From a virus (taxonomy: Duplodnaviria; Heunggongvirae; Uroviricota; Caudoviricetes): DNA of 18,533 bases. The stretch lies in the IMG/VR virus record IMGVR_UViG_2541047722_000018, positions 1 through 18,533 of that record, one strand, 5' to 3'. A program made the position numbers and the translations under genes. Below, one piece after another: positions 1 to 18,533 of the stretch. How positions within the stretch are numbered: position 1 is the stretch's first letter; every line of letters begins with the position of its first letter. The notes beneath the pieces are model-generated. The model did no database searches, had not been told where the DNA came from, and worked only from the letters and a program-made list of their open reading frames with translations.

Positions 1-510
1 ATGATGACGCTGATTATTCCGCGAAAGGAGGCTCCCGTGTCCGGTGAGGGTACGGTGGTCATCCCGCAACCGGCAGGCGACGAGCCGGTGATTAAAAACA
101 CGTTCTTTTTTCCCGATATCGACCCGAAGCGCGTCCGGGAACGTATGCGCCTTGAGCAGACCGTCGCCCCCGCCCGTCTGCGTGAGGCCATCAAGTCAGG
201 CATGGCGGAAACAAATGCGGAGCTGTACGAGTACCGCGAACAGAAAATTGCCGCCGGTTTTACGCGTCTGGCGGACGTTCCGGCGGACGACATCGACGGT
301 GAAAGTATCAAAGTTTTTTACTACGAGCGCGCCGTGTGTGCGATGGCGACCGCGTCGCTTTATGAGCGTTATCGCGGCGTGGATGCCAGTGCGAAAGGCG
401 ACAAGAAGGCCGACAGCATTGACAGCACCATTGATGAACTGTGGCGGGATATGCGCTGGGCAGTGGCGCGCATCCAGGACAAGCCACGCTGCATCGTGAG
501 TCAAATCTGA
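1..510 (+). CDS. L: Head completion/stabilisation protein (P2 gpL-like), 169 aa
   Basis: Full ORF from window start; length and sequence match my recollection of P2 gpL; followed by X in conserved P2 order; stop overlaps X start (ATGA). Confidence 0.85.
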   Translation: MMTLIIPRKEAPVSGEGTVVIPQPAGDEPVIKNTFFFPDIDPKRVRERMRLEQTVAPARLREAIKSGMAETNAELYEYREQKIAAGFTRLADVPADDIDGESIKVFYYERAVCAMATASLYERYRGVDASAKGDKKADSIDSTIDELWRDMRWAVARIQDKPRCIVSQI

Positions 511-713
511 TGAAGACCTTTGCGCTACAGGGCGACACGCTCGACGCCATTTGTGTCCGGTATTACGGGCGCACTGAGGGCGTGGTCGAGACTGTGCTCG
601 CCGCAAATCCGGGACTGGCTGAACTGGGTGCGGTGCTGCCGCACGGCACCGCCGTCGAACTGCCCGACGTTCAGACCGCGCCCGTGGCTGAAACTGTCAA
701 TCTGTGGGAGTAA
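510..713 (+). CDS. X: Tail protein X (P2 gpX-like), 67 aa
   Basis: ATG at 510 overlaps L stop; product MKTFALQGDTLDAICVRYYGRTEGV... has P2 gpX size and position. The track ORF 441..713 is an upstream over-extension. Confidence 0.8.
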   Translation: MKTFALQGDTLDAICVRYYGRTEGVVETVLAANPGLAELGAVLPHGTAVELPDVQTAPVAETVNLWE

Positions 714-716
714 CGC

Positions 717-998
717 ATGACAGCAGAAGAAAAAAGCGTCCTGTCGCTTTTCATGATTGGGGTGCTGATTGTTGTCGGCAAGGTGCTTGCCGGTGGTGAA
801 CCCATCACCCCGCGTCTGTTTATCGGGCGCATGTTGCTCGGTGGTTTTGTCTCGATGGTTGCCGGTGTTGTTCTGGTGCAGTTTCCTGACCTGTCACTGC
901 CTGCGGTGTGCGGCATCGGCTCCATGCTGGGTATCGCCGGTTATCAGGTGATTGAGATTGCCATTCAGCGCCGTTTTAAGGGCAGGGGGAAACCGTAA
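717..998 (+). CDS. Y: Holin (P2 gpY-like), 93 aa
   Basis: Small protein with hydrophobic transmembrane-like stretches (LFMIGVLIVVGKVLAGG; FVSMVAGVVLVQF), a charged C-terminus (RRFKGRGKP), immediately upstream of the endolysin. Confidence 0.8.
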   Translation: MTAEEKSVLSLFMIGVLIVVGKVLAGGEPITPRLFIGRMLLGGFVSMVAGVVLVQFPDLSLPAVCGIGSMLGIAGYQVIEIAIQRRFKGRGKP

Positions 999-1495
999 TG
1001 CCGGTAATTAACACGCATCAGAATATCGCGGCCTTTCTCGACATGCTGGCCGTGTCCGAAGGGACGGCGAACCATCCGCTGACGAAAAACCGGGGCTATG
1101 ACGTGATAGTCACCGGAGTGGACGGAAAGCCGGAAATTTTCACCGACTACAGTGACCACCCGTTCGCGCATGGCCGACCGGCGAAGGTGTTTAACCGTCG
1201 CGGTGAAAAATCCACGGCCTCCGGTCGCTATCAGCAGCTTTACCTGTTCTGGCCGCATTACCGCAAACAGCTTGCCCTGCCGGATTTCAGTCCGTTGTCA
1301 CAGGACAGACTCGCCATTCAGTTGATCCGCGAACGCGGTGCACTGGATGACATCCGGGCGGGACGCATTGAGCGCGCCATTTCACGCTGTCGCAATATCT
1401 GGGCGTCCCTGCCGGGAGCCGGTTACGGTCAGCGTGAGCATTCACTGGAAAAACTGGTCACCGTCTGGCGTACCGCTGGCGGCGTACCGGCTTAA
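998..1495 (+). CDS. K: Endolysin / phage lysozyme (P2 gpK-like), 165 aa
   Basis: Start overlaps Y stop (TAATG); size and position match P2 K within the lysis cassette. Confidence 0.85.
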   Translation: MPVINTHQNIAAFLDMLAVSEGTANHPLTKNRGYDVIVTGVDGKPEIFTDYSDHPFAHGRPAKVFNRRGEKSTASGRYQQLYLFWPHYRKQLALPDFSPLSQDRLAIQLIRERGALDDIRAGRIERAISRCRNIWASLPGAGYGQREHSLEKLVTVWRTAGGVPA

Positions 1496-1509
1496 ACGGA
1501 GTAAACACC

Positions 1510-1935
1510 ATGAAGAAATTATCCCTTTCACTGATGCTGAACGTGTCGCTGGCGCTGATGCTGGCACTGTCCCTGATTTACCCGCAGAGCGTGGCCGTCA
1601 ATTTTGTCGCCGCCTGGGCGATTCTGGCGACGGTTATCTGTGTGGTTGCCGGCGGTGTCGGCGTGTATGCCACAGAGTATGTACTGGAACGCCACGGGCG
1701 GGGGCTGCCGCCGGAATCGCTGGCCGTGAAGATTGTCACGTCGCTGTTTTTGCAGCCGGTGCCGTGGCGCAGACGGGCGGTGGCTCTGGTAGTGATGGTG
1801 GCGACGTTTATCTCGCTGGTCGCTGCCGGGTGGATTTTTACTGCGCTGATTTATCTTGTGGCGTCGCTGTTTTTCCGGCGGATACGTACGGCCTGCCGTC
1901 AGCGTTTTGAGGGGCGGGAACCATGTCAAAGCTGA
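1510..1935 (+). CDS. lysA: Lysis timing/accessory membrane protein LysA-like, 141 aa
   Basis: Strongly hydrophobic multi-helix protein directly after K; AGGA-like RBS before the ATG; same size and position as P2 lysA. Confidence 0.7.
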   Translation: MKKLSLSLMLNVSLALMLALSLIYPQSVAVNFVAAWAILATVICVVAGGVGVYATEYVLERHGRGLPPESLAVKIVTSLFLQPVPWRRRAVALVVMVATFISLVAAGWIFTALIYLVASLFFRRIRTACRQRFEGREPCQS

Positions 1936-2348
1936 TGACTGTGCTGGTTGTGTTGTTATCACTGGCGGTGGCCGGTCTGTTTCTGGTGAAGCATGAAAAC
2001 GCCAGCCTGCGCACCTCGCTGGACAGGGCGAACAGTGTCGCCAGCGGGCAGCAGACGACCATCACCATGCTGAAAAATCAGCTTCATGTTGCGCTCACCA
2101 GGGCAGACAAAAACGAGCTGGCGCAGGTTGCACTGCGTCAGGAGCTGGAGAACGCCGCGAAGCGTGAAGCACAGCGCGAGAAAACCATCACGAGGTTACT
2201 CAATGAAAACGAAGATTTTCGCCGCTGGTACGGTGCTGACCTGCCTGATGCTGTGCGCCGGTTGCACCAGCGCCCCGCCTGCACTGACGCCAGTGATTGT
2301 CCCCAACGCCTGCCCGAAAGTGAGTCTTTGCCCGATGCCGGGCAGTGA
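1923..2348 (+). CDS. lysB: Inner-membrane spanin LysB (Rz-like), 141 aa
   Basis: N-terminal transmembrane segment (LMTVLVVLLSLAVAGLFLV) followed by a charged, coiled-coil-like periplasmic region; overlaps the lysA end; P2 lysB size. Confidence 0.75.
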   Translation: MSKLMTVLVVLLSLAVAGLFLVKHENASLRTSLDRANSVASGQQTTITMLKNQLHVALTRADKNELAQVALRQELENAAKREAQREKTITRLLNENEDFRRWYGADLPDAVRRLHQRPACTDASDCPQRLPESESLPDAGQ

Positions 2349-2493
2349 CCCGCAGACGAACGGCGATTTAAGTGCCGATATCCGGCAGCTTGAGAACGCG
2401 CTGGCACGGTGTGCCAGCCAGATAAAAATGATTAAACACTGTCAGGACGAAAACGATGCTCAAACCCGACAGCCTGCGCAGGGCGCTGACTGA
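2203..2493 (+). CDS. lysC: Outer-membrane spanin LysC (Rz1-like lipoprotein), 96 aa
   Basis: ATG at 2203 inside the lysB 3' end in a different frame; signal peptide with lipobox (LMLCAG-C) and a proline-rich mature part; runs into the R start. Track ORF 2086..2493 over-extends upstream. Confidence 0.7.
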   Translation: MKTKIFAAGTVLTCLMLCAGCTSAPPALTPVIVPNACPKVSLCPMPGSDPQTNGDLSADIRQLENALARCASQIKMIKHCQDENDAQTRQPAQGAD

Positions 2494-2923
2494 TGCCGTC
2501 ACGGTGCTGAAAACTAACCCCGATATGCTGCGGATATTCGTGGATAACGGGAGTATTGCCTCCACACTGGCGACGTCGCTGTCATTCGAAAAGCGTTACA
2601 CGCTCAATGTCATTGTGACCGACTTTACCGGTGATTTTGACCTGCTCATCGTGCCGGTGCTGGCGTGGCTGCGGGAAAATCAGCCCGACATCATGACCAC
2701 CGACGAAGGCCAGAAAAAGGGCTTCACGTTTTATGCAGACATCAACAATGACAGCAGCTTTGATATCAGCATCAGTCTGATGCTGACCGAGCGCACGCTG
2801 GTCAGTGAGGTGGACGGCGCACTGCATGTGAAGAATATCCCGGAACCTCCGCCGCCGGAGCCGGTCACCCGCCCGGTGGAGTTGTATATCAATGGCGAAC
2901 TGGTGAGCAAGTGGGATGAATGA
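2456..2923 (+). CDS. R: Tail completion protein (P2 gpR-like), 155 aa
   Basis: Size and position as P2 R; overlaps the lysC end and the S start. Confidence 0.8.
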   Translation: MLKPDSLRRALTDAVTVLKTNPDMLRIFVDNGSIASTLATSLSFEKRYTLNVIVTDFTGDFDLLIVPVLAWLRENQPDIMTTDEGQKKGFTFYADINNDSSFDISISLMLTERTLVSEVDGALHVKNIPEPPPPEPVTRPVELYINGELVSKWDE

Positions 2924-3368
2924 GTTTAAGCGTTTTGAAGACCGGCTGACCGGGCTGATTGAATCGCTGTCACCGTCAGGGCGTCGGCGACTGAGTGCCG
3001 AACTGGCGAAACGTCTGCGTCAGAGTCAGCAACGTCGGGTGATGGCACAGAAAGCCCCGGACGGCACACCCTATGCGCCACGCCAGCAGCAGAGCGCCAG
3101 AAAAAAGACCGGTCGTGTTAAGCGAAAAATGTTTGCGAAACTTATCACCAGTCGCTTTTTGCATATCCGCGCCAGCCCGGAACAGGCATCAATGGAGTTT
3201 TACGGCGGAAAGTCACCGAAAATCGCCAGTGTGCATCAGTTCGGTCTGTCGGAAGAAACCCGGAAAGACGGTAAGAAAATTGATTATCCGGCGCGTCCTC
3301 TGCTCGGCTTTACCGGTGAGGATGTGCAGATGATTGAAGAGATTATCCTGGCTCACCTTGACCGTTAG
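2916..3368 (+). CDS. S: Tail completion protein (P2 gpS-like), 150 aa
   Basis: Size and position as P2 S; start ATG overlaps the R stop (ATGAATGA). Confidence 0.8.
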   Translation: MNEFKRFEDRLTGLIESLSPSGRRRLSAELAKRLRQSQQRRVMAQKAPDGTPYAPRQQQSARKKTGRVKRKMFAKLITSRFLHIRASPEQASMEFYGGKSPKIASVHQFGLSEETRKDGKKIDYPARPLLGFTGEDVQMIEEIILAHLDR

Positions 3369-3434
3369 TTGTGCCATTCCCGACACCTCATCGTCACATT
3401 GCCGCCGGTATGACCCGGCGGCATCCTTCCCGTT

Positions 3435-4070
3435 ATGAACACTCTCGCAAATATTCAGGAACTCGCGCGCGCACTGCGCAACATGATTCGCACCGGCGTT
3501 ATCGTCGAAACCGACCTTAACGCCGGTCGCTGCCGTGTGCAGACCGGCGGCATGTGCACCGACTGGCTTCAGTGGCTGACCCATCGCGCCGGGCGTTCGC
3601 GCACATGGTGGGCACCTTCCGTGGGGGAACAGGTGCTGATTCTGGCCGTGGGCGGTGAACTTGACACGGCGTTTGTTCTGCCGGGGATTTATTCCGGTGA
3701 TAACCCCGCGCCGTCTGCGTCGGCGGATGCCCTGCATATCCGTTTCCCTGACGGGGCGGTGATTGAGTATGAACCCGAAACCAGTGCACTCACGGTAAGC
3801 GGAATTAAAACGGCCAGCGTGACGGCTTCTGATTCTGTTACCGCCACGGTGCCGGTGGTCATGGTGAAAGCGTCAACCCGCGTCACCCTGGACACACCGG
3901 AGGTGGTCTGCACCAACAGGCTGATTACTGGCACGCTGGAAGTACAGAAGGGCGGGACGATGCGCGGCAACATTGAACACACCGGTGGTGAACTCTCATC
4001 AAACGGTAAGGTACTGCATACCCATAAACACCCCGGCGACAGCGGCGGCACAACCGGGGGACCTCTATGA
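3435..4070 (+). CDS. V: Baseplate spike/assembly protein (P2 gpV-like), 211 aa
   Basis: First gene after a 66-bp gap, consistent with the start of the V-W-J-I-H-G late operon; size matches P2 gpV. Confidence 0.85.
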   Translation: MNTLANIQELARALRNMIRTGVIVETDLNAGRCRVQTGGMCTDWLQWLTHRAGRSRTWWAPSVGEQVLILAVGGELDTAFVLPGIYSGDNPAPSASADALHIRFPDGAVIEYEPETSALTVSGIKTASVTASDSVTATVPVVMVKASTRVTLDTPEVVCTNRLITGTLEVQKGGTMRGNIEHTGGELSSNGKVLHTHKHPGDSGGTTGGPL

Positions 4071-4414
4071 CTGCGCGTTATCTCGGAATGAATCGCAGTG
4101 ATGGCCTGACTGTCACTGACCTTGAGCATATCAGCCAGAGTATCGGCGATATCCTGCGCACGCCGGTCGGCTCACGGGTGATGCGTCGTGATTACGGTTC
4201 GTTGCTGGCGTCAATGATTGACCAGCCGCAGACCCCGGCGCTTGAGTTGCAGATTAAGGTCGCCTGTTACATGGCGGTGCTGAAATGGGAACCCCGCGTC
4301 ACCCTGTCATCCGTCACCACGGCGCGCAGTTTTGACGGGCGAATGACGGTCACGTTAACCGGTCAGCACAACGACACCGGCCAGCCACTTTCGTTAACCA
4401 TCCCTGTGAGTTGA
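4067..4414 (+). CDS. W: Baseplate wedge protein (P2 gpW-like, T4 gp25 family), 115 aa
   Basis: Overlaps the V stop (ATGA); size and order as P2 W. Confidence 0.85.
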   Translation: MTARYLGMNRSDGLTVTDLEHISQSIGDILRTPVGSRVMRRDYGSLLASMIDQPQTPALELQIKVACYMAVLKWEPRVTLSSVTTARSFDGRMTVTLTGQHNDTGQPLSLTIPVS

Positions 4415-4418
4415 AACC

Positions 4419-5327
4419 ATGCCGATTATCGACCTGAACCAGCTACCCGCACCGGATGTGGTTGAGGAGCTGGACTTTGAAACCATTCTTGCCGAACGCA
4501 AGGCGACACTGATTTCCCTTTACCCGGAAGACCAGCAGGAGGCGGTCGCCCGTACCCTGACGCTGGAATCCGAGCCTCTCGTCAAACTGCTGGAGGAAAA
4601 TGCTTATCGTGAGCTTATCTGGCGTCAGCGTGTGAATGAGGCCGCACGGGCGGTAATGCTGGCCAGTGCCGCCGGTAATGACCTTGATGTGATTGGTGCC
4701 AATTACAATACCACGCGCCTGATTATCACCCCGGCAGATGATTCGACCATCCCGCCGACACCGGCAGTAATGGAATCTGACACTGATTATCGTCTGCGTA
4801 TTCAGCAGGCGTTTGAAGGTTTAAGCGTCGCCGGGTCGGTGGGTGCCTATCAGTATCATGGCCGCAGTGCCGACGGGCGTGTCGCGGATATCTCTGTCAC
4901 CAGTCCGTCTCCGGCCTGTGTCACCATCTCTGTGCTGTCACGTGAAAATAACGGTGTCGCATCCGAAGACCTGCTGGCCGTGGTGCGTAACGCCCTTAAT
5001 GGTGAGGACGTCAGGCCGGTGGCTGACCGTGTGACCGTGCAGTCTGCCGCCATTGTTGAATACCAGATAAACGCCACGCTTTACCTTTACCCTGGTCCCG
5101 AAAGCGAACCCATCCGCGCGGCCGCCGTGAAAAAGCTGGAAGCGTACATCACGGCACAGCACCGGCTGGGGCGCGACATCCGTCTGTCTGCCATTTATGC
5201 CGCTTTGCATGTGGAAGGCGTGCAGCGTGTCGAGCTGGCGGCACCACTGGCCGACATCGTGCTCAACAGTACGCAGGCGTCTTTCTGTACCGAATACCGC
5301 GTCGTGACCGGAGGCTCGGATGAGTGA
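4419..5327 (+). CDS. J: Baseplate protein (P2 gpJ-like), 302 aa
   Basis: Size and order as P2 J. Confidence 0.85.
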   Translation: MPIIDLNQLPAPDVVEELDFETILAERKATLISLYPEDQQEAVARTLTLESEPLVKLLEENAYRELIWRQRVNEAARAVMLASAAGNDLDVIGANYNTTRLIITPADDSTIPPTPAVMESDTDYRLRIQQAFEGLSVAGSVGAYQYHGRSADGRVADISVTSPSPACVTISVLSRENNGVASEDLLAVVRNALNGEDVRPVADRVTVQSAAIVEYQINATLYLYPGPESEPIRAAAVKKLEAYITAQHRLGRDIRLSAIYAALHVEGVQRVELAAPLADIVLNSTQASFCTEYRVVTGGSDE

Positions 5328-5850
5328 TTCGCGACTGCTGCCGACCGGCTCATCACCGCTTGAAGTCGCCGCTGCAAAAGCCTGTGCGGAAATTGAAAAA
5401 ACGCCGGTCAGTATTCGTGAGCTGTGGAACCTGGACACCTGCCCGGCAAATCTGCTGCCGTGGCTGGCGTGGGCGTTTTCGGTCGACAGATGGGATGAAA
5501 AGTGGCCGGAAGCGACCAAACGCGCCGTTATACGCGATGCCTATTTCATCCACTGTCATAAAGGCACTATAGGTGCAATCCGGCGTGTGGTGGAGCCGCT
5601 GGGCTATCTCATCAACGTGACGGAGTGGTGGGAAACCAGTGACCCGCCCGGCACCTTCCGGCTTGATATTGGTGTACTGGAAAGCGGTATCACAGAGGCA
5701 ATGTATCAGGAAATGGAACGGCTGATTGCTGATGCCAAACCTGCAAGCCGTCACCTTATTGGCCTGAACATTATCCAGGACATTCCCGGCTGTCTGTATA
5801 CAGGCGGTGTGGTCTGTGATGGTGATGTTATTACTGTTTATCCCGGATAA
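5320..5850 (+). CDS. I: Baseplate/tail protein (P2 gpI-like), 176 aa
   Basis: Overlaps the J end by 8 nt; size and order as P2 I. Confidence 0.8.
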   Translation: MSDSRLLPTGSSPLEVAAAKACAEIEKTPVSIRELWNLDTCPANLLPWLAWAFSVDRWDEKWPEATKRAVIRDAYFIHCHKGTIGAIRRVVEPLGYLINVTEWWETSDPPGTFRLDIGVLESGITEAMYQEMERLIADAKPASRHLIGLNIIQDIPGCLYTGGVVCDGDVITVYPG

Positions 5851-5860
5851 GTGAGAAACA

Positions 5861-8647
5861 ATGAGCACGAAATTTAAAACCGTTATCACTACTGCCGGAG
5901 CCGCAAAGCTGGCAGCCGCCACTGTCCCCGGCGGGAAAAAAGTAAACCTGTCTGCAATGGCCGTGGGTGACGGTAATGGCAAATTGCCGGTGCCGGATGC
6001 CGGTCAGACGAAACTGGTGCATGAGGTCTGGCGTCACGCTCTGAATAAAGTCAGCGTGGATAACAAGAATAAAAACTATATCGTGGCTGAACTGGTTGTA
6101 CCGCCAGAAGTGGGCGGCTTCTGGATGCGTGAACTTGGTCTGTATGACGATGCCGGAACACTGATTGCGGTATCCAACATGGCAGAAAGCTATAAGCCAG
6201 AACTGGCTGAAGGCTCCGGACGTGCGCAGACCTGCCGCATGGTTATTATTCTCAGCAACGTGGCGTCCGTTGAGCTGAGTATTGATGCCAGCACGGTGAT
6301 GGCGACGCAGGATTACGTCGATGACAAAATCGCAGAGCATGAGCAGTCCCGCCGCCATCCTGACGCCACGCTGACAGAAAAAGGTTTTACTCAGTTAAGC
6401 AGTGCAACAAACAGCACCAGTGAAAAGCTGGCAGCAACGCCAAAGGCAGTAAAAGCAGCCTATGACAATGCTGAAAAACGTATGCAGAAAGACCAGAACG
6501 GTGGCGATATTCCAGATAAGGGCGCTTTTCTGGACAATGTTGGCGTTACCAGCCTGACGTTTATGAAAAACAATGGCGAAATGCCGCTTGATGCTGATCT
6601 GAATACATTTGGTCCCGTTAAGGCTTATCTGGGGATCTGGTCTAAAGCTACCTCAACTAACGCAACACTGGAGAAAAATTTTCCGGAAGATAATGCTGTC
6701 GGTGTGCTTGAGGTTTTTGCTGCCGGCAATTTTGCAGGTACGCAACGCTTCACCACGAGAGACGGCAATGTATACATACGCAGACTCGCCAATAAGTGGA
6801 ATGGCTCTGATGGTCCGTGGGGCATATGGCGTCACACTCAATCAGCTACCCGCCCTTTGAGTACGACTATAGACCTGAATACGCTTGGAGCCGCCGAACA
6901 TCTTGGTTTATGGCGTAACAGTAGCTCGGCTATAGCTTCATATGAACGCAATTATCCAGAGGAAGGCGGCTTTGCTCAGGGGATGCTTGAGATCCTCGAA
7001 GGCGGGAATTATGGAAGAACGCAACGTTATACCACTCGCCGTGGAAATATGTATGTCCGCTGCCTTGCGGCAAGCTGGGATGTATCAAATCCGCAGTGGG
7101 AACCGTGGTTAAGAGTCGGTCATCAGTCAGAGAGTCGTTATTACGAAGGTGATTTAAATGTTCTAACCGACCCCGGTATTTACAGTGTTACAGGAAAGGC
7201 AACAAACGGTCCGATGCTGGACACCGTTGGCGCGACACTACTTGGGATACTGGAAGTAATCAGACGTTTTGATGGTGTGTCTGTCTGGCAGCGTTACACA
7301 ACCACAGGGAAATCAGAAACCACACAGGGACGCACTTTTGAGCGCGTCTACGCCGGGAGCAAATGGACCGAATGGCGAGAAGTATATAACTCCTTTTCGT
7401 TGCCTCTGAATCTGGGCATCGGTGGCGCAGTGGCAAAACTATCCAGTCTGGACTGGCAGACCTACGATTTTGTGCCGGGCAGTCTGATAACCGTGCGGCT
7501 TGATAACATGACCAACATTCCCGACGGTATGGACTGGGGCGTCATTGATGGCAACCTGATAAACATCGCAGTTGGTCCGAGTGATGATTCCGGTACGGGA
7601 CGCTCAATGCATGTATGGCGAAGCACTGTAAGTAAAGCCAACTACCGCTTTTTTATGGTGCGCGTTTCAGGAAATCCGGGAAGCCGCACGATTACAACAA
7701 GACGAGTACCAATCATTGACGAAGCCCAGACATGGGGCGCGAAACAGACATTCAGTGCTGGCCTTTCTGGTGAACTGTTCGGCAATGCTGCGACAGCAAC
7801 AAAGCTGAAAACAGCCCGTAAAATTAATAACGTTTCGTTTGATGGAACATCAGATATTAACCTGACGCCTGAAGATATTGGTGCATTGCCAATAACGGGA
7901 GGAACTCTTACCGGCGGTTTAACTGCTGCTGGCGAGATTATTTCCAAATCGGCGAATGGTCTTCGTATTGCCTATGGCAACTATGGATTCTTTATCCGAA
8001 ACGATGGTTCAAGCACATACCTCATGTTGACCAATTCGGGCGACAGCCTGGGAACATGGAATAGTTTAAGGCCGCTTACCATTAATAACGCCAGTGGAGC
8101 TGTTTCTATCGGTAATAGTTTAACTGTTAATGGTGATATAGGAACCAATGCTTGGGTATATGCAAATCGTTTTGCAATTAATAGCAGTACCGGAATGTGG
8201 ATAAATATGCGTGACCAGAATGTTATTTTTGGACGTAATGCGGTATCCACCGATGGTGCTCAGGCATTGTTACGTCAGGACCATGCTGATCGCAAATTTA
8301 TGATTGGTGGTCTGGGGAATAAGCAATTTGGCATCTACATGATTAATAATTCAAGGACAGCCAATGGCACCGATGGTCAGGCGTACATGGATAATAACGG
8401 GAATTGGCTTTGCGGTGCGCAAGTTATTCCCGGCAATTATGGTAATTTTGACTCACGCTATGTGAGAGATGTCAGACTTGGCACACGTGTTGTTCAGACC
8501 ATGCAAAAAGGCGTGATGTATGAAAAATCAGGTCATGTAATCACGGGGCTTGGTATTGTCGGTGAAGTCGATGGTGATGACCCCGCAGTATTCAGACCAA
8601 TACAAAAATACATCAATGGCACATGGTATAACGTCGCACAGGTGTAA
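5861..8647 (+). CDS. H: Tail fibre protein (P2 gpH-like N-terminus, divergent repeat-containing distal region), 928 aa
   Basis: N-terminus MSTKFKTVITTAGAAKLAAA... is the conserved P2-type fibre anchor. It is longer than the 669 aa I recall for P2 H. It has three tandem ~92-aa repeats, a GGTLTGGL motif common in enterobacterial phage fibres, and a visibly more AT-rich distal part. Confidence 0.85.
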   Translation: MSTKFKTVITTAGAAKLAAATVPGGKKVNLSAMAVGDGNGKLPVPDAGQTKLVHEVWRHALNKVSVDNKNKNYIVAELVVPPEVGGFWMRELGLYDDAGTLIAVSNMAESYKPELAEGSGRAQTCRMVIILSNVASVELSIDASTVMATQDYVDDKIAEHEQSRRHPDATLTEKGFTQLSSATNSTSEKLAATPKAVKAAYDNAEKRMQKDQNGGDIPDKGAFLDNVGVTSLTFMKNNGEMPLDADLNTFGPVKAYLGIWSKATSTNATLEKNFPEDNAVGVLEVFAAGNFAGTQRFTTRDGNVYIRRLANKWNGSDGPWGIWRHTQSATRPLSTTIDLNTLGAAEHLGLWRNSSSAIASYERNYPEEGGFAQGMLEILEGGNYGRTQRYTTRRGNMYVRCLAASWDVSNPQWEPWLRVGHQSESRYYEGDLNVLTDPGIYSVTGKATNGPMLDTVGATLLGILEVIRRFDGVSVWQRYTTTGKSETTQGRTFERVYAGSKWTEWREVYNSFSLPLNLGIGGAVAKLSSLDWQTYDFVPGSLITVRLDNMTNIPDGMDWGVIDGNLINIAVGPSDDSGTGRSMHVWRSTVSKANYRFFMVRVSGNPGSRTITTRRVPIIDEAQTWGAKQTFSAGLSGELFGNAATATKLKTARKINNVSFDGTSDINLTPEDIGALPITGGTLTGGLTAAGEIISKSANGLRIAYGNYGFFIRNDGSSTYLMLTNSGDSLGTWNSLRPLTINNASGAVSIGNSLTVNGDIGTNAWVYANRFAINSSTGMWINMRDQNVIFGRNAVSTDGAQALLRQDHADRKFMIGGLGNKQFGIYMINNSRTANGTDGQAYMDNNGNWLCGAQVIPGNYGNFDSRYVRDVRLGTRVVQTMQKGVMYEKSGHVITGLGIVGEVDGDDPAVFRPIQKYINGTWYNVAQV
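6599..7385 (+). repeat. Three tandem ~92-aa (276-279 nt) protein-level repeats inside tail fibre H
   Basis: Repeat units start at 6599, 6875 and 7154, each beginning with an LNT/LNV motif and sharing an ...L(E)VxxxGN(F/Y)xxTQR(F/Y)TTRxGNxYxRxLAxxW... core. Confidence 0.6.
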
Positions 8648-8650
8648 TTT

Positions 8651-9178
8651 ATGCAGCATTTAAAAAATATTACTGCGGGTAATCCAAAAACTGTTGCCCA
8701 ATATCAACTGACAAAAAATTTTGATGTTATCTGGTTATGGTCCGAAGAGGGAAAAAACTGGTATGAGGAAGTAAGTAATTTTCAGGAAGACACGATAAAG
8801 ATTGTTTACGACGAGAATAATATAATTGTCGGCATCACCAGAGATGCTTCAACGCTCAACCCTGAAGGTTTTAGCGTTGTCGAGGTTCCTGATATTACCG
8901 CCAACCGACGTGCTGATGACTCAGGTAAATGGATGTTTAAGGATGGTGCCGTGATTAAGCGGATTTATACGGCAGACGAACAGCAACAACAGGCAGAATC
9001 ACAAAAGGCCGCGTTACTTTCCGAAACCGAATCCGTGATTTTGCCGCTGGAGCGCGCTGTCAGGCTGAATATGGCAACAGATGAGGAGCGCAGTCGACTG
9101 GAAGCATGGGAACGCTACAGCGTTCTGGTCAGTCGTGTGGATCCTGCAAATCCTGAATGGCCGGAAATGCCGCAATAA
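8651..9178 (+). CDS. G: Tail fibre assembly protein / chaperone (P2 gpG, Tfa family), 175 aa
   Basis: Directly after H; size as P2 G; AT-rich like the distal part of H; ends ...[12 protein letters not shown]. Confidence 0.8.
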
Positions 9179-9331
9179 GTTGTATGAGCTCTGGTGGGAG
9201 CTTACATATCTATGGCACAGAGTAAAGCCTAATCTGACAGTCCGCTCTGTGCTAGGAGCGGACATTGTTGCCATCTATCTGCATAAATCTGTGGGGAGCT
9301 GCTCACTTGTGGGGAATGAGTCCTCAACTGT

Positions 9332-9360
9332 TTGCGTTTATAAACACAATCCTTTAGATT
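9332..9360 (+). promoter_or_regulatory. Candidate sigma70 promoter for the cargo ORF
   Basis: TTGCGT (9332-9337), 17-nt spacer, TAGATT (9355-9360), about 30 nt upstream of the cargo start; each hexamer matches consensus at 4/6 only. Confidence 0.3.
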
Positions 9361-9390
9361 CTCTCCTACTATCTACTAAAATTTTATCTA

Positions 9391-10518
9391 GTGAAAATGC
9401 CCAATAATCATATGTATGCAAGTCTACTGTCTTACAAAAACTTAAAGATGGCACATCAAGGAAGTAACTTACGGTCTATTACTGAGTTTTCTCTCTATTC
9501 AGATAGTCAACCAATTGGGGCGGTTGATGATGATTCAGTTTATTGTTTTCTGAATATGTTACCCAGGATAACCAAACAATCCACCGTTGCATCTTCAATT
9601 ACAGTGCGCACAAAGTGGTATAGTGACTTAAATAATATGATTCTTTCTAGTTCTCAGAGTCATACAAAGGATTATCATGGTGGATGGTATAATGATGAAA
9701 TAGCTGCGCTTTCAAGTTTACTGCTTGGTGTCCGTTTTCATGCTGGGTCAATTACTCGTCACTATGATTACTACACAGGTGATTTCGGAAGGATCCAAGC
9801 GGAGAGTTCTTTTCCTCCCGTTTTAGAGTTTAAACATAACAAACCTATAGTTCCTAATGCTATCAAAGAAATTGATATAACTAACCTTAAAGAGCTTAAC
9901 AATTTACATCTCTTAAGTGAAAAGAATTTCAACCATTTAATTAGAGCAGCCAGAAGCTATCAAAATGCATTATGGATATGCGAGTCATCTCCAAATATGA
10001 GTTGGCTATTGATGGTGTCAGCCCTAGAATGTGCGGCTAATCAATGGGCAAAATCCAATGCGTCTAAAGAAGAAAGATTTAAACATGCCAAGCCTGAATT
10101 ATATGAAAAATTAGATACCAATGAATTTAGACATTTAATCTCTATTATTGCTAATGAGTTTAAAGATTCATTTGGGGCGACAAAGAAGTTTGTGGATTTC
10201 TGCCTGTATTTCCTTCCAGATGAACCTCAAGTGAGGCCAAAAGTAGGAAGAATTGATTGGGGAAAAGAATCGCTATCAACAACTTTTAAAAAAATATATA
10301 ACTACCGTTCTAAGGCATTGCATGGAGGACAACCATTTCCTGAGCCGATGTGTTCCTATCCTGAAGTATGGGATGGGTATATTGCTGAACGAGCGAGAGC
10401 ATGTTCAACCTTAGGTGGAACGTGGTTGAATGAAGATGTGCCAATTAATTTAAATACATTCAACTTTATGACCCATTCCATTTTGAATAAGTGGTGGCAA
10501 TCTTTATTACCAAGTTAA
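9391..10518 (+). CDS. Hypothetical protein, cargo gene at the G/FI variable locus; candidate anti-phage defence protein (possible C-terminal HEPN-like R-x4-H motif), up to 375 aa
   Basis: Single long ORF in an AT-rich island: hand count 20/60 G+C at its 5' end versus 33/60 at the start of FI. Start uncertain (GTG 9391, ATG 9397 or downstream ATGs; no strong SD). No transmembrane segments or P-loop seen. Occupies the P2 Z/fun position. Confidence 0.6.
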   Translation: MKMPNNHMYASLLSYKNLKMAHQGSNLRSITEFSLYSDSQPIGAVDDDSVYCFLNMLPRITKQSTVASSITVRTKWYSDLNNMILSSSQSHTKDYHGGWYNDEIAALSSLLLGVRFHAGSITRHYDYYTGDFGRIQAESSFPPVLEFKHNKPIVPNAIKEIDITNLKELNNLHLLSEKNFNHLIRAARSYQNALWICESSPNMSWLLMVSALECAANQWAKSNASKEERFKHAKPELYEKLDTNEFRHLISIIANEFKDSFGATKKFVDFCLYFLPDEPQVRPKVGRIDWGKESLSTTFKKIYNYRSKALHGGQPFPEPMCSYPEVWDGYIAERARACSTLGGTWLNEDVPINLNTFNFMTHSILNKWWQSLLPS

Positions 10519-10540
10519 CACTGTAAGTATCAGTGTTAAC
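10514..10540. repeat. Perfect 10-bp inverted repeat overlapping the cargo stop codon
   Basis: GTTAACACTG (10514-10523), 7-nt spacer, CAGTGTTAAC (10531-10540). Confidence 0.6.
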
Positions 10541-10609
10541 TGCACCATGTAATTTTATATCTGTACCAGACTGGAGGAAAATGTTCGCTTATCGCTCATT
10601 AGGGTCAAC

Positions 10610-10648
10610 CATACTCAAATCTCTCACATTGCAGGAGATTTGAGTATG
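10610..10648. repeat. Perfect 14-bp inverted repeat with 11-nt spacer
   Basis: CATACTCAAATCTC (10610-10623), spacer tcacattgcag, GAGATTTGAGTATG (10635-10648). Confidence 0.6.
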
Positions 10649-10671
10649 AACACGTCACCGTGGAAGGACTG

Positions 10672-10694
10672 GCGGGCGAATTGCCCGCTTTTTT
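10672..10694 (+). terminator. Rho-independent terminator downstream of the cargo ORF
   Basis: GCGGGC-gaatt-GCCCGC stem-loop followed by TTTTTT on the + strand. Confidence 0.6.
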
Positions 10695-10792
10695 GTATCT
10701 GTTGTTTCATCCACTGACCAGCCAGGTCAAATAGCGTCTCATGCTCTGCACAACAGAAAATAGTTGCACCCATTAACCACGGAGTTAAACGG

Positions 10793-11983
10793 ATGAGTGA
10801 CTATCATCACGGCGTGCAGGTGCTGGAGATTAACGACGGCACCCGCGTCATTTCCACCGTATCCACCGCCATTGTTGGCATGGTCTGCACGGCCAGCGAT
10901 GCGGATGCGGAAACCTTCCCCGTCAATAAACCGGTGCTGATCACCAATGTGCAGAGCGCGATTGCAAAGGCCGGTAAAAAAGGTACGCTGGCGGCATCGT
11001 TGCAGGCCATCGCTGACCAGTCAAAACCGGTCACCGTTGTCGTGCGCGTGGAAGACGGCACCGGCGACGACGAAGAAACGAAACTCGCGCAGACCGTTTC
11101 CAATATCATCGGCACCACTGACGAAAACGGTCAGTACACCGGACTGAAAGCCCTGATGGGCGCAGAGTCGGTTACCGGCGTTAAACCGCGCATTCTCGGC
11201 GTACCGGGACTGGACACCAAAGAGGTGGCGGTTGCACTGGCATCGGTATGCCAGGAACTGAATGCCTTCGGGTATATCAGCGCATGGGGCTGTAAAACCA
11301 TTTCCGAGGCAAAAGCCTACCGTCAGAATTTCAGTCAGCGTGAGCTGATGGTCATCTGGCCGGATTTCCTTGCATGGGATACGGTCACCAGTACCACCGC
11401 CACCGCGTATGCCACCGCCCGTGCGCTGGGGCTGCGTGCCAAAATCGACCAGGAGCAGGGCTGGCATAAAACGCTGTCCAACGTCGGGGTAAACGGTGTT
11501 ACCGGCATCAGCGCATCTGTATTCTGGGATTTGCAGAAGTCTGGCACTGATGCTGACCTGCTGAACGAGGCAGGCGTCACAACGCTGGTTCGCCGCGACG
11601 GTTTCCGTTTCTGGGGTAACCGTACCTGCTCCGATGACCCACTTTTCCTCTTTGAAAGCTACACACGTACCGCGCAGGTACTGGCCGACACGATGGCTGA
11701 GGCGCACATGTGGGCTATTGATAAGCCCATCACCGCAACGCTGATTCGCGACATCATTGATGGCATCAATGCCAAATTCCGCGAACTGAAAAACAACGGT
11801 TATATCGTGGATGGCACATGCTGGTTCAGTGAAGAAGCCAACGATGCGGAAACCCTCAAGGCCGGAAAACTGTATATCGACTACGACTATACACCGGTGC
11901 CTCCTCTCGAAAACCTGACCCTGCGCCAGCGTATTACTTCAAGATACCTGGCAAGTCTGGTCACCTCGGTTAACAGCAATTAA
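10793..11983 (+). CDS. FI: Contractile tail sheath protein (P2 gpFI-like), 396 aa
   Basis: GGAG RBS before the ATG; size and order as P2 FI; first gene of the FI-FII-E-T-U-D operon. Confidence 0.9.
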   Translation: MSDYHHGVQVLEINDGTRVISTVSTAIVGMVCTASDADAETFPVNKPVLITNVQSAIAKAGKKGTLAASLQAIADQSKPVTVVVRVEDGTGDDEETKLAQTVSNIIGTTDENGQYTGLKALMGAESVTGVKPRILGVPGLDTKEVAVALASVCQELNAFGYISAWGCKTISEAKAYRQNFSQRELMVIWPDFLAWDTVTSTTATAYATARALGLRAKIDQEQGWHKTLSNVGVNGVTGISASVFWDLQKSGTDADLLNEAGVTTLVRRDGFRFWGNRTCSDDPLFLFESYTRTAQVLADTMAEAHMWAIDKPITATLIRDIIDGINAKFRELKNNGYIVDGTCWFSEEANDAETLKAGKLYIDYDYTPVPPLENLTLRQRITSRYLASLVTSVNSN

Positions 11984-11995
11984 GGAGCCTGACCG

Positions 11996-12514
11996 ATGGC
12001 AATGCCGCGCAAACTCAAGTTAATGAACGTCTTTCTGAACGGCTACAGCTATCAGGGCGTTGCAAAGTCCGTCACGCTGCCAAAACTGACCCGTAAGCTC
12101 GAAAACTATCGCGGTGCGGGGATGAACGGCAGCGCACCGGTAGACCTCGGCCTTGATGACGATGCGCTGTCAATGGAGTGGTCGCTCGGTGGCTTCCCGG
12201 ATTCGGTTATCTGGGAGCTTTACGCCGCAACCGGTGTGGATGCCGTGCCGATTCGTTTTGCAGGCTCTTACCAGCGCGACGATACCGGCGAAACGGTGGC
12301 CGTCGAAGTGGTCATGCGTGGACGTCAGAAAGAAATCGACACCGGCGAGGGTAAACAGGGAGAAGACACCGAGTCGAAAATCTCCGTGGTCTGCACCTAT
12401 TTCCGGCTGACGATGGACGGTAAGGAGCTGGTCGAAATCGACACCATCAACATGATTGAGAAGGTGAACGGCGTCGACCGGCTGGAGCAACACCGCCGCA
12501 ATATCGGCCTGTGA
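11996..12514 (+). CDS. FII: Tail tube protein (P2 gpFII-like), 172 aa
   Basis: AGGAG RBS; size and order as P2 FII. Confidence 0.9.
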   Translation: MAMPRKLKLMNVFLNGYSYQGVAKSVTLPKLTRKLENYRGAGMNGSAPVDLGLDDDALSMEWSLGGFPDSVIWELYAATGVDAVPIRFAGSYQRDDTGETVAVEVVMRGRQKEIDTGEGKQGEDTESKISVVCTYFRLTMDGKELVEIDTINMIEKVNGVDRLEQHRRNIGL

Positions 12515-12570
12515 TTTTCATCCGGTCAGCCTGGCTGACCGGTTAACCCCGATTCAGAAGTGAGAAAACC

Positions 12571-12846
12571 ATGAACAAAGAAAATGTGATTACCCTGGAC
12601 AATCCGGTCAAGCGTGGTGAGCAGGTTATCGAACAGGTCACGCTGATGAAACCCAATGCCGGGACGCTGCGCGGTGTCAGTCTGGCTGCGGTCGCAAACT
12701 CCGAAGTCGATGCACTGATTAAGGTGCTGCCGCGCATGACGGCACCGATGCTGACCGAGCAGGAGGTCGCCGCGCTGGAACTGCCTGACCTTGTGGCGCT
12801 GGCCGGTAAGGTGGTCGGTTTTTTGTCTCCGAACTCGGTGCAGTGA
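12571..12846 (+). CDS. E: Tail assembly chaperone E (P2 gpE-like), 91 aa
   Basis: Size and position as P2 E; contains the slippery site T-TTT-TTG near its 3' end. Confidence 0.8.
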   Translation: MNKENVITLDNPVKRGEQVIEQVTLMKPNAGTLRGVSLAAVANSEVDALIKVLPRMTAPMLTEQEVAALELPDLVALAGKVVGFLSPNSVQ

Positions 12847-12998
12847 CGTTTCCGAAAAATCTGTCGGTCGATGACCTGATGGCAGATGTGGCAGTGATAT
12901 TTCACTGGCCGCCATCAGAACTGTATCCCATGAGCCTGACCGAACTCATCACATGGCGCGAAAAGGCGCTCCGGCGAAGCGGAAACACGAATGAGTAA
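12571..12998 (+). CDS. E+E': Tail assembly chaperone fusion E+E' made by a programmed -1 translational frameshift
   Basis: Slippery heptamer T TTT TTG at 12819-12825; after a -1 slip the frame stays open (..VSELGAVTFPKNL...RRSGNTNE) to TAA at 12996-12998, overlapping the T start codon. Analogous to the P2 E/E' and lambda G/GT arrangement. Confidence 0.65.
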
Positions 12999-15438
12999 CA
13001 ATGTAAAATTACAGGTATTGCTCAGGGCTGTTGACCAGGCATCCCGCCCGTTTAAATCCATCCGCACAGCGAGTAAGTCGCTGTCGGGGGATATCCGGGA
13101 AACACAAAAATCACTGCGCGAGCTGAACGGTCACGCATCCCGTATTGAGGGATTCCGCAAGACCAGTGCACAGCTCGCCGTGACTGGTCATGCACTTGAA
13201 AAGGCACGGCAGGAAGCCGAAGCCCTTGCCACACAGTTTAAAAACACCGAACGTCCGACCCGTGCTCAGGCGAAAGTGCTGGAATCCGCAAAGCGTGCGG
13301 CGGAGGACTTACAGGCGAAATATAACCACCTGACGGATTCCGTTAAACGCCAGCAACGGGAACTGGCCGTTGTGGGAATTAATACCCGCAATCTTGCACA
13401 TGATGAGCAGGGACTGAAAAACCGTATCAGTGAAACCACCGCACAACTTAACCGTCAGCGTGACGCGCTGGCGCGTGTCAGTACGCAACAGGCAAAACTT
13501 AACGCAGTAAAACAGCGTTATCAGGCCGGAAAGGAACTGGCCGGAAATATGGCCTCGGTAGGCGCTGCCGGTGTGGGGATTGCGGCGGCGGGAACGATGG
13601 CCGGAGTTAAGCTGCTGATGCCCGGTTATGAGTTTGCGCAGAAAAACTCAGAATTGCAGGCCGTGCTAGGAGTGGCAAAAGACTCCGCCGAAATGGCCGC
13701 GCTACGCAAACAGGCGCGCCAGCTCGGCGACAACACAGCCGCCTCGGCGGATGATGCAGCAGCAGCTCAAATCATCGTGGCTAAATCAGGAGCGGATAAA
13801 AATGGCATCTTGGCACAAACACCGGCCATTTTGAATATGTCACTGGCAAACAAGAAAACGATGGAGGAAAACGCCACTTTACTTATTGGGACAAAATCGG
13901 CATTCGGGCTTGCTGATGATAAGGCTTCCCATATTGCTGATGTTATTTCAATGACGATGAATAAATCGCAAGCCACATTCGAGGGACTAAGTGATTCACT
14001 TACCTATGTCGGGCCAGTGGCAAAAGATGCAGGTGTCAGCTTGGAAGAAACAGCAGCAATGTTAGGTGCATTACACGATGCAAATATCAGTGGGTCTATG
14101 GCTGGCACAGGAAGTCGAGCAGTACTGAGTCGTTTGCAGGCACCAACCGGGAAAGCGTATGACGCTATTAAAGAGCTTGGCGTAAAGACAACTGACAGCA
14201 AAGGTAATACGCGACCTGTCTTTTCAATTCTGAAAGAAATTCAGCGGAGTTTTGAAAAAAATAAACTAGGAACAGGGCAGCGCGCTGAATACATGAAAAC
14301 AATATTCGGCGAAGAGGCCAGCTCATCAGCAAGTGTATTAATGACAGCAGCAGCCAGCGGCAAGCTGGATAATCTGACCAGGTTGATTAAAGAATCTGAC
14401 GGTAAAACAGAAGAACTGGTTAAGGTTATGCAGGACAACCTCGGCGGTGACTTTAAGGAGTTTCAGTCCGCTTATGAGGCGGTGGGGACTGACCTGTTTG
14501 ACCAGCAGGAAGGCGCACTGCGTAAGCTCACGCAGACGGCCACAAATTATGTGTTAAAACTCGACGGCTGGATCCAGAAAAACAAATCACTGGCGTCAAC
14601 CATCGGCATCATTGCCGGTGGCGCGCTGGCGCTGACTGGCATCATCGGTGCCATTGGTCTTGTCGCCTGGCCGGTTATCACCGGCATCAATGCCATCATC
14701 GCGGCAGCAGGCGCAATGGGGGCAATCTTCACGACGGTTGGCAGTGCCGTTATGACGGCCATCGGGGCGATTAGCTGGCCGGTTGTGGCCGTGGTGGCCG
14801 CCATTGTCGCCGGGGCGTTGCTTATCCGTAAATACTGGGAGCCTGTCAGCGCATTCTTTGGCGGTGTGGTTGAAGGGCTTAAAGCGGCATTTGCGCCGGT
14901 GGGGGAACTGTTCACGCCACTTAAACCGGTTTTTGACTGGCTGGGGGAAAAGTTACAGGCCGCGTGGCAGTGGTTTAAAAATCTGATTGCCCCGGTCAAA
15001 GCCACCCAGGACACCCTGAACCGTTGCCGTGACACGGGGGTCATGTTCGGGCAGGCACTGGCTGACGCGCTGATGCTGCCGCTTAATGCGTTCAACAAAC
15101 TGCGCAGCGGCATTGACTGGGTACTGGAAAAACTCGGTGTTATCAACAAAGAGTCAGACACACTTGACCAGACCGCCGCCAGAACTCAAGCCGCCACGTA
15201 TGGCAGCGGTGGTTATATTCCGGCGACCAGCTCTTATGCAGGCTATCAGGCTTATCAGCCGGTCACGGCACCGGCTGGCCGCTCTTATGTAGACCAGAGT
15301 AAAAACGAATATCACATCAGCCTGACGGGTGGTACTGCGCCGGGGACACAGCTTGACCGCCAGTTACAGGATGCGCTCGAAAAATACGAGCGGGATAAAC
15401 GTGCGCGCGCCCGTGCCAGCATGATGCATGACGGTTAA
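12991..15438 (+). CDS. T: Tail tape measure protein (P2 gpT-like), 815 aa
   Basis: Large alpha-helical protein with a central Gly/Ala-rich hydrophobic segment; size and order as P2 T. Confidence 0.85.
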   Translation: MSNNVKLQVLLRAVDQASRPFKSIRTASKSLSGDIRETQKSLRELNGHASRIEGFRKTSAQLAVTGHALEKARQEAEALATQFKNTERPTRAQAKVLESAKRAAEDLQAKYNHLTDSVKRQQRELAVVGINTRNLAHDEQGLKNRISETTAQLNRQRDALARVSTQQAKLNAVKQRYQAGKELAGNMASVGAAGVGIAAAGTMAGVKLLMPGYEFAQKNSELQAVLGVAKDSAEMAALRKQARQLGDNTAASADDAAAAQIIVAKSGADKNGILAQTPAILNMSLANKKTMEENATLLIGTKSAFGLADDKASHIADVISMTMNKSQATFEGLSDSLTYVGPVAKDAGVSLEETAAMLGALHDANISGSMAGTGSRAVLSRLQAPTGKAYDAIKELGVKTTDSKGNTRPVFSILKEIQRSFEKNKLGTGQRAEYMKTIFGEEASSSASVLMTAAASGKLDNLTRLIKESDGKTEELVKVMQDNLGGDFKEFQSAYEAVGTDLFDQQEGALRKLTQTATNYVLKLDGWIQKNKSLASTIGIIAGGALALTGIIGAIGLVAWPVITGINAIIAAAGAMGAIFTTVGSAVMTAIGAISWPVVAVVAAIVAGALLIRKYWEPVSAFFGGVVEGLKAAFAPVGELFTPLKPVFDWLGEKLQAAWQWFKNLIAPVKATQDTLNRCRDTGVMFGQALADALMLPLNAFNKLRSGIDWVLEKLGVINKESDTLDQTAARTQAATYGSGGYIPATSSYAGYQAYQPVTAPAGRSYVDQSKNEYHISLTGGTAPGTQLDRQLQDALEKYERDKRARARASMMHDG

Positions 15439-15452
15439 GGAGGTGACGAAAA

Positions 15453-15932
15453 ATGATGCTCGCGTTAGGTATGTTTGTTTTTATGCGCCAGACGCTGCCA
15501 CACCAGACCATGCAGCGTGAATCAGATTATCGCTGGCCGTCAAATTCCCGTATCGGCAAACGGGATGCCTTTCAATTTCTCGGTGTGGGTGAGGAAAACA
15601 TCACGCTTGCCGGTGTGCTTTATCCCGAACTGACCGGCGGAAAGCTGACGATGACCACGCTCAGGCTGATGGCAGAGGAAGGCCGGGCGTGGCCGTTGCT
15701 GGATGGCACCGGCATGATTTATGGCATGTATGTCATCAGTAAGGTGAGTGAAACAGGGAGTATTTTCTTTGCAGACGGCACACCCCGGAAAATTGATTTT
15801 ACGCTGTCGCTCACCCGCGTTGATGAATCACTGGCCGCGCTTTATGGCGATATCGGTAAACAGGCGGAATCGCTCATCGGTAAGGCTGGCAGTATAGCGA
15901 CTAAATTCACGGGTATGACGGAGGCGGGATAA
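15453..15932 (+). CDS. U: Tail protein (P2 gpU-like), 159 aa
   Basis: AGGAGG RBS; size and order as P2 U. Confidence 0.85.
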   Translation: MMLALGMFVFMRQTLPHQTMQRESDYRWPSNSRIGKRDAFQFLGVGEENITLAGVLYPELTGGKLTMTTLRLMAEEGRAWPLLDGTGMIYGMYVISKVSETGSIFFADGTPRKIDFTLSLTRVDESLAALYGDIGKQAESLIGKAGSIATKFTGMTEAG

Positions 15933-17095
15933 TGCTGGATGCGCTGACATTTGATGCAGGCAGTACGCTGACGCCGGATTACATGCTGATGCTCGACAGC
16001 AGGGATATTACCGGCAATATCAGCGACCGTCTGATGAGCATGACCCTGACGGATAACCGGGGCTTTGAGGCTGACCAGCTTGATATTGAACTGAACGATG
16101 CCGACGGGCAGGTCGGACTGCCGGTTCGTGGCGCTGTCCTGACGGTGTATATCGGCTGGAAAGGTTTTGCCCTGGTATGCAAAGGGAAATTTACCGTTGA
16201 TGAGGTTGAACACCGGGGCGCACCGGATGTGGTCACCATCCGCGCCCGGAGTGCAGATTTTCGCGGGACGCTCAATTCCCGCCGTGAAGGCTCCTGGCAT
16301 GACACCACGCTCGGTGCGATTGTTGAGGCGATAGCCTCCCGTAACAGGCTGGAAGCCAGTGTCGCGCCGTCACTGGCAGGAATTAAAATCCCGCACATCG
16401 ACCAGTCGCAGGAGTCTGATGCGAAATTCCTGACCCGTCTTGCAGAACGCAACGGCGGTGAGGTGTCGGTAAAAATGGGAAAACTGTTGTTTCTCAAAGC
16501 GGGGCAGGGGGTGACGTCCAGCGGTAAAAAAATCCCGCAGATTACCATCACCCGCAGCGACGGCGACCGTCATCATTTTGCGATTGCTGACCGTGGAGCC
16601 TATACCGGCGTAACGGCAAAGTGGTTACACACCAAAGACCCGAAGCCGCAAAAGCAGAAGGTAAAACTGAAACGCAAAAAGAAAGAGAAACACCTGCGCG
16701 CACTGGAGCACCCGAAAGCGAAACCAGTCACGCAGAAGAAAGCGCCAAAAGTACCGGAAGCGCGCGAAGGTGAATACATGGCCGGTGAGGTTGATAACGT
16801 TTTTGCCCTGACCACGGTATATGCCACGAAAGCACAGGCCATGCGTGCCGCTCAGGCGAAGTGGGATAAGCTGCAACGGGGTGTAGCGGAGTTCTCCATC
16901 AGCCTGGCTACTGGTCGGGCAGATATTTACACGGAAACACCGGTTAAAGTGTCAGGCTTTAAGCGCGTCATAGACGAGCAGGACTGGACAATCACTAAGG
17001 TGACACATTTTCTGAATAATAGCGGCTTCACGACGTCCTTAGAGCTTGAGGTCAGGCTTTCTGATGTGGAGCACGAAACAGAAGATGATGAGTGA
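15932..17095 (+). CDS. D: Tail protein (P2 gpD-like), 387 aa
   Basis: Start overlaps the U stop (TAATG); size and order as P2 D; contains a Lys-rich low-complexity linker. Confidence 0.85.
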   Translation: MLDALTFDAGSTLTPDYMLMLDSRDITGNISDRLMSMTLTDNRGFEADQLDIELNDADGQVGLPVRGAVLTVYIGWKGFALVCKGKFTVDEVEHRGAPDVVTIRARSADFRGTLNSRREGSWHDTTLGAIVEAIASRNRLEASVAPSLAGIKIPHIDQSQESDAKFLTRLAERNGGEVSVKMGKLLFLKAGQGVTSSGKKIPQITITRSDGDRHHFAIADRGAYTGVTAKWLHTKDPKPQKQKVKLKRKKKEKHLRALEHPKAKPVTQKKAPKVPEAREGEYMAGEVDNVFALTTVYATKAQAMRAAQAKWDKLQRGVAEFSISLATGRADIYTETPVKVSGFKRVIDEQDWTITKVTHFLNNSGFTTSLELEVRLSDVEHETEDDE

Positions 17096-17176
17096 TGTAA
17101 TTTATTTATCTGTTTGTTTTATAAGGATAAATTAACTAAAATGGCACCATCAACAAAACCGGAAGAGGTGCTCGCG

Positions 17177-17395
17177 ATGTTTCATTGTCCTTTATGCCAG
17201 CATGCCGCACATGCGCGTACAAGCCGCTATATCACTGACACGACAAAAGAGCGTTATCACCAGTGTCAGAACGTGAATTGCAGCGCCACATTCATCACTT
17301 ATGAGTCGGTACAGCGATACATCGTGAAGCCGGGAGAAGTCCACGCCGTAAGACCGCACCCGTTGCCGTCAGGGCAGCAAATTATGTGGATGTGA
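17177..17395 (+). CDS. ogr: Late-gene transcriptional activator Ogr (zinc-finger, 72 aa)
   Basis: MFHCPLCQHAAHARTSRYITDTTKERYHQCQNVNCSATF... matches my recollection of P2 Ogr, with a C-x2-C...C-x4-C zinc-binding pattern. ATG at 17177 has an AGAGG RBS; the track ORF from 17114 is an over-extension. Confidence 0.9.
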   Translation: MFHCPLCQHAAHARTSRYITDTTKERYHQCQNVNCSATFITYESVQRYIVKPGEVHAVRPHPLPSGQQIMWM

Positions 17396-17405
17396 TCACA
17401 AAAAT

Positions 17406-17430
17406 AGCCCCTCAGTCGAGGGGCTTATTT
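17406..17430. terminator. Stem-loop terminator after ogr (possibly bidirectional)
   Basis: AGCCCCTC-agtc-GAGGGGCT with T-rich tracts on both sides. Confidence 0.55.
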
Positions 17431-17521
17431 ATGGTCGATGTGGACGCTATGTGGACAGTGGTTGACATAAATCCATTTATATCATCAGGTTAGGTGCTTT
17501 TTTGTGACACCATCCCTGTCT
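17431..17521. other. Probable attR region of the prophage (integrase arm-type direct repeats plus core); exact core not determinable from this window
   Basis: Lies between the last phage gene (ogr) and host sequence. ATGTGGAC occurs twice (17438-17445 and 17449-17456) with 11-bp periodicity. Confidence 0.35.
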
Positions 17522-17548
17522 TCCCCCACATGATGTGGGGGTTTTTTT
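17522..17548 (+). terminator. Rho-independent terminator, probably the host cpxP (CpxQ 3'-UTR sRNA) terminator
   Basis: CCCCCAC-atgat-GTGGGGG followed by eight T; located just upstream of fieF, where cpxP sits in E. coli. Confidence 0.6.
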
Positions 17549-17630
17549 TATCCTCAATTTGCCTGCTGCTTAATGCATTGCAGATGATTTGCTTCCGTTA
17601 TACTACCGTCAGTTGATAGCGGGAGTATTT

Positions 17631-18533
17631 ATGAATCAATCTTATGGACGGCTGGTCAGTCGGGCGGCGATTGCTGCGACGGCGATGGCTTCGCTGCTAT
17701 TGCTGATTAAAATTTTTGCATGGTGGTATACCGGGTCGGTGAGTATTCTCGCCGCGCTGGTGGATTCGCTGGTGGATATCGGCGCGTCGTTGACGAATTT
17801 ACTGGTGGTGCGATATTCCCTGCAACCTGCCGACGATAATCACTCGTTTGGTCACGGTAAAGCTGAGTCCCTCGCGGCGCTGGCGCAAAGTATGTTTATC
17901 TCCGGTTCGGCACTATTCCTGTTTTTGACGGGTATTCAACATCTGGTATCTCCAACACCGATGACAGATCCAGGCGTCGGGGTTATCGTGACAATTGTGG
18001 CGCTAATTTGTACGATTATCCTTGTCTCGTTTCAGCGTTGGGTGGTGCGCCGGACGCAAAGCCAGGCGGTGCGGGCTGATATGCTACATTACCAGTCTGA
18101 TGTTATGATGAACGGCGCAATTCTGCTGGCGCTGGGGTTGTCCTGGTACGGCTGGCATCGCGCCGATGCTCTGTTTGCATTGGGGATCGGCATCTATATT
18201 TTATATAGCGCGTTACGCATGGGATATGAGGCGGTACAGTCATTACTGGATCGCGCATTGCCTGATGAGGAACGGCAAGAAATTATTGATATCGTGACTT
18301 CCTGGCCGGGTGTTAGCGGCGCTCACGATCTTCGCACGCGGCAGTCAGGGCCGACCCGCTTTATTCAGATTCATTTGGAAATGGAAGACTCTCTGCCTTT
18401 GGTTCAGGCACATATGGTGGCGGATCAGGTAGAGCAGGCTATTTTACGGCGTTTTCCGGGATCGGATGTGATTATCCATCAGGACCCCTGTTCCGTCGTA
18501 CCCAGGGAGGGTAAACGGTCTATGCTTTCATAA
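17631..18533 (+). CDS. fieF: Cation-diffusion-facilitator family ferrous-iron/zinc efflux transporter FieF (YiiP)
   Basis: [54 protein letters not shown]... matches my recollection of E. coli FieF; GGGAG RBS before the ATG at 17631; the track start at 17589 is an over-extension; the window ends at the stop codon. Confidence 0.9.

Follow-up and report, generated by a model that had tools for sequence, protein, structure and literature searches.

We found that positions 7819–8827 of the window, the 18,533-nucleotide stretch of viral DNA analysed here, very probably form a promiscuous tail-fibre host-range module of the P2/Mu/P1 type, moved by recombination at conserved adaptor sequences. The window covers the late region of a P2-like prophage of E. 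coli. The phenomenon is already known: an interchangeable P2-like fibre end together with the front third of the chaperone gene, shared with Mu and P1. PMC9594776 states, citing Haggard-Ljungquist et al. 1992, that P2 fibres arose through horizontal transfer, and swapping of tail-fibre and Tfa (tail-fibre assembly chaperone) genes has been reported at the Z/fun hotspot (bioRxiv 10.1101/2024.10.15.618418). The parts of the fibre gene H and the chaperone gene G are as follows.

5861–8647, + strand: gene H, tail fibre, 928 aa (P2 H, 669 aa); ORF list and Pfam.
5861–6472, + strand: P2-type N-terminal baseplate anchor of H, residues 1–204; 85% amino-acid identity to P2 H 1–204, GC 0.53.
6467–7812, + strand: middle of H, of vB_YpM_22 (YpM_22) type and absent from P2; ~99% identity to YpM_22, no P2 match, GC 0.49.
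7813–7887, + strand: putative recombination junction on the left, within the conserved collar sequence NAATATKLKTARKINNVSFDGTSDINLTP; gap between informative sites.
7888–8545, + strand: swapped patch, a Mu S-type distal fibre domain, H residues ~677–895; ~330 informative sites of M45 type, not YpM22 type.
7898–7921, + strand: GGTLTGGL motif, H residues 680–687, start of the distal domain; located in the sequence.
8423–8647, + strand: C-terminal tip of H, of P2 type, starting with the GNFDSRYV motif; resumed DNA homology and amino-acid identity.
8546–8583, + strand: right junction of the patch, between the last M45-type and the first YpM22-type site.
8651–9178, + strand: gene G, Tfa, 175 aa; Pfam Caudo_TAP PF02413, E 1e-34.
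8651–8929, + strand: N-terminal domain of G, residues 1–93, the AT-rich part of G; PHROG 24494 covers 1–93 only.
8951–9178, + strand: conserved C-terminal domain of G, residues 101–175, of normal GC (0.51–0.58); PHROGs 3792, 188 and 105 match only 101/106–175.

H begins as a P2 gpH-type fibre, with the tail-collar N-terminal domain Phage_tail_fib (PF12571) at residues 1–151 (E 4e-59) and the I gene (5320–5850) directly upstream. Pfam also matched Phage_fiber_2 at residues 170–210 and Gp34_trimer at 646–741 (E 1e-28), and the identical H protein occurs on 11 NCBI draft contigs. DNA homology to P2 is limited to 5127–6466 and 8429–9266. The end of the anchor is a recurrent mosaic junction, where homology stops at 6466 for P2 and at 6472 for XJ34. 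Beyond it, the middle of H carries three tandem repeats of ~85 aa each, mutually 33–40% identical, and YpM22-type informative sites span 6445–7812 in the gene. The GGTLTGGL motif, which the preliminary description had pointed out as one of unrelated fibres, is indeed present; G[GD]TL[TS]GGL variants were found in P2 H (residue 396), Mu S (187), P88 H (443), and the fibre of a 48-kb phage-plasmid (91), and the surrounding Gp34_trimer region (residues 646–741) also matches T4 gp34 structures.

The distal part of H is of Mu S type. Residues 691–926 are 73% identical to Mu S 270–502 over 242 aligned positions, the match to PDB 5YVQ chain A (the C-terminal region of Mu S) has a phmmer E of 1e-106 with H ~686–927 corresponding to S 265–503, and the DNA is 75–79% identical to the S genes of D6, D108, P1, and Mu. 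The last 89 residues are P2-type again (70% identity). DNA homology resumes near the tip at 8423 for YpM_22, 8429 for P2, and 8450 for XJ34, and residues 871–895 are 72% identical to P2 H versus 52% to Mu S, with 88% versus 55% for residues 896–928. This C-terminal tip is where the chaperone would be expected to dock.

G starts 4 nt past the H stop codon. It is collinear with P2 G over 175/175 residues at 91% identity, matches Mu U (PDB 5YVQ_B) over its full length (E 2e-102), shows tblastn identities of 90% with P1 U and 88% with its P88 counterpart, and is 100% identical to YpM_22 G. Full-length collinearity with P2 had been put forward in the preliminary description as an argument against exchange; it holds for G but not for H, which aligns with P2 H over residues 1–204 and 840–928 only. 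By analogy with Mu U and P2 G (PMC9608196), G would act as a chaperone in the folding and trimerisation of H and would bind the H tip. PMC9608196, citing North et al. 2019, describes the Tfa N-terminal domain as non-conserved and fibre-binding, and the conserved, helical C-terminal domain as driving trimerisation. The same two-domain layout is seen in G, both in the PHROG split (1–93 versus 101–175) and in 19KM1831, whose Tfa shares the C terminus only. A G variant in P22H1 has 40–60% identity in residues 26–75 and 96% in 126–175, and distant Tfa proteins match residues 94–175 or 125–175 only. The N-terminal domain is predicted to bind the fibre, and the C-terminal domain would be the right-hand homology arm in module swaps.

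Exchange of the whole module is documented by a sibling prophage, that of E. coli 19KM1831. Its flanks are 96–97% identical to the window, and 7828–9154, which is distal H and nearly all of G, has been replaced as a unit by an unrelated Collar-domain (PF07484) tip and a different, 192-aa Tfa. The two chaperones share only the C-terminal EWPEMPQ; the junction is at 9155. The exchangeable host-range module proposed in the preliminary description, at 7800–9178, lies close to the true limits. Homology of the window to other elements is restricted to this part, starting at 7930 for Mu, 8125 for P88, and 7756 for a 48-kb phage-plasmid, and in every case it stops at the G stop codon (9178); the genes that flank the module in those elements have no DNA homology to the window.

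From its nearest relatives, the prophage of the window is set apart by a smaller swap, an internal patch of ~0.7 kb in H that does not reach the extreme C terminus or G. Identity to YpM_22 is 97% over 4401–7887 and 99% over 8423–11000, with no match over 7888–8422. Informative sites are of YpM22 type up to 7812, of M45 type over 7888–8545, and of YpM22 type again from 8584, so that 7813–7887 holds none. The start of the 19KM1831 swap (7828) and a GC change-point (7818/7819) lie at or near this left junction, and the junctions of the XJ34 mosaic are at 6472 and 8450. Identity of the patch to the M45 prophage of E. coli and to 48-kb plasmids is 92–98% (95% in P2-like prophages and 48-kb plasmids), and at least 80% of it is present in 180 genomes. 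No donor closer than ~95% identity was found. The exchange may have run in either direction: the lineage of the window may have gained an M45-type patch, or the YpM_22 lineage may have lost it. Swapping of the tip together with Tfa, as earlier suggested, is thus seen in 19KM1831 but not in comparison with P2 (G 91%) or the YpM_22 group (G 100%), where G was kept and, for YpM_22, only 7888–8545 in H differs. We suggest that a sub-gene, Mu-S-type receptor-binding cassette of ~0.7 kb may move between P2-like prophages and 48-kb/P1-like phage-plasmids by way of two short conserved adaptor sequences, with the putative Tfa-docking tip and G remaining fixed. Host range in this lineage may be reshuffled in units smaller than the textbook combination of tip plus chaperone.

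Two intervals were delimited by composition.

7819–8827, no strand: AT-rich tract, GC 0.413; segmentation and GC3 tests.
8828–9336, no strand: normal-GC interval (0.509) between the fibre tract and the cargo block; segmentation and GC3 test, with P2 homology up to 9266.

Entropy segmentation of the whole window gave 1–5662 (GC 0.580), 5663–9336 (0.480), 9337–10807 (0.375), and 10808 to the end (0.537), with boundary scores of 47–96. The best sub-segmentation of H–G gave 5663–7818 (0.505), 7819–8827, and 8828–9336, with boundary scores of 12.5–12.8. These fall below the 95% point (14.5) of a null built from ~13 kb of core sequence, not from the 3.7-kb H–G stretch, so the sub-segmentation is modest by this test and the ends of the AT tract are soft by ~100 nt or more. 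The right end (8827) matches no mapped junction (8546–8583 or 9155). The sub-boundary scores are what would be expected if the composition difference were a chance fluctuation or an artefact of judging by eye, but the top-level boundaries far exceed the block-shuffled null maximum of 19.7, the pattern recurs in P2 and Mu, and equally AT-rich windows of the same length are practically absent among the conserved genes (fractions of 0.0008 for 7888–8422 and 0.0000 for 8651–8914). GC3 is 0.62 in 17 backbone genes but 0.38 in H codons 653–928 and 0.34 in G codons 1–59 (Fisher p = 4e-15 and 1.7e-5, respectively; overall range 1e-5 to 1e-15). We therefore give chance next to no weight as an explanation.

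The preliminary description had the distal third of H and all of G as AT-rich. Compared with the baseplate genes, H and the first part of G are indeed richer in AT, beyond chance, but G codons 60–175 normalise (GC3 0.48). GC falls across H in steps, from 0.53 at the N terminus through 0.49 in the middle to 0.44 in the distal part, and rises within G from 0.33 in the first quarter to 0.55 in the last. A like gradient is present in P2 (distal H 0.38–0.46; G 0.34 to 0.55) and in Mu (S 0.39–0.50; U 0.32 to 0.55; baseplate genes 0.53–0.54), and mean GC over eight G homologues climbs from 0.30 to 0.58, with 0.30–0.39 in the first 225 nt. Because P2 and Mu have the same gradient, it is a property of the shared module, not of a recent import, and the composition pattern is not peculiar to this phage.

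A gradient kept in 8/8 G homologues, whatever the host phage, would also be expected if there were no transfer signal at all and the shift reflected structural or translational constraint, vertically kept (beta structure rich in Asn, Ile, Lys, and Tyr, with slow codons for co-translational trimer folding). The N-terminal domain of G, with GC2 of 0.24 and GC1 of 0.41, does point to amino-acid bias. Amino-acid composition accounts for part of its AT-richness, and the low GC2 indicates that structural constraint contributes alongside ancestry. In distal H, however, GC2 is at the backbone value (0.44) while GC3 is 0.38 against 0.62, which makes the shift there mostly synonymous, as is the composition shift at large. 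The module is 75–91% identical across phage families whose flanks lack DNA homology, which is direct evidence of transfer, and breakpoints were mapped. Unrelated replacement modules are AT-rich as well (0.45 in YpM_22, 0.46 in 19KM1831) and fit either view. Constraint may thus contribute without being the whole story, and as the sole explanation we consider it improbable.

Downstream of G lies a separate block.

9267–10664, + strand: independent cargo island at the G–FI (P2 Z/fun) hotspot; P2 homology stops at 9266 and starts again at 10665, GC 0.372.
9391 (or ATG 9397)–10518, + strand: cargo ORF of 375 aa within the island.

It had been proposed that the AT-rich tract continues uninterrupted into this cargo and that fibre tip, G, and cargo were acquired or shuffled as neighbours. 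Neither idea stood. A single AT-rich block of fibre tip, all of G, and cargo, recently brought in or shuffled together from a low-GC donor, would account for three adjacent regions that all lie below backbone GC, and the locus has been called 'mixed purpose', with fibre/Tfa swaps beside defence cargo (bioRxiv 10.1101/2024.10.15.618418). Against it, the rest of G and ~160 bp downstream are back at GC 0.51 before the cargo block begins, P2 homology runs through G to 9266, and 8828–9336 and the cargo differ in GC3 (p = 3e-4). With ~90% identity, G belongs to the P2/Mu type, and P2 and Mu share the gradient. The cargo, at 99.2–99.9% identity, adjoins four H architectures and two Tfa types; the M45 prophage has the patch and G without the cargo, and P2 has the same G but fun(Z). 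The island was found in 5/5426 complete E. coli genomes and the patch in 180, and 0/5426 complete genomes have the combination seen in the window. The cargo was not co-shuffled with the fibre, because the same island adjoins four different fibre architectures, and we regard common acquisition as very unlikely.

The cargo protein matched no PADLOC, Pfam, NCBIfam, or PHROG model; among 26 family members there was no Pfam match at E up to 1, HEPN_Apea included, and no PADLOC match was found for the cargo at E up to 0.1, the ApeA model included. It has the four-helix fold of the HEPN superfamily with the conserved Rx4-6H motif, here in the form Rx4H, and is otherwise unclassified. Somewhat short of an even chance, it could be a stand-alone anti-phage effector of the HEPN (Rx4H) kind, as yet uncharacterised and different from ApeA and AbiV, put into the G–FI hotspot with an integrase-linked island fragment.

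In the recombination reading that we favour, the module comprises the distal receptor-binding part of H, the H C-terminal tip, and the fibre-binding N-terminal domain of G. Its low GC, kept wherever it is found (P2, Mu, and this prophage), is its own, presumably because the module circulates among unrelated phages and phage-plasmids and does not co-evolve with one backbone. Four conserved adaptors could serve recombination: the end of the N-terminal anchor (~6466–6472), the NAATATKLKTAR collar just upstream of GGTLTGGL (7813–7887), the GNFDSRYV region (8423–8450), and the conserved Tfa C-terminal domain (9155–9178). Through the patch 7888–8545, a Mu S-type distal domain sits on a vB_YpM_22-type fibre with C terminus and G retained. 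The P2-type N terminus anchors this fibre to the baseplate, G would fold and trimerise it starting at the C-terminal tip, and the Mu-S-like domain may bind an LPS core sugar, Mu fibres being known to bind LPS (PMC11915804). The cargo island is a separate insertion at the G–FI hotspot.

The mosaic map supplies precise natural splice points, at ~6470, 7813–7887, 8423–8450, 8546–8583, and 9155, where P2-type fibres tolerate the exchange of domains, and it shows that a P2-type tip can carry a receptor-binding domain of Mu S type while the chaperone G stays as it is. Its value is mainly practical, in host-range engineering of P2 particles or tailocins and in receptor prediction for prophages. That distal fibre/Tfa modules form a gene pool common to P2-, Mu-, and P1-like phages and phage-plasmids is only re-confirmed here, and the idea that neighbouring defence-type cargo travels with fibre modules is corrected.

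Among known systems, P2 has the same gene order, J-I-H-G, then the hotspot, then FI. Likeness to P2 extends to H 1–204 (85%), the last 89 residues of H (70%), the collinear G (91%), and the same distal-H drop and G gradient in GC. The P2 genes H and G were reportedly the subject of Haggard-Ljungquist, Halling and Calendar 1992 (J Bacteriol 174:1462). Unlike P2, H has 928 aa and not 669, residues 205–839 have no P2 counterpart and hold the three ~85-aa repeats, the Gp34_trimer-like segment, and the Mu-S-type domain, and the minus-strand fun(Z) is replaced by the plus-strand 375-aa cargo gene.

The crystal structure of Mu S (gp49) with its chaperone U (gp50) is PDB 5YVQ, from North et al. 2019 as cited in PMC9608196. 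The likeness to Mu S/U lies in the 73% identity of H 691–926 to S 270–502 (79–83% over 691–870), the match of G to U over 175 aa, the two-domain Tfa logic, and the GC gradient. Unlike in Mu, the extreme tip (871–928) is P2-type, with 52–55% identity to Mu, and the N-terminal two thirds of H are unrelated to the constant part of S except for the Phage_fiber_2 repeat. A search for gix-like sites with up to 3 mismatches found none, and the genes between G and FI are all on the plus strand, without an invertase or an alternative S'/U' pair of the kind that marks the Mu-style invertible segment.

The P2 Z/fun accessory-gene hotspot is attributed to Rousset et al. 2022 in bioRxiv 10.1101/2024.10.15.618418. 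The cargo island sits precisely there, with G on one side and the FI promoter region on the other; relatives carry varied cargo at this site, such as fun(Z), a Shedu nuclease, NUDIX + HAD, or DUF3606 proteins. ApeA is a single-gene HEPN anti-phage system of ~580 aa, mostly helical and with three domains (bioRxiv 10.64898/2026.01.26.701840), whereas the cargo protein has 375 aa and a beta-rich N-terminal half.

The nearest sequenced phages are Yersinia vB_YpM_22 and vB_YpM_50 and Escherichia vB_EcoM-720R8 (Peduovirus), at 96–99% over H-G-cargo-FI outside the patch, with a 100% identical G and the same cargo. In this group, 7888–8422 (535 bp) is replaced by an unrelated 484-bp segment, and by informative sites the difference reaches to 8545. 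The H protein of these phages is 911 aa long, has a P2-like distal part, and carries the motif GGQLNGAL at residue 772.

The window covers the late-gene region of a P2-like (Peduovirus) prophage, in which lysis genes are followed by the tail and baseplate genes R, S, V, W, J and I, and then by three genes around which the analysis is centred:

5861-8647: H, tail fibre gene, 928 aa
8651-9178: G, gene for the Tfa chaperone of the fibre, 175 aa
9391-10518: cargo ORF, 375 aa, in an island between G and FI

FI, FII, E/E', T, U, D and ogr come after the cargo ORF, and then a host cation-efflux gene. The NCBI draft contig GCA_903975005.1 matches the full-length window at 99.3% identity, and an identical H protein is encoded, with the same gene order, on 11 draft contigs. 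The nearest sequenced phages were Yersinia vB_YpM_22 and vB_YpM_50 and Escherichia vB_EcoM-720R8. At the right prophage end (17114-18533), an ogr-type zinc-finger gene is followed by the host cation-efflux gene (Cation_efflux/ZT_dimer, 17589-18533), which places the attachment site near 17400-17590.

Entropy segmentation of the whole window returned blocks at 1-5662 (GC 0.580), 5663-9336 (0.480), 9337-10807 (0.375) and 10808 to the end (0.537), with boundary statistics of 47-96 compared to a block-shuffled null maximum of 19.7. The AT-rich shift noted in the preliminary description is therefore genuine and has solid statistical backing, but it falls within other limits: the best split within H-G gave 5663-7818 (GC 0.505), 7819-8827 (0.413) and 8828-9336 (0.509), at inner boundaries whose statistics are individually modest (12.5-12.8). 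Conserved-gene windows of equal length were almost never as AT-rich (fractions 0.0008 and 0.0000). GC3 was 0.38 in H codons 653-928 (p = 4e-15) and 0.34 in G codons 1-59 (p = 1.7e-5), compared to 0.62 in 17 backbone genes, and the composition shift is mainly synonymous. The same description had all of G as AT-rich and the tract as running uninterrupted into the cargo. Neither was borne out: GC rises from 0.33 to 0.55 along G, so the tract stops within that gene, and a normal-GC interval of ~500 bp (8828-9336) separates it from the cargo block.

This profile was also observed in other phages. In P2 itself, GC falls from ~0.55 to 0.38-0.46 in distal H, runs from 0.34 to 0.55 along G, and is 0.33 in fun(Z), while Mu has 0.39-0.50 in S and 0.32 to 0.55 in U, compared to 0.53-0.54 in its baseplate genes. 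Mean GC over eight G homologues rose from 0.30 at the 5' end to 0.54-0.58 at the 3' end. The low-GC composition is a property of the shared module, not of this phage.

The GC gradient of G follows the two-domain Tfa structure. G has a Pfam Caudo_TAP match, is matched over its full length by the Mu chaperone U (PDB 5YVQ chain B, E 2e-102), and has tblastn matches in P1 U (90% identity) and P88 (88%). PHROG families split G at residues 93/101, several distant Tfa proteins align only to its C-terminal 50-80 residues, and the P22H1 variant of G is divergent at residues 26-75 and 96% identical at 126-175. In the published Tfa model, as PMC9608196 relays it from North et al. 2019, binding of the fibre falls to a non-conserved N-terminal domain, and trimerisation is driven by a conserved helical C-terminal one; the two-domain split of G agrees with that model. 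An NCBIfam search returned no match for H or G. Two further ORFs are probably spurious calls. One, at 9081-9407 (+, 108 aa), overlaps the end of G and the intergenic region and has no family match, and the vB_EcoM-720R8 annotation labels part of it 'ubiquitin-conjugating enzyme H (fragment)'. The other, at 10624-10773 (-), overlaps the region upstream of FI and is also an annotated gene in that phage.

H is a composite of several segments. Residues 1-204 are a P2-type baseplate anchor (85% identity), while residues 205-650 are common to the vB_YpM_22 group, absent from P2, and contain three tandem repeats of ~85 aa each. These repeats (window 6580-7400, residues about 240-510) are 33-40% identical to each other, with a conserved DLN...G.LE...QR.TT...W..W pattern, and may resemble pyocin or fibre 'knob' domains. 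A PDB sequence search with residues 203-652 gave no match at E up to 1. The homologue in the E. coli M45 prophage was only 58-78% identical across 6701-7400. Further along, residues 691-926 match Mu S 270-502 at 73% identity, reaching 79-83% over 691-870, and the final ~58 residues are P2-type, with 72-88% identity to P2 compared to 52-55% to Mu. The GGTLTGGL motif (residues 680-687, nt 7898-7921) has G[GD]TL[TS]GGL variants in P2 H, Mu S, P88 H and a phage-plasmid fibre, and the segment around it matches Pfam Gp34_trimer and T4 gp34 structures; the motif is therefore shared with unrelated fibres, as had been proposed. Collinearity with P2 had been named as evidence against an exchange, and it was found in G (at 91% identity) but not in H.

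DNA homology to P2 covers 5127-6466 and 8429-9266, and then resumes from 10665 onward. Relative to the window, vB_YpM_22 is 97% identical over 4401-7887 and 99% over 8423-11000, with no match at 7888-8422. Informative sites between the window, vB_YpM_22 and M45 were vB_YpM_22-type up to 7812, M45-type at 7888-8545 (~330 sites), and vB_YpM_22-type again from 8584 through G. The difference from the nearest relatives is therefore an internal patch of ~0.7 kb, with the extreme C terminus of H and G untouched. Copies of this patch with 93-95% identity are found in further P2-like prophages, repA-bearing 48-kb plasmids and plasmids of ~95 kb; at least 80% of it is present in 180 genomes, and its best match was 95% identical. 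One such 48-kb E. coli plasmid with repA, NZ_CP070136.1 (3769-5338), encodes baseplate proteins J and I of P2-like type and has a pair of fibre genes; the second (346 aa) carries the same Mu-S-type patch at 92-98% identity and adjoins a G-like Tfa. It is a phage-plasmid drawing on the same fibre gene pool as P2-like prophages.

DNA homology of the window to other elements is confined to 7930-9178 for Mu, 8125-9178 for P88 and 7756-9178 for a 48-kb E. coli phage-plasmid, and its right limit is the G stop codon in every case. In the E. coli prophage of 19KM1831, flanks of 96-97% identity surround a replacement of 7828-9154 as a single unit, comprising a Collar domain (PF07484) tip and a different 192-aa Tfa that has only the C-terminal ...EWPEMPQ in common with G. 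This is a classic tip-plus-chaperone swap. Its limits nearly equal the 7800-9178 proposed for the exchanged host-range module. G is unexchanged relative to P2 or the nearest relatives.

Junctions recurred in conserved sequences, namely the anchor end with its Phage_fiber_2 repeat, the GNFDSRYV region, the Tfa C terminus, and the NAATATKLKTAR collar just upstream of GGTLTGGL, in the same place as the GC change-point at 7819. In XJ34, a further comparison sequence, the junctions were at 6472 and 8450. Recombination at such conserved adaptor sequences would account for the module exchange. We also considered whether this H/G copy originated from an invertible segment, and rejected it: no Mu gix-type crossover site (26-mer, up to 3 mismatches) was found, and the sequence has neither an invertase nor an inverted S'/U' pair. 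Scans for direct and inverted repeats over 5700-10900 gave short chance-level matches only, none flanking the module or the cargo.

Two other candidate mosaic features were observed. The centre of the tape-measure gene T (13791-14590) is a second AT-rich patch, with GC of 0.42-0.49 compared to 0.53-0.63 in its flanks. Identity to P2 is only 64-74% there, compared to 88-100% in the remaining T, and this patch, too, is probably a mosaic segment. Along the window, GC first drops inside gene I (change-point 5662), where the 3' part (5601-5700) matches P2 at 98% identity and vB_YpM_22 and M45 at only 83%, the opposite of the H pattern. The identities and the GC drop point to a further mosaic junction just upstream of H.

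The cargo island (9267-10664) is bounded by P2 homology, is entirely missing from M45, and was found in 5 of 5426 complete E. coli genomes. In these five, the cargo adjoins H genes of four different architectures and Tfa genes of two types, and the combination of patch and cargo seen in the window occurs in none of the 5426. The suggestion that fibre and cargo were shuffled as neighbours is contradicted by these arrangements: the cargo is a separate module that assorts independently of the fibre. Relatives carry fun(Z), a Shedu nuclease, NUDIX plus HAD, or DUF3606 proteins at the same position. Variable cargo between G and FI is in line with the known Z/fun hotspot of P2, and swaps of fibre and Tfa genes at that locus were also reported in 2024 (bioRxiv 10.1101/2024.10.15.618418).

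The cargo protein, which has a HEPN fold and an invariant Rx4H motif, is unclassified and had no match in Pfam, PADLOC, NCBIfam or PHROGs. A scan of 8600-10900 found 5 promoter-like sites compared to 6.1 in shuffled sequence, which is no excess, and a sole terminator (10671-10689), located upstream of FI in sequence homologous to P2. A 10-bp hairpin (GTTAACACTG...CAGTGTTAAC) overlaps the cargo stop codon (window 10513-10590), and this hairpin and the next ~50 nt also occur in pJtgc-02-p2, a 188-kb E. coli plasmid with no annotated cargo gene ahead of them. The island's right end (10580-10662) holds a perfect 14-bp hairpin (10610-10623 / 10635-10648) and matches a site-specific integrase gene (201 aa) at 92-94% identity, over the region upstream of that gene and its first six codons (MNTSPW). 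The matching integrase-upstream sequence is present in about 766 E. coli genomes, with one instance inside a defence-type island of adenosine deaminase, NTP pyrophosphatase and SIR2, followed by the integrase and then an Abi protein. These matches suggest that the cargo arrived together with a fragment of an integrase-linked island.

Functionally, the P2-type N terminus of H would attach the fibre to the baseplate. P2 and P1 fibres are LPS-directed. The Mu fibre recognises LPS (PMC11915804), and by analogy the probable target of the Mu-S-type domain is an LPS core structure. G would fold and trimerise the fibre, beginning at its C-terminal tip, and may stay bound to it, as Mu U does (PMC9608196).

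Overall, the original observation was partly confirmed and its interpretation partly supported. Of the by-products, two are the most useful: a set of precise natural splice points, and the HEPN-fold cargo with its Rx4H motif. Horizontal transfer of P2 tail-fibre genes has been described since 1992 (Haggard-Ljungquist et al., as cited in PMC9594776), and the exchangeable host-range module found here is the standard one of P2, Mu and P1, with the composition it has everywhere.

Follow-up and report, generated by a model that had tools for sequence, protein, structure and literature searches.

A foreign single-gene insert at the Z/fun position

Does the lone gene that a P2-like prophage carries between its tail-fibre assembly gene G and its tail sheath gene FI encode an antiviral function, and if so, of what kind? 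The question arises in a window of 18,533 nucleotides of viral DNA, for which an earlier note, made from the sequence alone, had placed a cargo island in the G–FI interval of such a prophage. Pfam matches bear out both borders: gene G lies at 8651–9178 on the + strand (Caudo_TAP, E 1.2e-34) and gene FI at 10793–11983 on the same strand (Phage_sheath_1, E 5e-33, together with sheath_1C and Gp18_domIII_N), leaving an interval of 1,614 bp. The Z-region ORFs of P2 and P2-EC67 occupy this position, as had been said of P2 Z/fun, and PADLOC matches none of these ORFs. The low G+C content reported for the island also holds, at 0.372 in the cargo segment versus 0.539 in the remaining window, with values of 0.33–0.41 along the interval versus 0.51–0.59 in FI.

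The island had been given as ~1.6 kb, which is the length of the interval, but the foreign part spans just ~9271–10664, where blastn finds no homology to P2 or P2-EC67, and the remainder is conserved P2 backbone. On the left, the flank of the Z region (9179–9270) is 92–93% identical to P2 and P2-EC67 until ~9268–9270 and falls inside the annotated ‘left inverted repeat’ of AJ512685; on the right, 10665–10792 (+ strand) is 97% identical to P2 by blastn. The intrinsic terminator at 10671–10696 (+ strand; a hairpin at 10671–10689 followed by a T run), which had been assigned to the island, lies within this conserved right flank and thus belongs to the P2 backbone.

A single long ORF occupies the interval (9391–10518, + strand), as had been described, but its length of 375 aa requires correction: the mechanical ORF opens at a GTG at 9391, and GenBank starts the identical gene of Yersinia phage vB_YpM_22 at the ATG at 9397, which gives a gene of 9397–10518 (+ strand) and a product of 373 aa. 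A second candidate, ORF 9081–9407, encodes 108 aa and is labelled ‘ubiquitin-conjugating enzyme fragment’ in ON470606; we rejected it as spurious because no family matches it and it spans the junction between backbone and cargo.

The insert is polymorphic as well as foreign. Of 5,426 complete E. coli genomes, five have the full interval and 1,584 its flanks alone, which confirms the presence/absence polymorphism expected of the site, and eight phage records contain the full G–FI interval. At the same site other prophages have a Shedu, DUF4145 or HNH gene, or no cargo at all; the alternative cargo includes SduA/Shedu (E 1e-219) and a PD-T7-4-like DUF4145 protein. The G–FI position among P2-like phages is therefore polymorphic in content as well as in occupancy, as expected of a cargo hotspot. 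That it is an established defence hotspot is documented in the literature: three validated defence systems and fun were placed at the Z/fun position by Vassallo 2022 (PMC9519451), and Egorov 2024 (bioRxiv 2024.10.15.618418) likewise describes it as such. The present gene shares with P2 Z/fun and the other G–FI cargo its insertion site, orientation, single-gene layout and low G+C content, whereas the proteins are unrelated, the other cargoes being Shedu, DUF4145/PD-T7-4-like or HNH proteins; an hhalign comparison with a DUF4145 alignment, built from another prophage's cargo at this hotspot, showed no relation.

Boundary sequences shared with chromosomal islets

The cargo segment is 95.3% identical to a chromosomal islet of Enterobacter hormaechei, save for 1.3 kb that include AbiGi and are missing from the phage copy; the ~95%-identical Enterobacter copy of the gene adjoins AbiGi within an integrase-remnant islet. 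The phage segment retains a scar of a truncated integrase gene (10586–10665, + strand), consisting of the upstream region of that gene and its first ~20 nt (ATG at 10646), with a 14-bp perfect hairpin at 10610–10648. This scar is 92–95% identical to sequences in the Enterobacter islet (locus L071, 8497–8576) and in E. coli Nissle (locus L070, 3001–3073). In the left flank, a 34-bp element at 9229–9263 with a hairpin of its own (-18.4 kcal/mol, z -2.5) recurs in both islets. In Nissle the equivalent cassette carries HEC-08, a HEPN gene with a validated defence function, and at its boundaries stand the 34-bp and 74-bp sequences that also border the present cargo, the 74-bp one at 10592–10665 in the window. 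We considered the Nissle islet gene as a homologue of the cargo protein and rejected it, as the gene is HEC-08 and the two proteins have no sequence similarity.

Signals around the gene

Upstream of the cargo gene lie a palindrome, TGTTTGCGTTTATAAACA (9329–9346, + strand), a candidate operator that does not rise above chance, and a weak sigma-70-like site, TTTAGA-18-TAAAAT (9353–9382, + strand), which matches at 9 of 12 positions. The latter is a candidate promoter, but the idea that the island has a promoter-like element of its own loses its force, as such sites occur in the sequence at the frequency of shuffled sequence (5 found versus 4.9 expected). A hairpin with an 11-bp stem overlaps the stop codon (10513–10541, + strand; -14.3 kcal/mol, z -3.3) and has no canonical T run. 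We also asked whether a TGT-N12-ACA dyad might point to Ogr-dependent late expression and set the idea aside: there is one upstream site, and the pattern is rarer in the window than chance.

A large family with a predicted HEPN domain

The cargo protein belongs to a large family. A first search returned more than 200 full-length homologues, and the family comprises 1,756 clusters at 50% identity, of uniform length, from Enterobacterales, Cyanobacteria, Acidobacteriota, Planctomycetes, Actinobacteria and ANME archaea. Neither Pfam nor PADLOC v2 contains the family. HMM searches with the protein, its C-terminal half and at least 40 relatives against Pfam, PADLOC, NCBIfam and PHROGs returned nothing, and for at least 40 members Pfam gave no match at E up to 10, curated HEPN-clan profiles included; the PDB was likewise without a match, whether searched by sequence with the single protein and a profile or by Foldseek with the predicted model. 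The protein was thus rightly called unrecognised as far as profile, PADLOC and Foldseek-versus-PDB checks go. The gene's accession numbers are absent from the full texts searched, and its peptide strings from the supplements of DefensePredictor and Vassallo 2022.

The earlier note had also seen no signature besides a C-terminal R-x4-H motif. The blank HMM searches agree with this, but UniRef labels the exact cargo sequence ‘Apea-like HEPN domain-containing protein’, a HEPN domain is predicted for the C-terminal half, and the motif itself proved to be the key to the fold. The AlphaFold model of the protein (pLDDT 93, pTM 0.92) has two domains. The N-terminal domain (~aa 1–160; 9397–9876, + strand) is predicted to be of mixed beta/alpha structure and beta-rich, matches no solved structure, has invariant polar residues of its own, and is proposed to act as sensor or regulator. 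In the C-terminal domain (~aa 161–373; 9877–10515, + strand) the predicted helices follow the order H1 (175–194), H2 (199–221), an insert (224–271), H3 (290–310) and H4 (352–370), that is, a four-helix up-down HEPN core.

[quoted passage not shown] In the cargo protein the motif R304-S-K-A-L-H309 (codons 10306–10323, + strand) sits at the C-terminal end of H3, as in the HEPN superfamily. It is found in 255 of 256 full-length members, and R304, S305, L308 and H309 are invariant across 40 diverse members, as is E211 in the modelled helix 2. On the strength of the model and this conservation, we predict that the C-terminal half is a HEPN RNase, a type of effector that is very common in defence, with R304 and H309 as the predicted catalytic residues and E211 probably assisting them.

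What the gene may do for its carrier

We favour, at a probability of roughly 0.6, the reading that this is a single-gene moron in the Z/fun hotspot whose product joins its N-terminal domain to a C-terminal HEPN metal-independent endoribonuclease and aborts infection; a self-contained, single-gene abortive-infection RNase is the most likely description. The lysogen would make the cargo protein and keep it inactive until infection by another phage yields a cue, which may be sensed by the N-terminal domain or by a pocket between the two domains. The HEPN domains would then pair to form a composite active site, and the enzyme would cleave host RNA, most likely tRNA anticodon loops, so that translation halts and the infection is aborted. 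The earlier suggestion of an undescribed defence or abortive-infection system survives as the best reading of fold, motif and neighbourhoods, from which we infer the role, but the effector itself would be of a very common kind.

The neighbourhoods bear on this reading and on its competitors. A 55% homologue is prophage cargo adjoining a PIN_12 gene, and distant homologues adjoin ResIII, SNF2-PLD, BrxL, AIPR, nSTAND and toxin-antitoxin genes. Near neighbours matched 234 PADLOC models versus 91 for controls more than 6 kb away, a rough enrichment, since these counts are of redundant models rather than of proteins. Members always occur as one gene without a fixed partner, often near defence genes. 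An alternative holds that the gene is a selfish addiction module, a HEPN RNase toxin that stabilizes its mobile element by means of an unrecognized antitoxin or self-regulation and gives no protection against phages. In practice toxin-antitoxin and abortive-infection roles overlap, but we regard this alternative as unlikely. In the window the cargo gene stands alone, without the conserved antitoxin gene of a type II toxin-antitoxin system, and across ~40 loci no conserved partner or antitoxin gene adjoins the homologues, the commonest neighbour family accounting for four of 150 flanking ORFs. A search of the G–FI interval for an RNA antitoxin or repeat elements gave just chance-level short repeats and three hairpins, with no tandem repeats and no match to an Rfam family that could supply such an antitoxin. 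The large, conserved N-terminal domain moreover suggests regulated sensing.

The gene lies between G and FI and points the same way as the late tail operons. This would instead suit a function that serves the phage itself, for example as a counter-defence HEPN-type nuclease that degrades cyclic-oligonucleotide immune signals or as an RNA-processing factor of the lytic cycle, and some HEPN enzymes do degrade cyclic oligoadenylate signals (bioRxiv 2026.02.22.705581). Such a function is quite improbable here: the majority of family members are chromosomal, in bacteria and archaea, and reside in defence and mobile-element islands rather than in phages, the same hotspot holds validated defence genes, and the gene is missing from most P2-like phages and is therefore dispensable for lytic growth.

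Nor do we give much credence to a non-catalytic HEPN-like protein, for instance one that regulates by binding nucleotides or proteins or one that acts in lysogenic conversion, with the Rx4H residues in a structural or ligand-binding role. The near-universal arginine and histidine, their exact spacing and the invariant glutamate of H2 together make up the catalytic signature of PMC3710099, and the motif aligns with the catalytic residues of ApeA (hhalign E 0.11). Finally, the weak ribosome-binding site and weak promoter might suggest that the ORF is a remnant in decay or has arisen by chance in AT-rich DNA, but this is effectively refuted by the purifying selection between the phage and Enterobacter copies (dN/dS 0.09), the uniform length of the clusters and the very confident AlphaFold model.

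Comparison with known systems

The abortive-infection RNase that we favour has established precedents, as ApeA, DARNA, HepS and HEC-08 are single-protein HEPN abortive-infection tRNases. HepS, from the Gifsy-1 prophage (PMC13043305), and DARNA/PD-T7-3 (bioRxiv 2026.02.22.705581), which was recovered by Vassallo 2022 in a functional selection in E. coli, each consist of one HEPN protein that detects infection and cleaves the anticodon loops of tRNA, leading to abortive infection; HepS is triggered by a tail-tip protein, DARNA by SSB-bound ssDNA. HepS resembles the cargo protein in being prophage-encoded. Both differ from it in architecture, DARNA having an N-terminal HEPN domain followed by a Pds5-like C-terminal domain, and the PADLOC PD-T7-3 models do not match the cargo protein. 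HEC-08 (DUF3644 HEPN; Payne et al., bioRxiv 2024.01.29.577857) is likewise a single-protein HEPN defence, in which the histidine of the Rx4-6H motif is essential; it has no sequence similarity to the cargo protein and a different layout, with the HEPN domain at the N-terminus and zinc-ribbon-like domains after it.

ApeA, HepS and DARNA are the current models of how one polypeptide can both sense infection and execute abortive infection, and sensor domain and trigger differ in each. Members of the present family join the same predicted effector to an N-terminal domain without a structural relative, and are very widespread, archaea included. We therefore entertain, at somewhat less than even odds, the broader proposal that this gene is the founder of a large, unnamed family of single-protein immune sensors, in which the N-terminal domain would detect a cue used by none of ApeA, HepS and DARNA and activate the HEPN RNase, the whole being a new defence system that moves as a cassette between chromosomes and P2-like phages. 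Validation would give prokaryotic immunity a new sensing module and defence-annotation tools an entry that they lack, and would provide a concrete example of a defence cassette that moves between an integrase-remnant islet on a chromosome and a hotspot in a phage via short shared boundary sequences; should the gene give no protection, it would be one more uncharacterized HEPN gene on mobile elements.

The closest comparison is with ApeA (Gao et al. 2020; Juozapaitis et al., bioRxiv 2026.01.26.701840), which is also encoded by a single gene and has a C-terminal, insertion-bearing HEPN domain, and of which one representative, Ec2ApeA, is P2-prophage cargo too. The H1/H2 motifs look similar (LIRAAR...W..VSALE versus FIRSVQ...LWIAIESL), as does the H3 motif W...IY.xR[SN]..[LV]H.G. 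When the family alignment was compared with an ApeA alignment by hhalign, the match (E 0.11, not significant) covered 146 columns and residues 327–511 of Ec2ApeA, and placed R304 and H309 on its catalytic R502 and H507; BLASTP to ApeA (E 0.31) set the same motif on the same two residues. However, ApeA is ~580–600 aa long and has three mainly helical domains (N-terminal helical, Mid and HEPN_ApeA), whereas the cargo protein has 373 aa and a predicted beta-rich N-terminal domain of ~160 aa, and so lacks the ApeA architecture. The PADLOC ApeA HMM draws the same line, recovering Ec1ApeA (E 0) and Ec2ApeA (1.3e-12) and giving no match to the cargo protein. ApeA for its part has deoxydinucleotides as ligand, a decamer assembly and tRNA targets. 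The cargo protein most likely works like ApeA, HepS and HEC-08 while being a member of none of them, the direct comparisons having covered ApeA and HEC-08.

A low-GC cargo gene between G and FI

The window corresponds to the late region of a P2-like (Peduovirus) prophage. H (5861–8647, Phage_tail_fib) and G (8651–9178, Caudo_TAP) are followed by an interval of 1,614 bp that holds a single long ORF on the + strand (9391–10518), after which comes FI (10793–11983, Phage_sheath_1). The earlier note's description of this interval as a low-GC, single-ORF island is correct: GC is 0.33–0.41 throughout, returning to 0.51–0.59 in FI, and the cargo segment has a GC of 0.372 vs 0.539 for the remaining window. 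The ORF itself also stands, but its product is 373 rather than the proposed 375 aa, as the identical gene of Yersinia phage vB_YpM_22 is annotated in GenBank from the ATG at 9397. A second GC dip (0.39–0.45, 8050–8950), covering the 3′ end of H and the 5′ part of G, is consistent with receptor-binding module swapping. A 108-aa ORF (9081–9407) runs from the 3′ end of G into the beginning of the cargo gene. Part of it is named ‘ubiquitin-conjugating enzyme H (fragment)’ in phage vB_EcoM-720R8, but with no family match and a position across the backbone/cargo junction the ORF is probably spurious.

P2 backbone homology (blastn against P2 and the P2-EC67 ‘Z-region’ record) stops at ~9268–9270 and restarts at 10665, which delimits a foreign segment of ~9271–10664. 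The sole convincing intrinsic terminator (10671–10689, then T6) sits in the conserved right flank and is therefore a backbone feature serving any cargo present, not the island's own terminator as had been claimed; the island's own two hairpins lie at 10513–10541, overlapping the stop codon of the cargo gene, and at 10610–10648, with a perfect 14-bp stem. The promoter-like element attributed to the island fares no better, as the candidate site (9353–9382) matches at 9/12 positions and sites of this kind are equally frequent in shuffled sequence. The palindrome TGTTTGCGTTTATAAACA (9329–9346), ~50 nt upstream of a weak −10 at 9377–9382, fits TGT-N12-ACA, the pattern of the dyad in Ogr-dependent P2 late promoters. 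With 2 occurrences against 5 expected, this pattern is rarer in the window than by chance, and the palindrome is no more than a lead on regulated or late-phase expression of the cargo gene.

A variable hotspot in P2-like prophages

The content of the G–FI position varies across P2-like prophages, as would be expected from the earlier note. Of 5,426 complete E. coli genomes, 5 contain the full interval and 1,584 the flanks alone; the interval is also found in eight phage records from Yersinia pestis phages (YpM_22, YpM_50, 476A, 476B, VB-YPM-18) and coliphage vB_EcoM-720R8. In other prophages the site is taken by Shedu (the nuclease SduA, E 1e-219), by a DUF4145 protein with a match to PD-T7-4, by an HNH protein or by assorted hypothetical proteins, or is empty, while in P2 and P2-EC67 their own Z-region ORFs occupy the position. 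The literature likewise agrees that this is an established defence hotspot: the fun locus is described as a second P2 defence hotspot, with three of the systems validated in that study (Vassallo et al., 2022, PMC9519451), and one of two classical P2 hotspots (Egorov et al., 2024, bioRxiv 2024.10.15.618418). The exact window protein occurs in 202 blocks of the assembly collection, between G and FI in all places listed, and the H/G tail-fibre modules that accompany it are of at least two kinds (e.g. prophages L082 and L083).

A further cargo site appears to exist in P2-like phages. Specifically, the validated HEPN defence Ec2ApeA lies in a P2-like prophage of E. coli JNQH497 (L080, 2605–4356), with baseplate gene V on one side and a ‘virion morphogenesis protein’ gene on the other. 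The corresponding window ORFs (2916–3368 and 3435–4070), which by position we take to be P2 S and V, are adjacent without cargo between them.

Proposed cassette exchange with a chromosomal islet

Window positions 9235–10590 share 95.3% identity with a chromosomal islet in Enterobacter hormaechei (L071), and 10586–10665 match the same islet 1.3 kb further along. The 1.3-kb Enterobacter stretch that the phage copy lacks contains an AbiGi gene (PADLOC AbiGi, E 6e-48). This AbiGi-family gene (L071, 7280–8068) immediately follows the 97%-identical homologue, in the opposite orientation, and is precisely missing from the phage copy. The 80 bp at 10586–10665 are the scar of a truncated tyrosine-integrase gene, comprising its upstream region and first ~20 nt (ATG at 10646); they are 92–95% identical to the E. 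hormaechei and E. coli Nissle 1917 loci, the same 74 bp being found upstream of an integrase remnant in Nissle, and the end of the scar coincides exactly with the restart of P2 backbone homology.

On the left, a 34-bp element (9229–9263, hairpin GTCCGCTC/GAGCGGAC) is common to the P2 Z-region left flank and the Enterobacter and Nissle islets; in P2 it is repeated in inverted orientation beyond the cargo (L003, 2720–2751), and these elements are the annotated inverted repeats of AJ512685. The element and the integrase scar bound a cassette holding the cargo-gene homologue and AbiGi in Enterobacter and HEC-08 in Nissle (E 1e-173), the latter an experimentally validated single-gene HEPN defence (bioRxiv 2024.01.29.577857). 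These shared boundary sequences suggest that the cargo is a cassette swapped between the P2 Z region and an integrase-remnant chromosomal islet, itself a defence hotspot.

A widespread family with a predicted HEPN fold

HMM searches of Pfam, PADLOC v2, NCBIfam and PHROGs gave no match to the window protein, nor did PDB sequences, in keeping with the earlier view that it has no recognisable enzymatic signature beyond a C-terminal R-x4-H motif. The gene is nonetheless real and constrained (dN/dS 0.09, phage vs Enterobacter copy). A word-indexed search returned at least 200 matches, nearly all full-length, and a profile search of 1.84 billion representatives returned 1,756 clusters at E ≤1e-3 and 833 at 1e-30, homologues being nearly all 360–420 aa among the 150 best listed. 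In a genome scan the family was present in Enterobacterales, Cyanobacteria, Acidobacteriota, Planctomycetes, Chloroflexota, Actinobacteria, Deinococcales, Latescibacterota and Methanophagales archaea, a patchy spread typical for horizontally mobile genes. A Pectobacterium versatile homologue (P0021; L011, 9788–11119) is annotated as a ‘RelE/ParE family toxin’ of 443 aa, with a weak ParE_toxin match over its first ~60 residues (E 1.3e-3); either the gene is fused to a fragment of an upstream toxin or its start is miscalled.

AlphaFold, run with a 40-sequence alignment, predicts two domains (pLDDT 93, pTM 0.92). The C-terminal one has HEPN-like helices H1 (175–194), H2 (199–221), an insert (224–271), H3 (290–310) and H4 (352–370), an order that agrees with the HEPN description of Anantharaman et al. 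(2013, PMC3710099). For the N-terminal domain, no structural relative is found in the PDB. The R-x4-H motif itself is confirmed in 255 of 256 full-length family members; in the model it falls at the end of H3 (R304-SKAL-H309), and E211 in H2 is invariant in the 40-member alignment. Given this helix order, motif position and glutamate, R-x4-H reads as the catalytic signature of a predicted HEPN RNase.

Genomic neighbourhoods

From ~40 diverse genomes we took the two ORFs that flank the homologue to either side, giving 150 neighbouring proteins. No family occurred more than four times among these neighbours, and thus there is no conserved partner gene. Recurrent neighbour families are of defence or toxin-antitoxin type (ResIII, PhdYeFM, SMC_N, Uma2, nSTAND3, PIN, AAA_21, SNF2, PLDc_2, BrxL, AIPR). 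As a rough measure that counts redundant models, neighbours matched 234 PADLOC models at E ≤1e-10 vs 91 for 150 control ORFs, mostly housekeeping by Pfam, taken >6 kb from the homologue at loci that largely overlap with the first set. For example, the homologue adjoins a methylase and a PLD-SNF2 helicase in Latescibacterota, lies in a transposase/integrase island in Kosakonia and at a prophage edge in Klebsiella, and follows the tail-fibre gene of a P2-like prophage in Raoultella, where it adjoins a PIN_12 protein. This Raoultella homologue (L076, 7359–8429; 55% identical) sits between the tail-fibre and tail-tube/tape-measure modules; the 356-aa PIN_12-domain gene that follows on the opposite strand has no PADLOC match and may be a second uncharacterised defence candidate.

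Proposed function and comparison with named HEPN defences

We predict, with a probability of about 0.6, that the window protein is a self-contained abortive-infection RNase. The prophage would make the protein in an autoinhibited form; an infection cue would be sensed by the N-terminal domain, or by an interdomain pocket like that of ApeA; HEPN domains would then pair to form a composite site, and the enzyme would cut host RNA. By analogy with ApeA (bioRxiv 2026.01.26.701840), DARNA (bioRxiv 2026.02.22.705581) and HepS (PMC13043305), which cleave tRNA, the substrate would most probably be tRNA anticodon loops. An addiction or toxin module that plays no part in defence seems improbable; so, to a like degree, does an enzyme that serves the phage or counters host defences, and we give equally little weight to a non-catalytic HEPN-like binder, in which the motif would be structural or bind a ligand. 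A non-functional ORF is effectively excluded by the pLDDT of 93, the 1,756 clusters and the dN/dS of 0.09.

HEPN-based single-gene abortive infection is already a well-known kind of system, and an abortive-infection RNase here would therefore be no great surprise for a specialist. What is new is the combination of a large bacterial and archaeal family, the lack of a model in Pfam or PADLOC, an N-terminal domain unrelated to any solved structure and no experimental report found in the open literature, the newest DefenseFinder models lying outside the search. The gene is a good, cheap plaque-assay candidate with obvious predicted catalytic residues to mutate.

UniRef labels the exact sequence ‘Apea-like HEPN domain-containing protein’. 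Starting from partial sequences in the ApeA preprint supplement, we retrieved Ec1ApeA and Ec2ApeA in full length from E. coli genomes; the PADLOC ApeA model matches both (E 0 and 1.3e-12, respectively), with no match for the window protein. The best local BLASTP match against ApeA (E 0.31) sets ‘RIDW...IYNYRSKALHGG’ opposite ‘RINW...IYRTRNLIVHTG’, placing R304/H309 on catalytic R502/H507, and hhalign of the family and ApeA alignments pairs 146 columns that coincide exactly with the HEPN_ApeA region and keep this register (E 0.11). This resemblance is suggestive but not significant, and the architectures clearly differ, ApeA having ~580 aa in three mainly helical domains (bioRxiv 2026.01.26.701840) and the window protein 373 aa in two. 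Similarly, the DUF4145 profile shows no relation to the family by hhalign, DARNA/PD-T7-3 carries its HEPN domain at the N-terminus (bioRxiv 2026.02.22.705581) rather than the C-terminus, and HepS is likened through its published description (PMC13043305). On these comparisons the window protein would belong to none of the named systems compared, though it is proposed to act similarly.

Follow-up and report, generated by a model that had tools for sequence, protein, structure and literature searches.

The segment at positions 9290 to 9360 of the window (the whole stretch of 18,533 nucleotides of viral DNA that was analysed, IMGVR_UViG_2541047722_000018) is, on balance, probably the 5' control region of an acquired cassette in the Z/fun slot of a P2-like prophage. 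In this reading, the cassette gene encodes a HEPN-fold protein and has a sigma70 promoter of its own (TTGCGT-17-TAGATT, hereafter P1), while the two copies of TGTGGGGA further upstream are incidental. Our verdict is that the control region is of the ordinary moron type, serving an uncharacterised HEPN cargo gene in a known P2 hotspot. The coordinates of the features are collected in Table 1.

Table 1. Features of the cassette and its surroundings, numbered from the first letter of the window.
Feature	Position	Strand	Remarks
Gene G, tail fibre assembly protein	8651..9178	+	Pfam Caudo_TAP, E=1e-34; position as P2 gene G
Conserved non-coding segment of the P2 backbone	9179..9266	+	homology to ~1,460 E. 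coli records and to P2
Hairpin GTCCGCTCT-GTGCTA-GGAGCGGAC	9240..9266	+	left cassette edge; common to the P2 backbone and non-P2 islands
TGTGGGGA, copy 1	9290..9297	+	about -75 from the predicted start; 12% of columns invariant
TGTGGGGA, copy 2	9308..9315	+	about -57 from the predicted start; 25% of columns invariant
Perfect TGT-N12-ACA (9329-9346) in the near-perfect 18-bp palindrome TTGCGTTTATAAACACAA (9332-9349)	9329..9349		overlaps the -35 and spacer of P1
Putative -35 hexamer of P1, TTGCGT	9332..9337	+	TTG..T invariant in five lineages
Putative -10 hexamer of P1, TAGATT	9355..9360	+	invariant in five lineages, 17-nt spacing kept
Alternative or tandem promoter candidate, TTTAGA-18-TAAAAT	9353..9382	+	9 of 12 consensus positions; PWM rank 7 of 185,020
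Cargo gene, 373-aa HEPN-fold protein	9397..10518	+	R304-x4-H309 motif; no curated family
11-bp perfect hairpin over the stop codon	10513..10541	+	no adjacent U-tract; -14.3 kcal/mol
Cassette right end	10586..10665	+	perfect inverted repeat with 14-nt arms (10610-10648), then the start of an integrase gene
Canonical intrinsic terminator, GGCGGGCGAATTGCCCGC followed by T6	10671..10689	+	terminator scan; P2 backbone, similar sequence in P2
Ogr activator site of late promoter pF (TGT-N12-CCA)	10703..10720	+	upstream of FI; position as the annotated P2 pF site

Genomic setting of the insert

The window reads as the late region of a P2-like (Peduovirus) prophage. As in P2, gene H (5861-8647) is followed by G, the cargo ORF, FI (10793-11983, assigned through its Pfam sheath domains) and the remaining tail operon. 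G is the final gene of the P2-type V-W-J-I-H-G late operon and forms the left neighbour of the cargo slot. The interval between G and FI corresponds to the classical Z/fun variable slot of P2, a hotspot that has been described by Rousset et al. 2022 (PMC9122126). Other cargo found in this slot comprises Shedu, LysR/MFS genes, fun(Z) and P2-EC30 ORF1.

The cargo gene is a low-GC insert in the Z/fun slot, with a GC content of 0.32-0.42 as compared to 0.50-0.61 for the flanks. Matches to the flanks were returned from 2,158 of 5,426 complete E. coli genomes, this insert from only 5; in these genomes and in P2-like phages, many different inserts are found between G and FI. E. coli strains that carry the cassette include N21, N54 and XJ34. 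It is also present in 8 phage records, which include vB_EcoM-720R8 and several 'Yersinia' P2-like phages. Two marks of a moron, the variable-slot position between G and FI and a deviant base composition, are therefore seen here. The P2-borne copies of the cassette are near-identical, with 2 differences in 1,614 bp between the window and vB_YpM_22, and are for that reason uninformative on constraint.

Boundaries and mobility of the cassette

Homology to P2 backbones that carry other cargo ends at ~9262-9278 on the left and restarts at 10665 on the right. The nearest copy of the gene outside P2 is found in chromosomal islands of Enterobacter hormaechei (97% protein and 95.3% DNA identity). There, homology to the window spans 9235/9240-10590; an AbiGi gene then intervenes, after which homology resumes for 10586-10665, a segment that in these islands directly precedes a 200-aa integrase. 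The points at which the Enterobacter and P2 backbone homologies end delimit a unit of ~9240-10665, a single-gene cassette of 1.43 kb that appears to have been horizontally acquired.

The left edge is occupied by a hairpin, and the surrounding segment (9236-9280) folds with -18.3 kcal/mol (z=-3.1). Homology to the Enterobacter island begins at 9235/9240 in two different left contexts, and the left hairpin element is also found in the E. coli islands L112, L113 and L056 (locus handles of this analysis). This hairpin is probably the crossover point. Together with its tail AUUGUUGCC, which has 4 U in 8 and narrowly misses the rule of the terminator scan, it could possibly act as a weak terminator as well. 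The conserved backbone segment that ends with the hairpin corresponds to the 'left inverted repeat' of the P2 Z-region GenBank records (repeat_region, AJ512676).

At the right end, the 80 or so nucleotides listed in Table 1 are 92.5-94.6% identical to positions 4997-5076 of L104 and 6524-6596 of L112, where the integrase coding sequence begins. The first 20 nt of that integrase gene have been kept in the cassette (ATGAACACGTCACCGTGGAA, 10646-10665, coding for MNTSPW). The right-end hairpin is strongly structured (-20.5 kcal/mol, z=-5.9). The cassette seems to move between the P2-like Z/fun slot and an integrase-adjacent slot in E. coli and Enterobacter islands.

The left hairpin, of 27-35 bp (GTCCGCTCTGTGCYAGGAGCGGAC), is the same in P2 slots and islands, and also borders unrelated cargo such as a reverse transcriptase and a LysR/MFS module. 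It could conceivably be a dedicated recombination site, analogous to the attC sites of integrons, through which defence cassettes made up of promoter and gene are exchanged between phages and islands, although we regard this as unlikely; alternatively, it may be a mere shared terminator that anchors homologous recombination. The idea of a recombination site has reportedly been put forward before, at least in part, as the title and the 'inverted repeat' annotations of a 2004 study of the Z region suggest; the Z-region GenBank records AJ512676-AJ512685 are said to be from that work by Nilsson, Karlsson & Haggard-Ljungquist. For P2 hotspots, it is to a large extent established that defence cassettes travel as units of promoter and gene with a recurring hairpin at their borders.

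A separate repeat, D1, is present around the left junction (TCTGGTGGGAGCT at 9190 and TCTGTGGGGAGCT at 9288, with 85% identity), and is a possible trace of a duplicated junction.

A conserved promoter-like block upstream of the cargo gene

A preliminary description of this DNA had proposed a sigma70 promoter, TTGCGT-17 nt-TAGATT at 9332-9360, about 30 nt ahead of the ORF. The coordinates are exact; from the end of the -10 hexamer it is 30 nt to the GTG at 9391 and 36 nt to the ATG at 9397, which is conserved. The assignment as a promoter of the cargo gene is also supported, by conservation and not by the strength of the sequence. P1 agrees with the consensus at 7 of 12 positions (3 of 6 in TTGCGT, in which the TTG is present, and 4 of 6 in TAGATT, which has the key A of position 2 and T of position 6). 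The consensus scan, whose threshold it does not reach, lists the overlapping TTTAGA-18-TAAAAT instead. In the region 8600-11000 the scan returned 5 promoter-like sites, against 6.1 +/- 2.5 in shuffled sequences. With a rough position weight matrix (PWM), P1 ranks 19th among 185,020 combinations of position and spacer in the window (top 0.01%), in a region that is AT-rich. The ogr promoter, known from P2, served as a positive control: the site at its position ranks 2nd.

Conservation was evaluated in an alignment of five lineages (the window, Enterobacter, L046, L048 and L049), four of which lie outside P2 prophages. The proteins of L046, L048 and L049 share 84%, 83% and 82% identity, respectively, with that of the window, and P2 genes do not flank the gene in the fetched loci. 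The -35 hexamers of the five lineages read TTGCGT, TTGCGT, TTGCGT, TTGCCT and TTGTGT. All columns of the -10 hexamer are invariant, as are 71% of the spacer and 67% of the -35 columns, compared with 9-38% for the other non-coding segments and 40% for third codon positions, a pattern of purifying selection on the hexamers. At the rate of third codon positions, 22 invariant columns among the 29 of the promoter correspond to a binomial P of ~1e-4. The BLAST homology of L046, L048 and L049 to the window starts at 9327/9328, four bases ahead of the -35 hexamer. The block that extends from just before the -35 through the -10 thus travels with the gene into unrelated, non-P2 contexts, where it is the most conserved non-coding DNA. 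In the Enterobacter cassette, which is 95.3% identical overall, both hexamers are the same as in the window.

The conservation of the spacer exceeds what a promoter alone needs, and an overlapping regulatory site within it is possible.

Among more distant homologues, L041 (50% protein identity) shows GTGACT-17-TAGATT about as far ahead of its start codon as P1 is here, and in the Klebsiella lineage (73%) the upstream DNA is unrelated and contains promoter-like sites of its own. For each homologue, sites of the P1 type are the highest-scoring upstream promoters or close to it. A scan of genome contigs returned only homologues of <=55% identity, whose upstream regions were not alignable. In many settings, then, the gene would evidently have transcription of its own. 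GenBank records of other Z-region inserts annotate -35 and -10 elements for their own ORF (e.g. P2-EC30 ORF1), and hotspot systems of P2 and P4 that were cloned with their native promoters are active outside the phage (PMC9122126). We infer that P1 is active as a promoter and that the gene is expressed in the lysogen. In enterobacteria, H-NS would be expected to bind AT-rich foreign DNA of this kind, and with such binding the real level of expression in the lysogen may be low.

The gene might instead have no functional promoter and be expressed only as the tail of the V-W-J-I-H-G transcript, with the conserved block serving as a 5' regulatory or translation element. Such an arrangement would be in keeping with the lack of a canonical terminator between G and the cargo gene, and with promoter-like sites that are no commoner in the region than in shuffles. 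We nevertheless find it very improbable, as the same upstream block is present in islands with differing upstream neighbours (L104 versus L105), and as the upstream genes of L048 and L049 are on the opposite strand. Moreover, the conserved positions coincide with the TTG of the -35, the 17-nt spacing and the TAnnnT of the -10, and a strong hairpin separates G from the cargo gene.

Overlapping promoter and activator candidates

The best match to the consensus in the intergenic region is TTTAGA-18-TAAAAT, which overlaps P1 and outscores it in the window. Were this the main promoter, transcription would start at ~9389-9390 and the message would be almost leaderless, with a leader of 6-8 nt; the two promoters could also work in tandem. 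The cargo gene has no obvious Shine-Dalgarno sequence, and near-leaderless messages exist in the P2 group, where the V transcript of P2 is annotated from the first base of the V coding sequence. Both hexamers of the candidate are identical in L046. Its -10 is not conserved beyond that lineage, however: it reads TAACAT in Enterobacter, TTAGAT in L048 and TTAGAA in L049, and vB_YpM_22, which carries the same cassette, has an A to T change at 9381, inside the TAAAAT. The TTTAGA overlaps the invariant TAGATT block, and P1 accounts equally well for the conservation there. A main or tandem role for TTTAGA-18-TAAAAT therefore seems unlikely to us, and the lack of conservation of its -10 in L048 and L049 is why P1 is favoured.

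The -35 and spacer of P1 also coincide with a perfect TGT-N12-ACA element, the consensus published for late promoters that depend on Ogr (PMC3931495). The gene could then be under a P2-type late promoter, with 9329-9346 as an Ogr/Delta site centred ~52-56 bp upstream of a start at ~9390-9393, and the HEPN gene would be switched on when a P2-like phage or a P4 satellite expresses its late activator. The match to the consensus is perfect, TGT-N12-NCA is kept in L046, L048 and L049, and the geometry is like that of real sites, since the sites annotated in P2 for pO, pV and pF are centred at ~-55 to -58. The pF site of the window itself has the same form, and is correctly recovered by the pattern TGT-N12-[AC]CA. 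This pattern is of low information, however, with 1.55 matches expected by chance per 1.6 kb, and it is missing upstream of the other Z-slot cargo genes examined. With the TAAAAT as -10, the dyad centre would be at ~-52, off by 3-5 bp from the real sites, and at -55.5 if the start were at 9393, both starts being hypothetical. Furthermore, the same block is 100% conserved in the Enterobacter islands and other non-P2 contexts, and the fetched Enterobacter loci have no P2 genes. Control of the gene by a late promoter is, on this evidence, very improbable.

Other readings of the same DNA were discarded. The symmetry of the 18-bp palindrome is not kept in L046, L048 and L049, which speaks against an operator at this position. 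Read as sites for CRP or LexA or as Chi, the palindrome and TCTGGTGG (at 9190) match poorly by eye; true Chi sites occur in the window only at 17756 and 17768.

The direct repeats

The two copies of TGTGGGGA noted in the preliminary description are exact at 9290-9297 and 9308-9315, 18 bp apart from start to start. The pair sits inside the cassette, 24 bp past the left hairpin. The role of an operator that had been suggested for it is not borne out. The pair is at chance level: exact direct pairs of 8-mers spaced 8-40 bp apart number 27 in the window, Markov-1 shuffles yield 11.7 +/- 4.4, and a random 218-bp region of the same composition contains such a pair in ~14% of cases. Outside the 8-mer, the two 18-bp units agree at 2 of 10 bases. 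In the Enterobacter cassette copy 1 is intact. Copy 2 there carries a substitution (TTTGGGTGA), and single base pairs are inserted at about 9314 and 9319; 3 of the ~9 differences in the 157-bp upstream region fall in or beside copy 2. Neither copy is found in L046, L048 or L049 in the five-lineage alignment. The repeat region is without RNA structure (z=0.2), and a search of 8900-10900 against Rfam gave no match at E<=1. Scanning IMG/VR for TGTGGGGA-N10-TGTGGGGA returned 44 matches, all of which are unrelated sequences or tandem repeats, and none resembles this locus.

An operator for a phage- or host-encoded repressor or activator of the cargo promoter would be suggested by the exact 8-mer occurring twice within 26 bp just upstream of the promoter, and by the retention of copy 1 in Enterobacter. 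In addition, P2-type C repressors bind direct repeats of 8 bp (O1 and O2, GTTTAGAT twice, 22 bp apart). We consider such an operator very improbable. Besides the chance level of the pair and its absence from L046, L048 and L049, the Enterobacter cassette has copy 2 destroyed and the distance to the -35 altered by 2 bp, while its promoter is untouched. Both copies lie wholly upstream of the core promoter, at ~-75 and ~-57 from the predicted start, and a spacing of 18 bp, equal to 1.7 helical turns at 10.5 bp per turn, would place them on different faces of the helix. The window itself excludes the immunity region; that of vB_YpM_22, between two divergent genes of which one ends at 29639 and the other starts at 29792, contains ATTGGTGAC twice as a direct repeat and no site resembling TGTGGGGA. 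An operator of the phage C repressor was accordingly rejected, as spacing, position, sequence and half-site conservation are all unlike the P2 type.

The loose resemblance of TGTGGGGA to the arm-type site of the P2 integrase, TGTGGACA, would also suggest a binding site. The match is to 6 of 8 positions, both for TGTGGACA and for ATGTGGAC, which occurs twice in the window at 17438 and 17449. Genuine arm sites are 11 bp apart and have C at position 7, where TGTGGGGA has G. As 8-mers with two mismatches occur at ~0.4% of positions, the resemblance was treated as chance and an arm-type site was rejected. A small ORF on the forward strand (9081-9407) that covers the intergenic region was likewise dismissed, since the two 1-bp insertions in Enterobacter would break its frame.

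The copies of TGTGGGGA are best read as incidental sequence specific to this lineage, in the stretch from boundary hairpin to promoter, which is poorly constrained. The conservation data would possibly be compatible with a binding site that the lineage has acquired recently, because copy 1 is kept in Enterobacter and the P2-borne copies are near-identical.

Terminators and probable read-through from the late operon

The cargo gene had been suggested to be transcribed independently of the phage late operons, and a downstream terminator was cited in support. Its own promoter-like block agrees with the first part of this proposal, but the terminator scan found no canonical intrinsic terminator between G and the cargo gene, where the only candidate is a strong hairpin with a weak U-tract. 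The downstream terminator does exist, at 10671-10689, but it is part of the conserved phage backbone, the homology to which resumes at 10665, and is closely followed by the pF activator site. The stop codon of the cargo gene is spanned by a hairpin that is reduced to a 5-bp stem in Enterobacter and was not a hit in the terminator scan. A terminator of its own and insulation from the flanking operons, two further marks of a moron, are thus not seen in this cassette. Read-through from the late operon into the cargo gene is likely during lytic growth, because there is no canonical terminator between G and the gene and the downstream terminator belongs to the backbone. The gene would probably combine its own promoter with late-operon read-through and a borrowed backbone terminator.

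In the mechanism that we propose, the cassette gene would be transcribed from P1, with a predicted start at ~9367-9368. The transcript would have an unstructured, AU-rich leader of ~30 nt without a clear Shine-Dalgarno sequence (the segment 9361-9420 folds with -1.1 kcal/mol), and translation would begin at ATG 9397. P1 would allow the prophage to express the gene without activation of the phage late genes. In lytic growth, transcription from P1 would probably be supplemented by transcripts that run on from the late operon upstream, and transcripts of both origins would end at the backbone terminator.

The cargo gene and its product

The translation start is most likely the ATG at 9397. An AAAATGC sequence is invariant at this position, and a 3-nt indel just downstream keeps the frame. 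The start annotated in RefSeq, at 9448, removes 17 conserved residues, and the conserved MYASLLSYKN lies upstream of it; the mechanical start is the GTG at 9391.

The protein has a C-terminal helical domain with a HEPN fold and a distinct, beta-rich N-terminal domain. Across 32 sequences, with identities as low as 38%, R304 and H309 do not vary; they conform to the catalytic R-x4-6-H motif. The cargo protein itself gave no match in Pfam, NCBIfam, PADLOC or PHROGs, the 32 homologues matched no HEPN family of Pfam, and the protein profile had no sequence match in the PDB. For ApeA, there was no PADLOC match at E<=1 to this protein of 373 aa; one homologue carries the name 'Apea-like HEPN', in UniRef only. 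The cargo is probably a defence or toxin protein of the RNase type.

Implications

The analysis defines the putative control region and start codon of the cargo gene, with the promoter at 9332-9360 and the ATG at 9397. A clone of the HEPN gene, a candidate for defence, that is meant to include the native promoter should accordingly span at least 9240-10700. Insulation of the gene from the late operon is improbable, and its level may consequently rise on induction, which matters for a potentially toxic RNase, as this protein is predicted to be. Little hinges on the TGTGGGGA repeats themselves.

Comparison with known systems

The cargo protein resembles HEPN proteins of abortive infection and toxin systems (AbiV, the HEPN/MNT toxin, Csm6 and ApeA) in its C-terminal HEPN fold with R-x4-H. 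It is also alike in setting, as a single-gene cassette in a defence hotspot that in Enterobacter is next to AbiGi. It differs from these proteins in that it matches none of their sequence models, and in its size of 373 aa with an N-terminal beta-rich domain. ApeA proteins are much longer, given that an alignment of ApeA spans residues 21-557 of Ec1ApeA (bioRxiv 10.64898/2026.01.26.701840).

The TGTGGGGA pair shares with the operators O1 and O2 of the P2 C repressor at Pe the presence of two identical 8-bp direct repeats near a promoter. In P2 the operators (GTTTAGAT) have a spacing of 22 bp and lie on either side of the Pe -10, whereas the copies of TGTGGGGA are 18 bp apart, wholly upstream of the -35, unrelated in sequence and not conserved.

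Late promoters that depend on Ogr or Delta have in common with this region a perfect TGT-N12-ACA, which here lies ~50-60 bp upstream of the gene start. In contrast to those promoters, the element is also conserved outside P2 and P4 contexts, and it occurs at chance frequency. Real P2 late promoters typically have no good sigma70 -35 and -10 elements; here, unlike in typical late promoters, a good -35/-10 pair overlaps the TGT-N12-ACA.

The closest likeness is to the other morons of the Z/fun slot. In P2 itself, the fun(Z) cargo is on the opposite strand and has its own bidirectional terminator, unlike the gene described here. The present cassette differs from Z/fun-slot morons in a HEPN-fold cargo without a curated family or PADLOC model, and in the 20 nt of an island integrase gene that it has retained. 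It shares with them the G-FI slot, the low GC content, a single cargo gene with its own putative -35 and -10, and cargo of a defence-like kind, as well as the same left inverted-repeat element and, as read by eye, a degenerate right copy.

Boundaries of the cassette

The left edge of the cassette is marked by a hairpin element of 27–35 bp (GACAGTCCGCTCTGTGCYAGGAGCGGAC), which is the end of the P2 'left inverted repeat'. Outside P2, the same element occurs in E. coli and Enterobacter chromosomal islands, where it adjoins unrelated cargo: a HEPN and AbiGi pair, a reverse transcriptase of 1,229 aa, a module of LysR and MFS genes, and a hypothetical gene. The element looks like a common cassette boundary or crossover site. 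Its copies are collected in the table.

Copies of the left-edge hairpin element in the window and in chromosomal islands
Sequence	Positions
Window	9229–9266
L104/L105 (Enterobacter islands)	~2337–2368
L056 (E. coli island)	2501–2551
L112 (E. coli island)	5001–5035 and 8224–8247 (inverted)	
L113 (E. coli island)	5001–5039 and 9824–9847	

The right end of the cassette (10586–10665) is 92–95% identical to the DNA that precedes a 200-aa site-specific integrase in islands of E. coli SCU-112 and Enterobacter. From the island integrase gene, the initial 20 nt (ATGAACACGTCACCGTGGAA, MNTSPW) are kept in the window, and the gene is truncated where the P2 backbone restarts. A perfect inverted repeat with 14-nt arms lies at 10610–10648 (–20.5 kcal/mol, z = –5.9), and its terminus is the integrase start codon.

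The cargo gene and its probable promoter

Conservation across the alignment of five lineages leaves 71% of the promoter spacer (9338–9354) invariant, which is more than spacing alone would need. An unrecognised regulatory site may overlap the spacer.

The RefSeq/PGAP start of the cargo gene, ATG 9448, gives a protein of 356 aa and loses 17 residues, among them MYASLLSYKN, which is conserved throughout the family. ATG 9397 is the conserved start. The family of the encoded protein (9397–10518) is widespread, with at least 200 matches that include Methanophagales archaea, and Pfam, PADLOC, NCBIfam and PHROGs were searched and hold no model for it. The C-terminal domain is HEPN-like with an invariant R-x4-H motif, and the N-terminal domain is beta-rich. 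As an uncharacterised protein, it is a candidate for single-gene defence or abortive infection.

Sites near the prophage end

Just past the ogr terminator, ATGTGGAC occurs twice, 11 bp apart (17438–17467). The pair corresponds to the integrase arm-type sites in the P arm of P2 attP, and a TGT-N12-ACA match (17450–17467) overlaps the second copy. Two exact Chi sequences (GCTGGTGG) are found 12 bp apart on the + strand at 17756–17775, within an ORF that starts at 17589, past the prophage end.

Settings and orientation of homologues

In three Klebsiella loci (L050–L052, ~4126–4190), the putative 3' portion of a tRNA gene (GGTTCAAATCC...GCCGACCA) directly follows a 73%-identical homologue, which suggests that this homologue lies at the border of an island integrated at a tRNA gene.

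A P2-like contig from IMG/VR (L038, 4179–4262) carries a 54%-identity homologue in the same slot, but facing the other way with respect to the left inverted repeat. The cassette can thus occupy this slot in either orientation, like fun(Z) in P2.

Follow-up and report, generated by a model that had tools for sequence, protein, structure and literature searches.

A probable single-protein HEPN ribonuclease of the abortive-infection type in the Z/fun hotspot of a P2-like prophage

The DNA considered here (the window, 18,533 nucleotides in all) covers the late genes of a P2-like prophage and, beyond them, the host gene fieF. From left to right its genes stand in the order head completion, lysis, baseplate, tail fibre, sheath and tube, with the tape measure gene, gpD and ogr after the tube gene. 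Between the tail fibre assembly gene and the sheath gene lies a variable cassette with one long gene, designated below as the cargo gene, and its product contains the R-x4-H motif known from HEPN ribonucleases. This locus raises the question of whether the cargo protein is a genuine HEPN enzyme and, if it is, what such an enzyme does for the prophage that carries it. A literature search by protein accession found no paper on this protein. By analogy with characterised systems, the cargo gene most likely represents a new family of single-protein RNases acting by abortive infection.

The limits of the gene have to be settled at the outset. The likely start of the cargo ORF is ATG 9397, giving a protein of 373 aa, and this version is annotated in many E. 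coli assemblies. The start chosen in RefSeq, ATG 9448 (356 aa), is probably too short, because it cuts off the conserved and structured residue N17 together with the helix 13–22. Indeed, N17 is kept in 280 of the 287 sequences with a residue at that column, the helix is predicted with a pLDDT above 90 in the AlphaFold2 model, and the matches of homologues span residues 1–375. The coordinates of the gene, its domains, its key residues and the surrounding features are collected in Table 1.

Table 1. Features of the cargo gene, its product and the flanking prophage DNA (positions in the window; conservation counted over the homologue alignment)
Feature	Coordinates	Strand	Basis or remark
Tail fibre assembly gene (P2 G-like), left hotspot border	8651..9178	+	PHROG 136, E 5e-80; RefSeq
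Variable cargo cassette, P2 Z/fun hotspot	9267..10665 (approximate)		Alignment with two prophages and GC profile
Cargo ORF	9391..10518	+	375 aa from GTG 9391; no other long ORF on either strand of the cassette
N-terminal alpha+beta domain, residues 1–160	9391..9870	+	AlphaFold2 model
C-terminal HEPN-fold domain (predicted), residues 163–375	9877..10515	+	All-helical in AlphaFold2 model
E213 codon, acidic residue of core helix 201–221 (HEPN helix 2)	10027..10029	+	Kept in 309/309 homologues
R306-S-K-A-L-H311 Rx4H motif, predicted catalytic centre	10306..10323	+	C-terminal end of helix 292–312
G313-x-P-F-P-x-P-M loop directly after the catalytic His	10327..10350	+	Nearly invariant
Perfect 11-bp hairpin over the stop codon	10513..10541	+	Specific to the cassette
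Perfect 14-bp hairpin, cassette 3' UTR	10610..10648	+	
Intrinsic-terminator-like hairpin (10671–10689) and T run	10671..10697	+	Conserved P2 backbone, in both comparison prophages
Tail sheath gene (P2 FI-like), right hotspot border	10793..11983	+	PHROG 23, E 4e-157; RefSeq
W205			Kept in 309/309 homologues
Y303			Kept in 309/309 homologues
R306			Kept in 308/309 homologues
S307			Kept in 307/309 homologues
L310			Kept in 307/309 homologues
H311			Kept in 309/309 homologues

The borders of the 1.4-kb cassette were estimated by alignment of the window with two P2-like prophages bearing different cargo, and the identity with both stops near 9266 and restarts near 10666. The GC content is 36–38% over the cargo gene versus 53–59% in the phage backbone. 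Among 5426 complete E. coli genomes, 1584 have the flanking intergenic ends, but just 5 have the cargo. The alternative cargos at the same position are a DUF4145 protein and an unrelated protein of 299 aa. DUF4145 is itself a HEPN family (PMC3710099), and hhalign comparison of the cargo family with both alternative cargos showed no relation, the probability against the single DUF4145 protein being 0.2%. The latter is a poor comparator, because the spacing of its motif is R-x7-H (E. coli A13 protein).

As a variable insert flanked by the G and FI genes of a P2-like phage, the cassette occupies the place that was named as the Z/fun hotspot (10.1101/2024.10.15.618418). The P2 fun position has been reported as a second defence-enriched locus of P2, from which three systems have been validated (PMC9519451). 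The cargo gene shares with the earlier Z/fun cargos (P2 fun and the three PD systems, Vassallo et al. 2022) the identical genomic position and the organisation as a single low-GC cassette using the backbone terminator, whereas its protein is unrelated to any of the PADLOC models of the PD systems. The terminator-like hairpin of the backbone would end the transcription of any cargo at this site. The 3' UTR of the cassette is folded with z of -3.5, and the Klebsiella and Kosakonia homologues do not share the hairpin over the stop codon in their 3' regions. A promoter scan gave 5 candidates at a shuffle expectation of 5.0, and no promoter is claimed because this count is not above expectation. 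Within the cassette, neither a credible second ORF (among the small ORFs examined), nor tandem or multi-copy direct repeats, nor an Rfam match at E≤1 was found.

The motif was re-read in frame. The initial annotation had quoted the peptide KKIYNYRSKALHGGQPF at 10303–10329, and both the peptide and the coordinates are right: on the + strand, in the frame of ORF 9391–10518, the codons tac cgt tct aag gca ttg cat gga gga specify Y305, R306, S307, K308, A309, L310, H311, G312 and G313, with R306 at 10306–10308 and H311 at 10321–10323. The motif stands at 82% of the length of the cargo protein, that is, in its C-terminal quarter, as had been noted. The warning given there, that a single short motif is weak evidence, was likewise justified. 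R-x4-6-H occurs only once in the protein, and when the protein was shuffled 5000 times with its composition preserved, 41% of the shuffles contained at least one R-x4-H (mean 0.52 per shuffle). Thus, the bare motif does not exceed chance, and it is its conservation across homologues that raises it above chance. In an alignment of 309 homologues, 27–98% identical to the query, the arginine, the histidine and several residues around them are kept almost without exception (Table 1), and the most conserved stretch of the whole family is Y-x-x-R-S-x-A-L-H-x-G-x-P-F-P-x-P-M.

Structure prediction, which had been proposed as a check of the HEPN assignment, came out in favour of a HEPN-type fold. Using an alignment of 42 sequences, an AlphaFold2 model of the cargo protein was built with a pLDDT of 91.7 and a pTM of 0.90, and it consists of two domains. 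The core of the C-terminal domain is formed by helices 177–196, 201–221, 292–312 and 354–372. Two inserts interrupt this core: a helical one at 222–291, with four short helices within 226–273, and another one at 313–353, composed of a loop and a beta-hairpin. The insert 222–291 between helices 2 and 3 is missing from the natural family variants P0092/P0095, and that between helices 3 and 4 from the variant P0099. The HEPN fold was described as an up-down bundle of four helices, in which helices 2 and 3 are often separated by an insert, and Rx4-6H lies where helix 3 ends and the loop leading to helix 4 begins (PMC3710099). The modelled C-terminal domain appears to have the same architecture, being a predicted four-helix bundle whose insert likewise separates helices 2 and 3, and the residues R306 and H311 close the helix 292–312. 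The suggestion of a C-terminal HEPN effector is therefore supported by the all-helical domain and by this position of R306 and H311 at the end of the helix.

Some finer details of the site agree with the HEPN pattern in part. The residue directly after the arginine in HEPN domains is polar, mostly N, D or H (PMC3710099); S307 of the cargo protein is polar and strongly conserved, but serine is outside this usual set. Similarly, helix 2 of HEPN domains bears a conserved acidic residue, typically within E-x3-[K/R] (PMC3710099), and E213 stands outside such a context, the position +4 not being conserved as K/R (N217 in the cargo protein). E213 is predicted to complete the active site. The nearly invariant loop from G313 to M320 is a possible dimer-interface or active-site loop; the former role is suggested because in DARNA the loop 121–134, which follows H122, makes the HEPN dimer interface (10.64898/2026.02.22.705581).

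Structural comparison of the model gave HEPN domains or related nucleotidyltransferase C-terminal domains in about 17 of the top 20 matches, and AbiV, AbiA, Cas13h1 and LsoA were also present in the two match lists. A Foldseek search of the model against the PDB gave no match (best E 2.1). Sequence-profile searches were uniformly negative: Pfam gave no HEPN match to the cargo protein at E up to 10 or to any of the 42 alignment members at E up to 1, no family model of NCBIfam, PHROGs or PADLOC matched the cargo protein, and PADLOC, including its known and candidate defence systems, gave 0 matches for the 42 members at E up to 10. The matches of the cargo protein to Erf4 and DUF1896 (E 0.06–0.2) were regarded as noise, and a catalase stretch, the sole PDB sequence-profile match obtained with the full-length and C-domain alignments (E 0.4–1), as a chance hit. 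Membership in the HEPN superfamily is thus supported by the modelled fold and the active-site anatomy, without any sequence-profile match. It would be very surprising, in our opinion, if R-x4-H were a chance motif in a generic helical bundle and the likeness to HEPN proteins an artefact of comparing all-alpha structures.

Another explanation accepts the HEPN-type fold and denies it nuclease activity: like the HEPN-related C-terminal domains of nucleotidyltransferases or like sacsin, the domain would serve to bind a protein, a nucleotide or a nucleic acid, and any catalysis would take place elsewhere, for example in the conserved polar cluster of the N-terminal domain. Non-catalytic HEPN domains, however, typically have no Rx4-6H (PMC3710099), whereas in this family the arginine, the histidine, the next serine and the helix-2 glutamate are essentially invariant among 309 sequences down to 27% identity, and we regard a non-nuclease domain as improbable. 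The C-terminal domain is very probably genuinely of the HEPN kind, and its active site looks functional.

The family to which the cargo protein belongs is large. A word-index search yielded 99 homologues, and an exhaustive HMM search over 1.84 billion cluster representatives yielded 1829 clusters (50% identity) at E≤1e-3, of which 839 were found at E≤1e-30. The best 150 of the 1829 clusters are all represented by proteins of about 370–400 aa with end-to-end matches. Full-length members filled the lists of a second word-index search and of the HMM search, and no other domain architectures or Pfam-annotated distant relatives were among the matches listed. The hosts include Proteobacteria, Acidobacteriota, Planctomycetota, cyanobacteria, Actinomycetota, Chloroflexota, Spirochaetia and archaeal MAGs, and the distribution of the family is patchy and horizontally mobile.

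The surroundings of the homologues are diverse. The 142 nearest ORFs at 75 loci represent 111 Pfam families, none of which occurs more than three times; ResIII was met three times, and GmrSD_N, Uma2, PLDc_2, SNF2 and PIN with DUF433 twice each. According to these counts, the family has no conserved partner and a moderate scatter of defence and toxin–antitoxin genes around it. One homologue is situated within a type I R-M operon and adjoins Vsr and a cytosine methylase (Dcm). The Klebsiella homologue is placed at a prophage edge next to an integrase, the Kosakonia homologue adjoins IS3 and an integrase, and homologues in viral contigs adjoin the gene of the small terminase subunit or the gpV spike.

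These data bear on the question of whether a HEPN RNase of this kind is a defence protein at all. It could instead be a toxin-like addiction or stabilisation factor of the prophage, or an RNase of benefit to the phage itself, engaged for example in host RNA turnover or in a non-abortive exclusion of specific competitors. Eight P2-like phage records, of which seven are from Yersinia pestis phages and one is from Escherichia phage vB_EcoM-720R8, contain the cargo with a protein identity of 99.7%, and its presence in the virulent-behaving isolates from Y. pestis speaks for such a role. The same may be said of the Pectobacterium homologue, which is fused behind a truncated parE within a parDE toxin–antitoxin locus, of the PIN/DUF433 toxin–antitoxin genes among the neighbours, and of several homologues in ordinary metabolic surroundings without defence flavour. 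However, no antitoxin-like partner is conserved at the 75 loci, the cassette showed no RNA repeat, the hotspot position and the homologue embedded in the R-M operon favour defence, and the characterised stand-alone prophage HEPN proteins are defence proteins (PMC13043305). A non-defence RNase is therefore considered unlikely, although it is the most serious of the competing explanations. In our opinion, the cargo protein is probably, by analogy, an infection-activated HEPN RNase that acts in defence as a single protein of the abortive-infection type.

Such a protein may be compared with several known systems. ApeA is reportedly a single-gene HEPN defence system (Gao et al. 2020), and the similarity to it extends to a number of features. 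Both ApeA and the cargo consist of one protein without a partner gene, both have a C-terminal HEPN domain, a predicted one in the cargo, in which helix 3 bears Rx4H and an insert separates helices 3 and 4, both contain a non-catalytic N-terminal part with conserved pocket-like residues, and both were seen in R-M operons and on mobile elements; the abortive-infection logic of ApeA would also be expected for the cargo. On the other hand, ApeA, with its length of about 580 aa, is built of a split HEPN domain and of N and Mid domains that are alpha-helical, and forms decamers or dodecamers, while the cargo protein has 375 aa, and its alpha+beta N-terminal domain of 160 aa runs directly into the HEPN domain, unlike that of ApeA with its Mid domain.

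The possibility that the cargo protein is a short, divergent ApeA (Apea-like HEPN) member and not a separate family has to be weighed in this connection. UniRef names two members of the family 'Apea-like HEPN domain-containing protein', and the single gene, the C-terminal HEPN domain with its helix 3–4 insert and the finding of ApeA in R-M operons point in the same direction. The UniRef name is only a lead, because the current Pfam copy fails to reproduce the match: the two proteins so named have no Pfam match at E up to 10, HEPN_Apea and ApeA_NTD1 included. Neither PADLOC (42 members) nor Pfam matched the cargo family to the ApeA, HEPN_Apea or ApeA_NTD1 models. Together with the differences in length and N-terminal architecture, these results make a divergent ApeA about as improbable as the non-nuclease domain discussed above.

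Single-protein HEPN anticodon nucleases operating in defence now include ApeA (10.64898/2026.01.26.701840), DARNA/PD-T7-3 (10.64898/2026.02.22.705581) and HepS (PMC13043305). HepS of the prophage Gifsy-1 (PMC13043305) is, like the cargo protein, a prophage-encoded moron product and a single HEPN protein with a canonical Rx4H; both have no conserved neighbour and are often found on prophages, and the cargo is likened to the constitutive type of moron that HepS represents. HepS is a minimal HEPN protein of less than 250 aa, with R100/H105 and without an extra domain, activated by the siphovirus J tail-tip protein, whereas the cargo protein adds an N-terminal domain of 160 aa; no sequence relation between the two was detected. 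In DARNA/PD-T7-3 the order of domains is reversed, with an N-terminal HEPN domain and a helical C-terminal domain of 300 aa. DARNA is a dodecamer activated by ssDNA (10.64898/2026.02.22.705581), and the PADLOC DARNA/PD-T7-3 model had no match among the 42 members of the cargo family.

HEPN toxins with antitoxins differ from the cargo in their genetic organisation. The toxins RnlA/LsoA have a HEPN-type DBD domain behind alpha/beta N-terminal domains. They need an adjacent antitoxin gene (rnlB/lsoB), the cargo has no such partner, and its structural match to RnlA/LsoA is weaker than that to minimal HEPN proteins. HepT/MntA likewise comprises an adjacent cognate antitoxin gene, none of which is present in the cassette or conserved among the 142 neighbours. 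Type III HEPN/Abi systems with an RNA antitoxin have tandem RNA repeats beside the toxin, and none were found in the cassette. Summarizing these comparisons, it may be concluded that the cargo protein would act like the single-protein HEPN defence enzymes, and that it is not a member of their families as modelled.

The N-terminal domain contains a near-invariant cluster of polar residues, namely E32, D38, R73, H96, D102/E103, R115 and R123. It is proposed to be a regulatory or sensor domain or, alternatively, a substrate-binding one. The strict conservation of this polar pocket fits the sensing of a small molecule or nucleic acid better than the sensing of a fast-evolving phage protein. The sensing of a deoxydinucleotide was recently shown for ApeA (10.64898/2026.01.26.701840). 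A further idea, which we put forward as tentative and rather doubtful, is that the cargo is the founding example of a large, so far unmodelled family of single-protein HEPN immune RNases with an N-terminal domain that senses a conserved product of infection. If this is true, HEPN would be coupled here to a new sensor module, the N-terminal domain.

On this basis we infer a scheme that covers the RNase activity, dimerisation, the role of the N-terminal domain, the trigger, the RNA target and the defence phenotype. The prophage would bear the cargo gene as a moron that stands alone in the Z/fun hotspot; its transcription, which probably takes place in the lysogen, would end at the backbone terminator. 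In the resulting two-domain protein, the C-terminal half is the putative HEPN ribonuclease domain, where R306 and H311 at the end of core helix 3 would be aided by S307 and by E213 of helix 2. RNA cleavage by HEPN enzymes leaves a 2',3'-cyclic phosphate and takes place at a composite active site in the dimer. A metal-independent cleavage of RNA at the R306/H311 site, probably shared by two subunits of a dimer, is suggested because it is established in HEPN biochemistry that two subunits pair their Rx4H motifs to give a metal-independent RNase (PMC3710099). The enzyme may be kept inactive until a signal of infection is received, with the N-terminal alpha+beta domain as the regulator or sensor, and the activated form would cut cellular or phage RNA, so that phage production stops. 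This part of the scheme is drawn by analogy with ApeA, DARNA and HepS. The likely RNA targets, again by analogy, are tRNA anticodon loops, which are usual for the characterised single-protein HEPN systems.

Even without a role in defence, the analysis corrects a probable mis-annotation of the start codon and allows the 'hypothetical protein' found across the family to be renamed as a HEPN-domain protein. The cloning of the cargo gene, R306A/H311A controls and the selection of escapers should be straightforward, because the gene sits in a validated hotspot of a well-studied E. coli phage and has a compact build.

Single-protein HEPN RNases such as ApeA, DARNA and HepS currently offer some of the clearest models of a polypeptide that by itself both senses infection and carries out abortive infection, and every new family of this kind has so far led to a different trigger. 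The cargo family is widespread, has a compact two-domain build and possesses a strongly conserved non-catalytic domain. As a whole, HEPN RNases of abortive infection encoded by prophage morons are a well-known kind of protein, and the cargo protein is, in our opinion, a clean candidate among them, with an unexplored N-terminal module.

Different single-gene cargo was found in other P2-like prophages at the identical G/FI site, between the tail-fibre assembly and tail-sheath genes (corresponding to 9267-10665 of the window). In E. coli A13, this is a protein of the DUF4145 (HEPN) family with R-x7-H spacing within RFMGNDAAH, and in E. coli TW10590 it is a protein without a Pfam match. Because DUF4145 cargo occupies the same position, HEPN effectors are recurrent at this hotspot. 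A homologue in an IMG/VR P2-like contig is located at a different site, where it adjoins the gpV baseplate spike gene and a DUF4062-domain protein, and the cassette is therefore not bound to a single hotspot.

Coordinates of the features considered in the window and in related loci
Feature	Sequence	Coordinates	Remark
Tail-fibre gene	window	5861-8647	
Fibre-assembly gene	window	8651-9178	
Perfect hairpin, cassette-borne	window	10513-10541	overlaps stop codon of cargo gene
Perfect hairpin, cassette-borne	window	10610-10648	3' UTR
Backbone terminator	window	10671-10689	downstream of both cassette hairpins
ogrK	window	17177-17395	last prophage gene; RefSeq, E. coli N21 region
fieF, host gene	window	from 17631	continues past window end (18533); RefSeq, E. 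coli N21 region
DUF4145 protein (HEPN family), 292 aa	L004, E. coli A13	1835-2713	G/FI site cargo
Protein without Pfam match, 299 aa	L005, E. coli TW10590	1716-2615	G/FI site cargo
P0021, homologue fused to ParE part, 443 aa	L006, Pectobacterium versatile	4790-6332	
Homologue, 53% identical	L013, IMG/VR P2-like contig	4001-5131	

GC content has already dropped to 41-45% at 8001-9500 of the window, across the fibre-assembly gene and the tail-fibre gene's 3' end. This agrees with separate exchange of the receptor-binding module as a segment, as was reported for the Z/fun hotspot (10.1101/2024.10.15.618418). On the other side, the 3' untranslated region of the cargo gene (10500-10710) shows an unusual degree of structure (MFE -61.5 kcal/mol, z -3.5). 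No conservation of its two cassette hairpins was found 3' of the Klebsiella and Kosakonia homologues; these hairpins may act in stability or termination or may represent a recombination scar. A near-identical region of E. coli N21 is annotated in RefSeq, and by this annotation the prophage ends after ogrK and host fieF begins at window position 17631, so the attachment junction lies within 17396-17630.

The start of the cargo gene concerns window positions 9391-9450. In RefSeq, the CDS begins at ATG 9448 (M20) and encodes 356 aa, which removes the confidently modelled helix 13-22 and N17, a residue kept in 280 of the 287 sequences having a residue there in the family alignment. ATG 9397 (373 aa), the start annotated in other assemblies, fits this alignment better.

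Several homologues have unusual architectures or junctions. P0021 is an in-frame fusion with approximately 65 residues of ParE toxin ahead of the homologue, which explains its NCBI label of RelE/ParE toxin, and a parD antitoxin gene is directly upstream; this locus looks like an insertion of the HEPN gene into a parDE cassette. In one family member from the exhaustive search, P0230 (461 aa), a C-terminal extension with helix-hairpin-helix type sequence (GIGTKLASNVISYR...AGMGQKTAAAI) suggests an added nucleic-acid-binding tail, and P0314 (243 aa, 98-kb contig) is a version with the C-domain only. In Klebsiella quasipneumoniae (L007/L008, approximately 6126-6200), a tRNA-3'-end-like sequence (GGTTCAAATCC ... 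GCCGACCA) immediately follows the stop codon of a 73% identical homologue, suggesting an att-type prophage boundary with the homologue as the outermost prophage gene, adjoining the integrase.

Members of the family were also found in archaeal MAGs of Methanophagales and Methanobacteriota (39% identity), in the actinomycetes Streptomyces and Kitasatospora (26-30% identity) and, as two copies, in one Spirochaetia genome. These occurrences indicate a wide horizontal spread of the family.

Follow-up and report, generated by a model that had tools for sequence, protein, structure and literature searches.

A lineage-specific palindrome on the stop codon of a foreign cargo gene, inside a cassette bounded by two other palindromes, in the Z/fun hotspot of a P2-like phage

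The window analysed here, a stretch of 18,533 nucleotides from an IMG/VR virus record, covers late genes of a P2-like phage (Peduovirus), with positions 8651-11300 being 99.9% identical to Yersinia phage vB_YpM_22, Escherichia phage vB_EcoM-720R8, and the prophages of E. coli N21 and N54. P2-like phages have a classical variable hotspot, Z/fun, in the interval between genes G and FI (PMC9122126; bioRxiv 10.1101/2024.10.15.618418), and in this phage it holds a cargo gene together with the elements listed in Table 1. The cargo protein had no match in Pfam, PADLOC or NCBIfam, and has at least 200 homologues across Enterobacterales and metagenomes, one of which (50% identical) carries the UniRef name 'Apea-like HEPN domain-containing protein'. 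Genes for these homologues often adjoin integrases, tRNA fragments, or AbiTii, AbiGi or YaaC genes. The cargo is likely an uncharacterised defence gene. Small open reading frames within 10581-10720 (20 and 23 aa) are not conserved, the second being the start of the recombinase gene, cut short and joined out of frame to the phage backbone. G+C drops to 0.40-0.47 over the 3' part of H and over G (window positions 7600-9000), ahead of the lower values in the cargo, and the similarity of H and G to other P2-likes is patchy (80-95%), with some relatives aligning only from 8589. These shifts suggest that the tail fibre's receptor-binding end, along with its chaperone, may have been exchanged as well.

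Table 1. Features in and around the G/FI interval (window coordinates)
Feature	Position	Strand	Description
H, tail fibre	5861-8647		
Gene G, tail fibre assembly	8651-9178	+	Pfam Caudo_TAP E = 1e-34; annotated so in relatives
Spacer after G	9179-9239	+	about 60 nt common to all cargo-bearing P2-likes; absent in cargo-less P37
Site A, left cassette boundary	9240-9263	.	GTCCGCTC-TGTGCTAG-GAGCGGAC; 8-bp arms, 8-bp spacer
Promoter-like site upstream of cargo gene	9353-9382	+	TTTAGA-18-TAAAAT; consensus match only
Cargo open reading frame	9397-10518	+	373 aa from ATG 9397 (GTG at 9391 also open); G+C 0.34-0.39
Inverted repeat	10513-10523 / 10531-10541	+	arms AGTTAACACTG and CAGTGTTAACT; 7-nt loop TAAGTAT; overlaps Ser codon and TAA
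A+U-rich spacer between hairpin and site B	10542-10582	+	41 nt; accompanies hairpin in all three lineages
Site B, right cassette boundary	10583-10606	.	degenerate here, GTTCGCTT-ATCGCTCA-TTAGGGTC; consensus elsewhere GTCCGCTT-yTCGCTCA-AAGCAGAC
14-bp perfect inverted repeat	10610-10648	+	15 pairs as RNA, about -20.5 kcal/mol, z -4.6
Recombinase gene start	10646-10664	+	ATG AAC ACG TCA CCG TGG A; alignment to L014, L016, L024
P2 backbone start (AGGAC...)	10665-10670	.	junction 10664/10665, microhomology at most 1-3 nt
Intrinsic terminator	10671-10697	+	GGCGGGCGAATTGCCCGC + TTTTTTGT; conserved in all P2-likes including cargo-less P37
Gene FI, tail sheath	10793-11983	+	Pfam Phage_sheath_1, Phage_sheath_1C, Gp18_domIII_N

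The element of interest straddles the end of the cargo gene. A first-pass annotation had described it as a perfect 10-bp inverted repeat at 10514-10540 (GTTAACACTG TAAGTAT CAGTGTTAAC) that overlaps the TAA stop codon at 10516-10518 and contains two GTTAAC hexamers, and all of this is borne out: the sequence is as given, the stop codon lies inside the left arm, and the hexamers are at 10514 and 10535. Perfect pairing extends one base further on each side than first noted, giving 11-bp arms, and the stem-loop (11 pairs, 7 loop bases) begins 3 nt ahead of the stop codon, 42 nt to the left of site B (10583). The centres of the two hexamers are 21 bp apart, and GTTAAC occurs six times in the window against about four expected from base composition (our own arithmetic), which is no enrichment. 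When sequences were shuffled with their dinucleotide content preserved, perfect stems of 11 bp or more with loops of 3-12 nt arose by chance in 4% of shuffles of the whole 18.5-kb window, in 0.1% of those of the cargo segment (9179-10670), and in 0.04% of those of positions 10501-10670. The single longer inverted repeat in the window is the 14-bp repeat 70 nt downstream, in the same intergenic stretch.

The first-pass annotation had also proposed that the repeat could mark the right boundary of an acquired segment, or an insertion scar. We aligned the G/FI interval with ten P2-like phages and prophages carrying other cargo, including P2, Wphi, pro147, P22H4, 569R9, and E. coli prophages with SMEK, DUF4145 or unnamed genes, and with the cargo-less Yersinia phage P37. 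In all ten of the other-cargo P2-likes, similarity to the window is lost at 9251-9270 and returns at exactly 10665, and in P37 the equivalent of 10671, at the terminator (GGCGGGCTTATTGTCCGCTTTTTC), comes 6 nt after the G stop codon. Because similarity resumes only at 10665 (10671 in P37), the repeat lies 124 nt inside cargo-specific DNA; across the different cargos it is found at neither junction (breaks at 9251-9270 and 10583/10665), nor is it part of DNA conserved with cargo-less phages, and it belongs to the cargo. A boundary or scar in the phage, which the position of the palindrome at the 3' end of a low-G+C gene might suggest, is refuted by these alignments, with the boundary site at 10583, the backbone junction at 10664/10665, and cargo-specific DNA running on past the repeat over its whole distance to that junction. 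The exception is a Klebsiella plasmid, whose similarity to the window starts 5-8 nt to the left of the repeat, a recombination breakpoint in a single other lineage. All told, the palindrome is tied to the cargo, is lineage-specific, and lies in the 3' end of the foreign cassette.

The cassette boundaries are marked by other palindromes. In cargo-bearing P2-likes, site A takes the form GTCCGCTC-TGTGCyAG-GAGCGGAC (GTCCGCTC-N8-GAGCGGAC), after which the sequences diverge; in Enterobacter islands and Klebsiella plasmids the homologous cassette has the same palindrome at its left edge, and exact matches exist in at least 100 viral contigs whose left flanks are of at least 10 kinds. On the right, cargo-specific sequence in other P2-likes ends at (aat)GTCCGCTTyTCGCTCA-AAGCAGAC, followed by a conserved 71-nt element and then the terminator, and it ends at site B in the plasmid and in chromosomal islands as well. 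The window's own degenerate site B reads GTTCGCTTATCGCTCA at 10583, a GTCCGCTTnTCGCTCA-type site (10583-10598). Pairs of A and B bracket unrelated genes in P2-likes, in other prophage backgrounds, in the Klebsiella plasmid (in tandem), in E. coli chromosomal islands, in Enterobacter islands, and in viral contigs, where the A-to-B distance is 0.5-4 kb (loci L043-L122). The genes flanked by these sites (A, GTCCGCTy-TGTGCCAG-rAGCGGAC; B, GTCCGCTT-yTCGCTCA-AAGCAGAC) are mostly defence-like, and site positions outside the window include 1732, 3079 and 3893 in locus L013, 1901, 3001 and 5933 in locus L015, and 3842 in locus L024. A 24-bp site with 8-bp arms and an 8-bp spacer has the geometry typical of tyrosine-recombinase core sites. 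Sites A and B, which sit at similarity breakpoints, are presumably the flanking inverted repeats that, as summarised in PMC8987985, Nilsson, Karlsson & Haggard-Ljungquist (2004) proposed to mediate site-specific exchange; two recent hotspot surveys that we searched, PMC9122126 and PMC13586616, name no site-specific route for these exchanges. Phage P37 (2029-2060 of locus L003, against window 10665-10697) is a natural empty site, and the descending arm and T-run of its terminator (GTCCGCTTTTT) resembles the GTCCGCTT core of sites A and B. From its sequence, the backbone terminator might itself be the target of cassette insertion.

To the right of the repeat, the 85 nt at 10580-10664 are 88-94% identical to a segment that 919 of 5426 complete E. 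coli genomes carry, and in the E. coli loci inspected this segment comprises site B, the 14-bp inverted repeat, and then the ribosome-binding site (RBS) and first codons (MNTSPW...) of a recombinase gene. The product is a 200-aa tyrosine recombinase of the Xer/Fim-like type, not IntI (Pfam Phage_integrase, E = 4e-18; below every NCBIfam cut-off). Intact examples include WP_001324664.1 and WP_001305361.1, and the gene directly follows variable genes that look defence-like (adenosine deaminase with an NTPase and SIR2; dGTPase; AbiGi). The match to the recombinase segment stops at 10663/10664, exactly where the P2 backbone starts, and therefore the phage cassette, as judged by alignment, still carries the recombinase upstream region and the first 19 nt of the gene, truncated at the 10664/10665 backbone junction. 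The right arm of the 14-bp repeat (GAGATTTGAGTATG) covers the Shine-Dalgarno sequence and ATG of this remnant, and in intact loci the repeat could hide the recombinase RBS on read-through transcripts, by analogy with some insertion sequences. At the corresponding point of their 71-nt element, ordinary P2-likes have another inverted repeat, imperfect and 19 bp long.

The occurrence of the stop-codon repeat elsewhere was followed by exact-pattern scans of genome, viral and metagenome collections, and by BLAST searches against phages, plasmids and E. coli genomes. All six P2-type copies have an identical repeat; among the 5426 E. coli genomes it was found only in five with this cassette, plus one plasmid, and in the metagenome scan only in the P2-type cassette and Klebsiella plasmid contexts. 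The scan of 185,579 species genomes yielded just two unrelated exact matches, and that of viral contigs no unrelated ones. The remaining matches, in Omnitrophota, Sedimenticolaceae and some metagenome contigs, appear to be due to chance, their flanks being unrelated. Only three lineages thus have the repeat, it being perfect in the P2-type cassette and in a Klebsiella plasmid relic, and broken in an Enterobacter island.

The Klebsiella plasmids (20 records of one lineage), together with two metagenome contigs, carry a perfect 10-bp version. Plasmid similarity to the window runs from the repeat through the 41-nt spacer into site B, and upstream of the repeat stands an unrelated two-gene cassette with its own site A and its own strong intrinsic terminator. 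In pJtgc-02-p2 (L013 1700-3120) and 19 further Klebsiella plasmids, the order is site A, open reading frames of 94 and 142 aa, the terminator, and then the relic; a second site A follows 800 nt further on in the L013 plasmid, beside a DEAD/DEAH helicase gene. We regard the plasmid segment as a relic of a replaced cargo because the last three cargo codons are retained. These sequences also provide evidence that A/B cassettes occur on conjugative plasmids.

The closest non-phage copy of the cargo is in the Enterobacter islands, with 97% protein identity, where the order is site A, cargo, a convergent AbiGi gene, site B, recombinase, and queH. The window corresponds to this island minus a 1.3-kb segment containing AbiGi, with the similarity blocks overlapping at 10586-10590, within the TCCGCTT core. 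Between cargo and AbiGi the island has an A/B-armed hairpin with a 5-nt spacer (GTCCGCTT-TGAAA-AAGCGGAC; L024 5187-5207), which doubles as the AbiGi terminator, and the window-type cassette equals the island with everything from this core to site B deleted. The right arm of the Enterobacter repeat is a natural variant, GTGTTAAC having become GTGAAAAC; with this TT to AA change (CAGTGAAAAC) only 8 of 10 pairs form and the fold is weak (-6.1 kcal/mol, z -1.0), the gene being intact. The plasmid groups with the Enterobacter copy at five spacer positions, yet has the perfect arm of the phage. Most parsimoniously, the perfect repeat would be ancestral and the change a loss in the Enterobacter lineage, with the outgroups (L020, L038) too diverged to polarise it. 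Formation of the perfect stem by template-switch correction of a quasi-palindrome was considered and is not supported, as the perfect form looks ancestral.

Beyond these three lineages the hairpin does not recur. Cargo homologues at 70-84% protein identity have unrelated 3' flanks that fold like shuffles (z -0.07 to +0.84), and we rejected the idea that a stop-codon hairpin is kept throughout the gene family, since stems in other lineages reach only 5-6 bp, which is no improvement on shuffles. We likewise rejected a 3' hairpin before site B as a feature of every cassette. Over about 50 distinct A...B cassettes, the best perfect stem within the last 120 nt ahead of site B averaged 5.2 bp, against 5.1 bp in controls from cassette interiors, in a set containing some reverse-strand duplicates, as the reverse complement of B resembles A once mismatches are allowed. 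Only two stood apart, the window with 11 bp and the plasmid relic with 10 bp.

As RNA, the hairpin has a predicted free energy of -14.3 kcal/mol (z = -3.9), with none of 200 shuffles folding as well, and the 201-nt 3' region folds as independent hairpins, namely the 10513-10541 repeat, the 14-bp repeat, and the terminator. Rfam 15 covariance models matched neither strand of 9100-10850 at E <= 1. Like an intrinsic terminator, the hairpin directly follows or overlaps a stop codon, but its stem is A+T-rich, with 4 of 11 pairs being G-C, no U-tract occurs within 8 nt (downstream GCACCATGTAATTTT; GCACCATG), and our scan did not call it, the sole site called being 10671-10689. The criteria were a T run 0-2 nt after the stem and, in the scan, at least three G-C pairs, a rule that the stem alone would pass. 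With no U-tract following, the stem A+T-rich, and no call by the scan, we ruled out an intrinsic terminator.

Other known classes of palindrome fit less well. Comparison with integron attC sites was by eye, from the sequence and textbook consensus sequences: the repeat is a palindrome right after a cassette open reading frame, and GTTAAC resembles the GTTRRRY and RYYYAAC cores, but it is 29 bp long against 57-141 bp for attC, AGTTAAC mismatches RYYYAAC at position 2, GTTAACT mismatches GTTRRRY at position 6, and it lacks extrahelical bases, an IntI and an array of similar sites. An attC-like element was rejected on length and core sequences, with no adjacent IntI, and a REP/BIME-type repeated palindrome was rejected because the repeat is not multi-copy in genomes. 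With sites A and B it shares the hotspot and its palindromic character, but it has another sequence, sits inside the cassette, and is specific to one cargo; the motif GTCCGCTy-N8-rAGCrGAC matches the window only at 9240 and 10583, and the repeat has no similarity to it.

In E. coli, 3' stem-loops (REP-type and terminator-less hairpins) stabilise mRNAs against 3'-to-5' exonucleases, with RNase II and PNPase being slowed by stable 3' stem-loops. The repeat resembles these elements in forming a stable, isolated stem-loop just downstream of an open reading frame on the transcribed strand, free of a U-tract. It differs from them in being single-copy with no repeated family, in not being conserved or covarying with the gene (no compensatory changes were found among homologues), and in having a true terminator 130 nt downstream. 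A 3' stabilising hairpin had been the alternative offered in the first-pass annotation, and it survives in part: the RNA fold is stable and unambiguous, but it is not conserved in homologues, and is broken where the Enterobacter gene is intact.

The reading we favour, tentatively and at a little under an even chance, is that the repeat is a lineage-specific mRNA 3' stem-loop with a modest, dispensable stabilising role. The hairpin would not terminate transcription, and cargo transcripts, along with read-through from the G operon, would run on to the backbone terminator at 10671-10697. A cut by an endonuclease within the A+U-rich, single-stranded spacer would then leave the hairpin to block 3'-to-5' exonucleases, which would give the cargo message a protected 3' end. 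Of this reading, the analysis shows the fold and the position, and the remaining steps draw on general knowledge of E. coli mRNA decay. Since the perfect stem has been lost in a sister lineage whose gene is intact, any stabilising effect would be dispensable. The strength and independence of the fold (z -3.9) and its identity in the six P2-type copies count in favour of a stabilising stem-loop. Counting against it are the unrelated flanks of homologues at 70-84% identity, the broken Enterobacter stem beside a cargo 97% identical, the equality of pre-site-B stems and interior controls in about 50 cassettes, and the backbone terminator, which already supplies a 3' hairpin.

The main rival explanation, less likely but to be taken seriously, is that the palindrome is functionless, a neutral quasi-palindrome that happens to be perfect in some lineages and drifts in others, with no role in RNA or DNA. 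The stem is broken in the Enterobacter lineage despite the intact gene, the repeat is absent from more distant homologues, the hairpin is not a general cassette feature, and the plasmid relic stands behind unrelated genes with their own intrinsic terminator. Between phage and plasmid, none of six mismatches falls in the repeat (32 of 90 nt), which is not significant (hypergeometric P of about 0.065, own arithmetic). What neutrality does not readily accommodate is that an 11-bp perfect stem is improbable at this place (0.04% of shuffles), and that the stem is perfect in two lineages differing at 6 of 58 neighbouring positions.

A role in DNA, either as a recombination-prone spot or as an accessory part of the right cassette site, with the unit of repeat, 41 nt and site B being re-used, would fit the Klebsiella plasmid, where similarity starts 5-8 nt to the left of the repeat and continues through site B, after an unrelated cassette led by site A. 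We consider such a role decidedly unlikely, as only one such event is seen, nothing comparable precedes site B in about 50 other cassettes, the repeat lacks sequence similarity to sites A and B, and the plasmid keeps the last three cargo codons, which looks like a relic of deletion or replacement. A more ambitious version would make the repeat a working part of an integron-like mover of defence genes, in which palindrome, 41 nt and site B form an extended recombination or exchange module, and the small tyrosine recombinase (200 aa), its gene start present in truncated form 105 nt beyond the repeat, would swap new cargo in front of the module. If true, this would explain why the Klebsiella plasmid keeps exactly the repeat, the 41 nt and site B behind unrelated genes; we give it an even smaller chance. 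Least probable of the regulatory and recombination roles is an operator for a dimeric DNA-binding protein, suggested by the geometry of two GTTAAC palindromes 21 bp, or two helical turns, apart, since no promoter-like site overlaps the repeat on either strand, the cassette has no regulator gene, the repeat is not conserved, and GTTAAC is not enriched in the window.

The hairpin itself, an ordinary feature, would at most fine-tune one uncharacterised, probably defensive, prophage gene, and the cassette architecture with its recombinase remnant is of more interest. What delimits the foreign DNA at this hotspot is a pair of other short palindromes, found again around a variety of genes on phages, plasmids and chromosomes. 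This recurrence, together with the recombinase remnant, supports a site-specific route by which defence genes may be swapped among bacterial chromosomes, plasmids and P2-like phages, a route of the kind that, according to the summary in PMC8987985, Nilsson and co-workers proposed in 2004.

Follow-up and report, generated by a model that had tools for sequence, protein, structure and literature searches.

The inverted repeat at positions 10610-10648 of the window, by which we mean the whole stretch of 18,533 nucleotides analysed here, belongs to the 5' end of a small tyrosine recombinase gene. Only 6–7 codons of this gene survive before the backbone of a P2-like phage follows, so the repeat is the translation-initiation region of a decapitated gene. 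We read it as a recombinase-leader stem-loop that would bury the ribosome-binding site and the start codon, and in the window as a remnant of that structure, most likely a fossil; we give this reading a probability of about 70%.

The inverted repeat and the recombinase gene behind it

The window comes from a P2-like (Peduovirus) phage or prophage, of which it represents the late region. According to the list of open reading frames (ORFs), gene H (5861-8647) and gene G are followed by a variable stretch of 1.6 kb, then by FI and the remaining tail operon, and the same order is annotated in Wphi, L-413C, P22H1 and pro147. Gene G is the last backbone gene ahead of the variable region, at the position of Z/fun in P2. 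The variable stretch is richer in AT than the P2 backbone and contains one long ORF, here referred to as the cargo. The features of this part of the window are as follows.

8651-9178, plus strand: G, the P2-type tail-fibre assembly gene (ORF; flank annotated as G or tail fiber assembly in Wphi, L-413C, P22H1 and pro147)
9397-10518, plus strand: cargo ORF, an uncharacterised protein of 373 amino acids (ATG at 9397; a GTG at 9391 is also possible)
10610-10648, plus strand: the reported inverted repeat (15-pair RNA stem of 10610-10624 with 10634-10648, 9-nt loop)
10646-10665, plus strand: start of the recombinase gene, 6–7 codons (MNTSPW-), from alignment with WP_001305361.1 in locus L001
10665-10666, no strand: deletion junction between recombinase remnant and P2 backbone (recombinase homology ends at 10665; homology to Wphi, P2, L-413C and others runs from ~10665)
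10671-10694, plus strand: intrinsic-terminator-like hairpin with T-run, part of the P2 backbone upstream of FI (terminator scan; stem 10671-10689)
10793-11983, plus strand: FI, the P2 tail sheath gene, where the backbone resumes (ORF and annotations)

The arms of the repeat, CATACTCAAATCTC (10610-10623) and GAGATTTGAGTATG (10635-10648), are perfectly complementary over 14 bp and lie 11 nt apart, just as an earlier note on this DNA described them, and they form the longest short-range inverted repeat of the window. That note also held the repeat to be longer than chance would give, and in fact a perfect repeat of at least 14 bp with a loop of at most 30 nt was present in 1 of 200 shuffled versions of the full 18.5-kb window that preserved dinucleotide composition (mean 0.005). 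In the RNA, a U.G pair between T10624 and G10634 extends the stem to 15 pairs. The energy of this stem is -19.0 kcal/mol; the intact consensus, with C at the position of T10624, reaches -21.0 kcal/mol. Folding of the 83-nt segment gave z = -3.6, while a 200-nt region contains three independent strong hairpins (z = -4.3). An Rfam 15 scan of 9000-11000 (E up to 10) gave nothing at the repeat and two chance-level matches elsewhere (E = 2.8 and 3.7).

The stem is indeed AT-rich and without a following T-tract, with 5 of 15 pairs being G-C and AACACGTC coming next. The repeat was also considered as a Rho-independent terminator and rejected, as the stem is not GC-rich and has no U-tract and the scan reports only the backbone terminator with its stem at 10671-10689. 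This terminator-like stem does start shortly downstream, 22 nt from the repeat, but it had been assigned to the cargo, and this assignment did not hold: the terminator belongs to the backbone because the homology to P2-like phages with other cargo resumes at ~10665. In P2-like phages with unrelated cargo a terminator lies at the matching position. A second perfect inverted repeat, AGTTAACACTG / CAGTGTTAACT (10513-10541, plus strand; 11 bp, 7-nt loop), overlaps the stop codon of the cargo and is the second-longest short-range repeat in the window.

Positions 10583-10665 of the window are 92-96% identical to the 5' end of a module of ~710 bp. In a BLAST search against 5426 complete E. coli genomes, 10582-10665 matched chromosomes at 94-96% identity, upstream of and into genes annotated as 'site-specific integrase'. 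A 101-nt leader query matched 918 of these genomes (~17%), and 628 plasmid records as well (Klebsiella including virulence plasmids, Pantoea, Salmonella and others), so the repeat is conserved elsewhere, the point on which the earlier note had wanted a check; the module as such is spread over Gamma- and Betaproteobacteria. In E. coli clone D i14 (locus L001), a 200-aa ORF starts at the ATG that closes the right arm of the repeat, with AGGAG 8 nt upstream; this ORF is the recombinase WP_001305361.1 (4054-4656). The corresponding Shine-Dalgarno (SD) sequence AGGAG of the window lies at 10633-10637, with GGAG (10634-10637) paired within the right arm, and the start codon ATG (10646-10648) is wholly inside this arm; the earlier note mentions neither. 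The remnant frame stays open across the terminator until a TGA at 10715-10717; the resulting product of 23 aa is probably meaningless.

The encoded protein of ~200 aa is a tyrosine recombinase and essentially the catalytic domain alone (PF00589, E = 5e-19), with the expected catalytic residues R51, K79, H148, R151, H174 and Y183 invariant. More than 8000 protein clusters match it, and identity is at least 76% from Escherichia to Idiomarina and Pseudoalteromonas. It stays far under the curated cut-offs for XerC, XerD, integron integrases and FimB/FimE.

Among 14 enterobacterial loci, conservation sets in abruptly at ~65 nt before the ATG and ends at ~45 nt past the stop, while the flanks are unrelated and the gene upstream of the module varies from locus to locus. 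From left to right the module consists of a palindromic site of type B (described below), a 63-nt leader, the recombinase gene, a GC-rich hairpin and a site of type A. The leader hairpin begins 27 nt inside the left end. The 63-nt leader has no sigma-70 consensus promoter, which fits expression by transcription entering from outside. The motif CCATNCT was considered as a -10 promoter element and dropped in favour of the pairing of its CAT with the AUG; no consensus promoter was found.

Two side observations concern the module. Directly after the recombinase stop (e.g. L001 4660-4680) stands the conserved GC-rich hairpin CAGGGCTGC-aaca-GCAGCCCTG, which has no T-run and overlaps the left part of the A-type site; it may be a terminator-like element or belong to the site. 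In Edaphovirga cremea (L012), two modules are located 2.7 kb apart (1185-1230 and 3916-3961); the second recombinase gene is a pseudogene containing in-frame stops, whereas the hairpin ahead of it is still intact and shows a G.U-compatible change.

Family-wide conservation and compensation of the leader helix

The intact enterobacterial stem is a perfect 15 bp (CATACTCAAATCTCC/GGAGATTTGAGTATG), from which the window differs by the one C-to-T change that creates the U.G pair. In the mRNA this stem would pair the GGAG of the gene with an anti-SD CTCC, and its AUG with a CAT, so a transcript carrying the whole leader would keep the ribosome-binding site shut. A stem of about -21 kcal/mol that holds SD and AUG should strongly inhibit initiation. 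As it would nearly abolish initiation, some way of opening would be needed if the recombinase is ever made. The likely purpose would be to keep recombinase synthesis very low and insulated from read-through out of the upstream cassette, which seems to us the most economical reading. That the structure forms in the mRNA and represses translation is what the sequence comparisons below suggest.

We fetched 80 loci with recombinases 61-97% identical to the query and folded the region from -70 to +12 of each. Most of these leaders fold with the SD paired, and their stem sequences and loops are quite different, for example GTCCTCC/GGAGGAC in Pseudomonas, or TCAGACTCC/GGAGTCTGA, TTGAACTCC/GGAGTTCAA and AATTCCTT/AAGGAATT in Betaproteobacteria. 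An upstream CAT complementary to the AUG is conserved family-wide. An exact CTCC anti-SD lies 3-25 nt upstream of GGAG in 44 of 82 leaders, and the test that follows is anchored on CTCC...GGAG only. Among 36 unique arm pairs, the first three positions outward of this anchor are paired in 92, 75 and 72% of cases, each of them by several types of pair. Pairing overall is 0.559, whereas shuffled partners give 0.41 ± 0.025, and none of 1000 shuffles came up to the observed level. Moreover, among 16 close relatives four pairs have changed on both sides, and their covariation of 0.141 against 0.095 was reached in 0 of 500 shuffles. A betaproteobacterial subgroup (e.g. L031, L038, L054, L063) is without the upstream anti-SD and has a different small hairpin, GAUGG-GAGA-CCAUC, around the SD.

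Three other approaches were set aside. First, MAFFT placed the SD wrongly when 20 diverse leaders were aligned, so that RNAalifold predicted no pairs, and the CTCC/GGAG-anchored test was used instead. Second, a covariance model built from 16 close leaders, the window itself included, gave the window 59.9 bits; it recovered close relatives only and matched the antisense strand too, and could therefore not extend the alignment to distant homologues. Third, the pairing probability of the SD discriminates poorly (mean of 0.69 for controls with shuffled upstream sequence), since a purine-rich SD pairs with almost anything.

These tests bear on whether the palindrome acts instead at the DNA level, as an operator bound by the recombinase or a host factor, or as an accessory or core recombination site. 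Its symmetry is perfect, and it lies 3 nt from the type B site, the presumed place of recombinase binding. Neither the wobble nor the strand tests favour RNA: within the helices, 10 G.U pairs stand against 10 A.C mismatches with no strand signal, and the antisense strand equals or surpasses the sense strand in folding, so wobble pairs alone cannot tell an RNA hairpin from a DNA palindrome. In L014 (2961-3006), the 9-nt loop is exactly inverted (tgcaatgtg, not cacattgca) with the same stem, a palindrome-mediated small inversion that took place at the DNA level. However, the arm sequence, the arm length (5-17 bp) and the spacer (3-25 nt) vary greatly among recombinases that are 61-97% identical, and the sole constant is complementarity to SD and ATG. 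It is this variation of stem and loop beside a conserved protein that disfavours the operator proposed earlier. Core sites of tyrosine recombinases usually have a spacer of 6-8 bp, and the spacer of 9-11 bp and arms of 14-15 bp found here are unlike that geometry. The repeat was thus rejected as a core site, its arms not being family-conserved and all mapped recombination joints lying in 8-8-8 sites of the GTCCGC type and never in the repeat. We consider a DNA-level site clearly improbable. Variable arms and spacers next to a highly conserved protein argue for self-complementarity centred on SD and AUG as the property that is kept.

Palindromic sites, cassettes and the history of the cargo

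The recombination-like sites are 24-bp palindromes of 8-8-8 design with arms GTCCGCTC/GAGCGGAC and two types of spacer, A (TGTGCCAG) and B (TTCGCTCA), and they bracket single-gene cassettes. Those in the window, and the copies used for comparison, are listed below.

9240-9263, plus strand: type A recombination-like site GTCCGCTC TGTGCTAG GAGCGGAC (exact inverted arms of 8 bp around an 8-bp spacer), which bounds the cargo cassette on the left
10583-10606, plus strand: type B site GTTCGCTT ATCGCTCA TTAGGGTC, which bounds the cargo cassette on the right and forms the left end of the recombinase module
Sites in L001: 2489-2512, 4681-4698, 5701-5724, 6715-6780
Sites in L089: 2494-2517, 3520-3585

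In intact modules the type B consensus is GTCCGCTT TTCGCTCA TAAGGGAC, and enterobacterial conservation starts exactly there; the right, type A end reads TGTGCCAG followed by an AGCGGAC arm. The A site of the window shares its architecture and the flank TAATCTGACA with the attL-like copy at 2489-2512 of L001 and with the single site of L089. The latter is an empty E. coli locus with one A site, GTCCGCTC TGTGCCAG ATGCGGAC, while in the occupied locus L001 A-type copies flank an insert of 2170 bp that comprises one cargo gene and the recombinase module. A second insert of L001, 991 bp long, lies between two B-type copies. An empty site set against an occupied one with the core duplicated at both junctions is what the proposed site-specific integrative cassette calls for, and this is the arrangement found here. 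From linkage and site geometry, the linked recombinase may catalyse the events at these sites; short-homology recombination between the repeats of 9-23 bp, by other means, could produce them as well. A spread sample of 50 of the 937 matching E. coli records contained 0 rows with the pattern expected of module inversion between inverted end sites.

Several further observations were made on the sites. A composite of ~66 bp, consisting of a B site, 18 nt and an A site, occurs in several species (L001 6715-6780, L002 6552-6617, L010 2277-2342, L084 4534-4599, L089 3520-3585), and it looks like an enzyme-less platform because the recombinase gene fills the same B-to-A interval in other loci. The arm pattern recurs with one mismatch in the tape-measure gene of the window (14466-14489, GTCCGCTT ATGAGGCG GTGGGGAC), probably by chance. 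The neighbours of the module or its remnants are often of defence type (L002, L084, L090, L104, L102), namely a SIR2 operon, AbiGi, an anti-phage dGTPase, a putative Abi protein and PIN_12.

A 2004 paper by Nilsson et al. (Mol Biol Evol 21:1-13) on the P2 Z region reportedly invokes site-specific recombination in its title. GenBank AJ512685 annotates a 'left' and a 'right inverted repeat' at the P2 Z/fun locus between G and FI; in P2-EC67, the annotated left repeat contains a type A site and the right one a decayed type B site. Other P2-like phages likewise keep the A site on the left, with the B site on the right decayed to varying degree. The P2 backbone to the right of the B site was tried as a decayed recombinase leader and rejected, its score of 26 against 18.7 ± 4.9 for shuffles not being significant. 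The later hotspot papers searched make no mention of a recombinase at the P2 G/FI locus (Rousset et al. 2022, PMC9122126; PMC13586616).

The cargo protein had no match in Pfam, PADLOC, NCBIfam or PDB sequence searches. It has an R-x4-H motif, of which R304 and H309 are invariant in 12 homologues, and UniRef names one homologue 'Apea-like HEPN domain-containing protein'; we take a HEPN-like nature from motif and name as a lead only. Homologues also occur as cassettes in P2-like prophages beside a PIN_12 cassette (L102), and in Pantoea, where similar sites flank them (L098).

The cargo has a close counterpart in Enterobacter hormaechei and relatives (L104-L109, ~3342-6700), where a chromosomal array contains an A site, the cargo (97% protein identity to that of the window), an AbiGi cassette and an intact 200-aa recombinase. 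Its copy of window 9235-10590, which covers A site, cargo and 3' flank, is 95% identical, and the repeat at 10513-10541 falls in this stretch and is thus part of the cargo cassette. The recombinase module of the array is 92.5% identical to window 10586-10665. The window equals the L104 array minus the 1302-bp AbiGi cassette, with the joint inside a shared arm GT(C/T)CGCTT. This is the left arm of the B site, as homology of the cargo flank to L104 ends at 10590 and that of the module starts at 10586. On the other side, the homology to L104 and L105 begins at the A site, and the DNA to its left differs in all three contexts.

The simplest history would have two steps. First, cargo and recombinase module would have entered the A site of P2 together. 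Second, a later deletion from codon 7 of the recombinase to just before the P2 terminator would have taken the enzyme, the right-hand site and any earlier content. Deposited P2-like phages contain no intact close homologue of the recombinase, the best matches being less than 60% identical and in unrelated records. An independent stump, L090, has kept 17 codons with the ATG changed to GTG. With the recombinase gene deleted, the hairpin would have nothing left to regulate; most likely it is a fossil from the arrival of the cargo in the phage, and probably without function there.

The remnant is barely decayed, with one change in 39 nt, which may reflect a recent origin only and is also compatible with a retained role. 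Such a role could lie in the cargo mRNA, if the hairpin had been taken over as a 3'-UTR element that serves, together with the P2 terminator, as a barrier to 3' exonucleases or a processing site. It does stand on the cargo strand between the cargo stop (10518) and the terminator stem (10671-10689), and the three strong hairpins of the 200-nt region would suit such a role. Phages with this locus include vB_YpM_22 and vB_EcoM-720R8. The hairpin is kept in every record with this cargo, 8 from phages and 5 from E. coli genomes, at 99.6% identity or more; these records are near-identical and so count as one lineage, giving no independent evidence of retention by selection. Moreover, P2-like phages with other cargo use the same terminator without such a hairpin, and in L104, which has the chromosomal copy of the cargo, the 3' flank is immediately followed by another hairpin than this one (GTCCGCTTTGAAAAAGCGGAC). 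We regard recruitment by the cargo mRNA as unlikely. Of the 3'-UTR hairpin proposed in the earlier note, the physical position and the RNA nature, which is the most plausible one, are retained, but the element is the initiation region of the recombinase and not a feature of the cargo gene.

That the element controls toxicity of the cargo, as an operator or as a small regulatory or antitoxin-like RNA, is barely credible. It adjoins a possibly HEPN-like and potentially toxic gene, which is what would make such control attractive. Elsewhere, however, the element accompanies unrelated genes (SIR2, AbiGi, a dynamin-like GTPase locus, dGTPase, LysR), and where the same cargo stands in a chromosomal array, another cassette intervenes and the distance is 1.3 kb. 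Nor did we find an Rfam match or a promoter-like site on either strand around the repeat, and the antitoxin-like RNA suggested before was abandoned; the distribution of the element largely refutes cargo control. The fossil of the recombinase leader remains our preferred reading.

Relation to known systems and meaning

The read-through mRNAs of the IS10/Tn10 and IS50 transposases are said to fold back and pair the ribosome-binding site, in the work of Davis, Simons and Kleckner of 1985 and in reviews by Chandler. The likeness is close: the SD and AUG of a recombination enzyme are paired with sequence just inside the end of the element, which would be expected to shield the gene from external transcription and to keep the enzyme very scarce. 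In our case a tyrosine recombinase takes the place of the DDE transposase, no internal promoter bypassing the 5' arm was found, and repression is a prediction from sequence. The hairpin itself is thus a further example of a familiar regulatory device, present in the window as a remnant.

As a whole, the system of sites and recombinase resembles integrons and the pdif modules of Acinetobacter but falls outside both. With integrons (IntI, attI, attC) it shares a tyrosine recombinase beside arrays of mostly single-gene cassettes with short imperfect palindromes between them, and cassette-sized insertions and deletions end at palindromic sites here too. It differs in the recombinase of ~200 aa, which reaches 15.9 bits against a cut-off of 265 for the integron-integrase model TIGR02249, and in the 24-bp 8-8-8 palindromes with two spacer types in place of attC; cassettes stand in either orientation and no common promoter is evident. 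In pdif modules, gene modules are flanked by inverted XerC/XerD sites, and recombinase-mediated cassette exchange uses heterospecific lox sites. Similarly, the two sites that flank the cargo here are related but differ in their spacers, which are of type A (TGTGCCAG) at the left and of type B (TTCGCTCA) at the right, and with this layout at the P2 G/FI hotspot the exchange of whole modules between platforms would be possible. In contrast to pdif, a dedicated small recombinase is linked to the sites in place of the XerC/XerD of the host; its scores are 49.6 bits for XerC (cut-off 335) and 32.1 for XerD (cut-off 330), the arms GTCCGCTC are unrelated to dif, and the geometry is not the 11-6-11 of dif. 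The small tyrosine invertases FimB and FimE are alike in having ~200 aa, essentially the catalytic region only, and in acting on short inverted repeats, but the match is weak, with 25.5 bits (cut-off 222) and 18.2 bits (cut-off 221), and the inversion pattern was missing from the sample of E. coli records described above. The P2 Z/fun locus corresponds in genome position, between G and FI.

Taken together, and tentatively, since we think it somewhat less probable than its opposite, a ~200-aa recombinase silenced by its own SD/AUG hairpin may move single-gene, often defence-type cassettes between 8-8-8 sites of types A and B. Such sites are present in enterobacterial chromosomes, on plasmids and at the P2 G/FI (Z/fun) hotspot, and cassette exchange among them would explain how the hotspot is loaded and its content swapped; in the window we would be looking at one such delivery, made permanent afterwards when the recombinase was deleted. 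In the literature that we could search (without Nilsson et al. 2004), we found no description of a cassette-exchange system with a small tyrosine recombinase and integron-like defence cassettes.

The repeat itself, as a fossil regulatory hairpin, is of little weight, and the interest lies in its context. The cargo of a P2-like phage arrived as part of a recombinase-linked cassette array, and in Enterobacter the recombinase beside this cargo is intact. For the Z/fun locus of P2, long known as variable, a particular pair of palindromic sites and a candidate enzyme can thereby be named. This enzyme belongs to a very widespread group of small tyrosine recombinases annotated no further than 'site-specific integrase' and often found near anti-phage genes (SIR2, AbiGi, dGTPase, PIN). 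If the recombinase acts on these sites, it would provide a testable mechanism for the turnover of defence genes in a phage hotspot, which has so far been mainly an observed pattern.

Follow-up and report, generated by a model that had tools for sequence, protein, structure and literature searches.

A predicted intrinsic terminator of the P2-like backbone lies between a cargo gene and the tail-sheath promoter

The window analysed here, an 18,533-nucleotide stretch of viral DNA (IMG/VR record IMGVR_UViG_2541047722_000018, positions 1 to 18,533), is the late region of a P2-like phage (Peduovirus) and is 100% identical to Yersinia phage vB_YpM_22 (MT374855) around the site studied here. Its + strand carries, in order, lysis genes, R, S, V, W, J, I, H, G, a cargo gene, FI, FII, E/E', T, U, D, and ogr. 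The gap between G and FI is the Z/fun hotspot, the second defence-enriched locus of P2-like prophages (PMC9519451; PMC13586616), and the hotspot literature we found, including those two papers, does not mention a terminator. In the window, a GC-rich hairpin followed by a run of T lies in this gap, between the cargo gene and FI. Is this hairpin a transcription terminator, does it belong to the cargo or to the phage, and from which promoter is the tail-sheath operon beyond it transcribed? The features that frame these questions are as follows.

8651 to 9178, + strand: gene G, tail-fibre assembly, the last backbone gene of V-W-J-I-H-G (Pfam Caudo_TAP, E = 1.2e-34; homology to P2 gpG)
9397 to 10518, + strand: cargo ORF of 373 aa, A+T-rich, a hypothetical protein in MT374855
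10671 to 10689, + strand: predicted terminator stem-loop, GGCGGGC-GAATT-GCCCGCT (hairpin scan, fold energy, compensatory changes in homologues)
10689 to 10699, + strand: T-rich tail of the predicted terminator, TTTTTTGTATC (sequence, consensus scan)
10793 to 11983, + strand: FI, the tail sheath gene and first gene of the F operon, with its Shine-Dalgarno (SD) sequence GGAG at 10781-10784 (sequence, homology)

Anatomy of the hairpin upstream of FI

The + strand sequence at 10671-10694, GGCGGGCGAATTGCCCGCTTTTTT, has the canonical form of an intrinsic (Rho-independent) terminator. A stem of seven pairs, six of them G-C and the closing one G-U, encloses the five-nucleotide loop GAATT and is followed by a T6 run, with the T-rich tail, TTTTTTGTAT, beginning at the last stem position. 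The element is intergenic, 153 nt 3' of the cargo stop (10518) and 98 nt 5' of the FI ATG (10793), and is co-oriented with the cargo gene and FI, all three being on the + strand. The original prediction had described a GC stem with six T, oriented for + strand transcripts and about 100 nt from FI, and each of these points was confirmed, the T run ending 98 nt before the ATG. The element is also unidirectional, as its upstream flank, GGAAGGACT, yields no T run on the opposite strand.

A consensus pattern scan placed 10671-10694 at the top of the + strand terminator-like sites of the window, and a ViennaRNA-based scan gave its hairpin an energy of -13.2 kcal/mol. Five + strand sites in the window combine a T-rich tail with an energy of -13 kcal/mol or better, where 30 shuffles of the window that preserve dinucleotides average 0.57 such sites, and only three of the five are compact intergenic hairpins with a clean T run (10671-10694, and 17405-17426 and 17522-17542 after ogr). 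Taken in a 41-nt context, the hairpin stands out only moderately from shuffled sequence (z = -2.46), and 5 of 200 shuffles fold equally well. Because fold energy alone is moderate, the case rests on the combination of hairpin and T run, on position, and on conservation. We conclude that 10671-10694 is, by sequence, a bona fide intrinsic terminator. A search of 9000-11000 against Rfam at E values up to 1 returned no match.

The hairpin scan found no other + strand terminator of -10 kcal/mol or better between G and 10671, so transcripts from PV, the late promoter of the V-G operon, and from the cargo meet no earlier canonical stop. Transcription from PV probably continues through G and the cargo as far as the terminator at 10671.

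Several other sites in the window have related features. The two hairpins after ogr (AGCCCCTC…GAGGGGCT at 17405-17426, -16.2 kcal/mol, scoring as a terminator on both strands; CCCCCACATGATGTGGGGG plus T8 at 17522-17542, scoring on the + strand) mark the end of the late region, and a + strand ORF begins beyond them at 17589. A terminator-like match at 12798-12826, consisting of a stem and TTTTTTG, lies inside gene E at a T6G slippery run. We rejected it as a terminator because it coincides with the slippery run of the overlap between ORF E (12571-12846) and the -1 frame ORF E' (12843-12998), which we take to be the programmed frameshift site known from E/E' of P2. At the S-V boundary (3366-3435), the S stop codon TAG (3366-68) adjoins the activator half-site TGT of PV (3370-72), and the hairpin scan found no terminator between S and V. 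Transcripts of the upstream late operon can therefore enter V, unlike the situation at the G-FI boundary.

The promoter of FI

If transcription ends at the hairpin, FI would need a late promoter of its own in the remaining ~100 bp. The P2 record (AF063097) places the activator site of pF at 17555-17583, its start at 17626-17628, and the FI ATG at 17652; that is, the activator site spans -97 to -69 and the start -26 to -24 relative to the ATG. We transferred these annotations to the window, allowing a 1-nt indel, and obtained the following elements of a putative promoter, PF, together with the gene for its activator.

~10697 to 10725, + strand: putative Ogr (activator) binding region of PF, transferred from the P2 annotation
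10756 to 10761, + strand: putative -10 element of PF, GAAAAT, with no -35 element, read from the sequence
10767 to 10769, + strand: predicted PF transcription start, by homology to P2
17177 to 17395, + strand: ogr, the late-gene activator acting at PF (NCBIfam PRK09678 equivalog, E = 1.1e-52, the match covering residues 22-93 of ORF 17114-17395)

The core of the window PF is TGT-N12-CCA at 10703-10720, TGTTTCATCCACTGACCA, centred ~56 nt 5' of the transferred start (~10768), as against an expected ~55 nt. GAAAAT lies 7 nt upstream of that start, and the stretch from the -10 element to the ATG has the same length in the window and in P2. The same half-sites are found in P2 (TGT-GCTGTCGATTAG-CCA), at the B site of phage 186 (TGT-GCCAGACATCAT-CCA), and in the window (TGT-TTCATCCACTGA-CCA). 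Among 177 unique FI upstream regions, the right half-site is CCA in 149 and ACA in 4, and TGT is invariant in an unanchored MAFFT alignment of 50 sequences (A1). PF reportedly requires just ~69 nt of upstream DNA, a figure on which none of our conclusions depends.

The window PF resembles that of P2 in having TGT-N12-CCA at an equal distance from the FI ATG, to within 1 nt, in having an identical SD sequence and leader, and in being accompanied by ogr. It differs from P2 in its spacer and -10 region, where it carries the other common allele (ATCTGTTGTTTCATCCACTGACCAGCC...), as do Wphi, L-413C, and most E. coli P2-like prophages. Judged by its sequence, it is an ordinary allele, the one common to Wphi and most of these prophages.

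The consensus quoted in the literature for such sites is TGT-N12-ACA (PMC3931495). Across the window this strict pattern has two matches (9329-9346 and 17450-17467) where 5 are expected, with none at PV or PF, and the relaxed pattern TGT-N12-MCA has 15 matches against 21.8 expected, which is no enrichment. The TGT-N12 pattern is thus uninformative alone, and the PF site was identified only by position and homology. The original prediction had held that FI must have its own late promoter in the remaining ~100 bp, and the putative activator-type PF at 10697-10769, with ogr present, supports it. It had also noted that no strict TGT-N12-ACA lies upstream of FI, which our scan bore out, and had supposed that the promoter might deviate from that of P2, which it does not: P2 pF, 186 pJ, and 149 of the 177 regions all have TGT-N12-CCA. 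The failure of a strict-motif search is expected because P2's own PF has CCA rather than ACA. The strict motif misses the FI promoter even in P2 and 186, a point that matters for late-promoter scans of P2-like genomes.

The hairpin at other P2-like loci

The closest known arrangement is that of phage 186, whose record (U32222) has the tail-fibre assembly CDS ending at 14054, the terminator t45 at 14058-14081, a B-protein site at 14091-14110, the pJ start at 14159, and the sheath gene J at 14183. The order is the same as in the window, that is, terminator, TGT-N12-CCA, start site, and sheath gene. Like the window hairpin, t45 follows the tail-fibre assembly gene, here directly, and precedes the activator (B protein) site of the sheath promoter by ~10 nt, and the two terminators are similar in sequence (186, GGCGGCATTTGCCCGCTTCTTTCT; window, GGCGGGCGAATTGCCCGCTTTTTTGT). 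Unlike the window, 186 has no cargo, its terminator beginning 4 nt after the stop codon where the window has 1.4 kb of cargo, and its stem is imperfect and weaker (-6.8 vs -13.2 kcal/mol). A terminator of this kind is therefore already known, being curated in 186 and left unannotated in most other records.

We sampled 80 FI loci from one genome per species and 120 from viral contigs. In 33 loci the G stop and the FI ATG are at most 170 nt apart, and 28 of these have a layout of 122-136 nt: the G stop, 0-15 nt, a GC hairpin, a T run, TGTTGT…CCAAC, a -10 element, GGAG, and the ATG. Two of the cargo-less loci (L135 and L137) have a PF sequence type identical to the window's. Of the 33 short-gap loci, 27 had a terminator call at the canonical position, as did 58 of 65 cargo-bearing loci, whose gaps range from 837 to 3,578 nt and hold more than 30 distinct cargo arrangements. 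Across many genera of Enterobacterales, the interval from -150 to -80 of FI holds a + strand terminator of -10 kcal/mol or better in 113 of 172 unique loci, whereas FI coding controls gave 0-1 of 172; the roughly one-third with no call at this threshold include hairpins with a poor T run and loci with different upstream DNA.

Because the cargo-less relatives and 186 show the same layout, we read the terminator as a backbone element of the V-G operon. The explanation we favour, and hold to be very probably correct, is that it is an intrinsic terminator ending the P2 tail-fibre late operon of PV (V-W-J-I-H-G), that it belongs to the backbone, and that the cargo uses it as a resident terminator. 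Counting against this explanation, the P2 record assigns a "putative rho-independent terminator for V operon" elsewhere, at 15639-15666 (AF063097). The job proposed for it is the same, to end the V-G operon, but it is a non-homologous hairpin within the cargo module of P2 itself, where it directly adjoins the 3' end of the antisense gene fun(Z), and it is absent from the window.

The stems fall into several families (GGCGGGC/GCCCGCC, ACGGGC/GCCCGT, GCCCTCC/GGAGGGC, CGCCCC/GGGGCG, and GCCCACC/GGTGGGC), and from these sequences it is the structure, rather than the sequence of the stem, that is kept between lineages. RNAalifold returned no consensus structure for the 50-sequence MAFFT alignment, in which non-homologous stem families had been split into gapped columns, and covariation was measured instead by explicit pair counting on the aligned main families. 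In A1, 88% of cells are paired, against 36-58% in slid controls, a percentage inflated by the pre-selection of these sequences for a terminator call. Compensatory changes on both sides occur in 7 of 8 stem pairs (28 cells), a count that the pre-selection does not affect, and 0 of 500 shuffles reach the observed values.

The predicted strength of the hairpin varies. Most E. coli relatives have stems stronger than the window's, at ~-18 kcal/mol. The canonical hairpin copy of P2 (L002, AF063097, 4020-4050) differs from the window's at two positions of its 5' arm (GGTGAGC as against GGCGGGC) and is a weak hairpin (-11.3 kcal/mol, z = -0.9), as is t45 of 186. Weak members of the family may leak. 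P2 also suggested that the hairpin decays when the cargo is antisense and has its own terminator, an idea we rejected: among 61 cargo arrangements there was no link to the strand of the last cargo ORF, with mean hairpin energies of -14.3 kcal/mol (+) and -14.2 kcal/mol (-) and three missing calls in each group.

The weak P2 and 186 versions raise the question of whether the window hairpin is a deliberately leaky terminator or attenuator, with substantial PV and cargo read-through feeding the F operon while 3' ends are stabilised or the ratio of fibre to sheath message is tuned. Graded termination is found in this phage group, 186 having an annotated partial terminator (tI) within its sheath operon, and read-through between late operons would be tolerated at the terminator-free S-V boundary of the window. 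However, the six G-C pairs and uninterrupted T6 of the window hairpin are traits of efficient terminators, the stems of most E. coli relatives are stronger still, and the known Ogr requirement of PF would matter little if read-through fed the F operon. We consider a leaky design unlikely and favour an efficient terminator.

The palindrome could instead act as DNA, either as a landmark for cargo exchange or as a protein-binding or UP-like element aiding PF. In favour of this, at least three independent left junctions fall within ~6 nt of the stem (in the window, in locus L100, and at the G stop of cargo-less loci), and the T run is 8 nt from the Ogr half-site. Yet most cargo-bearing loci (55 of those sampled) share, whichever cargo they carry, a further right flank 5' of the hairpin that is conserved over at least 25 nt (~60 nt in P2 and Wphi), so cargo exchange does not normally occur at the hairpin itself. 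The stems are wholly different between genera yet paired, as would suit an RNA structure but not a site that a protein recognises by its sequence. The spacing from stem to TGT ranges from ~5 to 25 nt across loci, which speaks against a promoter role of fixed geometry and marks the terminator and the promoter as separate modules, and the + strand T run always follows the hairpin. A role at the DNA level is thus very improbable, and we retain the reading as an RNA terminator.

Cargo, junction, and hotspot

Whether the terminator came with the cargo depends on where the inserted DNA ends, for which three further features are needed.

9179 to 9265, + strand: left flank of the Z/fun hotspot, ~90 nt, common to cargo-bearing P2-like prophages
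10592 to 10665, + strand: right end of the cargo, an integrase upstream region and the first ~19-20 nt of the gene (~95% identity, several E. coli genomes listed)
10666 to 10670, + strand: start of backbone homology (four-way alignment; blastn breakpoint)

In a four-way alignment of the integrase locus, Wphi, P2, and the window, the window tracks the 5' end of an E. coli integrase gene through A10665 and the P2 backbone from G10666, placing the cargo/backbone junction at 10665|10666, 5 nt 5' of the stem. When 10480-10830 was compared with phage genomes by blastn, 8 records were identical end to end; more than 30 further records among the matches listed (Wphi, L-413C, and Peduovirus isolates) align, at 95-97% identity, only from query position 186, which is window position 10665. 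The two sides of the junction also differ in how widely they occur. Of 5,426 complete E. coli genomes, 957 contain 10666-10792 at nearly full length, and 5 contain the whole of the cargo segment 9180-10670. The hairpin thus lies outside the inserted segment and does not travel with the cargo, as the terminator of a moron would. As far as sequence can tell, it is an ordinary backbone terminator between the P2-like tail-fibre and tail-sheath operons and is not cargo-borne. The original prediction, a dedicated terminator isolating the cargo, therefore stands in part: there is a real terminator between the cargo and FI, but it is not dedicated, given the upstream junction and the counts of 957 vs 5 genomes. 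Morons frequently bring their own terminators, and 10671-10694 is the first canonical terminator 3' of the cargo ORF, but that it arrived with the cargo in a moron cassette of promoter, gene, and terminator is barely credible in view of the junction, the genome counts, its presence beside more than 30 distinct cargo arrangements and, in phages without cargo, immediately after G, and the 5' fragment of an integrase gene that separates it from the cargo ORF.

The backbone terminator suggests the following course of events. In the ancestral layout, the terminator would have stood between the G stop and the Ogr site of PF, a few nucleotides from either, and insertion of the 1.4-kb cargo (about 9265-10665) between G and the terminator would have left the cargo to use the resident terminator. 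Polymerase that started at PV during the lytic cycle, at a promoter of the cargo in lysogeny, or at what remains of the integrase promoter would transcribe the GC stem, pause on the U tract, and be released at ~10690-10697, just 5' of the Ogr site (10703-20), -10 element (10756-61), and start (~10768) of PF. The F operon (FI-FII-E-E'-T-U-D) would then be expressed only through Ogr-activated PF. We infer termination in vivo, and its efficiency, from the features described above. The likely benefit would be insulation, with no tail-gene expression in lysogens and no polymerase crossing the Ogr site.

For this phage, the result locates where the tail-fibre operon ends and the tail-sheath operon begins, and it carries little weight beyond annotation. 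It also indicates that hotspot cargo goes in upstream of a resident terminator without bringing its own, which is useful for designing Z/fun insertions.

The window cargo agrees with the hotspot in its position between G and FI, where P2 has fun(Z), and in its left flank, which is shared with cargo-bearing phages. This flank resembles P2 downstream of G and is absent from cargo-less loci, and of the 1,383 E. coli genomes with a match anywhere in the query 9180-10670, many match its positions 1-84/91. The flank contains a 9-bp stem (GTCCGCTCT / AGGAGCGGAC region), with -21 kcal/mol for 9200-9265. In most relatives a conserved right flank, …GAGTGAGTACAAATCAGGAC, frames the hotspot together with the left one. 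Unlike the usual hotspot, the window has lost this right flank, which is replaced by the integrase 5' fragment joined 5 nt from the terminator.

The integrase remnant consists of 54 nt of upstream DNA and the start of the gene, with its ATG at 10647 and its ORF truncated at 10665|10666. Its source is a gene of ~200 aa for a "site-specific integrase" found in several E. coli genomes among the matches listed. The remnant includes a 14-bp perfect inverted repeat, 10610-10623 / 10636-10649 (CATACTCAAATCTC / GAGATTTGAGTATG; -20.6 kcal/mol, z = -4.6), which pairs the last two bases of the SD sequence (AGGAG, 10633-37), covers the truncated integrase ATG, and is also kept at the E. coli integrase locus L203. 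Its form suggests an operator or a hairpin that occludes translation. The integrase fragment suggests that illegitimate recombination brought the cargo in from an island flanked by an integrase gene. A more speculative idea, which we regard as quite improbable, is that the composite of terminator and PF forms a hard right-hand limit for cargo capture and perhaps a preferred landing point, the cargo having been captured recently from its island 5 nt from the stem and the hairpin favouring such junctions, for instance by pausing replication or transcription.

The cargo region has a GC content of 0.32-0.42 (~0.35 in the ORF), compared with ~0.55 in the backbone. The cargo protein has no match in Pfam, PADLOC, PHROGs, or NCBIfam and, in contrast to the defence cargo of the hotspot, matches no known defence family; the ORF may be an accessory or defence gene of a kind yet to be characterised. 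A single, weak promoter-like match lies near it, TTTAGA-18-TAAAAT at 9353-9382. The strict TGT-N12-ACA match at 9329-9346 (TGTTTGCGTTTATAAACA), whose outer bases form a perfect palindrome, lies ~50 nt 5' of the cargo ATG; it is a candidate Ogr-responsive promoter for the cargo and probably a coincidence, 5 matches being expected by chance. Over the cargo stop, 10513-10541 holds an 11-bp inverted repeat, GTTAACACTG…CAGTGTTAAC (-14.3 kcal/mol, z = -3.9), with no proper T run, which could be the cargo's own 3' stabiliser or a weak terminator.

Upstream of the hotspot, the tail-fibre gene H (5861-8647) encodes 928 aa, compared with 669 aa in P2, and the C-terminal part of its product contains a trimerisation domain like that of T4 gp34 (PF21446). 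Because it is larger than P2 H and carries this domain C-terminally, we regard H as a mosaic receptor-binding fibre.

Follow-up and report, generated by a model that had tools for sequence, protein, structure and literature searches.

The E and E+E' proteins of phage P2 are a textbook example of the conserved tail-chaperone frameshift, and the shift that links them was reportedly shown experimentally in 2002. According to PMC3091744, in which Christie et al. 2002 (J Bacteriol 184:6522) is cited together with Xu et al. 2004, a -1 shift at TTTTTTG in P2 gives a 91-aa E and a 142-aa E+E' from one start; the same source reports no downstream hairpin for the P2-like E+E'. The P2 reference record (NC_001895; P2p26/P2p25) contains the 91-aa E and a joined coding sequence for E+E', annotated as the product of a -1 frameshift with an amino terminus shared with gpE, and it labels both E and E+E' as essential tail proteins. 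For the occurrence of the shift in P2, and for the essential nature of its two products, we rely on this record and on the literature.

A comparable arrangement is found in phage lambda, where gpG and gpGT are likewise encoded by two overlapping open reading frames (ORFs), with the major tail (tube) gene on one side and the tape measure gene on the other. As in P2, a -1 shift takes place at an X_XXY_YYZ heptamer close to where the first ORF ends, giving an abundant short protein and a rare long one which have a common N terminus and are proposed to be chaperones of the tape measure protein. The G/GT chaperone model and the conservation of the frameshift in long-tailed double-stranded DNA phages (Levin 1993; Xu, Hendrix & Duda 2004, 2013, and 2014) are summarized in PMC5009743.

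Here, we describe an E/E' locus from an E. coli prophage of the P2-like (Peduovirus) type; it is almost certainly orthologous to the P2 E/E+E' programmed -1 ribosomal frameshift. The P2 E/E+E' frameshift is a known feature, and the locus has little significance as a discovery; the residual novelty lies in a possible upstream Shine-Dalgarno (SD)-like modulator and in the persistent misannotation of E' as a separate gene.

The window contains the late-gene half of a P2-like prophage

The window, by which we mean the whole 18,533-nucleotide stretch that was analysed (IMG/VR virus record IMGVR_UViG_2541047722_000018, positions 1 to 18,533), corresponds to the late-gene half of a P2-like prophage whose right junction adjoins E. 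coli fieF. Positions 1-17552 are approximately 98% identical to Peduovirus genomes, for example that of Yersinia phage vB_YpM_22, and the 800 bases around the frameshift site share 99.4-99.5% identity with several phages of the P2 group. Phage similarity ends at position 17552, and fieF occupies positions 17589-18533; the window copy is therefore a prophage adjoining fieF in an E. coli chromosome and not the P2 reference phage. The segment from 17350 to 18533, which spans ogrK and fieF, was matched in every complete E. coli genome; since this query started within ogr, 5426 of 5426 genomes match there whether they carry a full prophage or not. The E/E' locus itself was present in 1582 of the 5426 complete E. 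coli genomes (~29%). Genes in the window follow the order sheath (10793-11983), tube gene FII, E/E', tape measure gene T, U, D, and ogr, and the location of E/E' between FII and T, both of which were identified using Pfam and TIGRFAM, is as in P2 (Table 1).

Table 1. Coordinates of the E/E' site, its neighbouring genes, and the right end of the prophage in the window
Feature	Position	Strand	Evidence and remarks
FII, major tail tube gene, upstream neighbour of E	11996-12514	+	Pfam PF04985 Phage_tube, E = 2.3e-60; counterpart of P2 FII
Gene E, tail assembly chaperone, 91 aa, zero-frame product	12571-12846	+	ATG at 12571, TGA at 12844-12846; Pfam PF10109 Phage_TAC_7
SD-like AGGTG, candidate frameshift modulator	12809-12813	+	Conservation at synonymous sites; putative function
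Slippery heptamer T_TTT_TTG, -1 frameshift site	12819-12825	+	Sequence and phase; same in P2, where it is annotated as a frameshift
E' extension, 57 codons in the -1 frame plus TAA	12825-12998	+	Pfam PF06528; PHROG 1756 and 6416
E/E' dual-coding overlap, last 6 sense codons of E plus TGA	12826-12846	+	Also read in the -1 frame
Gene T, tail tape measure protein, 815 aa	12991-15438	+	Pfam PF10145, E = 4.2e-47; TIGR01760, E = 1.9e-96
Ogr, zinc-finger late activator	17177-17395		PF04606; followed by the prophage/host junction
Prophage/host junction and E. coli sequence	17553-18533		

Anatomy of the E/E' site

The E protein matched Pfam PF10109 ("Phage tail assembly chaperone proteins E, or 41 or 14") with an E value of 2.6e-12 and a score of 47 bits (cutoff, 25), and the identical 91-aa protein, named "phage tail assembly protein," was found on at least 1000 contigs. 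The last codons of E read ...AAG GTG GTC GGT TTT TTG TCT CCG AAC TCG GTG CAG TGA. Because the zero-frame codons at the heptamer are GGT (12817-12819), TTT (12820-12822), and TTG (12823-12825), T_TTT_TTG lies in the canonical X_XXY_YYZ phase for tandem tRNA slippage. The initial annotation had described this heptamer as lying 20 nt before the E stop; its presence and phase were correct, but the distance to the first base of the stop codon is 18 nt (12826-12843).

Translation agreed with the same annotation in that the -1 frame, read from GTC at position 12825, stays open for 57 further sense codons (12825-12995; VSELGAVTFPKNLSVDDLMADVAVIFHWPPSELYPMSLTELITWREKALRRSGNTNE) and closes, at the TAA in 12996-12998, where T begins, as this stop and the ATG of T at position 12991 overlap in ATGAGTAA (12991-12998). 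Ribosomes ending E+E' would stop on the T start codon, and translational coupling from E+E' to T is therefore possible. Codons 1 to 85 of E together with the E' extension make up the 142-aa E+E', for which the predicted junction is ...KVVGFL/VSELGAV... (the slash marks the shift; junction peptide, VVGFLVSELGAVTFPK). The E' peptide matched Pfam PF06528 (Phage_P2_GpE) at fusion residues 104-139 with an E value of 1.2e-21 and 76.3 bits (cutoff, 23), and both the E and the E' parts fall in tail families of the PHROGs. Searches of the 142-aa fusion against NCBIfam gave no match, and no sequence relative is present in the PDB. The window's exact 142-aa fusion was also absent from a collection of ~15 billion proteins, as gene callers do not make fusions.

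As a sequence by itself, TTTTTTG is not enriched in the window, with 4 occurrences on both strands versus 4.17 expected from shuffles; the bare heptamer therefore carries no signal, and it is the context that is nonrandom. Among the 17 in-phase X_XXY_YYZ heptamers in plus-strand genes, only the one at 12819-12825 lies near a gene end and is followed by a long -1 ORF, which extends for 57 codons compared with 0 to 37 at the other sites. The -1 frame is open for at least 57 codons at only 4% of the codon positions in the genes of the window.

The E/E' DNA of the window is 99% identical to that of P2 and the heptamer is the same, as is its T_TTT_TTG phase, its 18-nt distance to the E stop, the 91-aa and 142-aa products, and the overlap of E' and T in ATGAGTAA; in both phages the site is flanked by FII and T. 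The position that the P2 record marks as "site of -1 translational frameshift" aligns to positions 12825/12826 of the window. When the P2 product was built by tandem slippage, with the -1 step taken after TTG (...GFL/VAELG...), the result was exactly the deposited protein NP_046780.1 (UniProt O64312; TAPFS_BPP2, "Tail assembly protein E'"). Relative to the P2 fusion, that of the window differs at two residues, with N29 in place of S29 and, just past the junction, S87 in place of A87. The alignment with P2 E' suggested by the initial annotation thus returned nearly identical DNA with the same heptamer and spacing, and the claim of a programmed -1 frameshift producing E+E' is upheld by this identity, by the annotated shift in P2, and by the agreement between the deposited P2 protein and the predicted product. 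It is from this orthology that we infer frameshifting in this particular prophage.

Two other junctions were considered for the P2 product. The first, ...GFLF..., is absent from the protein collection, and the second, ...GFFV..., occurs there in one single E. coli entry; the curated P2 protein has ...GFLV....

The -1 frame is conserved as a coding sequence among relatives

A scan of viral contigs with E returned only loci that were 99-100% identical, which are useless for assessing conservation; we therefore used a spread of tblastn matches together with a genome scan. When the 142-aa fusion was used as the tblastn query, 418 phage records were recovered, and among the 40 listed, 39 match in two pieces, i.e., in two reading frames. 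From these matches, 12 divergent phage examples (30-79% protein identity), which infect Klebsiella, Yersinia, Burkholderia, Ralstonia, Shewanella, Pseudomonas, Microcystis, Escherichia, Mannheimia, and Vibrio, were combined with P2 and the window to give 14 diverse loci. In all 14, E' is read in the -1 frame and the overlap contains an in-phase slippery heptamer (T_TTT_TTG in 10, T_TTT_TTT in 2, A_AAT_TTT in 1, and G_GGA_AAG in 1), and their alignment shows that the E' domain keeps an A-D-I-A-x-x-F-H-W...W-R-E-x-A motif.

Scanning one genome per bacterial species yielded a further 80 loci (79 unique), 78 of which have E' in the -1 frame with either TTTTTTG (75 loci) or TTTTTTA (3 loci); across these 78, the heptamer is invariant except that Z is G or A. 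Taken together, 92 of 94 loci (14 phages and 80 species) combine an E' in the -1 frame with an in-phase heptamer, which is in keeping with the conserved chaperone arrangement claimed by the initial annotation. The overlap between E' and T is also retained, having the form (A/G)TGAGTNN in 66 of the 80 species loci (ATGAGTAA, or ATGAGTGA/TAG, or GTGAGTAA), with AGCAATAA in its place in 11.

We then compared the 67 unique sequences that have a 57-codon E'. The first six bases of the heptamer are invariant over this set, and in the E'-only region, differences from the window numbered 410, 262, and 1127 at E' codon positions 1, 2, and 3, respectively. Amino-acid identity was 83% in the E' frame versus 58-60% in the other two frames, at a nucleotide identity of 82%. 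The substitution pattern and the excess of amino-acid identity in this one frame demonstrate that the -1 frame is protein coding and under purifying selection, so that conservation with E' homologues, on which the initial annotation had staked its reading, is observed both in the distribution of the loci and at third codon positions. The dual-coding overlap at 12826-12846 has no third-position bias, with entropies of 0.82, 0.62, and 0.83 at E' codon positions 1, 2, and 3.

Both exceptions among the 80 species loci are found in Symbiopectobacterium. At the locus from "Candidatus Symbiopectobacterium sp. 'North America'" (L097, positions 1100-1220), the loss of 11 nt immediately 5' of the T run has brought E and E' into a single frame, and because the two are joined, no separate E is made. 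In "Ca. S. endolongispinus" (L174), another indel disrupts the E' frame. These two loci are consistent with decaying prophages in host-restricted symbionts.

Annotation of E' and alternatives to ribosomal frameshifting

Automated annotation presents E' as a gene in its own right. An ORF with a GTG start does exist at 12843-12998, and RefSeq/PGAP annotation of E. coli genomes, along with several phage records, calls it a "GpE family phage tail protein"; on this account E' would be a separate small gene of 51 aa, initiated at GTG 12843 and requiring no frameshift. We consider this very improbable, as there is no GGAG- or AGGA-type ribosome-binding motif in the 18 nt before GTG 12843, and the annotated starts of the E' ORF are inconsistent among relatives (37-51 aa), which is typical of a gene-caller artefact. 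An independent start would also leave unexplained the retention of an in-phase heptamer at 92 of 94 loci when the synonymous sites around it are saturated, and both the curated P2 record and UniProt describe an E+E' fusion. The GTG-initiated 51-aa E' in RefSeq/PGAP and in several phage records is a systematic annotation artefact, and automated annotation still splits off this spurious protein rather than producing the 142-aa fusion. Stand-alone annotations of 51 aa are seen at 12843-12998 of the window and at 13094-13249 of locus L177.

Transcriptional slippage, in which an extra U inserted by RNA polymerase within the T6 run would place E and E' in frame in a minority of mRNAs, is likewise very improbable: the six-T homopolymer is present and an extra U would make the same frame change and nearly the same protein, but six residues is short for efficient slippage by RNA polymerase, the heptamer phase is always that required for tandem tRNA re-pairing, and relatives keep the X_XXY_YYZ phase without a long homopolymer, namely, A_AAT_TTT in Escherichia phage 503458 and G_GGA_AAG in Mannheimia phage 587AP1, the record of which carries its own note naming the slippery sequence. 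The literature likewise treats the P2 shift as translational (PMC3091744).

Proposed mechanism of the shift and role of its products

Under a programmed ribosomal frameshift, most ribosomes would read E through to its TGA and release the 91-aa gpE. In a small fraction of ribosomes, with tRNA-Phe on UUU in the P site and tRNA-Leu on UUG in the A site (12820-12825), both tRNAs would slip one base back onto U_UUU_UU; reading would then resume at GUC (12825), continue for 57 more codons, and end at the UAA in 12996-12998 to give the 142-aa gpE+E'.

By analogy with lambda gpG/gpGT, the E domain shared by the short protein and the fusion would bind the tape measure protein gpT, and the E' domain, which is rarer, would bind the tail tube protein and nucleate polymerization of the tube around the tape measure. 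Both chaperones would be expected, again as in lambda, to leave before the tail is completed, with neither ending up in the virion. The binding partners of E and E' and the low efficiency of the shift are what we infer, and the present system differs from that of lambda in several respects: the window heptamer is T_TTT_TTG, whereas that of lambda is G_GGA_AAG; the Pfam families of E and E' (PF10109 and PF06528) are not those of lambda G and T; and the P2 tail is contractile.

In E. coli reporters, the -1 shift at U_UUU_UUG amounted to 0.118% when no stimulator was present, to 0.247% when the context was that of IS911, and to 0.765% when the IS3 pseudoknot was supplied (PMC4066793, Table S3 and Fig. 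S3), with a reporter background of ~0.05% (PMC4066793). Folding of the region downstream of the heptamer (12826-12905; z = 0.43) and of a wider region (12770-12900; z = -0.29) revealed no RNA structure beyond that of shuffled controls, in line with the lack of a hairpin reported in PMC3091744. As the heptamer is weak and no downstream structure beyond chance accompanies it, the supply of enough E+E' is not fully explained.

An SD-like motif upstream of the slippery heptamer

Near the end of E, a short stretch of synonymous sites is more constant than its surroundings. In the codon alignment, entropy was 0.19 at position 12810 (the third base of AAG) and 0.43 at position 12813 (the third base of GTG), compared with a mean of 1.22 for third positions of E and with 1.2-1.75 for the third positions neighbouring these two. 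Among 90 nonidentical loci, counted without correction for relatedness, G is the last base of the K/Q/E codon at 12808-12810 in 83 of 86 cases (70 AAG, 7 CAG, and 6 GAG versus 1 each of AAA, CAA, and GAA), whereas Lys elsewhere in these ORFs is AAA 74% of the time (AAG background, 26%); Val at the motif is GTG in 78 of 85 loci against a background of 36%. As a control for codon context, K/Q/E codons before GT were found to end in G 63% of the time in the genes of this phage, and the G-ending signal (97%) is therefore real yet less extreme than the 26% AAG background implies.

The conserved AGGTG fits the AGGKG class of SD-like frameshift stimulators, with a spacing of 6 nt to the heptamer. An SD-like motif, as defined in PMC4066793, occurs in 81 of the 90 loci versus 13% of background positions, again with relatedness uncorrected. 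An upstream AGGKG motif is likewise a property of the SD-stimulated sites of dnaX and IS911/IS3; the spacing at the E site is at the extreme short end of the stimulatory range for such sites, and dnaX and IS911 have a downstream hairpin or pseudoknot, whereas none was found at the E site. Stimulatory spacing has been given as 6-17 nt (PMC4066793) and, elsewhere, as 9-14 nt when the shift stimulated is -1 and as 3 nt when it is +1 (PMC5009743); since the latter range for -1 begins at 9 nt, the direction of any effect at 6 nt is uncertain.

The literature that we searched does not mention an SD motif at P2 E+E'. On the strength of its constancy across enterobacterial, Ralstonia, and other P2-like phages, we tentatively propose that AGGUG may determine how much E+E' is made relative to E through base pairing to the anti-SD of elongating ribosomes, although we would not rate this as the probable outcome. 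It could boost an intrinsically weak slippery site or, at so short a spacing, restrain it. The upstream AGGTG is a modest lead and not a finding; its conservation offers a hypothesis for how a weak heptamer might be tuned.

Other features of the window

An in-phase A_AAA_AAG, which belongs to the most shift-prone class of heptamers in E. coli, is present at 3101-3107 inside the tail-completion gene S (2916-3368). The -1 frame after it closes within 4 codons (DRSC followed by a stop), and slippage there would yield a truncated S of ~68 aa; this heptamer is probably incidental.

Between the tail-fibre assembly gene and the sheath gene, at the position that Z/fun occupies in P2, there is a 375-aa ORF (9391-10518) for which Pfam, PHROG, and PADLOC gave no match and whose relatives, 356-373 aa in length, are annotated as hypothetical proteins. 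A low-GC stretch (35-41% GC) at about 9600-10800 coincides with this ORF, which looks like foreign cargo at a known variable spot of P2; it could plausibly serve in defence or in lysogenic conversion.

The tail fibre gene H (5861-8647) is a mosaic receptor-binding region. It encodes 928 aa and contains a T4 gp34-like trimerization domain (PF21446); its GC content falls toward the 3' end, and the protein is longer than the 911-aa versions found in its closest phage and E. coli relatives.

Follow-up and report, generated by a model that had tools for sequence, protein, structure and literature searches.

The window, which is the whole stretch of DNA analysed here (18,533 bp), covers the late-gene half of a P2-like prophage, with the host gene fieF on the ogr side. 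Among 5,426 complete Escherichia coli genomes, N54 and N21 come closest, aligning over 97% of the window at 98.2% identity. Starting at the left edge of the window, every late gene as far as ogr is a full-length ORF of the expected size. The penultimate phage gene is D (15932-17095). It is followed by the late-gene activator gene ogr (17177-17395, + strand; Pfam Ogr_Delta, E = 1e-21), which closes the series of phage genes ahead of the attachment site and is annotated as ogrK or ogr in the matching genomes and phages. Thus, the position assigned to ogr in a first-pass annotation of this DNA is borne out. A terminator scan located the ogr intrinsic terminator at 17406-17432 (+ strand), where a stem-loop with an 8-bp stem (17406-17425) is followed by a T-rich tail extending to around 17432. 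This terminator aligns with the one annotated in the P2 genome (NC_001895). Beyond it lie two short direct repeats, an A/T-rich segment, a sequence common to phage and host, and finally fieF (17631-18533, + strand), which is annotated in all matching genomes and whose start codon was checked.

Elsewhere in the window, a low-GC island (9180-10790; 0.34-0.39 compared with about 0.55 in the flanks) lies between the tail-fibre assembly gene and the tail sheath gene. This corresponds to the position of the Z/fun cargo in P2. The island has a 375-aa ORF (9391-10518, + strand), for which no match was found in Pfam, PADLOC or PHROGs. A cargo or defence function, so far uncharacterised, is possible for this ORF.

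The attachment region downstream of ogr

The sequence ATGTGGAC occurs twice in the window, at 17438-17445 and 17449-17456 on the + strand, with a distance of 11 bp from start to start. The repeats start 6 bp 3′ of the T-rich tail of the ogr terminator. Thus, a pair of repeats with the spacing and the location described in the first-pass annotation is indeed present. The functional unit is better given as TGTGGAC(G/A) at 17439-17446 and 17450-17457. No further TGTGGAC was found on either strand of the window beyond the two repeats.

It was found that positions 17435-17462 (+ strand) align without gaps with the feature annotated as "protein_bind Int, P arm" in P2 (NC_001895, 24293-24320). In this feature, P2 has TGTGGTC and TGTGGAC, which are likewise 11 bp apart and are in exact register with the two repeats of the window. 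By this ungapped alignment, the P arm of the window is the equivalent of the Int arm-binding region of P2. According to Nilsson and co-workers, the arm sites of P2-type phages have the consensus tgTGGaCa and form direct repeats flanking the core on both sides (PMC3448106). The hallmark of a P2-type arm is a set of two or more direct repeats next to the core that match tgTGGaCa, and two such repeats lie here. They are the predicted arm-type site P1, TGTGGACG (17439-17446, + strand), and the predicted arm-type site P2, TGTGGACA (17450-17457, + strand). The two TGTGGAC repeats are most readily interpreted as integrase arm-type binding sites, and the integrase would be expected to bind exactly this DNA. 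Such a reading had been put forward before any comparison with known phages, and it coincides with both the annotated Int P-arm site of P2 and the published consensus.

Since attL and the int gene are outside the window, the other end of the prophage was read from relatives. In SF-088, N54, NC22, LP50-1, and M217, the attL region consists of the cpxP stop codon, the 3′ UTR with CpxQ, the core, a P′ arm with TGTGGACActaTGTGGACA, and int. The attR of SF-088 is 100% identical to that of the window. The Int protein of N54, the closest prophage, is 98% identical to WPhi Int and has the Pfam domains Int_N and Phage_integrase. It also carries the Y-x-x-D-x-R pattern, which has been proposed as discriminating the P2 arm type (PMC3448106).

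Next to the P arm, positions 17466-17499 (+ strand) align with the "protein_bind IHF" feature of P2 (24324-24357) and are the predicted equivalent of this IHF site. The best match to the IHF consensus is TATCATCAGGTTA at 17480-17492, which is preceded by an A/T tract, agrees with WATCAANNNNTTR at 12 of 13 positions, and is in the same register as TTTCAATTTATTG in P2. It is the sole match with one mismatch or fewer in 17396-17560, and there are 15 matches with one mismatch across the whole window. The A+T content of 17458-17505 is 67%. AT-rich DNA had already been pointed out here as a possible IHF site, and the alignment with P2 and the consensus match both favour this prediction. From the terminator through the IHF block, the alignment of the window, P2, WPhi, and vB_YpM_22 has no gaps.

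Are the repeats conserved? I compared the P arms of seven WPhi-type sequences (the window, WPhi, NC22, LP50-1, MOD1-EC7003, M217, and vB_YpM_22). All seven agree throughout both repeats and 17467-17496, and the substitutions are confined to 17459-17466 and 17497-17499. In other lineages (the M217 group and EC22), the upstream sequence differs and the homology is back at around 17436-17437, that is, at the first repeat. Thus, conservation of the attachment region extends outward as far as the repeats. In the lineage of M217, 4/2-1, and 51008369SK1, ogr and the first repeat are separated by a 642-bp hypothetical gene that has a terminator of its own, and two of the three strains also have an IS150 in this interval.

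In each complete related prophage, TGTGGAC-N4-TGTGGAC occurs exactly twice, once at each end and in the same orientation. The second pair adjoins int, about 83 bp beyond the core in the attP of WPhi and vB_YpM_22. This P′ arm pair was also found in the attL of SF-088, N54, NC22, LP50-1, and M217. A scan of IMG/VR for the same pattern gave at least 124 occurrences. Among the 124 listed, 50 adjoin the 3′ end of an int homologue or directly follow an ogr homologue, and the Int proteins of these 50 have an identity of only about 50% to WPhi Int. The remaining listed occurrences are consistent with the chance background for a collection of that size.

Core sequence, insertion locus and strand exchange

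Beyond 17552, where their match to the window ends, phage genomes run on into their own P′ arm. The vB_YpM_22 genome is 100% identical over 17100-17552, L-413C, fiAA91-ss, R18C, and others also match, and the same junction is seen in the record of WPhi itself. Prophage-free E. coli genomes, including K-12-like ones, match from 17506 on. Thus, a 47-bp core, GACACCATCCCTGTCTTCCCCCACATGATGTGGGGGTTTTTTTTATC, lies at 17506-17552 (+ strand) and is common to attP, attB, attL, and attR. To its left, the DNA up to 17505 is phage-only; to its right, the DNA from 17553 on is host-only. The core limits were compared directly in two attP, one attB, and four attL sequences in addition to attR, and the length of 47 bp was read from the sequences themselves. 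The identity at the WPhi att site is reportedly 47 nt. In the first-pass annotation, the prophage boundary was placed at roughly 17460-17520. This interval does overlap the core and the interval of strand exchange, but it starts about 45 bp too early. In the comparison with an uninterrupted cpxP-fieF region and the search for a duplicated core, prophage-free E. coli shares the sequence from 17506, and the same 47-bp core is present at the attL of related lysogens, while the window has the attR copy.

The host DNA (17553-18533, + strand) comprises the upstream region of fieF and fieF itself; from 17553 on, it no longer follows attP and agrees fully with the empty site of E. coli. Each of the six related lysogens whose sequences span the other end has cpxP next to attL. 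It is known that WPhi and L-413C have one common core, with the site at MG1655 position 4104392 (PMC3448106). For E. coli W, prophage Wphi1 is placed at cpxP-fieF (PMC3032704), and an O157 prophage was reported between cpxP and fieF (PMC7609406). The proposed integration at the cpxP-fieF locus is borne out by the attL of related lysogens and by the WPhi literature (PMC3032704, PMC3448106). The WPhi integration site is also among those used by a plasmid-based genome-integration system for E. coli (PMC12765450). A full-length match to the attR of the window is present in 788 of the 5,426 complete E. coli genomes (approximately 14.5%, or one in seven).

In summary, 17435-17552 is very probably the attR (P arm and core) of a WPhi-type P2-like (Peduovirus) prophage between cpxP and fieF, in the CpxQ-yielding 3′ part of the cpxP 3′ UTR. 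For annotation, the right boundary of the prophage is fixed and the element is a WPhi-type Peduovirus. A cpxP-fieF attR of a P2-family prophage is known biology and adds nothing new to integrase biology.

A polymorphism within the core was useful for mapping the strand exchange. At 17533, in the loop of the terminator, A is the base in the window, in all phages read, and in most hosts, and C is the base in empty sites of K-12-like and many other E. coli. In M217 and 4/2-1, attL has A beside the phage P′ arm, and attR has C beside host DNA with a K-12-type flank marker. Such a distribution would arise from an exchange left of 17533, or from an overlap that includes 17533, and a position to the right is excluded, as mapped in the single lineage of M217 and 4/2-1. 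SF-088, NC22, and LP50-1 give no information on the crossover, as A is present in attL as well as in attR. No lysogen with C in attL was found among the best matches. The use of C at 17533 as a marker of host versus phage was considered and rejected. Since all 22 exact-core matches among species-representative genomes carry A, C looks like a minority allele.

The identity between phage and host begins exactly at a GACA/TGTC inverted repeat with a 7-bp spacer, CCATCCC (17510-17516). This GACA-N7-TGTC sequence (17506-17520, + strand) is a candidate crossover site. In the RNA fold of native CpxQ, the same positions form stem-loop 1, with a 5-bp stem and a 7-nt loop. By analogy with the integrases that use tRNA anticodon loops, GACA-N7-TGTC might be a pair of core-type sites around a 7-bp overlap.

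How might attR function? The repeats P1 and P2 would be bound by the N-terminal domain of a heterobivalent tyrosine integrase. IHF at the A/T-rich segment would bend the DNA so that the arm-bound integrase may also reach the core. For excision, the attR complex would pair with attL, which provides the core, the Cox sites, the P′ arm, and int. The strands would then be exchanged inside the 47-bp core, no further right than 17533, with cleavage probably at GACA-N7-TGTC, and this prophage would presumably be competent for excision.

Three other explanations were weighed against this integrase arm reading. The repeat might be a chance duplication with no role in the spacer after the terminator. 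Taken alone, the repeat is weak evidence and statistically unremarkable, as about 0.28 recurrences of any 8-mer at an 11-bp offset are expected per window, and 23 of 200 shuffles had two or more copies of ATGTGGAC. It is strong evidence when set against the previously published consensus, and TGTGGAC-N4-TGTGGAC is expected 1.5e-4 times per window. The weight of the repeats thus comes from this prior knowledge and from conservation, not from the repeat alone. A chance duplication would not explain why the repeat is kept in register with the annotated site of P2 despite an unrelated core, or why the repeats are invariant among the sampled relatives while the neighbouring bases vary. Nor would it explain the second pair in the P′ arm and the enrichment of the pattern beside int across IMG/VR. 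The conservation data effectively exclude this explanation, which is scarcely credible. It is also highly improbable that the phased repeats bind the excisionase or directionality factor Cox instead of the integrase. A phasing of 11 bp suits either class of protein, and a passage in PMC7498355 describes the sites of directionality factors as typically direct repeats one helical turn apart, too. However, no sequence resembling the P2 cox-box consensus TTAAA(G/C)NC(A/C) (PMC3936717) was found with one mismatch or fewer in 17396-17560. This absence fits the layout of P2, whose Cox sites are on the int side of the core, with a Cox footprint beyond the core and adjoining int. Moreover, TGTGGAC is common to P2 and WPhi, which are heteroimmune according to the literature and whose Cox proteins also act at the transcriptional switch of each phage, and it is shared by phages with an Int of only about 50% identity.

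The boundary may be right and the prophage nevertheless a decaying remnant, with arm sites that are intact relics and have no role in excision here. The window shows the late-gene half only, with int, cox, and attL outside, and insertion sequences abound in related prophages at this site, for example, in the M217 and 51008369SK1 lineage. On the other hand, the late genes are full-length up to ogr, and viable phages that have been isolated, such as vB_YpM_22, match the entire attR with 100% identity. A complete early region with int and cox is kept in N54 and SF-088, which are the closest relatives. A remnant is unlikely.

The CpxQ sequence in the core

CpxQ is an Hfq-dependent small RNA of about 60 nt that is cut from the cpxP mRNA by RNase E (PMC9438474, PMC4817254) and covers nearly the whole cpxP 3′ UTR (PMC9438474). 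At the empty site, this UTR measures 67 nt, counted from the stop codon through the T-run, and the core corresponds to its last 44 nt plus 3 bp. Thus, cpxP-CpxQ is intact at attL, and a 5′-truncated copy lies at attR. The attR holds only the 3′ 44 nt (17506-17549) of the 58-60 nt or so of CpxQ, and phage P-arm DNA takes the place of the 5′ portion of about 14 nt. The WPhi-type core thus comprises three parts of this envelope-stress RNA, namely its stem-loop 1, the single strand that joins the two hairpins, and the Hfq-type terminator. The last of these is the cpxP/CpxQ intrinsic terminator, which the terminator scan located at 17523-17549 (+ strand; stem-loop 17523-17541 followed by T8). No statement tying the site of WPhi to CpxQ was found in the literature searched. 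The link between CpxQ and the core is possibly unpublished, and it alone may merit further study.

Is the core sequence present in other bacteria? The exact 47-mer was found in 22 species-representative genomes, in the genera Escherichia, Salmonella, Citrobacter, Enterobacter, Kluyvera, Yokenella, Pluralibacter, Entomohabitans, Erwinia, and Edwardsiella. P2-type prophages, with an Int 82-85% identical to that of WPhi, occupy this sequence in several of the genomes. Citrobacter amalonaticus, an Enterobacter sp., and Entomohabitans have foreign DNA right of the core with different phased repeats, such as two copies of ATGTAGACA 11 bp apart. The arm repeats at the same core are variants in C. amalonaticus (TGTAGAC) and the Enterobacter sp. 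A WPhi-type integrase was not detected in any of these three loci. These observations suggest that other integrase lineages also use the CpxQ core site. In the records of Enterobacter hormaechei B17-3 and B56, the cpxP-fieF region shows full identity to E. coli sequence of the K-12 type over the approximately 250 bp read, including the K-12-type flank marker, apart from A in place of C in the terminator loop. These records may be mislabelled or contaminated.

It is conceivable, though quite unlikely as a whole, that the integrase uses CpxQ stem-loop 1 as an anticodon-loop-like crossover site, that the phage copy is released as a 5′-altered CpxQ-like RNA, and that the 47-mer is a broad hotspot. 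The phage-borne copy of CpxQ would be placed favourably for this, directly 3′ of the ogr terminator, which looks leaky, in attP as well as in attR. If true, a 5′-altered CpxQ-like RNA might alter the regulation of host membrane proteins in lysogens or during lytic growth, and the 47-mer, with at least 22 species in roughly a dozen genera and several different integrating elements, might be a broad insertion hotspot. A scan of 17000-17700 gave no sigma-70-like promoter. Thus, independent transcription of the CpxQ fragment at attR is unsupported.

An Rfam search of the region gave no family above its curated threshold. The best match was Hrs1 (RF02628, "Hfq-regulated sRNA 1"), with 31.8 bits against a threshold of 56.4, at 17483-17549 on the minus strand. 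In an Erwinia genome, Hrs1 exceeds the threshold (64.7 against 56.4 bits) on the strand opposite to CpxQ. The Hrs1 model opens with A7 and then a hairpin, which is a terminator read backwards. Thus, Hrs1 looks like CpxQ modelled in reverse.

Comparison with known attachment systems

WPhi (NC_005056), L-413C, vB_YpM_22, fiAA91-ss, and Wphi1 have an identical core and both repeats at the same cpxP-fieF site. The gene order of the WPhi type, as seen in the relatives, is ogr, P arm, core, P′ arm, and int. Over 17396-17552, the window differs from WPhi at only three positions (17419, 17426-17427, and 17466), with a substitution in the terminator loop, an extra T in the terminator tail of WPhi, and a substitution at 17466.

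P2 shares with the window the ogr terminator, the two arm-type repeats 11 bp apart, and the IHF site in the same register, and then the core follows. In NC_001895, the ogr terminator is followed by the Int P arm (24293-24320), the IHF site (24324-24357), the Int core/attP (24356-24383), the Cox sites (24399-24472), the Int P′ arm (24470-24496), and then int. In contrast, the 27-bp core of P2 has no relation to that of the window, and the insertion site of P2 is MG1655 position 2165238, compared with 4104392 for WPhi. Unrelated cores are to be expected when two phages insert at different chromosomal sites.

The Int protein of lambda is heterobivalent and recognises arm-type and core-type sites, with bending by IHF and with Xis. 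The systems are alike in that the integrase has separate domains for arm and core binding and host IHF shapes the complex (for the P2 group, see PMC3448106). However, lambda differs in the sequence and arrangement of the arm sites. The excision factor of the P2 type is Cox, which is also a transcriptional repressor and has its sites on the int side of the core.

Some phages target RNA genes and rebuild the gene from a 3′ part that they carry, as known for 186 (tRNA-Ile), Fels-2 and SopEPhi (ssrA), and P2-type elements at rybB and cyaR, the last being listed in the E. coli W genome paper (PMC3032704). The WPhi-type phage likewise carries the 3′ part of an RNA gene, namely 44 of the approximately 58 nt of CpxQ with its terminator, and the gene is whole at attL. 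The stem of 5 bp and the loop of 7 nt at the start of the identity block have the geometry of an anticodon stem-loop.

Follow-up and report, generated by a model that had tools for sequence, protein, structure and literature searches.

Integrases that insert at the 3' ends of tRNA, tmRNA and sRNA genes and regenerate the gene that they enter are known from phage 186 (tRNA-Ile), from Fels-2 and SopEPhi (ssrA) and from P2-type prophages at cyaR and rybB, the last two sites being listed in Table 2 of the E. coli W genome paper (PMC3032704). In these systems the 3' part of the small-RNA gene is duplicated on the phage, the gene is restored near int (attL), a partial copy is found at attR, and the core is as long as gene restoration needs (PMC3448106); the same regeneration argument has been made for the long cores of the relatives that target tRNA genes (PMC3448106). 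The P2-like (Peduovirus) phages WPhi and Yersinia/E. coli L-413C have been placed at MG1655 coordinate 4104392, with identical cores (PMC3448106), and the entry 'cpxP-fieF: Wphi1 (P2)' appears in the E. coli W genome paper (PMC3032704). Prophages of roughly 31 kb located between cpxP and fieF have been reported in O157:H7 and Salmonella Infantis. The wording '47-nt core' has reportedly been published for this attachment site. CpxQ, for its part, is an Hfq-dependent sRNA that is cut by RNase E from the 3' UTR of cpxP; it is extremely conserved (PMC9438474), its U7 pairs with nhaB (PMC10250213), and the C11G change abolishes cfa repression, the 5' end being the seed for both nhaB and cfa (PMC6755755).

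The cpxP-fieF attachment site, the CpxQ sRNA, and the principle of entering a small-RNA gene in its 3' part and regenerating it are thus all already known. The P2 phage literature that we found predates CpxQ, gives the site as a position between genes and leaves CpxQ unmentioned, and a literature search whose coverage excluded most subscription journals found no paper tying the WPhi core, or a P2-like integrase or prophage, to CpxQ. What our analyses provide is a useful annotation link and not a discovery, viz. that the 'cpxP-fieF intergenic' site of WPhi-type phages is the CpxQ gene. CpxQ joins the small-RNA genes that serve as phage integration sites, and its identity with the site explains both the length of the core (47 bp) and the usability of the site across the Enterobacterales. 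The locus described below shares with the integrases listed above the phage copy of the 3' part of the gene, the restored gene near int, the partial copy at attR and the core of matching length; it differs from them in that the target is a 3' UTR-derived sRNA sharing a transcript with a protein-coding gene, whereas in those systems it is a free-standing RNA gene.

The window, by which we mean the whole stretch of 18,533 nucleotides that was analysed, holds the right two-thirds of a P2-like (Peduovirus) prophage, then a short non-coding stretch and then a complete host fieF. The prophage genes present are those for lysis, baseplate, tail fibre, sheath, tube, tape measure, U, D and ogr. The next to last of the P2-type right-end genes is the tail gene D of the late control D family (an ORF at 15932-17095, + strand, annotated 'phage late control D family protein' in near-identical prophages), and the final phage gene ahead of the attachment site is ogr, a zinc-finger activator of the late genes (17177-17395, + strand; Pfam Ogr_Delta, E=2e-21; ogrK at equivalent coordinates in the lysogen locus L002). 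A bidirectional terminator-like hairpin follows ogr at 17406-17425 (fold energy -16.7 kcal/mol, z = -3.99), and beyond it lie the phage P arm (17426-17505), the 47-bp common core GACACCATCCCTGTCTTCCCCCACATGATGTGGGGGTTTTTTTTATC (17506-17552), the unchanged host spacer upstream of fieF, or B' arm (17553-17630), which is identical to unoccupied sites except for one SNP, and fieF itself, which encodes a CDF cation-efflux transporter (17631-18533; match to E. coli genomes and annotation in relatives), all on the + strand.

Further to the left, the P2 Z/fun cargo hotspot, which separates the genes for tail-fibre assembly and for the sheath, is occupied by an ORF of 375 aa (9391-10518, + strand), whose G+C content is low (0.34-0.39 vs 0.52-0.59 in the flanks) and which had no match in Pfam, PADLOC, PHROGs, NCBIfam or PDB sequences. 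Of the 5426 complete E. coli genomes, only 4 carry 80% or more of window positions 8600-10800. This ORF is an orphan cargo gene, and it may be a defence or moron gene.

Identity of the element with CpxQ and with attR

The original prediction held that the sequence near the right end of the window resembles the cpxP terminator and CpxQ and that, if the phage core overlaps this element, the sequence just upstream of ACACC would be of phage origin. The resemblance, the overlap and the phage origin are all borne out. Window positions 17506-17549 (+ strand) are a copy of nt 15-58 of E. coli CpxQ, terminator included, with the stem at 17523-17541 and the U-tract at 17542-17549, and the 47-bp att core covers exactly this part of CpxQ. 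The sequence to its left is P-arm DNA, identical in L-413C and near-identical in WPhi. The string that had been singled out is present as ACACC...TTTTTTTT, its span being 17507-17549, so that the end given for it (17548) was one base short; the upstream string GGTTAGGTGCTTTTTTGTG was found at 17488-17506.

The numbering of CpxQ used here was fixed by the published functional positions U7 and C11, which are compatible with no other 5' end than the first U of UUUUCCUUGCC (UUUUCC). On this numbering, nt 1-14 of CpxQ (UUUUCCUUGCCAUA), which contain U7 and C11, are absent from the window copy, and the 5' seed is replaced by the final bases of the P arm, GGTGCTTTTTTGT. The 3' module, i.e. the pyrimidine-rich stretch and the Rho-independent terminator that form the Hfq-binding end, is kept and is identical over 44 nt. 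A second CpxQ seed reportedly lies within the core. The terminator is of a strong intrinsic type, with a G+C-rich stem of 8-9 bp followed by U8. The native copy of CpxQ follows cpxP, whereas the window copy does not and has lost the context of the native processing site.

An alignment with the spacer between cpxP and fieF shows identity that is unbroken from 17506 through the terminator and into fieF. The unoccupied spacer used was that of an E. coli B derivative (locus L001), in which the end of cpxP lies 9 nt ahead of TTTTCCTTGCCATAGACACCATCCCTGTCTTCCCCCACATGATGTGGGGGTTTTTTTT and fieF starts 81 nt beyond; cpxP precedes fieF in E. coli, as had been stated, in our check of gene order. There are zero mismatches between this spacer and the window from 17506 (GACACC...) on, and no similarity was found in the alignment to the left of 17506. 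In the comparison with K-12, a single base of the terminator loop differs (ATGCTG in K-12, ATGATG in the window). The stretch is matched at 98.5-100% by all 5426 complete E. coli genomes, and where the site is unoccupied the match begins at 17506. A chance resemblance to CpxQ, or a terminator belonging to some other gene in a prophage integrated at another locus, is ruled out: the core is identical at 47 of 47 positions, the match is continuous through fieF in all 5426 genomes, and cpxP sits at the opposite end of the prophage.

The assignment to a WPhi/L-413C-type attachment site is based upon the comparison of occupied, unoccupied and phage-borne sites. The 47-bp core is identical in attB (L001), in attP (L-413C, L005; WPhi, L007), in attL (L004, L006 and L010, the sequences lined up being those of strains SF-088, LR-45 and N21) and in attR (the window and L002), and around it the alignment displays the four-way POP'/BOB'/BOP'/POB' pattern. 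The identity with the attP of WPhi (AJ245959; L007 253-299), as with that of L-413C, extends over 47 of 47 positions. The free phages L-413C, vB_YpM_22, P24B2, R18C, fiAA91-ss and WPhi match the window from ogr to 17552 and then continue into the P' arm and int, and the order in free L-413C and WPhi is ogr, P arm, core, P' arm, int. The P arm contains two direct repeats of ATGTGGAC (17438-17445 and 17449-17456), the same pair is found on the P' arm of attP, and these repeats fit the arm-site consensus of P2-type integrases, tgTGGaCa (PMC3448106). The sequence GGUGCUUUUUUGUGACACC spans the junction of P arm and core, and the junction sequence GGTGCTTTTTTGTGACACC is specific to attR and attP. 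The left end of the prophage lies outside the window; in SF-088, whose prophage is 100% identical to the window across the junction, the integrase is 98% identical to WPhi Int, and in N21 an integrase of 326 aa adjoins cpxP.

The window prophage shares with WPhi and L-413C the core, the cpxP-fieF position, the D-ogr-att-int layout and the arm repeats. The P' arm of its group is of the L-413C type and that of WPhi is about 88% identical to it, with nothing essential differing. A comparison with attL had been suggested for reading the junction in the window; the junction is attR and not attL. The element is the attR (P arm, common core and B' arm) of a WPhi/L-413C-type P2-like prophage in the CpxQ gene, and the CpxQ copy that it contains is in all likelihood a plain by-product of integration.

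A 17-nt inverted repeat (14 of 17 positions complementary) was also observed between the end of ogr (17388-17404, GGATGTGATCACAAAAA) and the junction of P arm and core (17499-17515, TTTTTGTGACACCATCC), and it is present in the attP of L-413C as well. It may be due to chance, a rough estimate being of the order of 0.03-0.3 such pairs expected in 221 nt, or it may be connected with recombination or with an RNA structure.

Strand exchange and the two copies of CpxQ

Because the core is identical in most strains, the point of strand exchange is normally invisible. It becomes traceable in K-12-type hosts, where the terminator loop has C (ATGCTG) and the phages have A. An attR with the C allele is matched at 100% in many lysogens, and no attL with the C allele was found among complete E. 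coli genomes, the best match being 98.9% with one mismatch. In the lysogens M217 and 4/2-1, which were read directly, A is found at attL and C at attR. These alleles place the strand exchange 5' of window position 17533, within the interval 17506-17532 (+ strand), and it follows that the CpxQ in use has a terminator supplied by the phage and that attR keeps the host original. The 'host-side sequence' of the original prediction is correct in this limited sense, that attR retains the original host terminator. Mapping of the crossover by means of Rosenbergiella, Citrobacter and Salmonella was set aside in favour of the E. coli loop alleles, the hints being in conflict (exchange 3' of the hairpin in R. 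metrosideri, 5' of it in Citrobacter NCU1).

A full CpxQ of 58 nt, intact in sequence, is found after cpxP at attL in all five lysogens examined (viz. SF-088, LR-45, N21, M217 and 4/2-1). The window itself is without attL, and these copies were read in close relatives; N21 is the genome closest to the window (99.9% identical over window 8600-10800), and its two cores are 31,219 bp apart. What keeps CpxQ intact at attL is the phage's own exact copy of the 47-bp core, which consists of CpxQ nt 15-58 and ATC. The window copy lies behind ogr and not in the 3' UTR of cpxP; about 31 kb separate it from cpxP and from the CpxR-dependent promoter of that gene.

These observations are best explained by a scheme in which the tyrosine integrase of a WPhi/L-413C-type phage targets the gene of the 3' UTR-derived sRNA CpxQ, with a crossover within the first 27 bp of the core. 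One product, at attL, joins cpxP and the 5' seed of the host to the terminator supplied by the phage and yields a sequence-intact CpxQ. In the other, at attR and seen in the window, the phage P arm is fused to the original host terminator, leaving a partial duplicate devoid of the cpxP promoter, the native RNase E site and the 5' seed, whose hairpin would at most terminate transcription leaving the prophage past ogr. Judging from these sequence features, the attR copy is most likely silent and not a regulator in its own right. The proposal that the prophage had re-modelled CpxQ is accordingly true of the displaced duplicate, which does have a phage 5' part, but not of the cell's Cpx-regulated sRNA, since the attL copy is intact.

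In LR-45, the base of the terminator stem reads GGGGT instead of GGGGG in the attR copy (L132 2468-2514), and the attL copy of the same strain is intact. This single case fits a relaxed constraint on the displaced copy.

Transcription around attR and attL

A sigma-70 promoter scan found no promoter-like site in window positions 17000-17700, and the CpxQ copy is preceded by the terminator-like hairpin of ogr; an RNA from the chimeric attR would therefore need transcription that is not predicted by the sequence. The ogr terminator (17406-17425) has a T-tract that is weak on the + strand (TTATTTAT) and better on the - strand, so that read-through into the CpxQ terminator is possible, and the chimera retains the terminator fold, with -16.5 kcal/mol vs -17.4 kcal/mol for native CpxQ. 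Both features would suit a different reading, in which read-through from ogr and the late operon stops at the CpxQ terminator and is trimmed, e.g. at the U-rich GGUGC/UUUUUU, to an Hfq-binding RNA with a phage 5' end, acting as a seed-altered CpxQ or as an Hfq competitor, and being produced from attP as well during lytic growth. The consensus of RNase E sites is RN/WUU, and the U-rich stretch ahead of the core resembles such a site. CpxQ also dominates the host-lambda sRNA chimeras during lambda infection (bioRxiv 10.1101/2024.10.31.621285), which makes a phage interest in CpxQ conceivable. Against this stand the absence of a promoter-like site, the fact that the region 5' of the core is accounted for by recombination functions (the arm repeats), and the junction of a second integrase lineage, which is unrelated in sequence (GGATTTCTT|CACC) and indicates no conservation at the RNA level 5' of the core. 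We therefore regard expression of the chimeric copy as improbable. A vestigial CpxQ seed at the end of the P arm was considered and dropped, as the alignment was unconvincing and the junction of the second lineage is unrelated.

A more mundane role for the hairpin would be that of a terminator, which at attR would insulate fieF from transcription at the right end of the prophage and in attP would provide a second stop, as a back-up, between the convergent genes ogr and int. The hairpin is strong; in the lysogen it separates ogr from fieF, and in the phage it separates ogr from int. Against such a role, ogr has a terminator of its own, and regeneration of CpxQ is a simpler explanation for the length of the core. 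On these sequence grounds, a terminator function is possible though somewhat doubtful, and it would be compatible with the preferred explanation of the attR copy as a by-product of integration.

On the int strand of attL in SF-088 (L004 34535-34650), no terminator-like site was predicted between the stop codon of int and the core, and in lysogens transcripts of the C-int operon could for this reason pass through CpxQ and reach cpxP in antisense orientation. C-int transcripts made by the free phage would encounter the ogr terminator from its minus-strand side. It is conceivable, but in our view quite unlikely, that lysogeny by WPhi-type phages would affect the noncoding arm of the Cpx response to envelope stress, either through a seedless chimeric Hfq-binding RNA (from attR, or from attP in infection) or through constitutive C-int antisense transcription across CpxQ and cpxP at attL. 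The locus would be of greater interest only if such a chimera were expressed from attR or such antisense transcription took place at attL.

Distribution and annotation of the site

The right junction (attR) was found in 788 and the left one (attL) in 793 of the 5426 complete E. coli genomes, or about 14.5%. In this share of genomes the working CpxQ ends in a terminator made of phage DNA, and fieF has beside it a further fragment of CpxQ that lacks the seed. The 44-nt part common to both copies makes reads ambiguous in sRNA-seq, RIL-seq and CLASH on such strains, and the duplication bears upon probe design and upon sRNA gene predictions that might call a second CpxQ.

With permissive settings Rfam gave sub-threshold matches only, nothing in the window reaching gathering score. 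The sole family with a notable score is RF02628 (Hrs1), with 31.8 bits on the window and 44.5 bits on intact E. coli CpxQ; the window score is under the gathering threshold of 56.4, and the match (17483-17549) is on the minus strand, opposite to CpxQ. No family in Rfam 15 captures E. coli CpxQ, and since it remains below threshold, Rfam-based pipelines leave it unannotated. In Erwinia and Pantoea (L052 4248-4323, L011 2135-2207, L062 956-1030), RF02628, which is named 'Hfq-regulated sRNA 1', does reach gathering score over the CpxQ homologue, on the opposite strand, and its consensus opens with A7-8 and then a hairpin, as a terminator in reverse complement would. The strand modelled by RF02628 appears to be the wrong one for CpxQ.

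Being so extremely conserved, CpxQ offers an attachment site that is both convenient and portable. At least 120 loci in species representatives of the Enterobacterales contain an exact match to the 20-mer CACCATCCCTGTCTTCCCCC; among the 124 copies found, the upstream sequence is native in 112 and is a phage-type arm in 12, and the native 16-mer TTTTCCTTGCCATAGA is invariant in 111 of the 112 native copies. In this search of one genome per species, the junction of P arm and core had no exact match, and the core alone was widespread. In the second integrase lineage (67% identical), whose members include Enterobacter phage phiT5282H and Salmonella phages SEN4 and SEN5, the core is used in a version of 45 bp and the arms are unrelated.

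In Rosenbergiella, Tatumella and Citrobacter amalonaticus, a native copy of the CpxQ core and a copy with a phage-type arm are separated by only 1.25-4.5 kb (L019 2663/5281, L083 5822/7074, L103 898/5430 and L109 1047/2885; further loci L015 and L053). This close spacing suggests that the same site there holds prophages that have decayed, or else small integrative elements. A P-core-P' junction inside the chromosome of Salmonella enterica s1 suggests tandem prophages. Lastly, the 32,330-bp circular sequence NZ_JBQJRQ010000002.1 (L003), deposited as E. coli 'plasmid unnamed3', is a complete circular P2-like phage genome, in which an attP with the 45-bp version of the CpxQ core adjoins the phage integrase.
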